A stretch of DNA of 34,030 nt from an uncultured Nitrososphaerota archaeon (GCA_964398605.1 CAYNNH010000003.1:1-34030); one strand, 5' to 3'; counted from the stretch's first letter, positions 1 to 34,030 are shown. Notes: generated from the sequence alone by a model not told the origin. Made by a program: numbers and translations.

Positions 1-186
1 GGTCATGGGACGCCTCTCGATCTCGAGGGAGGGAATGGGCTGAGGGGCGATGGTCTTCTCGGGGAACCTGCGCGGGCCCGAATCGGCGGGAAGTTTCCAC
101 TCAATAAGAGCGGGCAATAGAACGAATAGCCCGAAGAAGCCAACCGCCGCGAGCAGGAGCCAGATTAGTACCACGTTAATTTTCAC
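1..186 (-). CDS. 5' part of an ORF absent from the supplied track (runs out of the window): protein with N-terminal signal-anchor/TM segment, function unknown
   Basis: Hand translation of the reverse strand from GTG at 186 gives MKINVVLIWLLLAAVGFFGLFVLLPALIEWKLPADSGPRRFPEKTIAPQPIPSLEIERRPMT with no stop down to position 1. An alternative GTG lies at 174, 11 nt after a GGAGG at 186-190. The ORF begins 12 nt after the TAA of the GT2 gene on the same strand, so it looks like the next gene of that operon. Confidence 0.4.
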   Translation of the reverse strand, partial: MKINVVLIWLLLAAVGFFGLFVLLPALIEWKLPADSGPRRFPEKTIAPQPIPSLEIERRPMT

Positions 187-197
187 CTCCCGCCATA

Positions 198-1481
198 TTA
201 ACTATGCGGAGAGGAGCCCGAAGGAGGCAAAGTCCCAGCGGCGACGTGCACCGTTGGCTTCCATTCGGGGACTTTTCCCTTCAACCTCTCGACGAGGAGA
301 TCGAAGAAGGCCTTCGTGGCGAGGAAGACGTTGATGGTGAAGGGGATGATCATGAGGGGGAGGAGCCAGAACGAGCGCGTTCGCCTGTCCAAGTGGAGGC
401 CACATCCTGCCTCGAAGAAGGGGGCGAAGTTACCCGTTATGGAGTAGGCGAAGGTAAAGGCGGCGGGCCACGCCCAGTAGATCCAGAAGGGAGGCTGGAA
501 GAAGAGCATGTAGAGGCCGAGGATCCAGCCGATGCCCACGCAGACGGGGACGAAGTAGAGGAAAAGGAGCAACGTCCCGTCGATCTTCTCCCTCAGCGTG
601 GTGAAGGGACTCCTCCAAAGGTTGACGAAGTGCTTGAACATGCACTGCATATGTCCCTTCGCCCAGCGGTACCTCTGCCGCATGTAGTCCCGCCAACTAC
701 GAACGGCTTCCTCGTAGCACTCCGCGTCGAGCAGGTAGCGGACTTTGTAGCCCCGTATGATCGCCTCGAACGTGATGTCCGTGTCCTCGGCGAGGATGGT
801 GGGATCCCAGCCGCCCAGCTCCATGAGTAGATCCTTCCTTATGGCCCCCACCGTCCCGCCGTACTGAGGGACGAAGGCGAGGTGATCCCTCGCCGTTTGG
901 TCGACAACATAGCCCCCAATTCGCTCGAGGGAAACGGTTCTCGTGACGATGGTGTCGGGCTCGTTGAGAACGGTGACGCGGCCTTGGACGAGCCCGACTT
1001 CTGGGTCGATGAAGGGGGCGACGAGCTTCTCGATGATGTCGACTTGGGGGAAGTAATCGGCGTCGAACACGACGATTATCTCCCCCCTAGCATAGGGAAG
1101 GGCGGCGTTGAGGGCGGCGGGCTTGCCTCCCGGCCTCGCTCCGGGCTCTCGGTGGATCACCTCGATGTAGGGGTAGGCGCGGGCGAAAACGTCCATGATG
1201 AAACCCGTGAGGTCGGTGGATCCGTCGTCGATGGCGATGACTTGGAGCCTGTCCTTGGGATACGTGAGCTCGGTTATCCTAGAGAGGAGGCGGCCTATGA
1301 CGGCTTCTTCGTTCCTCGCTGGGATGAGTATCGTCACCGATGGGAAGTACGTGCCCGCGTGCCGCAAGTACGTCCTGCGGACTTTCCTCTTGAAGATGGT
1401 CGAGTAGGAGAAGAGCATGTGCCTAACGAGGTAAGCGAGCATCACGCAAACGAGGAAGATGAAGACGATGTCAGGAAGCAA
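198..1481 (-). CDS. Membrane-embedded processive family-2 glycosyltransferase (cellulose synthase / PgaC / NodC-like polysaccharide synthase)
   Basis: Complete D,D,D,QxxRW signature: ILIPARNEE, IAIDDGSTD, VVFDADY, LAEDTDITF, QRYRWAKG. One N-terminal TM and about 3 C-terminal TMs (GTLLLFLYFVPVCVGIGWILGLYMLFF, FWLLPLMIIPFTINVFLATKAFF). The start at 1481 is TTG (hand-checked) and overlaps the upstream gene by 11 nt. ATG at 1442 is an alternative. Confidence 0.85.
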   Translation of the reverse strand: MLPDIVFIFLVCVMLAYLVRHMLFSYSTIFKRKVRRTYLRHAGTYFPSVTILIPARNEEAVIGRLLSRITELTYPKDRLQVIAIDDGSTDLTGFIMDVFARAYPYIEVIHREPGARPGGKPAALNAALPYARGEIIVVFDADYFPQVDIIEKLVAPFIDPEVGLVQGRVTVLNEPDTIVTRTVSLERIGGYVVDQTARDHLAFVPQYGGTVGAIRKDLLMELGGWDPTILAEDTDITFEAIIRGYKVRYLLDAECYEEAVRSWRDYMRQRYRWAKGHMQCMFKHFVNLWRSPFTTLREKIDGTLLLFLYFVPVCVGIGWILGLYMLFFQPPFWIYWAWPAAFTFAYSITGNFAPFFEAGCGLHLDRRTRSFWLLPLMIIPFTINVFLATKAFFDLLVERLKGKVPEWKPTVHVAAGTLPPSGSSPHS

Positions 1482-2067
1482 TTACCTCACCCCTCACGAG
1501 GCGGAAGTAGGACATGCCGAAGGACCAAATGGCCGTGACCCAGACGAAGTCGATGAGGGGGCCGAAGAAGAAGTAGCTCGCCCTAAAGACCGTTAGGCCG
1601 TAGTAATAGCCGAGGACGAGGGAGAAAGCGAGCCTTACCAAGTTCCACGCGAAGAGGAGGAAGCAACCGCTCACGAGCCAGACGACTTTGTACCAAATGG
1701 GACCTCGGAGGGCGAAAGCGGTGAAGCTCATCAGGACGCAGAAAACGAGCAAGACGGCGAAACCGGAATACCTCCAGTCGATGGGGAGGACGAAGGGACG
1801 GACATCGGGGAAGTACGTCACTAATTGAGGCCAGCTCATCTCCACGTAGTTCGGAATCCCTCCGAAGGAGAGCAATTCGGAAAGGGAGTAGGCGATCACG
1901 CTCGACGTAAGTCTCGTGTTGATGACGAAGCAGAAAATGAGCGTGCAGGCGAGGCCGACAGCAACTCCCAACCAGTCGGGCTTCTCTTTAAAGGCTAGCA
2001 TAGGTGGATCGGGGTCTCCTCCGTTCGCCTCGATCCACCGCCTCGCCTCTATTGCCTTGCGCACTTC
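1471..2067 (-). CDS. Small polytopic membrane protein, exosortase/archaeosortase-like topology and motifs but without the nucleophile Cys
   Basis: About 5-6 TM segments. The pattern LLSFGGIPNYVEMSW..(17)..LPIDWRYSGFAVLLVF followed by LLFAWNLVRLAFSLVLG recalls the exosortase-family L..lGi...(n)..aCSG and N..R motifs, with Y where Cys is expected. Start is uncertain. The track start 2193 would overlap the upstream gene by 104 nt. GTG at 2067 lies about 25 nt downstream of a TATAAAA box. ATG at 2001 (hand-checked) is another option. Confidence 0.5.
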   Translation of the reverse strand, partial: EVRKAIEARRWIEANGGDPDPPMLAFKEKPDWLGVAVGLACTLIFCFVINTRLTSSVIAYSLSELLSFGGIPNYVEMSWPQLVTYFPDVRPFVLPIDWRYSGFAVLLVFCVLMSFTAFALRGPIWYKVVWLVSGCFLLFAWNLVRLAFSLVLGYYYGLTVFRASYFFFGPLIDFVWVTAIWSFGMSYFRLVRGEVIAS

Positions 2068-2087
2068 CGCAGAAAGGAGAGTCCTAC

Positions 2088-2094
2088 TTTTATA
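2088..2094 (-). promoter_or_regulatory. TATA-like box (TATAAAA on the minus strand) overlapping the TAA stop of the upstream gene
   Basis: The reverse complement of 2085-2097 reads GGATATAAAAGTA. The box centre is about 24-26 nt upstream of GTG 2067, consistent with a leaderless internal transcript for the sortase-like gene. Confidence 0.3.
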
Positions 2095-4456
2095 TCCTTT
2101 TAAGCCGCTTAATGGCCTTCTCGCCGTACCAGTACAAGAAGAGGACGGCCAAACAGCCCAAAATAGAAAGAAAAGCTCCCGTAAAGTGGGCATCTACGGG
2201 GCCAGCCTTCAAAACGACCTCGTATTCCTCCGAGCCTTCCAATCTTAGCGCCATGAAGTTCGGAACCGCTTCCACGATTTCCCGTCCACCGCTGGCTTTC
2301 CAACATTCGTCATAGGACTCGCAAACGATGATCCAGAAGGGGGAGGTCGAAGAGGAGCGGACTTTGAACTTCACGAAGCCGGGCTTCTTCTCGATGGAAA
2401 CTACGGAGGCCGTTAAATTACCGTATCCCACCGAGATCGCGTCTACCACGGAGGCGAGGACTTCTTCCACGTAGGGATTCCCGTACCTCCACAAGTATTC
2501 GAGGGCGTTCATCCCGACGAAGTAGGCGAGCCCCTTCCCGTAATTCATGTACCCGATGACCGTCCTCCCTCCCACGGAGAGGAGGGGAGTGAGGTTGTAG
2601 GGGAAATACGTGTACCTCCAGCCCTCCTCAGGGAAGGAGAGGGTGAAGTTCACGAGGCGACCCCCTATCAAGGCGGACGCGTTCTTGGGGCCGTAGAAGT
2701 ACCCAACGGACACGGTAACGTTGAGGAACTTGCCAGGGTAGAGGCCCTCCTGATCAGTGAACACGACGATGGGGAAGCCTTTTTCCAGAAGCTCCGCCAA
2801 TCGCTCCTCGGAGCTGAGCACTCCGAAGCGCTTGAAGTTTAGCAAGAGGACGGGCTCCTCTCTATTTCGGAGAGAAAGTTCCACGTAATCCCCGAGCTTC
2901 AGAGGGAGGATCCCCTTCTTCTCCGTAATAGGCACGATCGGGAGGGCATCCCCCACGCAATAAACGGCTTTTGAATACGGGCGCACGTACTCGCTCGAGA
3001 TTCGGACGAGCAAGAAGGAGTCTTCTTCGCGAGCGTAGCCTAGGGACTTCACCTTGTCCGCGTAAGGCGAGTCCTTCCTCGAAACAACCCAATCCACCGA
3101 GGAATAGCGCAAGACGGAAAGAACGTAGGTCGACCTAGAGGAAGGGAGTTTCTCGGAGAGGAATTCCCCTAATCGACGGGAGCCGAAAGAAGGCGATTGA
3201 GGTCCTTCGACGATATTAGCGCCCGAGAAGGAAGCGAAGTACACAGGATCCAGAGAAGGATCGGCGACCCACGTCCTGCCGTTGACGGATAAAGACGGGC
3301 TCCTCTCGCGGGGCAATTTCCAGAGGAAGAGGGCGGAGTCCGTGAAGGGCAAAGCAATGAGCAGGAACGCGAGCAAGATGGCGCCTCCCTTTATTGAATA
3401 AGCGCGAAGTCTCTCCGAAAGGCTCAGGCTTGGGATGAAATGGTAGCGTATGGAAAAATAGCGCGTGTTGAGGACGGAGTAAGTCCTGTAAACGGCTTCG
3501 GCTACAAGCCTGGCGAGGATCAGAGAGGCCCAAATGAGCAAAGGCTTCAGCAGAGGGGAGAGCAAAACAGCGGCCAAGAAAACGAAAAGGAGGAGCTGGA
3601 TTTTCCCGTCGGAACGGTAGTCGCGGAGCAGGAGCCCCAGCGCAACGGGCGCTACGTAAAAGAAGCCGATGTATGAGGAGGAGGCATAAGACGTGCTCGA
3701 CGGGAAAAGTAGGGAGCCCCAGCTCGCTCCCGGAAAAGCGTGGTGGACTTTGCTAAAGTAAGCAAGGAAAGGGAAGAGCCAGAAAGAAGTGAGGGTAAAG
3801 GAGAGGAAGGAGGAGAAGATCAAGGAAAGCAGAGGGGTCGAGAGGTGTATTGGCTCGTGCTTGAGGTGGTTTAGGAGGGAACGAACGGCTAGGTAGATAA
3901 AGGCGAAGAAGGTTAAGGAAAGGAAAGCCGGAGGCGCGCAGAGGAGGGTTAAGGCGAGAGAGGAGGTCAGTAACGCGATGTTGCGCGTGGACGGTTCTTC
4001 CACTAAGCGAAGGGCAAAGAGGGCGGGAGGAAGGGAGAGGAGTAGCGGGAGCAAGCCGTCGTAGTATATGGAAAGCATGAGCGGGCTGAGGTAGAACAAA
4101 ATTGCCGACAAAATGAGGATCCTAGAATCCGGGTGGGGCATGAGGCGTTGGTAAAGGGCCACCAGTAGGGGCAAAGAGAGGGATAGGGCGAGAGCTTCCG
4201 TTAAGGCAAGCGATATTTGGGAGGGAACGCAAGGGAAGAGCAGACTTGCGTAATATGAAAGCGGGAAGATCTGGGAGAACGGGCCGCCGCAGTAGAAGAG
4301 GTCAATCCAGAAGTAGCTGGAGTTGGCGCTCCTCGCATACCTGACCAAGAGAAAGGATAAGTAAGCGTTGTGGGCGCACACATAAGCTAGGAGGAAGAAG
4401 AAGGGAAAAGACAAAAAAAGAAAAAGGGTTTTGATCTTTCTCTCAGCGAATTTCAT
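2090..4456 (-). CDS. Large integral membrane protein, GT-C/YfhO-like putative lipid-linked-sugar glycosyltransferase (paralog A)
   Basis: About 12 or more N-terminal TM segments, then an extracytoplasmic domain of about 400 aa and a C-terminal TM anchor with a basic tail (FTGAFLSILGCLAVLFLYWYGEKAIKRLKRI). The first-loop motif WIDLFYCGGPFSQIFPL is shared with paralogs B and C. The distal motif CESYDECWKASGG is shared with paralog C. ATG at 4456 hand-checked. Overlaps the S8 gene stop by 14 nt. Confidence 0.7.
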   Translation of the reverse strand: MKFAERKIKTLFLFLSFPFFFLLAYVCAHNAYLSFLLVRYARSANSSYFWIDLFYCGGPFSQIFPLSYYASLLFPCVPSQISLALTEALALSLSLPLLVALYQRLMPHPDSRILILSAILFYLSPLMLSIYYDGLLPLLLSLPPALFALRLVEEPSTRNIALLTSSLALTLLCAPPAFLSLTFFAFIYLAVRSLLNHLKHEPIHLSTPLLSLIFSSFLSFTLTSFWLFPFLAYFSKVHHAFPGASWGSLLFPSSTSYASSSYIGFFYVAPVALGLLLRDYRSDGKIQLLLFVFLAAVLLSPLLKPLLIWASLILARLVAEAVYRTYSVLNTRYFSIRYHFIPSLSLSERLRAYSIKGGAILLAFLLIALPFTDSALFLWKLPRERSPSLSVNGRTWVADPSLDPVYFASFSGANIVEGPQSPSFGSRRLGEFLSEKLPSSRSTYVLSVLRYSSVDWVVSRKDSPYADKVKSLGYAREEDSFLLVRISSEYVRPYSKAVYCVGDALPIVPITEKKGILPLKLGDYVELSLRNREEPVLLLNFKRFGVLSSEERLAELLEKGFPIVVFTDQEGLYPGKFLNVTVSVGYFYGPKNASALIGGRLVNFTLSFPEEGWRYTYFPYNLTPLLSVGGRTVIGYMNYGKGLAYFVGMNALEYLWRYGNPYVEEVLASVVDAISVGYGNLTASVVSIEKKPGFVKFKVRSSSTSPFWIIVCESYDECWKASGGREIVEAVPNFMALRLEGSEEYEVVLKAGPVDAHFTGAFLSILGCLAVLFLYWYGEKAIKRLKRI

Positions 4457-7400
4457 CCAAGGTTAGCGCTCCTAGCTTCACATAGTCGAGGAAGAACTCA
4501 ACGGGTGACTGGACAGCTTGTTGACTCGTCGTCCTCGAAGACTCGGGCTTCAGGTGGAACCCGTTCACCAGCTCGAAAGGCAAGTTGCAGGCGATGAGGG
4601 ATATGTTGTAGAGCTGACGCATGTTCTCCGCTTCGTTGTGATCTTCGTCCCACGCCACGTACAGCCAATACACGCCTTTCTTCGTGAGCTTGGCGTAGAG
4701 GACTTCCCTCCAAGCGAAAGCGCTACTCCGCACGGGATAGCTCCTGCTCCCCGTGCCCTTCGCCCGGAAGATGGAAGTCGTCCAGCCCAACGCCATCTGC
4801 AATTCGTCCAACTGCGATTCGGGTATGCTCTCGTTATACGCCGTGTCGTAGAGGCACGAGGTCAAGAAGGCCACGTAGTGGTGGGAGCGGTCGGGTTGCC
4901 ACTGCCCTCGGGCTTCCTTGTACCAGTTCATGTAGAAGCGCAGGTAGGTGAACGAGTAGTTGTTGTATATCTTGAACTTGAGGACGTTGCCTCCCGAGCG
5001 GGTCATCGAGCTGCAGATGCTCGTCAAGTTTTCGAGTTGCGTGTAGTTTTTAAGCGAGTAGTATGTGTAGGGGGACCACACCTTGAATGATATAGGCTGG
5101 GACAAGTCTGGCCAGTAGAACTCTAGGAGGTAAATGCCGCCTTTTAGCACGACCTCGTATGGCACGTCGGGCTCCAATATGTCAAAGAATAGGTATCGGT
5201 AGTTGGGGGCGACGAATATAATGTACCCGGTGGCTCCGCCCGAAACGGAAACCCTTATGCGGACGGGATAGCCGGGAGCTTCGGTCTCGGATCGGTTCAT
5301 CTGGAGGAACATGATGGCGAAACCGTACCTACGGCCTCGCTCCTTGCGGGGCACTACATAGGAGCTGTAGATCAATTGCTCTTCGAGGGCCGGATTATCT
5401 ATGGTTACGTCGACGCACTTCGTTACGTTATGTCCAGCGTAGTCGTAGGCGTAAATCCACATCTTGTATTTACCGTTGAAAATTTCCCTCGTGAGGAACG
5501 CCCTGCCCCAGTAGCAGGAGTCGCCCTCGCGGTACATGGCGTGCCACTTGCGCGGCATGTATTCGGTGCTGTTAAACTTGAAGCCCACCTTCCAGACGCC
5601 GCTACCGCTTCCCGTGTAGAAGTCGTCTATGTAGGCGCGCACGTAAAGTTGTTCGGGCAGTTTGCCGGGCGAGACTAGGATTTTTATATCGGGAGGCTCT
5701 TGGTCGTCGAAGCTCATCGGGACGGAAGAGTTCCCGAAGTAGCGGAGGGTTTCTTCTTGGACGAACCTGCCGTATATCTTGAGCTTGTATATGCCGGGCT
5801 CCGTCGCGTTGAACTCGATGACGTTGAGCTTGCGGTACTCGGAGGAATCATCGGCATAGATGAGGTCTCCCTCCGGATCGAAGACGAAGAAATCGAGGTC
5901 GTTGACCCCGAGGGCCGTTCTCAATCCCGCGAAGTAATGGATGCACACTTTGACCTCGCCCGGTTGATCAACGTGCAAGTTGATGGTGGAGAACTTGCCA
6001 TTTGCAACGCGGCCCATGAACCATTTCTGGGCGCCCGATTCGTCCGTCCAGTTCCCAGGCATGTGCAACATGGCCATTACGGTGGCGGCGTAAGCATCGA
6101 TGACTCCCCAGCCGTAGCGGTTATCGGGACCGGATGGGCCAGCGTCCATGGCGGTGTTCTTGATGATCCACTTGAGGTACATGGCGCGGTCGAAAGGCGG
6201 TAGCGTGTAGAATTGATCGGGCCCCCAAGCCTCGACCATGAGGGCGGTCAGGCCAGCGACTTGCGGGGTGGCTAGAGAAGTGCCTCCGACGACCCAGAGA
6301 GATTTGGACCATTCCCAAGTGTTGTTAAGCAATCTGGTGGCGAGCTCGTAGTCAGCTACCAGACTTGCGTTGGCCGCCGCGACTTCAATGGGGGCGCAAA
6401 CATCCGGTTTTATTCGACCGTCCGCCGTAGGACCTCCCGAAGAGTACCACACGATCTGCGGAAAGTTCCAAACATCGACAGCACCTATTGTTAAGGCAAG
6501 CCTTGAAGCAGCGGGAGAGCCTATGGGCTCGGGATAGAAGTTCCCCGCAGCAACCACGATTAATACGCCGTTCATGCAGGCCAAATCAGCCATAATACAT
6601 TCTGGATCGTCTCCGCTCGAGGGGCCTATGCTCCCCCAACTATTGCTCGCACAGGTTACGTTGTATTTGTCGCGGTGGGTAACTAACCAGTCCCAAGCGG
6701 CCATACCAGAGGCTCCGGAGACATAAGCAGTCCCTATGATGCTGATCATGTGCGAGATAACCGTGGCGTTAGGAGCCATTCCTATGTGGAAGTATTCGCT
6801 CGCCTTCCCTGAACCCACAGCAGCTCCCGTACACATTGTCCCGTGGTAATCAACATCGTACGGAAACTCCTTGAACATCTGCCAATCAACCCACGCAACA
6901 AGCCGGTCGTTCCACGTCCCATTCCAGCGGCCTAGCTCTTCTTGATACGGATCAAAGCCCGTGTCGACTACAGAGATGACGACGCCCTTATACCTTGGGG
7001 CCGGAATTCCCGGGTACTTCTTGCCCGTGAAGCCTAAGGCGTACTTCAATATGTCCGATTTGGTGGCCCCCCAGCTCCTGCGTAACATGTGTCCGTGCGG
7101 AGGCAGTATCTTGTTCGCCCCTGTCCACTCCCTCGACCACCTCATGCAGAGCGGGATTTTCCGATCCCCATAGACAAAGGCGACTCCATCAAGCGATGGA
7201 AGCAGGTGTATGATGCTCGGAGGGACGTCAGCTAGGACAGCGTCGGCCATGACGAACTTGTAAACGACGTTCCCGCCGAGGGTTTCTATTAGGGCGATGT
7301 CCTCCTCCGTCACGGGGCGGTCGTACCACACCATGACGCGGGCCAAATTGGGAGCGTAAGGCGGGTGCACGAACTCGCCTTTCTCGAGGATGTCGTCTAT

Positions 7401-7760
7401 CTTGTTAAGGTTCTTGTCGTAGCGTGAGAGGCTAGGAGGCGGTTCGGCGAGGCGGTATATTCCGCGTTCTGCATCGAAAACTACGCGCGGCCTGCGGTAC
7501 TCTTTGAGCTCCACTAGGCCTTCCGAAGAAGCGTGCTTCGATACGACTCCAATATGTTCGTACCACCGCAACTTCTGCTCGATTTCGCGGACTTCGCCAG
7601 CAAAGGGATTGGCGACTTGCCGATAAGTGCGCGTGGAAGTCTCGGGCGAGGTGCTCGTCAGTAACTTGCTGAAAGCGGGCAAGAGCTCAAAAGCCGCGAT
7701 AATAACGGGCACCGCTAAGATCGCGAGGCAAATGGCGGTAATTACTTTCGAGCGCCTCAT
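4443..7760 (-). CDS. Membrane-anchored subtilisin-like serine protease (peptidase S8) with I9-like propeptide and a C-terminal beta-rich extension of about 530 aa
   Basis: Catalytic motifs VVISVVDTGFD (Asp), DYHGTMCTG (His), VAAGN (oxyanion Asn) and GGTSLATPQVAG (Ser). N-terminal signal anchor ITAICLAILAVPVIIAAF. Propeptide-like segment VMVWYDRPVTEEDIALIETLGGNVVYKF. PPC-like segment DLDFFVFDPEGDLIYADD...GIYKLKIYG and Ig-like segment WIYAYDYAGHNVTKCVDVTIDN. The track start 7763 is TTG and the next codon (7760) is ATG, which is used here. Confidence 0.9.
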   Translation of the reverse strand: MRRSKVITAICLAILAVPVIIAAFELLPAFSKLLTSTSPETSTRTYRQVANPFAGEVREIEQKLRWYEHIGVVSKHASSEGLVELKEYRRPRVVFDAERGIYRLAEPPPSLSRYDKNLNKIDDILEKGEFVHPPYAPNLARVMVWYDRPVTEEDIALIETLGGNVVYKFVMADAVLADVPPSIIHLLPSLDGVAFVYGDRKIPLCMRWSREWTGANKILPPHGHMLRRSWGATKSDILKYALGFTGKKYPGIPAPRYKGVVISVVDTGFDPYQEELGRWNGTWNDRLVAWVDWQMFKEFPYDVDYHGTMCTGAAVGSGKASEYFHIGMAPNATVISHMISIIGTAYVSGASGMAAWDWLVTHRDKYNVTCASNSWGSIGPSSGDDPECIMADLACMNGVLIVVAAGNFYPEPIGSPAASRLALTIGAVDVWNFPQIVWYSSGGPTADGRIKPDVCAPIEVAAANASLVADYELATRLLNNTWEWSKSLWVVGGTSLATPQVAGLTALMVEAWGPDQFYTLPPFDRAMYLKWIIKNTAMDAGPSGPDNRYGWGVIDAYAATVMAMLHMPGNWTDESGAQKWFMGRVANGKFSTINLHVDQPGEVKVCIHYFAGLRTALGVNDLDFFVFDPEGDLIYADDSSEYRKLNVIEFNATEPGIYKLKIYGRFVQEETLRYFGNSSVPMSFDDQEPPDIKILVSPGKLPEQLYVRAYIDDFYTGSGSGVWKVGFKFNSTEYMPRKWHAMYREGDSCYWGRAFLTREIFNGKYKMWIYAYDYAGHNVTKCVDVTIDNPALEEQLIYSSYVVPRKERGRRYGFAIMFLQMNRSETEAPGYPVRIRVSVSGGATGYIIFVAPNYRYLFFDILEPDVPYEVVLKGGIYLLEFYWPDLSQPISFKVWSPYTYYSLKNYTQLENLTSICSSMTRSGGNVLKFKIYNNYSFTYLRFYMNWYKEARGQWQPDRSHHYVAFLTSCLYDTAYNESIPESQLDELQMALGWTTSIFRAKGTGSRSYPVRSSAFAWREVLYAKLTKKGVYWLYVAWDEDHNEAENMRQLYNISLIACNLPFELVNGFHLKPESSRTTSQQAVQSPVEFFLDYVKLGALTLDEIR

Positions 7761-7778
7761 CAAGAAAGGACGGTTTTT

Positions 7779-8513
7779 TCAATATATTTTTAAGCACTTT
7801 AATCGCAAAATATCCCTCACGAAGCCCAATACCTCGCCCAATCCCAGCTTAGAGCGACCTCTTTTTCTTTCCACGAAAGTTATTGGAACTTCTTTTATCC
7901 TCAAACCGCACGAATAACAACGGTAGAGCATTTCCACCTGAAAAGCATAACCATCGGAAGAAACTCTTTGAAAGCCAGCTTTTTCGAGAGCTTGGGCAGA
8001 ATAAGCTCTGTACCCGCTCGTGCAATCCTTCACAGGTAACCCTAATAAATGGCGGGCAATGGCGTTGGCGCCCTTGCTTATGATTCGCCTCTTTAAGGGC
8101 CAATTGACGATTTTTCCTCCCTGTACGTAGCGAGAACCAACGGCGACATCGTAACCTTCCTCAATAGCCCCTAATAAGCGGGGCAGGTCCTCCGGTCTGT
8201 GGGAAAAATCGGCGTCCATCTCAACAATTACGGAGGCGCCCGCCTCCAAAGCCCTAGAAAAACCGTCTTTATACGCGCTACCGAGGCCCAACTTGCCTGG
8301 GCGAATTAGAACATCAATGTTCCCGTACCTACGGCCTAATTCTCGAGCAATTTCTGCTGTCCCATCGGGGCTCGAATCATCAACGATGAGGATCCAGGAG
8401 TTTTCCGGCAAAACTCTTTCCAACGCTGGTATGAGGCGGGCGACATTCTCTCTCTCGTTGTACGTGGGGATCACGACGCAAATCTCGACCACGTATGAAT
8501 ACCGAACCAGCAA
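7779..8513 (-). CDS. GT2 polyprenol/dolichol-phosphate mannosyltransferase-like (DPM1/AglD-type Dol-P-hexose synthase)
   Basis: VVIPTYNERENV, LIVDDSSPDGT, VEMDADFSHRPEDL and GSRYVQGG are typical of the DPM1 family. The start at 8513 is TTG. GTG at 8492 (giving MVEICVVIPTYNE) is an equally plausible start. Confidence 0.85.
   Translation of the reverse strand: MLVRYSYVVEICVVIPTYNERENVARLIPALERVLPENSWILIVDDSSPDGTAEIARELGRRYGNIDVLIRPGKLGLGSAYKDGFSRALEAGASVIVEMDADFSHRPEDLPRLLGAIEEGYDVAVGSRYVQGGKIVNWPLKRRIISKGANAIARHLLGLPVKDCTSGYRAYSAQALEKAGFQRVSSDGYAFQVEMLYRCYSCGLRIKEVPITFVERKRGRSKLGLGEVLGFVRDILRLKCLKIY
7781..7793 (-). promoter_or_regulatory. TATA-like box TTAAAAATATATT (minus strand) inside the last codons of the upstream GT2 gene
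   Basis: Hand-derived reverse complement. The box centre (about 7787) is 27 nt upstream of the S8 protease ATG at 7760, suggesting an internal promoter and a leaderless S8 transcript. Confidence 0.3.
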
Positions 8514-8571
8514 TAAAGCGGTCGAAACGGCTCTAAGTCATAAGGCGGGGAAGCAAGATTTTGTGGGACGG

Positions 8572-9666
8572 ATGGTCGGCGAAAGGCGTTCGAGGTTGCG
8601 GGTCGTCCACGTAGCCCCTTACTTCTACCCGTCAGGCGGAATTGAGGCCCACCTTTTCGAGCTAACGAAGAGGCTAGCGCGTTTGTGCGATGTCAAGATA
8701 TTGGCTTCCAAGCCCGGCAAAAATCTCGTGCTCCCTTGGGGCGCCGAAGTCGAGTACTTCAGCTCCGTCGATGCCGTAGCATTGCCCATTAAGCCCAAGG
8801 TGCGCTACCCTTTCCCATTCGGCATGCTCGCCAAAGTAGCCCAAGAAGAATGCGACGTGGTCCACGTGCACGGCCACCACTACCCCACCTCGTTCGTGGC
8901 GAGGAGGGCGTGCTCTCTTTCCCACAAGCCGTACGTGCTCACGGTCCACAGTCCGAGGACGATGCTCATGGAGCACGCCATCGTGAGGCAGGTGCGCAAG
9001 ATCCTCGACAAGGAGATCAGGAAGACCGTGGCGTCCGCCGAAGCGTGCATAGCGGTTACCGAAAAAGTGAGGCGGTATTTGGAGGAATTCTTCGAGCCTA
9101 AGCGCGTAGAGCTAATTAGGCACGGCGTGGAGGTGCGGTTCCTCCCCGAGGGAGAGGACGTCGTGTTCGTCGGCAGACTCGTCGATTACAAGCACCCGGA
9201 TGTCTTCGTTCGAGCGGCCGCCAAGATAGCGAAGGAGATCCCGGCGAAGTTCTACGTGGTGGGCGGAGGTCCCTTGCTCGGAGAGCTGAAGCGTTTGTGC
9301 AAGGAGCTCGGCGTGGGAAAAAGGATCGTGTTCGCAGGCCAACTGCCGAGAAGAAAGGTTAGAGAATATGTGAGAAGGGCGAGGGTCTTCGTCGCTCCGT
9401 ATTTGACTGGCGGTTTAGCCGTTCTCGAGGCCTTAGCCATGGGGAGGGTCGTGGTCGGGATGAGGGGGGACGAGCCCACGGACCAAGTTATCCTCCAGAT
9501 AGAGAGCTTGGATGTGGAGGAAGTAGCTGAAAAAGTGCTTTCGGCATACTTAGACGAGAAATTGAGGAGGAGTTTGCTGGAAAAAACCAAAGAAGTCCTC
9601 AAGCGCTACTATAGCTGGGAAGAGTGCATTAGGAAGCACATGAAAATTTACGAGGCTTTAGCCTAA
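8572..9666 (+). CDS. GT-B fold glycosyltransferase, family 4-like
   Basis: LRVVHVAPYFYPSGGIEAH N-terminal signature. C-terminal half has VVFVGRLVDYKHPDV...FYVVGGGP...VFVAPYLTGGLAVLEALAMGRVVVG. The track ORF starts at 8293, but that part is antisense overlap with the divergent GT2 gene. ATG at 8572 (hand-checked) gives a standard 364-aa enzyme. Confidence 0.8.
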   Translation: MVGERRSRLRVVHVAPYFYPSGGIEAHLFELTKRLARLCDVKILASKPGKNLVLPWGAEVEYFSSVDAVALPIKPKVRYPFPFGMLAKVAQEECDVVHVHGHHYPTSFVARRACSLSHKPYVLTVHSPRTMLMEHAIVRQVRKILDKEIRKTVASAEACIAVTEKVRRYLEEFFEPKRVELIRHGVEVRFLPEGEDVVFVGRLVDYKHPDVFVRAAAKIAKEIPAKFYVVGGGPLLGELKRLCKELGVGKRIVFAGQLPRRKVREYVRRARVFVAPYLTGGLAVLEALAMGRVVVGMRGDEPTDQVILQIESLDVEEVAEKVLSAYLDEKLRRSLLEKTKEVLKRYYSWEECIRKHMKIYEALA

Positions 9667-9694
9667 CCTCAAAACGGCTCGCGAGCAAAATAAT

Positions 9695-10441
9695 GTGGGA
9701 AAGAAATCCGTCGAGGTAAGCGTAATCGTTCCCGTCCATAACGAAGCTAGTATCCTCGAGAAATCGGTGAAGGAGATTGAAAAGTTCGTCAGGAAGCTAA
9801 CCGACGACTACGAGCTGATTATAGCCGAAGATGGAAGCACCGATGGGAGCTACGAAATAGCCCTGAAGCTGGCGCAGTCGAACCCGAGGATAAAGGTCTT
9901 CCACAAGAATGTCCGCGTGGGGAAGGGCACGGCGATCAAGGAAGCGAGCATGGTAGCTTCCGGGAACGTCGTGGCGTTCATAGATGTGGACTTGTCGCCG
10001 GATCCTGCTTTCTTGCCGGTAATCATCAGGAAAGCGAGGGAGGTTAACGGGGTCGCCGTGGGCTCTCGTCTGGCGAAGGGAGCGATCATAAGGGGGGCGA
10101 AGCGCGCCCTCTTGAGCTTAGTCTATAATACTTTGGTCAGAATTTTATTCCGCGACGGGATAAGCGACCACCAGTGCGGCCTCAAGGCGTGGGTCAAGGA
10201 GGTGAATCGCCGAATCGTGCCGAAGACGAGGAAAAGCTGGTTTTTCTGGGACACGGAGCTCATCGTGAGGAGCAAGGTGGAGGGGTTCAACGTGGTGGAA
10301 GTTCCCATCAGGTGGACGCGGAAGGCGAAGTTCGGCGCGAGGAGGTCCCGCGTTAAGATATGGAAAGATTCGGCTTGGATGCTCGCGGGGGTCGTTTGGC
10401 TCTTCTTCAGGCTATTGAAGGAAGGAAAGCTGAGAATTTGA
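9695..10441 (+). CDS. GT2 dolichyl-phosphate hexose (glucose)-synthase-like enzyme with C-terminal TM
   Basis: VSVIVPVHNEASIL, IIAEDGSTDGS and AFIDVDLS (DxD). C-terminal hydrophobic helix SAWMLAGVVWLFFRLL. GTG start hand-checked. Confidence 0.85.
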   Translation: MGKKSVEVSVIVPVHNEASILEKSVKEIEKFVRKLTDDYELIIAEDGSTDGSYEIALKLAQSNPRIKVFHKNVRVGKGTAIKEASMVASGNVVAFIDVDLSPDPAFLPVIIRKAREVNGVAVGSRLAKGAIIRGAKRALLSLVYNTLVRILFRDGISDHQCGLKAWVKEVNRRIVPKTRKSWFFWDTELIVRSKVEGFNVVEVPIRWTRKAKFGARRSRVKIWKDSAWMLAGVVWLFFRLLKEGKLRI

Positions 10442-10446
10442 GCTAG

Positions 10447-10456
10447 TTTTTATTTT
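10447..10456 (+). promoter_or_regulatory. TTTTTATTTT tract: possible oligo-T terminator for the upstream gene and/or TATA box for the next
   Basis: Lies 6 nt after the TGA at 10439-10441. Its centre is about 23 nt upstream of GTG 10475. Confidence 0.3.
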
Positions 10457-10474
10457 GACGCACGCTATTAGCGA

Positions 10475-11953
10475 GTGGAAGAAACGAAGGTGATTTTCGT
10501 AGGTGTGGACGGGGCCTCTTGGGAAGTAATTAGGCCCCTAATGGAGCTTGGGGAATTAAGGGGGTTTGGGATGCTCGCGTCCGAGGGGGCGTGGGGGGTC
10601 CTCAAGTCCACCATGCCCCCGGTGAGCGCCCCTGCTTGGGTTTCCATGTTTACCGGGAAAAACCCGGGGAAGCACGGAATTTTTGACTTCGTTTACCCGA
10701 CCCCGCATGGCTTGCGCTTGCACAAATCGACGGACGTTAAGACGAGCACGCTCTTCGAATATTTAGCTCTCTTGGGGAGGCGTTGCGTAGTTATCGGGCT
10801 CCCCCTTTCTTACCCCCCGAAAGGCCTTTTCAACGGCATCATGTTTTCGGACTTCCTCTATCCCCGCATAAGCGTCTTCCCGAGCTCGAAGTCCCATTAC
10901 CTGAAGCGTAGCGGCTACAAGCCCGTCGCCGACACGACAAAGAGGGGGATATCGCTCATAGGAGAGGCCCTCGAAACCCTTCGGAGGAGACTGGATTTAG
11001 CGAAAACTCTCCTGCTTGAGGAGGAATGGGACTTCTTCTTCGTCTGGATCGGGGAAACGGACACTTTGTCGCACCCGTTTTGGAAAGAAATGGTTGAAGG
11101 GAGCAAGGTAGGGCGGAAAGCTTGCCAGACTTATCGCTACGTGGACGCGTTCCTCCGGTGGATCTTGAGGAAGTTCGGAGACGATTCCGCCATCTTCGTG
11201 GCGTCGGATCACGGCTTCCAATACGTCCCCTACGAGGTGAGGCTGAACGCTTTGTTCAAGGCTCTGGGGCTTTTGGAGGTAAGGAAAGGAGCGGAAAAGG
11301 CGATCTCGGAGAGATCTTTCGAATGCGCGCTCACGAGGCGATTGCGTAGCAGGGTGGCGGCCAAGCTCGTCTTCGAGGGAATTTCCCTGGTTCGAAGCAT
11401 GCTTGGACAAGCCATCCCCAGCATCGACTACGAGAACTCGGTTTTCGTCCCCACGATGGAAGCCCTCGGCGTCTACGTGCGCAAGTCCACGGCGCGCGAA
11501 ATCGCCCTTCTCTTGCGAAAAATGACTTACAAGGGCAGACGCGTGTTCAGGACGGTGAAGTTGAGGGAAGAAGTTTATTCAGGGCCCTACGTAGAGCAAG
11601 CGCCGCACGTTCTCTTCCTGCCCGACGGTTTCTTGGTATCTCCCAGCTTGAGGGGGAGCTTGTTCGCGAAATCGAAGCTACAGGGCTACCATGACGAGAA
11701 CGGAGTTCTGATCGCCTACGGGGAGGGGATAAAGCGCGGCGAAATAACCAGTGCTTGCATTTACGACGTTTTGCCAACCCTCCTACATATGTTCGACCTG
11801 CCTCTGCCTAACGACCTAGACGGAAGGATTCTGCCGATTTTCGAGAAGGGGAGCGTCTATGATAAAAAAGCGACTTACGTCGACACAAGAGCCTACAAGG
11901 AGGTCATTCAAATAAAGAAATTGGCCAAGAAATTAACCGATGAGAGGAAATAA
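10475..11953 (+). CDS. Alkaline-phosphatase superfamily protein, nucleotide pyrophosphatase/phosphodiesterase (NPP)-like, soluble (paralog 1)
   Basis: VIFVGVDGASWEV, STMPPVSAPAWVSMFTGKNPGKHGI, FVASDHGF and GYHDENGVLIAYG match the metal-ligand and nucleophile layout of the Phosphodiest/AP family. Clear paralog of 14920..16296. An alternative GTG start lies at 10490. The 3' end overlaps the next gene by 14 nt. Confidence 0.8.
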   Translation: MEETKVIFVGVDGASWEVIRPLMELGELRGFGMLASEGAWGVLKSTMPPVSAPAWVSMFTGKNPGKHGIFDFVYPTPHGLRLHKSTDVKTSTLFEYLALLGRRCVVIGLPLSYPPKGLFNGIMFSDFLYPRISVFPSSKSHYLKRSGYKPVADTTKRGISLIGEALETLRRRLDLAKTLLLEEEWDFFFVWIGETDTLSHPFWKEMVEGSKVGRKACQTYRYVDAFLRWILRKFGDDSAIFVASDHGFQYVPYEVRLNALFKALGLLEVRKGAEKAISERSFECALTRRLRSRVAAKLVFEGISLVRSMLGQAIPSIDYENSVFVPTMEALGVYVRKSTAREIALLLRKMTYKGRRVFRTVKLREEVYSGPYVEQAPHVLFLPDGFLVSPSLRGSLFAKSKLQGYHDENGVLIAYGEGIKRGEITSACIYDVLPTLLHMFDLPLPNDLDGRILPIFEKGSVYDKKATYVDTRAYKEVIQIKKLAKKLTDERK

Positions 11954-14378
11954 CAAGCTTGAGTTAGTTATCATAGGATTAGGCGTTATCTCGGCTTTAA
12001 CTTTGGCGCTTTACTGGAGGGGGACTCTCTGGGGCGATCACATCTTCATAGACATGCCGAACCACGCCACTTCGGCTTGGTATTACGCGGAATACTTCCC
12101 GGGAATACCGCCGAACTGGTTTCCGTATTGGTACACGGGAAAGCCCTTCCCGGGGCTCTACCCGCCCTTCCCCTACTTCATCGGGGGCGTGTTCTACTCC
12201 CTAAGCCGAGACCCGTTCGCGACGACGAAGGTCATGTGCCTCCTCTCAATAATCCTAAGCGGCTTCCTCGCCTTCCTCACCTTAAGGCACTTAGTTGGGG
12301 ATTGGAAGCCCGCCCTCTTAGGAGCGGCCGTGTGGATAGCCGCCCACAACAGGCTAGTCATAATGGGAATTGGGAATTACCCGAAGCTTTTCTCGTCCAT
12401 ATTCCTCTGGCTGTTGCTTTACTCTCTGGCCAAGCTACAGGAAGAGGTGAGCCTAGAAAGGGTACTGGTCTTGTCGGTAGTCGTGGCGGGGCTCTTGCTT
12501 TCCAACGTAACGGAGGCTATTCTGGGTTTCGTACTCGGCGTCCTCTGGTGGTTCCCCGAAGTGTTCAGGAAAGGGACTTGGAAATTCATTTGGGCGGCTT
12601 TGGCGGGAGCGTTGTTGGGCGTTGGGCTCGCCGCCTTCTGGTGGGTGGAAGTCATCGTGTACCCCAAGCTCTTCCAAATGGCCGCCCCCGTCCAACCGGG
12701 CGCTACTCTACGCATGCCCAACCTCGCGGACTACGAAAAGTGGTTCGGGATGGTTCCCCTTGCGCTCGCCTTTGTCGGCCTGAGGTACTATTGGAACAGA
12801 AAGCCTGCTTTGGTCGCTTTGGGAGCCTTGATATTCGCGTTGCTGAAAGTCACGGCCCCCGAGGCTCTCGTAACCCCCTTCTTGGTTCAGCTTCCCTTCA
12901 CATACGCCCTGCCCCTCGGAACCCTCGGGCTCAGCATCCTAGGAAGCTACGCGGCTAAGAAAGTGCTCTCCAGCGGTAAGTTTTCGCTAAGAGGTCGAGA
13001 ATTCATTCTCTTTGCCCTGATCGCGCTCGTAATTGCCGAGGGAATGTACCACGCGTACACGTATCCCGTGCTTTCCCAGCATCCGCTCCGCTCCCCGGAA
13101 ATCCAAGAATTCTTGTCCCCCGACTGGAAGTACCGGGTCTATGGACCGGAATATGATTGGACCTTATCGAGTGTGCTCCCCTCCCGCGTTGAGGGAAGTA
13201 CTCTTAATGGGTGGGACATCGTCGACTCCCCTTGGGGCTTGGTCAGCTTCGTCTTGAGCTACGAGAAGTCGAACCTCGCCACCCCGCAGGACTACGCGCG
13301 TTTCATGGAGTTCCTCGGCGTCAGGTACTACGTGGCCAAGAAAGGGGATGTGCGCTTCCGCCTCATCAACTCCTCAGGGCGCTACGTCGCCGATGGAGAG
13401 GTGGGCAAAGGCTATGTGCTCTTCGAGCACGTGGGCAAGTTGAACATGTGCTCCGCTTTGCTCCCCACGGCCTTCGTAGGGGATAAGTATCACGCGGATC
13501 TGTTCCTTCCCGTCTTCCTCGAAAAGCCGCTCGTAGTGGTCGAAGAAAGGCTCGACCTCATCGAGCCCGAAAGTCTACGATCCTACGAGGTCGTTATACT
13601 CCATGGAGTAGACAGTCCTGTCGGCATATGCCCCGACTACGACACCATAAGGGAGCGGGTTCTCGAATTGGCGGAGGAAGGAAAGACGGTGATCCTCTGC
13701 GTCGACGGAACTACCTGCCTGTACGAGAGCGAGCTTTTCGGCGTGACCGTCCACTTGGGCAAGCTGTACGGCGAGGTGAGCTACTCCGGATCCGTAGCTG
13801 GGGTGGACTATTCCCGCTTCTCGCCGGCGATTTGGGAAGGAGGGCCGTGGAACTTCGCGTACTTCGAAGGGGGGAGGACGTTGTTACGGGTGGAAAATTA
13901 CAGCGTGGTCGTCGAGCGGGAGCTGAAGAACGGGAAAATCATCTTCGTGGGCTACAACTTGCCCTACCACGCGACCTACCACGAGAACGCCGAAGAAGTG
14001 CTTTTCCTGAGGAAATTGCTGGTAAGGGGCGTAAAAGGAGAAGGGGTTTTCGAACCTCTGGACGCGACGAACTACGTGCTTCGCGTGAACTTAACTCAAC
14101 CGGCCATCGTAGGGATCCCCCTCACTTACTACGCGGGCATTCGATCCTCGGAAGGAAAGGTTATACCGACGGAGCTTGACTTGTGCGCCCTCTACGTTCC
14201 CGCGGGCGAGTATACCATCCACATATCCGTTGGGCGAACGGACGAGGAAAGGAACGCTACGATCGCTTCCTTAGGCTTGTGGCTTGCCGTGATTGCTCTC
14301 TTTTTGATAAGGATGACGGAATGGACCGAGTTCAAGAAACGCCTATCGAAGCTACGCTTCCTGCTCCAAAAAAGCTAG
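11940..14378 (+). CDS. Large integral membrane protein, GT-C/YfhO-like putative glycosyltransferase (paralog B)
   Basis: Many N-terminal TMs. First-loop motifs WGDHIFIDMPNH and WFPYWYTGKPFPGLYPP. Large extracytoplasmic domain whose segment EEGKTVILCVDG...GGRTLLRV...GKIIFVGYN aligns by eye with paralog A (EKGFPIVVFTDQ...GGRTVIGY...GLAYFVGMN). C-terminal TM anchor LGLWLAVIALFLI plus a basic tail. ATG at 11940 hand-checked. Confidence 0.7.
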   Translation: MRGNNKLELVIIGLGVISALTLALYWRGTLWGDHIFIDMPNHATSAWYYAEYFPGIPPNWFPYWYTGKPFPGLYPPFPYFIGGVFYSLSRDPFATTKVMCLLSIILSGFLAFLTLRHLVGDWKPALLGAAVWIAAHNRLVIMGIGNYPKLFSSIFLWLLLYSLAKLQEEVSLERVLVLSVVVAGLLLSNVTEAILGFVLGVLWWFPEVFRKGTWKFIWAALAGALLGVGLAAFWWVEVIVYPKLFQMAAPVQPGATLRMPNLADYEKWFGMVPLALAFVGLRYYWNRKPALVALGALIFALLKVTAPEALVTPFLVQLPFTYALPLGTLGLSILGSYAAKKVLSSGKFSLRGREFILFALIALVIAEGMYHAYTYPVLSQHPLRSPEIQEFLSPDWKYRVYGPEYDWTLSSVLPSRVEGSTLNGWDIVDSPWGLVSFVLSYEKSNLATPQDYARFMEFLGVRYYVAKKGDVRFRLINSSGRYVADGEVGKGYVLFEHVGKLNMCSALLPTAFVGDKYHADLFLPVFLEKPLVVVEERLDLIEPESLRSYEVVILHGVDSPVGICPDYDTIRERVLELAEEGKTVILCVDGTTCLYESELFGVTVHLGKLYGEVSYSGSVAGVDYSRFSPAIWEGGPWNFAYFEGGRTLLRVENYSVVVERELKNGKIIFVGYNLPYHATYHENAEEVLFLRKLLVRGVKGEGVFEPLDATNYVLRVNLTQPAIVGIPLTYYAGIRSSEGKVIPTELDLCALYVPAGEYTIHISVGRTDEERNATIASLGLWLAVIALFLIRMTEWTEFKKRLSKLRFLLQKS

Positions 14379-14923
14379 CGGATTATCCCCCTTTCCCTGA
14401 GGAAATCGAGGACTTTTCGGACGCTCTCTTCCACCGTTTCCTTGTCCGTTTCCAGAATTAAGTCGGCCGGGGGATCAGTGGGCTCTTCGTACACGTCGCT
14501 GACGCCCGTGAAGTCCTTTATTTCCCCCCTCAAGGCCTTCGCGTACATCCCCTTCACGTCCCTCTCCATGCACACCTCGACGGGGCACTTCGTCCAGACG
14601 AGGAGGAACTTCTCGGGTCCTATGATCTCCCTTATCTCGCGCCTCACGTCGTTGTAGGGCGAGACGAAGGTGGCGAGGACTATGACTCCGTTCCTCGAAA
14701 GCAACTTGCATATGAAGGCCGCCCTGTGGAGGTTCTTGCGCCTATCTTCCTTCGAGAAGCCCAAGTCCCTAGAAATGGGGCTCTTCCGCAACATGTCGCC
14801 GTCGAGCCTCTCGGCGCGGTAGTTCATCTTCCGCAAGATCTCGGCAACTCGATCGGCCACCGTTGACTTGCCGCTACACGGAAGTCCCGTGAACCAAACG
14901 GTCACTCCTTCCGTTTCCTTCAA
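14375..14923 (-). CDS. cysC: Adenylylsulfate (APS) kinase
   Basis: GVTVWFTGLPCSGKSTVA (P-loop), LDGDMLR, LGFSKEDRRKNL, RDVKGMYAKALRGEIKDFTGVSDVYEEP. The track start 15064 adds 47 Arg/Gly-rich residues that overlap the upstream gene. TTG at 14923 (hand-checked) overlaps the upstream TGA as TTGA and gives a normal 182-aa kinase. The start is therefore inferred. Confidence 0.9.
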   Translation of the reverse strand: MKETEGVTVWFTGLPCSGKSTVADRVAEILRKMNYRAERLDGDMLRKSPISRDLGFSKEDRRKNLHRAAFICKLLSRNGVIVLATFVSPYNDVRREIREIIGPEKFLLVWTKCPVEVCMERDVKGMYAKALRGEIKDFTGVSDVYEEPTDPPADLILETDKETVEESVRKVLDFLRERGIIR

Positions 14924-16296
14924 ATTATGGACCTCCCCCTCACGCCCTCGGGAATGGGCAACTCGAAGAATTCGAGGATCGTTGGGGCGATGTCCTCTAT
15001 CCTCGCGTCCACGCGGCCCTCCTTCCCGCCTTCGGGGTCGTAGAATATGAAGAGCCCGTCCCAATCGTGGACGGCGTCATCGGGACCTTTGTCGTTCCTG
15101 TCGAGGTAGAAGGTTTCCCACCCGATCGTGCCAGCGGAGCGGTAGGAAAGGTCGTCGAAGAAAGCCATCAGGTCGGGAGGATCCCCTTTTATCGTGGCGT
15201 ACACGTCCTCAGGTTTGACGACTTTGTTCTCCCATTTCTCGCCGTTGGGACCGCGGACTTTCTCAAGCTCCCTCGCGAGTTCGTTTCGAACATCCTCATA
15301 CTCCTCGGGCTCGACGACGCCCTTCATTTCCCTCCCTTTGACGTTGATGAAGACCCTCGCGTAGTACCCTCCCCACCCCCAAGCGACGGTGCGCTCCCAA
15401 TCGACCTCCGCGTCCTTCAGGTCGACCACCCCTTTCGGTCGCCCCTTCAGCTTGAGGTACCCCTGCTCGATGAGCCACTCGTTGATGCAGAAGCAACCCT
15501 TCATGCGCTTGGCGCCGTGATCGGAAACCACCAGAACGGCGGCATCTTCCCCCACGCGTTCTAAGAGCTCCCCGATCCATCGATCGACGAACTTGTAGTA
15601 TTCGAGGATCACGTCGGCGTACGGGCTGTTCTCCTCGTGGAGGTGGTGCTCGGGATCCATGTACCTCCAGAAGGCGTGGTGAACGCGATCGACGCCTATT
15701 TCGACGAACCAGAAGAGGGACCAGTCCTTGTATTGCCCGAGCAAGAAGTCGATCGCCTTAAAATGCTGCTCCGTCATTTCGAAGAGCTCCCTTTTAATTC
15801 TGTCCTTCTCCTCGGAGCGGTAGAGGATGTCGAAGCGGTAATCGCCTCCCGTGTGGGCGAGTATCCGCTCCTTAAGGTGCTCGGGGTACGTCCACTTCGA
15901 ATTCACGTCGGGCGTTATGAAGCCCGAGACCATGCACCCCTTCACCGGCTTCGGCGGGTAACTCGGGGGAACGCCCACTATGATGCTCTTCGCTCCACGT
16001 TCGCCCAGCAAGTCCCACACGGTCGGTTCCTCGACCTTGAGCGAGTTCGCGATCCATATCTCGGTGTACGAATACGCCTTCCTGTGCCTGAAGCCGTAAA
16101 GCCCCAGCTGGCCGGGGTCTTTGCCCGTCGCCATGACCATCCACGCGGGGATCGTGATCGGCGGGATGGTCGAGTACAATCGCCCGCTCAGACCGTTCTC
16201 GTAGAGGAAGCGCAAATTGGGCAACTCGTCCTTGAACTCGTCGAAGACGAGCGACGGCTCGGCGCAATCTAGTCCGATGATGAAGAGCTTCTTCAT
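14920..16296 (-). CDS. Alkaline-phosphatase superfamily protein, NPP/phosphodiesterase-like, soluble (paralog 2), embedded between sat and cysC
   Basis: LFIIGLDCAEPSL, STIPPITIPAWMVMATGKDPGQLGL, LVVSDHGAK and AVHDWDGLFIFY. ATG at 16296 overlaps the sat stop as ATGA (hand-checked). Confidence 0.8.
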   Translation of the reverse strand: MKKLFIIGLDCAEPSLVFDEFKDELPNLRFLYENGLSGRLYSTIPPITIPAWMVMATGKDPGQLGLYGFRHRKAYSYTEIWIANSLKVEEPTVWDLLGERGAKSIIVGVPPSYPPKPVKGCMVSGFITPDVNSKWTYPEHLKERILAHTGGDYRFDILYRSEEKDRIKRELFEMTEQHFKAIDFLLGQYKDWSLFWFVEIGVDRVHHAFWRYMDPEHHLHEENSPYADVILEYYKFVDRWIGELLERVGEDAAVLVVSDHGAKRMKGCFCINEWLIEQGYLKLKGRPKGVVDLKDAEVDWERTVAWGWGGYYARVFINVKGREMKGVVEPEEYEDVRNELARELEKVRGPNGEKWENKVVKPEDVYATIKGDPPDLMAFFDDLSYRSAGTIGWETFYLDRNDKGPDDAVHDWDGLFIFYDPEGGKEGRVDARIEDIAPTILEFFELPIPEGVRGRSII

Positions 16297-17429
16297 TTCA
16301 CGAAAGGCTCTTCGAATTGGGCGATTACTTCCGCCACTTCGGGCCTCATCATGGTTTCGGGCGGCTTTTCGCCCCTAAGGAACATCTTCCTAATCTTCGT
16401 GCCGGAGAAGTCGACGCGATACTCGTTTCCGTGGGGGCATATTTTCTCGTTCACGATCCCCCCGCACCGCTTGCAGTAGAAGAAGGAGCGGAAGAAGAGA
16501 GGAGTTATGCCTAGGTCGGGGTATTCGCGGAAGATGTCCCACGCCTCGTAGGGGCCGTAGAAGTTGCCCACTCCCGCGTGATCCCGCCCGACGATGAAGT
16601 GCGTGCAACCGAAGTTCTTCCTGATGATGGCATGGAATATGGCTTCCCTAGGCCCTGCGTAACGCATCTCGGTTTCGAGAACGGCGAGGACGACGGAATT
16701 CTTGGGGTAATAATGATCCAGCAGGACTTCGTAAGCCCGAATGATGACCTCGTCCTTGAAGTCCCCCGGCTTCTTCTTCCCTATCAGAGGGTTTATGAAC
16801 AAGCCATCCACGAACGTTAGGGCCGCTTTCTGAACGTATTCATGTCCCAAGTGAGGGGCGTTCCTAGTTTGGAAGCCGACGACGGTCTTCCAGCCCTTCT
16901 CCTTGAAAAGAATCCGCGTTTCCTTCGGCCACAAACGATAACGCTCGAAGTCGCTTGGCGGATCTTTTAACAGCGTGATCTTCCCCCCGACGAGGAAGTC
17001 CTCTTTCTTCATGAGCTCGGCCACGCCTGGGTGGCTCACGTCGGTCGTCTTGAACACCTTTTCGGCGTAGAGCTTCTTGTCGTAGCGGTAAATTTCCTCG
17101 ATTTCGAGCAACCCCATCGGCTCGTCCTTGTAGAACAGGGCGATTTGGTCGCCTTCGATAATCTCCTTTATCTCCTTGCGGCTTATGTCCATGACGATGG
17201 GAATTGTCCAAGGGAGGTCGTTCGACAGCCTCCCCTCGTAGAGCACGTTCTCGAAGTCCTCGCGCAACATGTAGCCCTCTAGGGGCGAGAAAACCCCGTG
17301 ACCGATGTTGGCGAGATCCCTCGCTTCGTCGAGAGAAATGTTCTTCCTAGGGAGTTCGAAGGCCTCTTCCCGCCGTTCTTCCCGGAAGTCTAGCCGCTCG
17401 ACTAATTTGCCTCCGTGGGGCAGGACCAT
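16293..17429 (-). CDS. sat: Sulfate adenylyltransferase (ATP sulfurylase)
   Basis: GFQTRNAPHLGHEY and FIVGRDHAGVGNFYGPYEA motifs, with a PUA-like N-terminal domain and a length of 378 aa. ATG at 17429 hand-checked. Confidence 0.92.
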   Translation of the reverse strand: MVLPHGGKLVERLDFREERREEAFELPRKNISLDEARDLANIGHGVFSPLEGYMLREDFENVLYEGRLSNDLPWTIPIVMDISRKEIKEIIEGDQIALFYKDEPMGLLEIEEIYRYDKKLYAEKVFKTTDVSHPGVAELMKKEDFLVGGKITLLKDPPSDFERYRLWPKETRILFKEKGWKTVVGFQTRNAPHLGHEYVQKAALTFVDGLFINPLIGKKKPGDFKDEVIIRAYEVLLDHYYPKNSVVLAVLETEMRYAGPREAIFHAIIRKNFGCTHFIVGRDHAGVGNFYGPYEAWDIFREYPDLGITPLFFRSFFYCKRCGGIVNEKICPHGNEYRVDFSGTKIRKMFLRGEKPPETMMRPEVAEVIAQFEEPFVK

Positions 17430-17431
17430 CG

Positions 17432-17683
17432 CTAATCGAGGTAGCCTAAAGCCCTAAGGCGGGCTTTTACTTTTTCCTCGTCCTCCTTGGAGAAGGGCTC
17501 TTCTTCCTTCTCGACTTCGGCGAGGACTTCCCTTAAGACGAAGGTAACGTAGCTACTGACCGAAGTGAAGCCCGTGCCCTTGATACGTTCCTTGATCTTG
17601 TTGTAGAGGGGCGTAGGGATCGAAATAGTAGTGAAGCGACGTTCTTTCTTGGCCTCTTCCTTCTCTTTTTCTTCTTTCGACAT
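17432..17683 (-). CDS. Ribbon-helix-helix (CopG/Arc/MetJ-type) DNA-binding protein, probable regulator of the sat operon
   Basis: 83 aa. A charged N-terminus is followed by RRFTTISIPTPLYNKIKERIKGTGFTSVSSYVTFVLREVL, a beta-strand plus two helices typical of RHH. The stop is 2 nt before the sat ATG. Confidence 0.7.
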   Translation of the reverse strand: MSKEEKEKEEAKKERRFTTISIPTPLYNKIKERIKGTGFTSVSSYVTFVLREVLAEVEKEEEPFSKEDEEKVKARLRALGYLD

Positions 17684-17687
17684 CTTA

Positions 17688-17699
17688 ATGACATGTCAT
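17688..17699. promoter_or_regulatory. Perfect 12-bp palindrome ATGACATGTCAT, candidate operator
   Basis: Verified by hand to be self-complementary. It sits between the TATA-like box (17706-17712) and the RHH ATG (17683), a position from which a bound repressor would block transcription initiation. Confidence 0.4.
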
Positions 17700-17705
17700 G
17701 AGGGC

Positions 17706-17712
17706 AATATAA
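17706..17712 (-). promoter_or_regulatory. TATA-like box TTATATT (minus strand) for the RHH-sat-AP-cysC operon
   Basis: The reverse complement of 17704-17721 reads TAGAAACTCTTATATTGC. The box centre (17709) is 26 nt upstream of the A of ATG 17683, which implies a leaderless mRNA. A purine-rich BRE-like AGAAA lies just upstream. Confidence 0.4.
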
Positions 17713-17718
17713 GAGTTT

Positions 17719-18816
17719 CTAGAGCCTCGATAAGGCTTTGTATAGAGCTTTGAGCTTCAAGGACTCCTTGTTCCAGTTATATTCCGACAAGAATTTCTCT
17801 CTCGCCTTCTTACCAAGTGATTCAAGTGATTTTGGATTCTGATAAGCCCAACGCAGAATTTCCGCCAGTTTTTCGGGAGTTTGGGGGTCCCAGAAGACGA
17901 CCACGTCCGCGAATTTGAGGGCGAAATCCCCCACCTTTGGGGCTATGGAGGGCCTCCCCAACGCCATGTAAATGGAGAACTTCCACGATATCACGTGCTT
18001 CCTAGGCTCACAAGCCCAGTAGGGGTCGATGTAAAGGGATGCGGGGAGGACATCGGGCAATTTTTCGTCAGGTACGAAGCCCGTGAACTCGACCTTGTCG
18101 AGAACCCCCAGCTTCTCGGCCAACTTCCTAGCAGGCTCGCGTAGCATGCCATCGCCCACGATGCGGAGCTTCACGGGGATGTCTCGAACGTGCCGCAGGG
18201 AACTTATGAGGGAGCCCAAGAGGAGGAGGCCGCTGTTCAGATTTCCGAAGTAGCAAAGGACGAATTCGTCGGAAGGCTTGACGCGGGGGACTTTCGAAGG
18301 ATCCACGGCGTTCCCCACGACCACGAACTTCGAGCGGTTCGCCCTGTACCTCTTGGGCAAGGCCCGTAGGGCGTATTCGGTCACGACCACGCAGAAATCG
18401 GCGAGGTGGGAGCCGACAAGCTCTCCCAAGAAAGTGGCGAGTATCCCGAACGCCTTCAGGAAAGGATGAAAACGCCAATCGTAGGCGAAGACGAGGGAGC
18501 GGATTTCGAAGAAGTCCAAGATGGCTTTCTTCCCCAGCAACTTCGCTAGGGGCACGGCTAGGAGGGCGAGCAAGGTATCGCAAACGTGTATCACGTCAGC
18601 CTCGCGGAATTCCTTCAAGAAAAGGGGGATGAGAGCGAGTACTTGGATGGGGGACGCCAACCAGAAGTATTTGATGGGGAAGGGAGCTTTGGAAGGCTTT
18701 GAGAAACGGGCGTTCGCCAACACGGTGACTTCGTGTCCTTCTTGCGCGAGGGTGGTTGCCTCGTGCTCAACCCTAATGTCGGGGAAACCCTTGGGCGCGA
18801 CGATGAGGACCTTCAA
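17719..18816 (-). CDS. GT-B fold glycosyltransferase (divergent family-4-like)
   Basis: MKVLIVAPKGFPDIRVEHEATTLAQEGHEVTVL N-terminus. C-terminal half has KLRIVGDG...VEFTGFVPDEKL...MALGRPSIAP. The start is TTG at 18816, overlapping the upstream TGA as TTGA (hand-checked). Confidence 0.7.
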   Translation of the reverse strand: MKVLIVAPKGFPDIRVEHEATTLAQEGHEVTVLANARFSKPSKAPFPIKYFWLASPIQVLALIPLFLKEFREADVIHVCDTLLALLAVPLAKLLGKKAILDFFEIRSLVFAYDWRFHPFLKAFGILATFLGELVGSHLADFCVVVTEYALRALPKRYRANRSKFVVVGNAVDPSKVPRVKPSDEFVLCYFGNLNSGLLLLGSLISSLRHVRDIPVKLRIVGDGMLREPARKLAEKLGVLDKVEFTGFVPDEKLPDVLPASLYIDPYWACEPRKHVISWKFSIYMALGRPSIAPKVGDFALKFADVVVFWDPQTPEKLAEILRWAYQNPKSLESLGKKAREKFLSEYNWNKESLKLKALYKALSRL

Positions 18817-20654
18817 TACTTGTACCCCCTTGATGGCTTCGGCTTCGGTTTCTTCGGTAAGATGGTGAAGGCATAAATGGCGAGGGCGAGGGGGATGGAT
18901 GCCGTGCTACCGTAATCTAGGGCAGTTAACTCGTTTCTGAGGAACACATCCACATCCCCCTCAGCTTTGAGACATATGAGTAGGAAGCCTTCTTCGCTAC
19001 GCTCCACGCTCGCTTCCCCAGAGCTAGGGTAAACCTTCCACGTGGGGTAATAGGACTCCTTGACGAGCAAGTAACATTCGCCCGGAACGTCGTAGACGTG
19101 CAAAACTATCTCGTTGGGGCGCTTCTCCACCCACGCTAAGACGGAATCCGGGGTCGCTTCAACGTACGATACCGAGGCGTAGGAATCGTTTACCTCGAGC
19201 ACGATGTAAGGCCCCGATTTGTAAACAATGTGGAAATAGGGTTCTGAGAAAGCGTCCCTCTTGGAGGCGTACGTGGATCGGCGGAGGGCGAAGTACTTGA
19301 TCCCGTAGCGCTCGGCCAATTGAAGCGCTTGGTCGGGCGAGGAAGCGTTCTCGAAGTCCTCGTAGAAGGAGCGATAAATCGAGTAATCGGAAATAAGGGA
19401 GGGCATCCCGCCGTCAACTTGTGGGACATTCCCATATGCGTTGAGGCATTGGGAAAGGGGAGGATCCGCGTAAACTCTCTCCGATTCTCCGGCATTAGAA
19501 GATATCCAGAGAGCGACGGATCGTTCGCTCGGAGAGAGCTTGTAGGAGAAAAACGTTTGGTTGTAGGCTTGCAAAGCCGACAAGATCACCACCGACGAAA
19601 CCAGCGCGACAGCCAAGTACTTCCCCTTGAATGCGCGCCTCGCCGCCTCCTCGAGGGAGGAACAGCCCAAGCCTCCTAGAAGAGAGAGGAAGAAGGCCGA
19701 ACATCTAAAGGCGGAGAGGGGATCCACGCCCGTTATGCCTAGGAAAGGAGCGTACGCGAGAATTACGCAGAAGATCGCGGAGATCAAGAAACAAGTAGAC
19801 CAAAACTCCTTCTTGACCAGCTTAGCGAGGGAGAAGAAGCACGCGAAAACGAGGGCATAGCCCAACCAGAACCTCGCCTCCCAAGGGCTCGCGTAAAGGA
19901 CGAGCATGGCGTCTGGACGGGGAACCTTTCCGAGCAACATGGACGGAGAAACGATTATTCTAGGCGATAGGCTTGCGGGAATGAGCCAGAAACATGCCCC
20001 TATCCCCCCAATCCACGCGCTGTAAAAGAACTCGTCGAAATGGGGGACTTCGGAAGGAAGCCCTCGGACGAAAGCCACCCCGTATAAAACAGCGGAAAAG
20101 AGGATTGCGACGGTGAAGGAAGTCGGGTCTATCACAAGCAGTGAGAATAATGCGCAAGAAAGGACGGCTATCCGCATTTTGCGCCTGAGGGGGGTTAAGA
20201 GGAGGTACGCGAACAGGGCTAGGAAAGGAGAGGAGAGGGCAAAGGGAATATGGCCGTCAAAGAGAACGGACGCGATCACGGTGGGGCACGAAGCAAATAG
20301 AACTGCCCCAGCAAAGGAGGAGGCTCTAGATGCGCCTAATTTCCTCAGGACGGCATATAGCAAACAAGATGCCGCGAATATGGACGATAGGGCGAGAAGC
20401 GAAGCATACTGCGTAAAAAACTGCTCCGGCCCTGCTCGAACGATTAAGAGGAGTAGAGGGGGCAGAAATCGCCCCGCGGGGGTCCCGAAATACCAAGAAG
20501 AAAGCCAACCGAAAGGAAGCAATCCGGCCTTGTTGAAAGCGGCGTAGTAGTAAATCTCGCGTCCAACAATGCCGAAAAAAACGGAGTTATACGAAAACAA
20601 GACCATTAAGGCGAGCAGTAGCCCCACAAGGAGAGCAGACCATTTTTCTCCCAT
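18813..20654 (-). CDS. Large integral membrane protein, GT-C/YfhO-like putative glycosyltransferase (paralog C)
   Basis: About 12 N-terminal TMs. First-loop motif WLSSWYFGTPAGRFLPP. Extracytoplasmic C-terminal domain containing KESYYPTWKVYPSSG. Terminal TM IPLALAIYAFTIL followed by PKKPKPKPSRGYKY. ATG at 20654 hand-checked. Confidence 0.7.
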   Translation of the reverse strand: MGEKWSALLVGLLLALMVLFSYNSVFFGIVGREIYYYAAFNKAGLLPFGWLSSWYFGTPAGRFLPPLLLLIVRAGPEQFFTQYASLLALSSIFAASCLLYAVLRKLGASRASSFAGAVLFASCPTVIASVLFDGHIPFALSSPFLALFAYLLLTPLRRKMRIAVLSCALFSLLVIDPTSFTVAILFSAVLYGVAFVRGLPSEVPHFDEFFYSAWIGGIGACFWLIPASLSPRIIVSPSMLLGKVPRPDAMLVLYASPWEARFWLGYALVFACFFSLAKLVKKEFWSTCFLISAIFCVILAYAPFLGITGVDPLSAFRCSAFFLSLLGGLGCSSLEEAARRAFKGKYLAVALVSSVVILSALQAYNQTFFSYKLSPSERSVALWISSNAGESERVYADPPLSQCLNAYGNVPQVDGGMPSLISDYSIYRSFYEDFENASSPDQALQLAERYGIKYFALRRSTYASKRDAFSEPYFHIVYKSGPYIVLEVNDSYASVSYVEATPDSVLAWVEKRPNEIVLHVYDVPGECYLLVKESYYPTWKVYPSSGEASVERSEEGFLLICLKAEGDVDVFLRNELTALDYGSTASIPLALAIYAFTILPKKPKPKPSRGYKY

Positions 20655-20671
20655 CTTATCCTTTGGCTGCC

Positions 20672-20679
20672 AAAAATAA
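20672..20679. promoter_or_regulatory. A/T box AAAAATAA in the 46-bp divergent intergenic region
   Basis: The centre is about 25 nt upstream of GTG 20701 (trkA-like) and about 21 nt from ATG 20654 on the other strand. A second box TTTTTATT at 20690-20697 could serve the minus-strand gene. Confidence 0.3.
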
Positions 20680-20700
20680 GACTTAGCGGTTTTTATTCAA

Positions 20701-21363
20701 GTGTTCGTGGTCGTCGTGGGAGCTGGGCACATAGGAACGCACCTCGTGGAGTATTTGTCCGAAAGGGGAGTGACCGTGGTGGTTATCGATAAAAGCGAAC
20801 GGAAATGCCAGTATATAGCCGACAATTACGACGCCCACATCTACGTTGGGGACGGAACAAATGAAGAAGTGCTTAGAATGGCGGAAACCGAAGAAGCCGA
20901 CGTTTTGGTCGCCGTTACCGACGACGACTACGCCAACGCGAAAATCTGTAAGTTGGCAAAGACCAAGTTCGGCGTTCCCTACGTGGTGGTTCTCTCCAAC
21001 AGCCCTAAGCACAAAAGGATGATGGAAGAGGCAGGCGCCGATTACGTAATCTGCCCCGTGGAACAAACCTACCAAGCTTTCGAGGAAGCGGTCGAAAAAC
21101 CCCACATAAGGACGGTGCACGTTGACCGCGAGAGGAGGTGCAAAGTCGTGAGGGTCAGGATCCCCTTAAACGCGAAGGTCATAGGGAAAAGACTGTCGGA
21201 AATCCCGAAGCCGGAGAAGGCGAATATAGGCGTTATAGCCCGCGGGGATAGGATTCTCGTACCCCATGATTATATACGCGTCCACGCGAAGGATTACTTC
21301 TACCTAGTTGGCTCCTTCGAAGACGTCGACGAGTTCGCACACATTCTGACCGAAACCGAATAA
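20701..21363 (+). CDS. trkA: TrkA/KtrA-type RCK protein (TrkA-N NAD-binding plus TrkA-C domains)
   Basis: VVVGAGHIGTHLVEYLSERGVTVVVIDK Rossmann motif. C-terminal KVVRVRIPLNAKVIGKRLSEI...GVIARGDRILVP. GTG start, with alternative GTGs at 20707 and 20716. Confidence 0.85.
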   Translation: MFVVVVGAGHIGTHLVEYLSERGVTVVVIDKSERKCQYIADNYDAHIYVGDGTNEEVLRMAETEEADVLVAVTDDDYANAKICKLAKTKFGVPYVVVLSNSPKHKRMMEEAGADYVICPVEQTYQAFEEAVEKPHIRTVHVDRERRCKVVRVRIPLNAKVIGKRLSEIPKPEKANIGVIARGDRILVPHDYIRVHAKDYFYLVGSFEDVDEFAHILTETE

Positions 21364-21382
21364 AGCGGGCGGATTCCTAATT

Positions 21383-22144
21383 GTGATGACCATCGTGGAG
21401 GTCATGCAGTCCGTATTTACAGCAGAGCTCTTGACCAAAGTTGCGGTTTCCGCCATCATCCTCGTCGTCACGTGGGTCGTCGTTCGCCTTTTCAAGTCGG
21501 CAGTTAAGCGAATGGTTGTAGGGCCCATGGCGAGTAGCATCCAGAGGTGGGGAGAGATCATCATATGGTCGGCGGGCATCCTCTTTGCCCTCACGCCCTA
21601 CGGTTTGAACGTGAACATGTGGGTGGCCGTAGTCGTCCTGCTGGGTCTCGCCATGATAGTCGCTGCTCGGGATGTGCTCCCCAACTTGGTCGGTAGCGCA
21701 TTGGTGAGTTCCTATAAGATGTTCAAGCTCGGCGATTGGATTAAGATCGGGAATTACTATGGAAGGGTCGTCGAGATGAACCGCATGAACACCGTCCTCG
21801 TAGGGGCGGATAACGAGACGATCATCATCCCGAACCACCTCTTCGTGAAGGAGCCCGTCGTCAACATGAGCATGGCGGGCAGGGTACGCATAAGCGTCCC
21901 CCTGAAGGGGATCGACTATTCTAGGTATCGATTGGACGAACTGGAGAGGGGGTTGCTGAGGATAGGGAGGGAAATGGAGGAAGCGGAGAGGCCGGAAGTG
22001 CACATCACGCACATCGATCACGAAAAAGCCGACCTAGAGCTCACCTTCCTCATAAAGAACCCCGCTAGAAAGAAGGAAATAGAAAGTAAGACGAGGAAAA
22101 AAGTCAAGGAATTCCTCGAGTCCTTGAAGAGTGGGAAAAGCTGA
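21383..22144 (+). CDS. Small-conductance mechanosensitive channel (MscS family)
   Basis: Three N-terminal TMs followed by FKLGDWIKIGNYYGRVVEMNRMNTVLVGADNETIIIPNHLFVKEPVVN, the MscS beta-domain signature. Confidence 0.8.
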   Translation: MMTIVEVMQSVFTAELLTKVAVSAIILVVTWVVVRLFKSAVKRMVVGPMASSIQRWGEIIIWSAGILFALTPYGLNVNMWVAVVVLLGLAMIVAARDVLPNLVGSALVSSYKMFKLGDWIKIGNYYGRVVEMNRMNTVLVGADNETIIIPNHLFVKEPVVNMSMAGRVRISVPLKGIDYSRYRLDELERGLLRIGREMEEAERPEVHITHIDHEKADLELTFLIKNPARKKEIESKTRKKVKEFLESLKSGKS

Positions 22145-23213
22145 GCCTTTAAAAGAGTACGAAGAGGAAAAAGAAAGTCTTTCTCTCGAGTACAGGAGGC
22201 TGACGGGGACTTACGGGGTTGGCGTTTCTTGGCAAGAAACCCTTAAGTTCTCCCTGAAGCTCGGCCTCAGGAACTTCTTGCGGTACGCAGAGCCGTGGGG
22301 AATGGTCGTAACTGTGGCCATCATGACGTTCGCGGAGTTGCTCTTCCCCTTCGAAATTCTCTTGCCGTGCCTCGCCGTAGTGGGGGCGCAGATCGTGGCG
22401 GGAATGGTGGGGATCGTAGAGCGAATGAAGAAGGACGCGGCGATCATGACGACTTTCGGCCTGAACTTCAAGGCGAGCGCGGGCATGGTCGTGACTGAGG
22501 GGATGCTCATAGGATTTCTAGGGGCTTCCTTGGGCGCATTGGCGTATATTTCCCTCGCCTATTTTCTCTGCTGGAGGATCTCCCTCAAGGCGCTCGTCGT
22601 CGGCCTGTTTTTCCCCACTCTCCTGTGCGCGGCGTGTAGCTTCCCAGCGGCTAGGAAGGCCATGCTCACCGTCACGCCTTCGCTGAGGAGGAAGTGGTAC
22701 CCCGATTTAACGAAGAGCCTCAAGAAGGAGCTCAAGAGGAAGAGGTTCATAGCGGTGGAGGTTCCCGTCCGCGTAAACGAGAAGGAGTTCAAGGAGCTCG
22801 TCAAGTACCTCCGCTGGAGGTTCAAGCCCACGTTGGTGCCAGGCCCCATGGGGGATAGCCTCTTGCCCGTTTACGTGAGGCATTTTTACCGCGAGGAAAA
22901 TGGGAGGAAGATCTTCGGCTTCGTCAACCTTTACTACATGTACTACGAGCGAGGGGTCGCCGTCCAGGTTAACTTGGTTTTCGAAGGGGAGGACCGGGAA
23001 CTGAAGATAATATCCGTCGCCCTCGACTCCTACGGCATGAGGGATGTAGCGGGATCCCTCTACAAATCCGCCGACTTGGTGAGGAAAGCCGTTCTAGAGT
23101 GGCACGTGAAGGTGAGGCCAGCTCGAATGAGGATCGAGCGCAGTCCACGGACTAAAAGGGGTCAGAGTAGTATTGAGTGGTCACGAAAATCAAGAAGCGT
23201 GACGGGAGAATAG
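22131..23213 (+). CDS. FtsX-like 4-TM permease domain fused to a cytoplasmic domain of about 170 aa with unknown function
   Basis: LKLGLRNFLRY...VAGMVGIVERMKKDAAIMTTFGLNFKASAGMVVTEGMLIGFLGASLGALAY...AARKAMLTVTPSLRRK follows the FtsX/MacB-type permease pattern. There is no large extracytoplasmic loop and no ABC ATPase gene nearby. The C-terminal part (RFIAVEVPVRVNEKEF...LEWHVKV) matches nothing I recognise. Confidence 0.5.
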   Translation: MGKAEPLKEYEEEKESLSLEYRRLTGTYGVGVSWQETLKFSLKLGLRNFLRYAEPWGMVVTVAIMTFAELLFPFEILLPCLAVVGAQIVAGMVGIVERMKKDAAIMTTFGLNFKASAGMVVTEGMLIGFLGASLGALAYISLAYFLCWRISLKALVVGLFFPTLLCAACSFPAARKAMLTVTPSLRRKWYPDLTKSLKKELKRKRFIAVEVPVRVNEKEFKELVKYLRWRFKPTLVPGPMGDSLLPVYVRHFYREENGRKIFGFVNLYYMYYERGVAVQVNLVFEGEDRELKIISVALDSYGMRDVAGSLYKSADLVRKAVLEWHVKVRPARMRIERSPRTKRGQSSIEWSRKSRSVTGE

Positions 23214-25495
23214 TTCCCTTCGACCCCAGCAGGATAGAGCGAGCCATCTCAAAGGCCTTCAAGGCGGTTGGGGAAAAGGATGGGGAAGTAGTGAAGAAGC
23301 TAGCCTCGGAAGTCGTCAGAATAGTCCACGAAAGGTTCGGTGAAGGAATTCCGAGCGTGGAAGACGTTCAGGACATCGTCGAGGAAGTCCTCATGAGGGA
23401 AGGCTACCCGAAAGTCGCGAAAGCGTACATCCTCTACCGGCAGAAGAGGACGGAGGTAAGGGAAATAAAGCGCATGCTCGGCGTCACCGACGACCTCAAG
23501 CTGAGCGTGAGGGCGATCACCGTCCTGAAAGCCCGCTACCTCTTAAGGGACGAAGAAGGGAGGATAATCGAAACCCCCAAGCAAATGCTCATGCGCGTGG
23601 CGAGGTACATCGGCCTTGTCGACATTTGCTACTACCCGGAGGTCTACGATAAAGAAGGCAAACAGCCCAAGAGGGAGGCAGAAGAAGTTTCCTACGAGTT
23701 CAAGAAGGCGAACCTGAACGCTTACGAGCTCGAAATGTTGAAGAGGCTCTACAACAGGCTCGGAAGGGAAGGGAAGATGAAAGTTTCCTTCGAGGAGCTC
23801 TTGAAGTTCTTGGACGAGAAGTGGGATGAGCTTTACGAGAACGTCATCGAGGTCTTCTTCCAAGTCATGATGAACCGGTACTTCCTGCCCAACTCCCCAA
23901 CCCTGATGAACGCTGGGGCTCCGCTCGGGCAATTGTCGGCTTGCTTCGTCCTCCCCGTTGAGGACTCCATAGAGGGAATCTTCGACGCGGTGAAGTGGGC
24001 GGCCATGATACACAAATCAGGAGGGGGAACGGGCTTCAGCTTCTCTAGGCTCAGACCGAAAGGAGATGTCGTTAAATCGACGAAGGGCGTTGCTTCAGGT
24101 CCCGTGAGTTTCATGAAAGTCTTCGACATGGCGACGGAAACCATCAAGCAAGGGGGGAAGCGCAGGGGCGCGAACATGGGAGTGCTGAGGGTGGATCACC
24201 CCGACATCATGGATTTCGTATACGCGAAAGCGAAGGGAGGACTCTCCAACTTCAACATATCCGTGGGCGTGACGGACGACTTCATGAGGGCGGCGGAAGA
24301 GGGGAGGGAGATATTCCTCGTAAACCCGAGGAACGGCGAGCGAGTCGGCAAGATCAACGCGAAATACCTCTTCGACATGATCGTTTACAACGCGTGGAGG
24401 ACAGGGGATCCGGGCTTGATTTTCCTCGACGAAGTAAACAGACACAATCCCACGCCCCATTTGGGGCGCATTGAAGCGACGAACCCTTGCGGTGAGGTCC
24501 CCCTTTTGCCCTTCGAGTCGTGCAACTTAGGCTCGATAAACCTCTCGCTCATGGTAAAGGAGAAGGACGGCGGCTACGAAATAGACTGGAAGAAGCTGAG
24601 AGAAGTGGTGAAGATAGCCACCCACTTCTTGGACAACGTCATAGACGCGAACAACTACCCCTTGCCCCAAATAGAAGAAGCGACCCTCCGCACCCGCAAA
24701 ATAGGGCTGGGCGTCATGGGCTGGGCGGAGTTGCTCTTCAAGCTGAGGATACCCTACGATTCGGAGGAGGCCGTCGCCCTCGCGAAGAAGATCATGGAAT
24801 ATATCAACTACCACAGCAAGCTCCAATCCATCGAACTCTCGAAGCAGAGGGGGCCATTTCCTGCTTTCAAAGGCTCCATATTCGACTCGGATAGGCCCAG
24901 AATGCCCTTTGAGGCGGAAGGGGAGGATAAGGAGCTCACTTTGGACTGGGAGAAGGTGAGAGAAGGAGTCAAAGAGCACGGAATAAGGAACGCCACCACG
25001 ACGACCATAGCACCGACGGGCACGATTAGCATCATAGCGGGAACGTCGAGCGGCATAGAACCCCTCTTCGCCCTCGCCTTCGTGAGGAAGGTTCTGGGAG
25101 GAGAGGAACTCGTGGAGGTGAGCGAAGTCTTCCAGGAAGAGTTGAAGCGTAGGGGCTTGTGGAAGGACGAGCTCATGGAAAAGATAGCGAGGACGGGATC
25201 CGCTAGGGCGGTGCCCGAGCTCCCGGAGGACATCAGAAGGATATACGCCACCGCTTTGGACATAGATGTCGAGTGGCACGTGAAGATGCAAGCCGCTTTC
25301 CAAGCTTTCACGGATAACGCCGTTTCGAAGACGGTGAACCTACGCTTCGAGGCCTCGCCCGAGGAAGTGAGGAAGGCCTTTCTCTTGGCGTGGAGGCTGA
25401 AGTGCAAGGGGATCACCGTTTACCGGTACGGTAGCAAGGGAGAACAAGTCCTCTACGTAGGTGCTAGGAAATGGGGAAGATCTTCCTCTACATAG
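23177..25495 (+). CDS. nrdJ: Adenosylcobalamin-dependent ribonucleotide reductase (class II) with N-terminal ATP-cone
   Basis: ATP-cone KIKKRDGRIVPFDPSRIERAISKAF. PNSPTLMNAG, LSACFVLPV, GGGTGFSFSRLRPKGD, NPCGEVPLLPFESCNLGSINL, TIAPTGTISIIAGTSSGIEP, GITVYRYGS. GTG start hand-checked. No intein is apparent. Confidence 0.92.
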   Translation: MVTKIKKRDGRIVPFDPSRIERAISKAFKAVGEKDGEVVKKLASEVVRIVHERFGEGIPSVEDVQDIVEEVLMREGYPKVAKAYILYRQKRTEVREIKRMLGVTDDLKLSVRAITVLKARYLLRDEEGRIIETPKQMLMRVARYIGLVDICYYPEVYDKEGKQPKREAEEVSYEFKKANLNAYELEMLKRLYNRLGREGKMKVSFEELLKFLDEKWDELYENVIEVFFQVMMNRYFLPNSPTLMNAGAPLGQLSACFVLPVEDSIEGIFDAVKWAAMIHKSGGGTGFSFSRLRPKGDVVKSTKGVASGPVSFMKVFDMATETIKQGGKRRGANMGVLRVDHPDIMDFVYAKAKGGLSNFNISVGVTDDFMRAAEEGREIFLVNPRNGERVGKINAKYLFDMIVYNAWRTGDPGLIFLDEVNRHNPTPHLGRIEATNPCGEVPLLPFESCNLGSINLSLMVKEKDGGYEIDWKKLREVVKIATHFLDNVIDANNYPLPQIEEATLRTRKIGLGVMGWAELLFKLRIPYDSEEAVALAKKIMEYINYHSKLQSIELSKQRGPFPAFKGSIFDSDRPRMPFEAEGEDKELTLDWEKVREGVKEHGIRNATTTTIAPTGTISIIAGTSSGIEPLFALAFVRKVLGGEELVEVSEVFQEELKRRGLWKDELMEKIARTGSARAVPELPEDIRRIYATALDIDVEWHVKMQAAFQAFTDNAVSKTVNLRFEASPEEVRKAFLLAWRLKCKGITVYRYGSKGEQVLYVGARKWGRSSST

Positions 25496-25983
25496 GGACG
25501 GGAGCGGGCAAGACGACGAACGCTTTGGGGCTTGCCCTCAGGTGCGCGGGACACGGACTCACGTGCGTCATCGTTCAGTTCATGAAGGGGAGGAAGGACA
25601 TAGGGGAAGTGAAAGTGCAGAAGATGCTGGAGCCTTACTACGAGATCTACCAGTTCGGGAGGGAAGAGTGGATCGACTTGAAAAACCCGAGCGAAGAGGA
25701 CAAGCGATTGGCGAGAGAAGGTCTTGAATTCGCCCGGAAGGTGATGAAGGAGAAGAAGCCCCACTTGCTCGTCTTGGACGAGCTCGCCTTGGCCGCGTAT
25801 GTGGGGCTCGTGGACGTTGGGGAAGTCCTGAAAGTCCTCGAGGAAATTCCCGAAGAAACAGATGTCGTCATAACGGGTAGGTACTCCCCGCCGGAACTCA
25901 TAGATAGGGCGGATTTTGTGAACCTCGTATCCGAGGTCAAGGCCCCGAAGGAGCTGTACACGCGCATCGGCATCAACTATTAA
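25471..25983 (+). CDS. cobA: ATP:cob(I)alamin adenosyltransferase, CobA/CobO/BtuR type
   Basis: GTGAGKTTNALGLALRCAGHGLTCVIVQFMKG P-loop, LLVLDELALA, VVITGRYSPPELIDRADFVNLVSEVK. The ATG overlaps the last 25 nt of nrdJ. Confidence 0.85.
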   Translation: MGKIFLYIGTGAGKTTNALGLALRCAGHGLTCVIVQFMKGRKDIGEVKVQKMLEPYYEIYQFGREEWIDLKNPSEEDKRLAREGLEFARKVMKEKKPHLLVLDELALAAYVGLVDVGEVLKVLEEIPEETDVVITGRYSPPELIDRADFVNLVSEVKAPKELYTRIGINY

Positions 25984-26003
25984 TTTCGTCCCGTAATTCT
26001 CTG

Positions 26004-26303
26004 ATGCCGATATTTAGGGGTACGGTTTCGGGGGAACCCATGGCCATGTCCTCGACGGGGTTCGGTTACGTTACGGCGTTCACCATGATCGTGGAGGAGG
26101 GGCTGCCCGAGGGGGCGCCCAAGGAGTATCTGGTCGTCGCTCCCAAACTTTACTCCTTCATTTACGTGAGAAAAAACGACCGGATTGAGGTAGAAGGGGA
26201 GATAAGGAAGAAGCCTGGTCTCATAAGTTCTTACAACGTAGTGGGAGAGCACATACTCGCGAAGAGGGTCAAGAACCTAACGCTGGGGATCGAGTTCAGA
26301 TAA
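26004..26303 (+). CDS. Hypothetical 99-aa protein (possibly a small beta-barrel/OB-like fold)
   Basis: It is the only ORF with plausible composition in this interval. ATG lies 20 nt after the cobA stop on the same strand as its neighbours. RIEVEGEIRKKPGLISSYNVVGEHI is beta-rich. No motif was recognised. Confidence 0.4.
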   Translation: MPIFRGTVSGEPMAMSSTGFGYVTAFTMIVEEGLPEGAPKEYLVVAPKLYSFIYVRKNDRIEVEGEIRKKPGLISSYNVVGEHILAKRVKNLTLGIEFR

Positions 26304-26332
26304 CAATATTAGCTGATCCTTCACGGAATTCG

Positions 26333-26791
26333 ATGAAGAGCTTATTCGTAATTCCCGAGAAGTGTAGCGGGTGCCGAATCTGCGAGCTCGTCTGTTCCTA
26401 CGAGCATTTCGGCGTCTTCAACCCGAAGAAGTCGGCGATAAGGATCCTCTCCCTCTTCCCCGAGCCAGCGATAAACTACCCCGTCGTGTGCAAACAATGC
26501 GCCGTTCCCAAGTGCGCCGAGGCTTGCCCCGTCCACGCCATTTACAGGAAAGACGGGATCGTCCATATCGATTACGAGAAATGCATAGGCTGTGGGGCTT
26601 GCGCCCAAGCTTGTCCCTTCGGGGCGATATTCATGCACCCCGACATCAAGCACCCCATCAAGTGCGACCTCTGCGGAGGAGATCCCAAGTGCGTGGAGAA
26701 GTGCCCAACGGGAGCGATAACCTTCCGGGCGAAAAGCTCGGGACACCAAGAGAAGCACCTGAAGTTCGCCCAACTCGCGAGGAGGGGGTAG
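26333..26791 (+). CDS. Four-cluster [4Fe-4S] ferredoxin-like electron-transfer subunit (AorA / WOR5-partner-like)
   Basis: Four Cys motifs: CSGCRICELVCS, CKQCAVPKCAEACP, CIGCGACAQACP, CDLCGGDPKCVEKCP. The stop is 1 nt before the AOR ATG. Confidence 0.85.
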   Translation: MKSLFVIPEKCSGCRICELVCSYEHFGVFNPKKSAIRILSLFPEPAINYPVVCKQCAVPKCAEACPVHAIYRKDGIVHIDYEKCIGCGACAQACPFGAIFMHPDIKHPIKCDLCGGDPKCVEKCPTGAITFRAKSSGHQEKHLKFAQLARRG

Positions 26792-26792
26792 C

Positions 26793-28655
26793 ATGCAGAT
26801 AAGGGGAGGTTACTGGCTCAGAGTCCTGAGGGTCGACCTGACGAACAACTCTTGGAAAGTCCAGCGCATCGATCCGTCCTTCGCGGTCAAGTACATAGGA
26901 GGGAGGGGATGGGGGGCGAGGATGCTTTGGGACGAAGTGCCGCCCGACGCCGACCCGTTAGGGCCGCGCAACAACCTCTACATCATGACGGGACCCCTCA
27001 CGGGAACAGCTGTTCCCGGGGCCGGGAAAACCCACTTCGTCTTCATCAGCCCCCACACGGGCATATACGGCGACAGCAACGTCGGAGGGATGTTCGGAGT
27101 CGAGCTCAAGCAAGCGGGGTTTGACGGGGTCGTCCTCGAAGGAGCCGCCAAGGAGCCCGTCTACGTGTGGATAGACAACGGGGATGTTGAAATAAAGGAC
27201 GCTTCCCACCTGTGGGGGAAAGGAGCGATAGAAACCGAGGAAGAAATCAAGAAGGAGCTCGGCGATTACGCCGTAAAAGTCGCCGCCATAGGCCCCGCTG
27301 GCGAGAACCTCGTGAAGATAGCGTGCGTGACGAGCGACTTCGGCAGGCAAGCGGGGAGAGCGGGAGTTGGAGCGGTCATGGGATCCAAGAAGGTCAAGGC
27401 GGTCGCCGTTAGGGGGGATAAGGACATACCCGTTGCGTACCCGGAGAAGCTGAAGGAGCTTTTCGACGAAACCATGGATTACCTGCTCAAGCACAAAGAC
27501 CTCGACATCTGGATCAGGCAGGGGACTTCCCAGGTCGTCGTGTGGGCGAATGAAAACGCTTGCTTCCCCACGAGGAACTTCTCCGCGAGCGTCTACGAAA
27601 AGTACAAGGACATAAGCGGGGATGTCATCGAGCGGAAGAACAAGATCGCCGACAAGGCCTGCTTCGCTTGCCCCATGAGTTGCGGGATAGTCACCATGAT
27701 CAAGCACGGGCCCCACAAAGGCGTGGTCGTTGAAGGACCTGAGTACGAGACCCTTGGCATGTTGGGCGGGAACTGCGCTCTTCCAACGCCTGAAGACGTG
27801 ATATACGCGAATTACCTATGCGACGACTTGGGCCTCGACAGCATTTCGGCAGGTGGGGTAATCGCCTTCGCCATCGAGTGCTTCGAGAAAGGCCTCATAG
27901 ACGAGAAGGACACGGGAGGTCTGAAGCTGAAGTTCGGCGAGCCCGAATGCGTGTTCAAGTTGCTCGAAATGATCGCCATGAGGGAGGGAATAGGAGATCT
28001 CTTGGCCGAGGGTGTGAAGAAGGCAGCCGAGAAAATAGGAAAGGGAGCCGAAAAGATCGCCATGCACGTCAAGGGACTTGAAATAAGCGCCTACGAGCAC
28101 AGAGCGGCTCCCGCCATGGCTCTGGCCTACGCCACTTGCGACATAGGGGCGCATCACAACCGGGCGTGGGCGATCACGTACGACATCAAGGTCGGGAGGC
28201 TCGAGTACACGGAGGACAAGGTGAAGTGGGTCATCTACCTCCAGCACATAAGGCCTCTCTTCGACGCCCTAGGGACGTGTAGGCTCCAGTGGGTCGAGCT
28301 AGGCCTCGGCGCCGAGTATTACGCGAAGTTCTACACGGCCGTGACGGGGGTCGAAACCACCCTCGAAGAACTCCTGAAGCGTTCGGAAATGATCTGGAAC
28401 TTGACGAGGGCGATAAGCGTTAGGAGGGGGCTCAGGAACCAAGATTGGTTGCCGAGGAGGGTTTTCGAGGAGCCCACGCCTTCCGGGCCCTATAAGGGAG
28501 CGAAGCTCGACGAAGAGAAGTTCAAGGAAATGGTCAAGAAATACTACGAGCTGAGGGGATGGGACGAGGAAGGCGTCCCCACGCCCGAAAAGCTCAGAGA
28601 ACTTGGTTTGGAGGACGTAGCGGAGGAAATAGCCAAGATAAAGCAGGCTCAGTAA
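26793..28655 (+). CDS. aor: Tungsten/molybdopterin aldehyde:ferredoxin oxidoreductase family enzyme
   Basis: N-terminal RVDLTNNSWKVQRID...YIGGRGWGARMLWDE. [4Fe-4S] ligands CFACPMSC plus DALGTCR. Pterin motifs GLDSISAG and EYETLGMLGGN. A GGAGGGGG SD-like element lies 5-7 nt upstream of the ATG. Confidence 0.92.
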   Translation: MQIRGGYWLRVLRVDLTNNSWKVQRIDPSFAVKYIGGRGWGARMLWDEVPPDADPLGPRNNLYIMTGPLTGTAVPGAGKTHFVFISPHTGIYGDSNVGGMFGVELKQAGFDGVVLEGAAKEPVYVWIDNGDVEIKDASHLWGKGAIETEEEIKKELGDYAVKVAAIGPAGENLVKIACVTSDFGRQAGRAGVGAVMGSKKVKAVAVRGDKDIPVAYPEKLKELFDETMDYLLKHKDLDIWIRQGTSQVVVWANENACFPTRNFSASVYEKYKDISGDVIERKNKIADKACFACPMSCGIVTMIKHGPHKGVVVEGPEYETLGMLGGNCALPTPEDVIYANYLCDDLGLDSISAGGVIAFAIECFEKGLIDEKDTGGLKLKFGEPECVFKLLEMIAMREGIGDLLAEGVKKAAEKIGKGAEKIAMHVKGLEISAYEHRAAPAMALAYATCDIGAHHNRAWAITYDIKVGRLEYTEDKVKWVIYLQHIRPLFDALGTCRLQWVELGLGAEYYAKFYTAVTGVETTLEELLKRSEMIWNLTRAISVRRGLRNQDWLPRRVFEEPTPSGPYKGAKLDEEKFKEMVKKYYELRGWDEEGVPTPEKLRELGLEDVAEEIAKIKQAQ

Positions 28656-28657
28656 GG

Positions 28658-28664
28658 ATAAATT
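28658..28664 (+). promoter_or_regulatory. TATA-like ATAAATT box upstream of the HerA-like gene
   Basis: Lies directly after the AOR TAA (28653-28655). The centre is about 23 nt upstream of ATG 28684 and is followed by the T-rich CCTATTTTTCTG. This suggests an own, leaderless transcript for the ATPase gene. Confidence 0.3.
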
Positions 28665-28683
28665 CCGCTTTCCTATTTTTCTG

Positions 28684-30312
28684 ATGCCCAGAAAGCGTAC
28701 CACAACTAAGAAAAAGAAGGCCAAAAAAGCGAGAAAAGCCAAAAAAGCCCCCAAGCTTGAGATTCCGGAAGGAGCCGTTGGGATTACGTGCGTGGATCCT
28801 TCTAGCGAGGGGAGGAGCAATTACTGTAGGATACTTGTGAGGCCTGAGGCGAGGAAGGAACTCAACAGGGGCTCGTACGTCGAGATAACCGACGGGGACG
28901 TGACCTACATAGGCAAGATAGCTGCAGGGCCCTTCAACATAACGGAGAGTTTTGAGAAGGCCGTGGTCGAGATGGAGAACGGAAATATGCCCGAGTTCTA
29001 CACGGTCTACGACGTGGAGCTCGTGGGCACCCTTAAGGAAGGGAGGTTAGGCGGCGTCTACAATAGGCCCGCGCCCGGTTCTCCCGTCATGCCAGCGAAA
29101 GCGGAGCTCGTGCAGGAGTACATCGGGGCAAAGGGAGACTTGTACCTAGGGAGGTTGGCGGCTCAGTTTAACGTTCCCGTGCAACTTTCGAGCGACGTTT
29201 TGAACAAGCACCTAGCCGTGTTCGGGACGACGGGCTCGGGCAAGAGCAATACCATGCAAGTCATCATGGAAGAGGCCCTAAAGCAGGGCTTCGCCATCCT
29301 CGTCTTCGACGTGGAAGGCGAGTACGTCTACATGGACCAACCCACCGACAAGCTCGTCCAGATTCTCAAGGAGTTCGGGAGAGAGCCAGAAGGCGTAAAG
29401 GACATTCGCGTTTACGTCCCGAAAGGTTGCGGTAGCGCTAGGCCAGACGCGAAGGAGTTCGGCGTTCTCTTCAAGAACATGGACAAGCGCGTCTTGTGCG
29501 AAATCCTAGGCGTGAATGTCATGCAAAGAATGTTGTTGCTCGATGTCATTAACGAGCTCGAAAAGGGAGTGCTCGTCGGAGGGGAGAGGGTGGAGGCTTT
29601 GGCGAGAGAGGTATCGCTTAGGGAAGTCATTTCGAGGATCGAGCAGAAGCTGGACCCCCTCCTCAACCCCGACATGCCCCAGCCCACGAGGGAGGAGTAC
29701 ATGAGGATCCTCATCAAGCTCTACTCCCTCAGGGATCAGGGGATTTTCGACGAGGCGGAAGAGATCGATGTCGAGGACATACTCGTCCCCGGAAGGCTCA
29801 CCGTCATCGACATAAGCGAGGCGACGGACGACGTAAGGAACATCGTCATGGCCCACTACCTCGACAAGATTTTCGAATACAAGATCCGGAACCCCGAGAG
29901 TGCGAAGATAATGATCGTCATGGAAGAGGCGCACACGTTCGTGAGCCGCGAGAAGAGGGACCGCATGGTCGCCACCGTGACCATGATAAACGAGTTGGCG
30001 AGGAGGGGGAGGAAGAGGGGAGTCTGCCTTTGCTTCGTTTCCCAGCAACCCTCTCACTTGCCAGAGGAGATATTCGAGCTCTGCAACACGAGGATCATAC
30101 ACAAGACGAGCTCCGTCGCGAACATAAGGGCCCTGGAGGAGTCGACCGGAGGGGTAGGCAGGGAGCTCTGGGAATCCCTCACGGGGCTCGGCAAAGGGGA
30201 GAGCATCATCATAAGCCCGAACTTCAACCACGCCGTCATCATGCGCGTGAGGCCCGCCGCGTCCAAGAGGCTTCACGTCGAGGAGGTTACGATAAGGACG
30301 ATTGCTGCGTGA
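28684..30312 (+). CDS. HerA/FtsK-superfamily (DUF87-type) hexameric ATPase with a poly-basic N-terminal tail
   Basis: Walker A LAVFGTTGSGKSNT, Walker B KIMIVMEEAHTF, arginine-finger region RRGRKRGVCLCFVSQQPSHLPEEIFELCNTRIIHK. HAS-barrel-like N-terminal domain (RILVRPEARKELNRGSYVEITDGDVTYIGKI). N-terminus MPRKRTTTKKKKAKKARKAKKAPK. Confidence 0.8.
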   Translation: MPRKRTTTKKKKAKKARKAKKAPKLEIPEGAVGITCVDPSSEGRSNYCRILVRPEARKELNRGSYVEITDGDVTYIGKIAAGPFNITESFEKAVVEMENGNMPEFYTVYDVELVGTLKEGRLGGVYNRPAPGSPVMPAKAELVQEYIGAKGDLYLGRLAAQFNVPVQLSSDVLNKHLAVFGTTGSGKSNTMQVIMEEALKQGFAILVFDVEGEYVYMDQPTDKLVQILKEFGREPEGVKDIRVYVPKGCGSARPDAKEFGVLFKNMDKRVLCEILGVNVMQRMLLLDVINELEKGVLVGGERVEALAREVSLREVISRIEQKLDPLLNPDMPQPTREEYMRILIKLYSLRDQGIFDEAEEIDVEDILVPGRLTVIDISEATDDVRNIVMAHYLDKIFEYKIRNPESAKIMIVMEEAHTFVSREKRDRMVATVTMINELARRGRKRGVCLCFVSQQPSHLPEEIFELCNTRIIHKTSSVANIRALEESTGGVGRELWESLTGLGKGESIIISPNFNHAVIMRVRPAASKRLHVEEVTIRTIAA

Positions 30313-31345
30313 GCTAGCGGAGAGAGTAGCCGAGAAGGTAGCCAAGGGAGCGGAAGGATCAGTTGTCTTAATGCCCGACTTCTTCCTCGATCACTTCGTC
30401 TACTTCGGGCAAGACCTAGACGAGTTCTTCCGCCGGATGAGGGAAGTCGCCGAGAGGGGCGGGGGGAACATAGCCCCCGTGGAACAGGAAGTTTGGCACG
30501 GCGGGAACGCGTCCAACACGGCGGCCGCCTTAGCGGAGTTGGGGGTGAGTTGTCACCTGATCTTGAGGACTAATTTGACGGGCTACGTTTTGCTGTCCCG
30601 CTTCTTGGGAGGGAAGGTGGACCTTTCTCACGTGAAGAAGGACGGGAAGCTGTCCGCTACCGTCGCCGTGGAACTCTTCTACAGAGGGAGAGCCGTCAAC
30701 ATCATGATAAGCGACAGCGGCTCCGTGGCGGAATTCGGCTTCGATTCCCTCGACGAGAGCGATTTAGAGTTGCTGAAAAAAGCGGATGTGGTGTGCGTCC
30801 TCAACTGGAACCAAAACAAGAAGGGAACCGAGTTGACGGAAAAGGTCTTCGAGTTCGTGAAAGAAAAGGGCAAAGGAAGAACGTTTTTCGACCCGGGAGA
30901 CCCTTCCGTCAAAGAATGGGACATTCCCAACTTGAGGGAAGTCCTCAGAAGGGGATTGATCGACGTGATAAGCCTCAACGAGAACGAGCTGAGGTACTTG
31001 TCGCCGAGAAAAGGGAGCGAAGAAGACATGGCAAGGGCTCTCCACGAGGTATCGGGCGCTACGGTGGATCTTCACACTCCGAAATACTGCATAAGCGTAA
31101 CCGAAGAAGGAGTCTTCCGCGTACCATGCTTCGACGTGAAAGTCAAGAGGGTGACGGGTGCGGGAGATGCTTGGAATGCTGGCGACATCTTCGGGTATTT
31201 GGCGGGAATGGAGTCGAGAGAAAGGCTAATAACGGCATCCGCTGTTGCTGGCTTCTACATAAGCGAGGGGAGGGCGCCATCGAGGGAGGAAGTCGCGTCC
31301 TTCGTGAAACATACTAGGTTTTTAGCTTTTGAAACATCTATTTAA
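30302..31345 (+). CDS. PfkB/ribokinase-family carbohydrate or nucleoside kinase, specificity unknown
   Basis: HGGNASNTAAALAELG, ISLNENELRYL and VTGAGDAWNAGDIFGY (the GAGD anion-hole motif). TTG start at 30302 overlaps the HerA-like gene by 11 nt. ATG at 30371 (MPDFFLDH...) is an alternative. Confidence 0.8.
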   Translation: MLRELAERVAEKVAKGAEGSVVLMPDFFLDHFVYFGQDLDEFFRRMREVAERGGGNIAPVEQEVWHGGNASNTAAALAELGVSCHLILRTNLTGYVLLSRFLGGKVDLSHVKKDGKLSATVAVELFYRGRAVNIMISDSGSVAEFGFDSLDESDLELLKKADVVCVLNWNQNKKGTELTEKVFEFVKEKGKGRTFFDPGDPSVKEWDIPNLREVLRRGLIDVISLNENELRYLSPRKGSEEDMARALHEVSGATVDLHTPKYCISVTEEGVFRVPCFDVKVKRVTGAGDAWNAGDIFGYLAGMESRERLITASAVAGFYISEGRAPSREEVASFVKHTRFLAFETSI

Positions 31346-31347
31346 AG
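31338..31347 (+). promoter_or_regulatory. TATA-like CTATTTAAAG spanning the PfkB stop codon
   Basis: It is only 2-11 nt upstream of ATG 31349 but about 37 nt upstream of the in-frame ATG 31379. If functional, it would favour the downstream start for the DUF47-like gene. Confidence 0.2.
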
Positions 31348-31348
31348 A

Positions 31349-32002
31349 ATGATATCACGCGAAGAGGAGCTTCTAAAGATGACAATTTCATTGTGTCAGG
31401 ACCATGCTAGGAAGACCATAAGGACCGTGAGGGCGGCCATGCGGGTCGTGGATGCCTTCTTGAACGGGGCTTCAAAGAAAAAGCTCGACTTGGAATTCCA
31501 GAACGTCTTGAACGAGAGGGAAAAAGTCATCCAAATGAAGAACGACATTGCTAGGCACTTGAGTAGCGCTCTCCTGCTCATGCAGAAGGAGGACTTTTAC
31601 CGCCTCATATCCTCCCTCAGCGAGATAGCCGATTACGCGGTCGGGATAGCCCACAGGATAAAGGAGATGAACGACATGAAGTGCAAGGTGCCCAAGAAGG
31701 TAAGGGAGAGCCTCAGCGAGTTGGGGACGAATTCCCTGAGGACTGTCGACAGGGTTAAGAACATGATGCACGCTCTCCTCTCCGACAGGGAGAGCCTAGA
31801 AAGGGAGCAGAAGAGGATTTCCACCATGGAGAACAAGGTCGACGAATTGTACCGGAATTTCGACCTCCTCGTCATGAAAAGCAAACTGGACTTGCCCAGC
31901 TTACTGCTCTTGAGGGACATAGGCTGGCTCATGGAAAGCGTCGCGGATAAGGCGGAGGACATCGCGGACATCCTGAGGATCCTTGGCTTCGTCCTCCTTT
32001 AA
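31349..32002 (+). CDS. DUF47 / PhoU-like helical-bundle protein
   Basis: All-helical 217-aa protein with two repeats ending in acidic motifs (LSEIADYAVGIAHRI; LMESVADKAEDIADIL) and ENKVDELYRNFDLLVMK, as in the PhoU-related DUF47 family. No phosphate transporter gene is adjacent. Confidence 0.5.
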   Translation: MISREEELLKMTISLCQDHARKTIRTVRAAMRVVDAFLNGASKKKLDLEFQNVLNEREKVIQMKNDIARHLSSALLLMQKEDFYRLISSLSEIADYAVGIAHRIKEMNDMKCKVPKKVRESLSELGTNSLRTVDRVKNMMHALLSDRESLEREQKRISTMENKVDELYRNFDLLVMKSKLDLPSLLLLRDIGWLMESVADKAEDIADILRILGFVLL

Positions 32003-32522
32003 GGCCCAGCTACACGGCGACAAGCTCGTAGTGTGGAACGTGGAAGAGGCGAATAGGCTCTATTGGAGCGGCTTTTTTGGTGCTCCCTTGGGGATTGAAA
32101 AGCCGAAAAAGAAGTTCAATGCCCCCCTCGTTTTGGACTTGCTCGAGGGAGCTTACCTCTTGGAAGAGGGGAAGATAGAGGTCTTCGACGGCGAGAGGAA
32201 GATCGGCTTGGAGGAATTGCTGAAAGTAGGGAGAGAGAAGGTCCAACATTTCGACGAGAAGTACGCGGTCTATCGCGACTTGAGGAAGAGGGGATTCGTG
32301 GTCCTCCCAGGGATAAAGTATGGGGCCGATTTCATCGTTTACGAAAGGGGACCGGGGTTGGAACACGCTCCTTTCCTCGTTCGAGTTTTGAAGAAAGAGG
32401 GCAATTTAACGGCGGAAGATGTTATATCCTTCGGGAGGCTCGCCACATCGGTCAGGAAGAAAGCCGTATTCGCTTTGGTGAACGGAAAAATAGAGTACGT
32501 GGGACTCGAGTGGAGGCCTTAA
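31983..32522 (+). CDS. endA: tRNA-splicing (intron) endonuclease, short about 180-aa form
   Basis: QLHGDKLVVWN N-terminal domain. Catalytic-domain motifs YRDLRKRGFVV, GIKYGADFIVYERGPGLEHAPFLV, VRKKAVFALV (Tyr/His/Lys). TTG start at 31983 (hand-checked) overlaps the previous gene by 20 nt. No in-frame ATG/GTG/TTG other than this TTG precedes the conserved N-terminus. Confidence 0.85.
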   Translation: MASSSFKAQLHGDKLVVWNVEEANRLYWSGFFGAPLGIEKPKKKFNAPLVLDLLEGAYLLEEGKIEVFDGERKIGLEELLKVGREKVQHFDEKYAVYRDLRKRGFVVLPGIKYGADFIVYERGPGLEHAPFLVRVLKKEGNLTAEDVISFGRLATSVRKKAVFALVNGKIEYVGLEWRP

Positions 32523-33193
32523 CGCAGGGATTCCCCGCACCTTATGCAGTATTCGTTCTCCGGTTTGTTAAGCTGACCGCAATTTGGGCATTTAACGAAG
32601 CCTTCGGGCTTTAGGGTCTTGCCGCAGAAGGGACAGAAGGACATCTCCATCTTTGATAGGGGGAGTAGAGTTTCGCAGTGAGGGCAGAGGGCGGCTTCTA
32701 TCCTTATCACGACCTCCTTCTCGAGCTCCATAGGAATGTTGAGCAAGACAACATCCCCAGCGGCTTTCACGACATCCCAAGACAAGTCTACCCGCTCTTC
32801 CAACTCGAAAACTTCGCCCTTCTCCTCTATGCTCTCCTTGAGCAATCGCATGTACTTCCTGCCAGCGTCCGTATCGTGCAAGAAGCGGGCGAAAACCTCG
32901 TCCTTGAAGGCTTCCTCGGGAGAAACGCCTAGAGCCGTCGAGATCTCCCTCTGCAACCTGCTACGGGCGTAGGAAATGGAAGGACCGACTTCGGTGGCGA
33001 GTATTCGGATTATCTCATCCCTAAGCCTAGAAACGGGCATTTTCTCGGGAGATATGGCGGTTCGGATGACCCTCAGCTTCCGCTTGGTGAGGATAGTCAG
33101 CCTCTCGCCCACCGAAGCGTCGGCGACTTTCCCGACGACGCGCCCATTAGCGTCGATAACGTCCTTCCCAAGCAATTCCATTCGCTCGGACAT
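32519..33193 (-). CDS. PRC-barrel-like N-terminal domain protein with C-terminal double zinc ribbon, function unknown
   Basis: LLGKDVIDANGRVVGKVADASV (PRC-barrel-like). C-terminus CPHCETLL..(11)..CPFCGKTL..(8)..CPNCGQLN..(7)..CIRCGESL, i.e. four CxxC pairs. ATG at 33193 hand-checked. Confidence 0.6.
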   Translation of the reverse strand: MSERMELLGKDVIDANGRVVGKVADASVGERLTILTKRKLRVIRTAISPEKMPVSRLRDEIIRILATEVGPSISYARSRLQREISTALGVSPEEAFKDEVFARFLHDTDAGRKYMRLLKESIEEKGEVFELEERVDLSWDVVKAAGDVVLLNIPMELEKEVVIRIEAALCPHCETLLPLSKMEMSFCPFCGKTLKPEGFVKCPNCGQLNKPENEYCIRCGESLR

Positions 33194-33211
33194 CGAGTAA
33201 GAAAACGCTTC

Positions 33212-33221
33212 CCTTTAAAGG
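33212..33221 (-). promoter_or_regulatory. Palindromic CCTTTAAAGG containing a TTTAAA TATA-like core
   Basis: Located in the 35-bp gap between the asnS stop and the zinc-ribbon gene. The core centre is about 23 nt upstream of ATG 33193. Confidence 0.3.
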
Positions 33222-33228
33222 CGTGCGG

Positions 33229-34030
33229 TTAAGGATATACCCTCGTCGGGGTTCGGGGGAACAGGCAGGCTTCGCGTATATGGTAAAGTCCGCATATCCA
33301 GCGCACGAGTCTCTCGACTCCTATGCCGAAGCCCGAATGGGGGACCGTCCCGTACTTGCGTAGGTCTAAGTACCACTTGTAGCTCTCGAGGGGGAGGTCC
33401 TGTTCCTTTATCCGCTTTACGAGCAGATCGTAGTCGTGGATCCTCTGCCCGCCCGTGGATATCTCGCCGTAGCCCTCGGGGGCGATCATATCGGAGGACT
33501 TGCTGACGCGGGGATCGTCCTCTTCGGGCATGTGGTAAAAGCTCCTCGCCGAAAGAGGGAAGCGGGTGATGAAGAAGGGGTTGTCGAAGGAGAGGGAGAG
33601 GGTCCTTATCTCGTCCGCCCCAAAATCCTCTCCCCACTCCACGTGCATCCCCTTCGATTCGAGGATTTCGAGGGCTTCGTCGTATGTTATGCGCTCAAAG
33701 GGGAGCTTCGGCGGACGGAATTCCCGACCTAGGGTCTTGAGGCAATCGGAACGCCTCTCCACTACCTTGTCGCAGATGTACTTGACGAGTTCCTCCTCGA
33801 TCTTCATGATGTCCTCGTGGGTGGCGAACGCCACTTCGCACTCGATCTGCCAGAACTCCGTCAGGTGAGCCCTCGTACGCGACTTTTCCGCCCTGAAGCT
33901 CGGGGCGATGGTGTAAACTTTGCCCAGCGAGGTTATTGCCGCTTCTTCGTAAAGTTGGGCGCTTTGCGTTAGGTACGCTCGCCTGCCGAAGTACTCCAAA
34001 GGGAAGAGGGTAGCCCCTCCTTCGCAAGCC
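33229..34030 (-). CDS. asnS: Asparagine--tRNA ligase (class IIb), 3' two-thirds; the N-terminus lies beyond the window
   Basis: [24 protein letters not shown] (motif 2), [34 protein letters not shown] (motif 3 and tail). Hand translation upstream of the track start (a TTG at 33999) continues without a stop as ..[27 protein letters not shown] to the window edge. Asn rather than Asp specificity is judged from the FRAEKSRT and FPRTP patterns and is not certain. Confidence 0.8.

Follow-up and report, generated by a model that had tools for sequence, protein, structure and literature searches.

The stretch examined here ("the window") comprises 34,030 nt from an uncultured Nitrososphaerota archaeon (GCA_964398605.1 CAYNNH010000003.1:1-34030). 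ORF reading of the window places four genes on the minus strand, encoding a ribbon-helix-helix (RHH) protein, Sat, an alkaline-phosphatase (AP)-superfamily protein that we term AP1, and CysC (Table 1). Neighbouring genes overlap or stand 2 nt apart, with sat and cysC co-oriented: the RHH stop TAG (17432-17434) is followed by cg and then by the sat ATG at 17429, ATGA at 16293-16296 joins the sat TGA to the AP1 ATG, and TTGA at 14920-14923 joins the AP1 TGA to an in-frame TTG of cysC. The cassette genes are translationally coupled. From this TTG, CysC would be 182 aa long, as against 176 aa from a GTG six codons downstream, which we regard as an equally plausible start; homologues measure 177-181 aa.

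Table 1. Genes and putative control elements of the cassette; the TATA-like box and the T6 run were read from the sequence.
Feature	Position	Strand	Description
RHH gene	17432..17683	-	83-aa ribbon-helix-helix (CopG-like) protein, putative transcriptional regulator of the cassette
sat	16293..17429	-	ATP sulfurylase (sulfate adenylyltransferase), 378 aa
AP1	14920..16296	-	PF01663 alkaline-phosphatase-superfamily gene, 458 aa, NPP fold
cysC	14375..14923	-	APS kinase, 182 aa from TTG
TATA-like box CTTATATT	17706..17713	-	~27 nt upstream of the RHH ATG
Perfect 12-nt palindrome ATGACATGTCAT	17688..17699	.	Between the TATA-like box and the RHH start
T6 run	14368..14373	-	One base past the cysC stop; oligo-T, archaeal-terminator-like

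The identities of Sat and CysC are secure. Sat matches the Pfam domains PUA_2 and ATP-sulfurylase (3.7e-96) and the NCBIfam model PRK04149 (7e-162, 538 bits, above cut-off), while CysC matches Pfam APS_kinase (1e-53) and TIGR00455 (201 bits against a cut-off of 138.7). The original prediction of a sat/cysC operon that should make PAPS is thus sound; its account of the gene junctions agrees exactly with the sequence, and every motif it quoted was found, namely QTRNAPHLGHEY and VGRDHAGVG in Sat, the P-loop GLPCSGKST and LDGD in CysC, and PPITIPAW..TGKDPGQLG, VSDHG and HDWDG in AP1. The 83-aa protein gave only a weak NikR-type (N-terminal) RHH match in NCBIfam (E 0.007) and none in a Pfam scan, but its homologue in a published Pyrococcus yayanosii cluster is the "copG" gene, PYCH_17520, a putative copG transcription factor (PMC8268124). 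A small CopG/RHH gene accordingly heads the cluster, with the RHH fold itself weakly supported.

Judged by known archaeal promoter geometry, CTTATATT is the probable promoter of the cassette and would imply a leaderless or near-leaderless transcript. The palindrome ATGACATGTCAT occurs once in the window and was matched in 0 of 100 shuffles even with one mismatch allowed; a related palindrome, TAATTAMATRTAATTA, is present at 9 of 87 loci, always a short way upstream of the RHH gene and nowhere else. It is probable that ATGACATGTCAT is an operator of the RHH regulator. At the opposite end, where cysC is convergent with a plus-strand gene (11940-14378), the T6 run would mark the end of the cassette and may serve as its terminator.

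The cassette was expected to lie within a glycosylation island, and its surroundings bear this out: one flank holds a GT4 gene and a gene for a 613-aa membrane protein, and the other a PTPS_related membrane protein, a second PF01663 gene, and GT2, GT4 and GT2 genes. Potential consumers of PAPS were sought by scanning the 29 ORFs accepted as genes against Pfam, and by phmmer on the six-frame translation with two sulfotransferase seeds. These searches returned no PAPS reductase, sulfotransferase, DHH, TauE or DASS gene in the 34-kb window, upholding the reported absence of a visible consumer. Likewise, the Pfam scans detected no sulfite reductase in the window, and no window ORF fitted a sulfotransferase motif regex (PF00685/PF13469 class; 5'-PSB K-x-G-T-T, 3'-PB).

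AP1 is an NPP-fold protein

Profile search confirmed that the 458-aa AP1 belongs to PF01663 (Phosphodiest; 2.8e-48, 165.7 bits against a cut-off of 23). The match spans residues 5-405 and profile positions 2-341 of 342, and no other Pfam family was matched. Within PPITIPAW, T48 aligns in a P-x-T-x-P context with the nucleophile Thr64 of phosphonoacetate hydrolase, the position altered in variant entry 3t02, and D10, T48, D203, H207, D259, H260 and H410 are all invariant in 24 homologues. From motif position, we take D10, D203, H207, D259, H260 and H410 to be the two-metal ligands of NPPs; every element of that pattern (N-terminal Asp, D-x-x-x-H, DH pair, C-terminal His) is present. With its NPP-type residues intact, AP1 is predicted to be catalytically competent. 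The protein is cytoplasmic and has no signal peptide.

The AlphaFold model of AP1 (mean pLDDT 94.9, pTM 0.93) gave top Foldseek matches in the PDB that were all of the NPP family (E ~1e-15, probability 1.00), with TM-scores of 0.55-0.60 when normalised to the query and up to 0.67 when normalised to the target. Its nearest structural neighbours are Xac NPP, ENPP1 and ENPP3 (PDB 2gsn, 4b56, 6f2v), with which AP1 has the core fold, Thr nucleophile and two-metal ligands in common, but the query-normalised TM-scores with them are about 0.56-0.60 and sequence identity is only 11-15%. For some 40% of its length AP1 aligns poorly to them, a sign of extra structural elements. Moreover, the substrate we propose for AP1 is PPi, whereas theirs is a nucleotide diester.

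Conservation of the cassette and its published relatives

At least 593 species-level genomes encode a relative of AP1, and synteny was counted in the best 80 AP1-anchored loci. Among these, cysC lies directly downstream of the AP1 homologue in 64 of 76 judgeable loci and sat lies upstream in 50 of 66, while RHH homologues of 42-83% identity stand upstream of sat or AP in 54 of 66 (L081 included); 46 of the 80 are fully colinear. The order RHH-sat-(DHH)-AP-cysC is found in both archaea and bacteria, the syntenic taxa including Aminicenantes, Bathyarchaeia, Asgard lineages, Archaeoglobi, Thermococcus, Thermoplasmatota and Nitrososphaerota. It recurs in most of the best 80 independent genome loci and so exceeds chance. 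Synteny of the AP gene with sat and cysC in related genomes, on which the original prediction had been staked, therefore holds strongly and across many phyla.

Partial forms also exist. RHH-AP is kept without sat or cysC in three loci (L013, L020, L023), and Archaeoglobaceae keep RHH-DHH-AP-cysC without sat; we count both groups against the explanation favoured below. Some Bathyarchaeota loci (L005, L063, L079) keep sat-AP without cysC. A gene for a DHH-type PAP phosphatase directly adjoins the AP gene in 17 of the best 80 loci and in L081, L085, L086 and L087; both closest relatives, of which L085 is the closest, carry it. The form without DHH is commoner outside Thermococcales and Archaeoglobi, and most colinear loci from Aminicenantes, Asgard lineages and Bathyarchaeia lack it.

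The cassette type has already been described, as the PAPS-synthesis cluster of Thermococcus and Pyrococcus. AP1 is 54% identical over its full length (E = 0) to a P. yayanosii protein (P0121) that corresponds to PYCH_17550, and whose context (a 73-aa gene, sat, DHH, PF01663, APS kinase, TauE) is that of the published cluster PYCH_17520-17560; the two proteins are orthologous. In strain CH1, PYCH_17520-17570 encode copG, sat, a DHH pApase, a type I phosphodiesterase/nucleotide pyrophosphatase, APS kinase and TauE, and PYCH_17550 is "speculated" to degrade PPi (PMC8268124). That cluster resembles the window in having homologous RHH, sat and cysC genes in the same order, and it too has glycan genes alongside (Wzx, GT2, DegT), together with another PF01663 gene that is longer. 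The window shares with this type the co-oriented sat and cysC and, between them, the PYCH_17550-orthologous PF01663 gene; it has no TauE permease gene, however, and neither Pfam nor phmmer with two DHH seeds on the six-frame window detected a DHH gene, whether between sat and the PF01663 gene or elsewhere in the window.

In Thermococcus onnurineus, TON_1704-1707 occur in the same order, and TON_1705 is named a pyrophosphatase (PMC4463584). As in the window, sat lies upstream and cysC downstream of the middle gene, although the window lacks the DHH PAP phosphatase gene. AP1 is 53-54% identical to the Thermococcales proteins, and the window organism is not obviously a Thermococcus. TON_1705 is an inorganic pyrophosphatase according to Lee et al. 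2009 (J Bacteriol 191:3415), as cited in PMC4463584 and PMC9653972, with a pH optimum of 9.5, a kcat of 2.1 per s and a Km of 18.8 uM (PMC9653972 Table 1); Ton1914, a family I PPase of that organism, has a kcat about 10,000-fold higher. In the literature cited here, TON_1705 is the only member of this family with a measured activity. What connects TON_1705 to AP1 is its place in the gene order and the family annotation given in PMC8268124.

A third point of comparison is M. thermolithotrophicus, in which, as proposed for the window, archaeal Sat and CysC make PAPS. Its sulfate-assimilation genes encode ATPS, APSK, a DHH-type PAPP, an APS-reductase-like PAPSR and Fsr, and the pathway depends on rapid removal of PPi and on a PAP phosphatase dedicated to it (PMC10322725). 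PAPS reductase genes are thus present there but absent from the window; conversely, an AP-superfamily gene is not described in the cluster, PPi removal being assigned to a separate pyrophosphatase (PMC10322725).

Role of AP1 and destination of PAPS

We consider it reasonably probable that the four genes form a self-contained PAPS-synthesis cassette of the Thermococcales type, with AP1 a pyrophosphatase pulling Sat, the RHH protein autoregulatory and PAPS destined mainly for sulfation. In this model, the CopG-like regulator would probably repress its own promoter through the palindrome at 17688-17699. Sat would convert ATP and sulfate to APS and PPi, a very unfavourable reaction, the co-translated NPP-fold AP1 would hydrolyse the PPi and so draw Sat forward, and CysC would then phosphorylate APS to PAPS. 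Sulfation would probably be of the island's surface glycan, via a sulfotransferase encoded outside the window, and since the cassette lacks a DHH gene, PAP would presumably be removed by an enzyme encoded elsewhere.

By analogy, AP1 most likely acts as an inorganic pyrophosphatase, because TON_1705, in the same position, was assayed as one. Coupling of this kind has parallels: PPase was rate-limiting in a coupled Sat/APSK assay with the M. thermolithotrophicus enzymes (PMC10322725), and in stramenopiles and haptophytes Sat is fused to an inorganic pyrophosphatase, the same logic of physically coupling Sat to PPi hydrolysis so as to shift an unfavourable equilibrium (PMC2275785). There the connection is a gene fusion, whereas in the window it is translational coupling. 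The PPase part of those fusions is presumably a conventional soluble enzyme and not one with the NPP fold. Some observations count against the pyrophosphatase reading. The reported kcat of TON_1705 is so far below that of Ton1914 that a slow enzyme dedicated to PPi would seem superfluous, and PPi could be no more than a secondary substrate. Furthermore, bacterial and archaeal AP1 sequences are ~55% identical and have more than 100 invariant columns, a constraint that seems beyond the needs of simple PPi hydrolysis.

It is rather unlikely, in our estimation, that the cassette serves assimilatory sulfate reduction (PAPS to sulfite, sulfide and cysteine) and lies in a glycan island by coincidence. 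One published account takes the Thermococcales cluster to be assimilatory and points to putative reductases for PAPS and sulfite at other sites in the T. onnurineus genome (PMC4463584), a reading we count against our own, and M. thermolithotrophicus does assimilate sulfate via ATPS, APSK and PAPP (PMC10322725). Glycan or nucleotide-sugar genes in the flanks of 49 of the best 80 loci favour sulfation, as do the Wzx, GT2 and DegT genes beside the P. yayanosii cluster, although the former is a raw count, uncorrected for background, and leaves room for coincidence. Against assimilation, the window has neither reductase, and neither is among the commonest, annotated neighbour families of the best 80 loci. 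The putative T. onnurineus reductases were not detected in the proteome (PMC4463584), and no sulfotransferase or sulfite-reducing enzyme was identified in P. yayanosii (PMC8268124). Many host lineages also live in sulfidic habitats, where they would have no need to assimilate sulfate.

At L085, the closest relative, the cassette stands in one gene run with sugar-modifying genes and a canonical sulfotransferase gene, which links them directly. Here, the cassette is followed, in the same orientation, by genes for a DASS sulfate symporter, a hexapeptide acetyltransferase, DegT, a GFO oxidoreductase, Sulfotransfer_3, a UDP-sugar dehydrogenase, a GT4 and a WecA-like GT. This supports glycan sulfation as the use of PAPS and speaks against AP1 as the transferase, so that the destination envisaged in the original prediction gains support while AP1 as the sulfate-transfer step does not.

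We accordingly give little credence to the proposal that AP1 is itself the missing PAPS consumer, a non-canonical sulfotransferase forming a sulfo-Thr48 intermediate from which a glycan, lipid carrier or small molecule would receive the sulfate. Such chemistry would resemble covalent phospho-transfer by other AP-superfamily enzymes; sulfatases belong to the superfamily, and NPPs are known for promiscuous sulfatase activity. A canonical sulfotransferase is absent from the window and lies near the cassette in only 2 of ~85 loci, which also counts against our preferred explanation, and AP1 is the one gene bound tightly to sat and cysC across domains with very strong conservation. The low kcat reported for TON_1705 (PMC9653972) would fit this idea too, and a "non-canonical sulfo-transferase" has been raised for archaea with ATPS, APSK and PAPP (PMC10322725). 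Yet the T. onnurineus counterpart hydrolyses PPi with the Km given above, as tabulated in PMC9653972. Since L085 carries Sulfotransfer_3 and L073 a Sulfotransfer_1 gene near the cassette, the canonical enzyme is used with it, and the cross-phylum identity of AP1 suggests one universal small substrate, not variable glycans. The loci with sat-AP but no cysC would leave no PAPS donor. AP1 matches only PF01663, with no sulfotransferase domain, and we found no positive evidence for sulfo-transfer. Sulfate transfer is not known for any PF01663 member.

Equally improbable is an AP1 that takes PAP, PAPS or APS as its substrate, as a nucleotide phosphatase or phosphodiesterase. It would be either the CysQ analogue once suggested or an editing enzyme clearing the inhibitory by-product, and in the window it would replace the missing DHH PAP phosphatase. 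The absence of DHH from the window and from most colinear Aminicenantes, Asgard and Bathyarchaeia loci, together with an NPP fold whose closest structural neighbours hydrolyse nucleotides, would suit this role; but AP1 and DHH genes so often adjoin, including in both closest relatives, that the two are not alternatives. AP1 sequences do not split into types with and without DHH, Pfam and Foldseek reveal no CysQ or DHH fold or motifs in AP1, and the T. onnurineus activities are assigned to separate proteins, PPi to TON_1705 and PAP to TON_1706, in the cited accounts (PMC4463584, PMC8268124).

Returning to the pyrophosphatase reading, the AP-superfamily gene is not the uncharacterised step it was taken for, the cluster having been published (PMC8268124, PMC4463584) and TON_1705, at that position, characterised according to the citing papers. 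The "mystery" gene corresponds to a known pyrophosphatase and not to a new sulfate-transfer enzyme. The second PF01663 gene of the island, a paralogue at 10475-11953, did not feature in the original prediction.

The cassette and its published counterparts

The four minus-strand open reading frames of the cassette, encoding a ribbon-helix-helix (RHH) protein, Sat, the 458-aa protein AP1 and CysC, are present exactly as first described, with the tightly packed junctions legible in the sequence. CysC would be 182 aa long if translated from the TTG that overlaps AP1 and 176 aa from a GTG six codons downstream; either start is possible, as homologues span 177-181 aa. The domain assignments, made by profile match, are firm. 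The glycosylation genes reported around the cassette are likewise in place: one flank carries a GT4 and a 613-aa membrane protein, the other a PTPS_related membrane protein and GT2, GT4 and GT2 genes. The original prediction had also seen no consumer of PAPS in the window, and domain scans, a motif regex and a seed search for PAPS reductase, sulfotransferase, DHH phosphatase, TauE and DASS transporter genes found none of these there.

Positions of features in the window and, where an L number is given, in fetched genome loci of relatives
Feature	Position	Strand	Description
RHH protein	17432-17683	-	83 aa; no Pfam match, weak NikR-type RHH match
sat	16293-17429	-	PUA_2 and ATP-sulfurylase; NCBIfam 538 bits
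AP1	14920-16296	-	middle gene; PF01663 Phosphodiest, 2.8e-48
cysC	14375-14923	-	APS_kinase, 1e-53
RHH stop TAG	17432-17434	-	followed by cg, then sat ATG at 17429
ATGA	16293-16296	-	sat TGA shares bases with AP1 ATG
TTGA	14920-14923	-	AP1 TGA shares bases with in-frame TTG of cysC
T6 run	14368-14373		just after cysC stop
TATA-like CTTATATT	17706-17713		GT4-RHH spacer
Perfect palindrome ATGACATGTCAT	17688-17699		GT4-RHH spacer
AP2	10475-11953	+	492-aa PF01663 paralogue
PTPS_related gene	11940-14378	+	GT-C-like membrane protein
GT4, longest-ORF call	8293-9666	+	
GT2	7779-8513	-	divergent from GT4
S8 subtilase	4443-7763	-	1106 aa
788-aa protein	2090-4456	-	
Exosortase/archaeosortase-family protein	1471-2193	-	TIGR04178 signature, E 7.8e-07
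Palindrome, L014	6577-6592		
Palindrome, L030	6535-6550		
Palindrome, L035	697-712		
Palindrome, L042	6538-6553		
Palindrome, L044	6586-6601		
Palindrome, L049	4467-4482		
Palindrome, L055	4194-4209		
Palindrome, L066	6455-6490		
Palindrome, L085	7679-7694		
Longer PF01663 gene, L081	11386-13023	-	P. yayanosii
Longer PF01663 gene, L087	5649-7349	-	
Polysaccharide cluster, L013	7736-15526		epimerase, UDP-sugar dehydrogenase, RmlD, Wzz, GT2
Solitary AP1 with TnpB/Cas12f1-like gene, L011	7992-9350 and 9819-10907		Candidatus Alkanophaga

A cluster of the same kind has been published for P. yayanosii, comprising copG (PYCH_17520), ATP sulfurylase, a DHH-type PAP phosphatase, PYCH_17550 and APS kinase and bordered by a TauE gene (PMC8268124). 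In that work PYCH_17550 is named a 'type I phosphodiesterase/nucleotide pyrophosphatase' and speculated to degrade PPi, and the same cluster is reported from Ferroglobus, Aciduliprofundum, Aeropyrum and Ignicoccus. Across its full length AP1 shares 54% identity with PYCH_17550, and the genomic context that we recovered for the latter (a 73-aa gene, sat, DHH, PF01663, APS kinase, TauE) matches, which ties the window to the published cluster. T. onnurineus carries its genes in the same sequence, TON_1704 to TON_1707, and there TON_1705 is termed a pyrophosphatase (PMC4463584, which cites Lee et al. 2009). The locus is therefore a member of the already known copG-sat-(DHH)-PF01663-cysC cluster, differing from the P. 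yayanosii form in lacking the DHH gene; outside Thermococcales and Archaeoglobi, clusters without DHH are more common than those with it. Searching the literature for sat and cysC clusters under the wording 'alkaline phosphatase family' yielded nothing relevant.

Conserved gene order and a candidate operator

The 120 best matches to AP1 are all full-length, 53-63% identical and bear generic names only, with hosts among Asgard archaea, Bathyarchaeia, Methanomethylicota, Methanomicrobia, Acidobacteriota and Aminicenantes. Sampling one genome per species gave at least 593 relatives, the best 80 of which were fetched as loci and searched with the window's own proteins. Within this best 80, cysC follows AP1 immediately and in the same orientation in 64 of 76 judgeable loci; in 50 of 66 sat precedes AP1 by no more than 1.5 kb, in 54 of 66 an RHH gene is upstream, and 46 loci are fully colinear with the window cassette. 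AP1 is thus clearly syntenic with sat and cysC in its relatives, and the loss of synteny that the original prediction had named as grounds for rejecting it is not seen. The cassette extends well beyond Thermococcales and Crenarchaeota: the four-gene unit is common to at least several hundred species-level bacterial and archaeal genomes, including those of Aminicenantes, Asgard archaea and Bathyarchaeia.

Departures from this order are informative. In 17 loci, mostly of Thermococcus, Archaeoglobi and Methanobacteriota type, an additional gene of roughly 1 kb that encodes a DHH-family phosphoesterase sits just upstream of AP1. Six Archaeoglobaceae loci (L028, L036, L040, L065, L067, L077) carry DHH-AP1-cysC without an adjacent sat, four of them with an RHH gene upstream; these sulfate reducers likely have a dissimilatory Sat encoded elsewhere, which would explain the missing gene. 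Some Bathyarchaeota have RHH-sat-AP1 and no cysC. In a few bacterial loci (L013, L020, L023) only RHH and AP1 are present, opening a polysaccharide cluster; this hints that AP1 may support not only Sat but also nucleotide-sugar synthesis, which releases PPi, or may have another role. Separately, the AP1 homologue of Candidatus Alkanophaga has none of RHH, sat and cysC around it, and its TnpB/Cas12f1-like neighbour suggests transposon-associated relocation.

The spacer between the upstream GT4 stop and the RHH start is 35 nt long and holds a TATA-like element together with a perfect palindrome that occurs once in the window and is absent from 100 shuffles. Akin palindromes occupy the same place in many archaeal loci of several phyla. 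The 16-mer TAATTAMATRTAATTA is found in 9 of 87 loci, each time only just upstream of the RHH gene, and the consensus TAATTA-MATR-TAATTA likewise lies directly upstream of that gene and nowhere else in the 87 loci. Compared with TAATTAMATRTAATTA, the window palindrome keeps the ACATGT centre while both arms are altered symmetrically. In the Aminicenantes-type bacterial loci a palindrome upstream of RHH is not clearly seen. Because the spacer contains both a TATA-like box and a palindrome that recurs before RHH genes, the sequence indicates that the cassette has its own predicted promoter, rather than being co-transcribed with the upstream GT4, and supports the RHH protein as a putative autoregulator, with the palindrome as the likely operator of this CopG-like regulator. 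That archaeal loci share this operator-like element ahead of their regulator gene is an addition to the published description of the cluster.

The role of AP1

The AlphaFold model of AP1 is of high quality (mean pLDDT 94.9, pTM 0.93), and its nearest solved folds all belong to NPP-family enzymes (ENPP1, ENPP3, Xac NPP and ENPP6/7), at 11-15% identity and query-normalised TM-scores of about 0.56-0.60. A PDB sequence search returned no close structure; the best match was phosphonoacetate hydrolase (E 0.0013), whose nucleophile Thr64 aligns with T48 of AP1. Seven residues (D10, T48, D203, H207, D259, H260 and H410) do not vary among 24 diverse homologues, and their places within the motifs correspond to the NPP two-metal site. 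From model and sequence together, AP1 is predicted to be a catalytically competent NPP-type enzyme with intact catalytic residues; it starts directly at the first core strand and so lacks a signal peptide and would be cytoplasmic. Its fold and residues fit PPi and other anionic phospho- or sulfo-substrates alike.

In T. onnurineus, TON_1705 is listed as a PPase with a pH optimum of 9.5, a kcat of 2.1 per s and a Km of 18.8 uM (Table 1 of PMC9653972). We infer from gene position and family annotation that AP1 is its counterpart; TON_1705 is not among the database matches and cluster members listed. With the cluster published and TON_1705 listed as a PPase, the proposal that AP1 performs an uncharacterised sulfo- or phospho-transfer step is not borne out. 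That central claim to novelty falls away, and the locus becomes the correct annotation of a known cassette. Most likely AP1 instead hydrolyses the PPi released when Sat forms APS, a strongly unfavourable reaction, and CysC then traps APS as PAPS. Such coupling of Sat to PPi removal is supported by two independent precedents, the fusion of Sat to inorganic pyrophosphatase in stramenopiles and haptophytes (PMC2275785) and the rate-limiting effect of PPase in a reconstituted archaeal Sat/APSK assay (PMC10322725).

Some caution about a PPase role is nonetheless warranted by the low reported kcat, the high conservation of the family and the persistence of AP1 in some loci without sat. PPi could be a side substrate and AP1 could act on activated sulfate itself, either as a non-canonical sulfotransferase working through a sulfo-threonine intermediate or by converting PAPS or APS to another sulfo-donor. 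Either role would account for three observations: most cassette-bearing genomes show no adjoining sulfotransferase, the conservation of AP1 far exceeds what a simple PPase would seem to need, and it is kept in the cell despite a family I PPase of the same organism whose kcat is some 10,000-fold higher than that of TON_1705 (PMC9653972). We nevertheless consider this reading improbable. For the transfer step, the data favour a canonical sulfotransferase over AP1. The further suggestion that AP1 is a CysQ analogue is unlikely, because it adjoins a DHH PAP phosphatase, a type characterised in T. onnurineus (TON_1706), P. yayanosii (PYCH_17540) and M. thermolithotrophicus (MtPAPP) (PMC8268124, PMC10322725), in 17 loci and in both closest relatives (L085, L087). 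Since the window cassette has no DHH gene, PAP removal must be encoded elsewhere.

The destination of PAPS and the second PF01663 paralogue

The purpose of PAPS synthesis in sulfide-adapted archaea has been called unclear (PMC8268124, PMC10322725). The P. yayanosii study recognised neither a sulfotransferase nor sulfite-reducing enzymes in that organism (PMC8268124), the putative reductases of T. onnurineus did not show up in its proteome (PMC4463584), and for methanogens a 'non-canonical sulfo-transferase' has been proposed (PMC10322725). The best available hint comes from L085, the locus of AP1's closest relative (63% identity), in which RHH-sat-DHH-AP-cysC is followed, co-oriented, by genes for a Na/sulfate symporter, hexapeptide acetyltransferase, DegT aminotransferase, GFO-type oxidoreductase, a canonical Sulfotransfer_3, UDP-sugar dehydrogenase, GT4 and a WecA-like transferase, with an NTP_transferase gene of the same run on the opposite strand. 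By analogy, PAPS may be used for glycan sulfation. A regex for the sulfotransferase PAPS-binding motif over all six-frame ORFs, strict enough to miss divergent enzymes, gave a single candidate near a cassette, confirmed as Sulfotransfer_1 (L073). An SDR epimerase directly follows cysC in many loci, with UDP-sugar dehydrogenases further downstream, and the P. yayanosii cluster adjoins Wzx, GT2 and DegT genes. Glycan or nucleotide-sugar genes occur in the fetched flanks of 49 of 80 loci, about half of them from one bacterial clade; as a raw count without a background rate, this carries no claim of enrichment. A literature search for sulfated N-glycans in Thermococcus matched only unrelated animal glycobiology. 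Of the original prediction that PAPS decorates the island's glycan, the PAPS supply and the glycan context therefore hold, while glycan sulfation is reasonable but unproven, and assimilatory use of PAPS is a live alternative. The interest of the locus now lies in the spread of the cassette across domains, the conserved putative operator and the question of where PAPS goes in the organisms that carry the cassette.

The window holds a second PF01663 protein, AP2, which was absent from the earlier description. Over its full length it shares 26% identity with AP1, and it keeps the full NPP catalytic set with serine as nucleophile (PPVSAPAW). The end of its gene runs 14 nt into the beginning of the PTPS_related gene, which makes translational coupling between them probable. 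AP2 homologues are at most about 43% identical, and three independent ones (A. veneficus-like, F. placidus and locus L084, the last with AglB/STT3 too) lie in glycan clusters beside Wzx flippases and glycosyltransferases. AP2 was considered as the missing PAPS consumer and set aside, as none of these three loci has sat or cysC within 10 kb. AP2-like genes do occur near the cassette in about ten loci: longer forms (545-566 aa) directly beside it in P. yayanosii (L081, with weak Sulfatase and SGSH_C matches as well) and L087, and others in seven further loci. This co-occurrence looks indirect and may arise via glycan clusters, and AP2 is a putative cytoplasmic AP-superfamily component of such archaeal clusters.

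Elsewhere in the island, the longest-ORF call for the plus-strand GT4 overlaps the divergent GT2 by about 220 nt, and its true start is probably well downstream, because residue 115 is the first to fall within the GT4 domains. At the island's edge the exosortase/archaeosortase-family protein, the 788-aa protein (for which no family match was found) and the S8 subtilase are encoded side by side, and this group may represent a surface-protein processing module.
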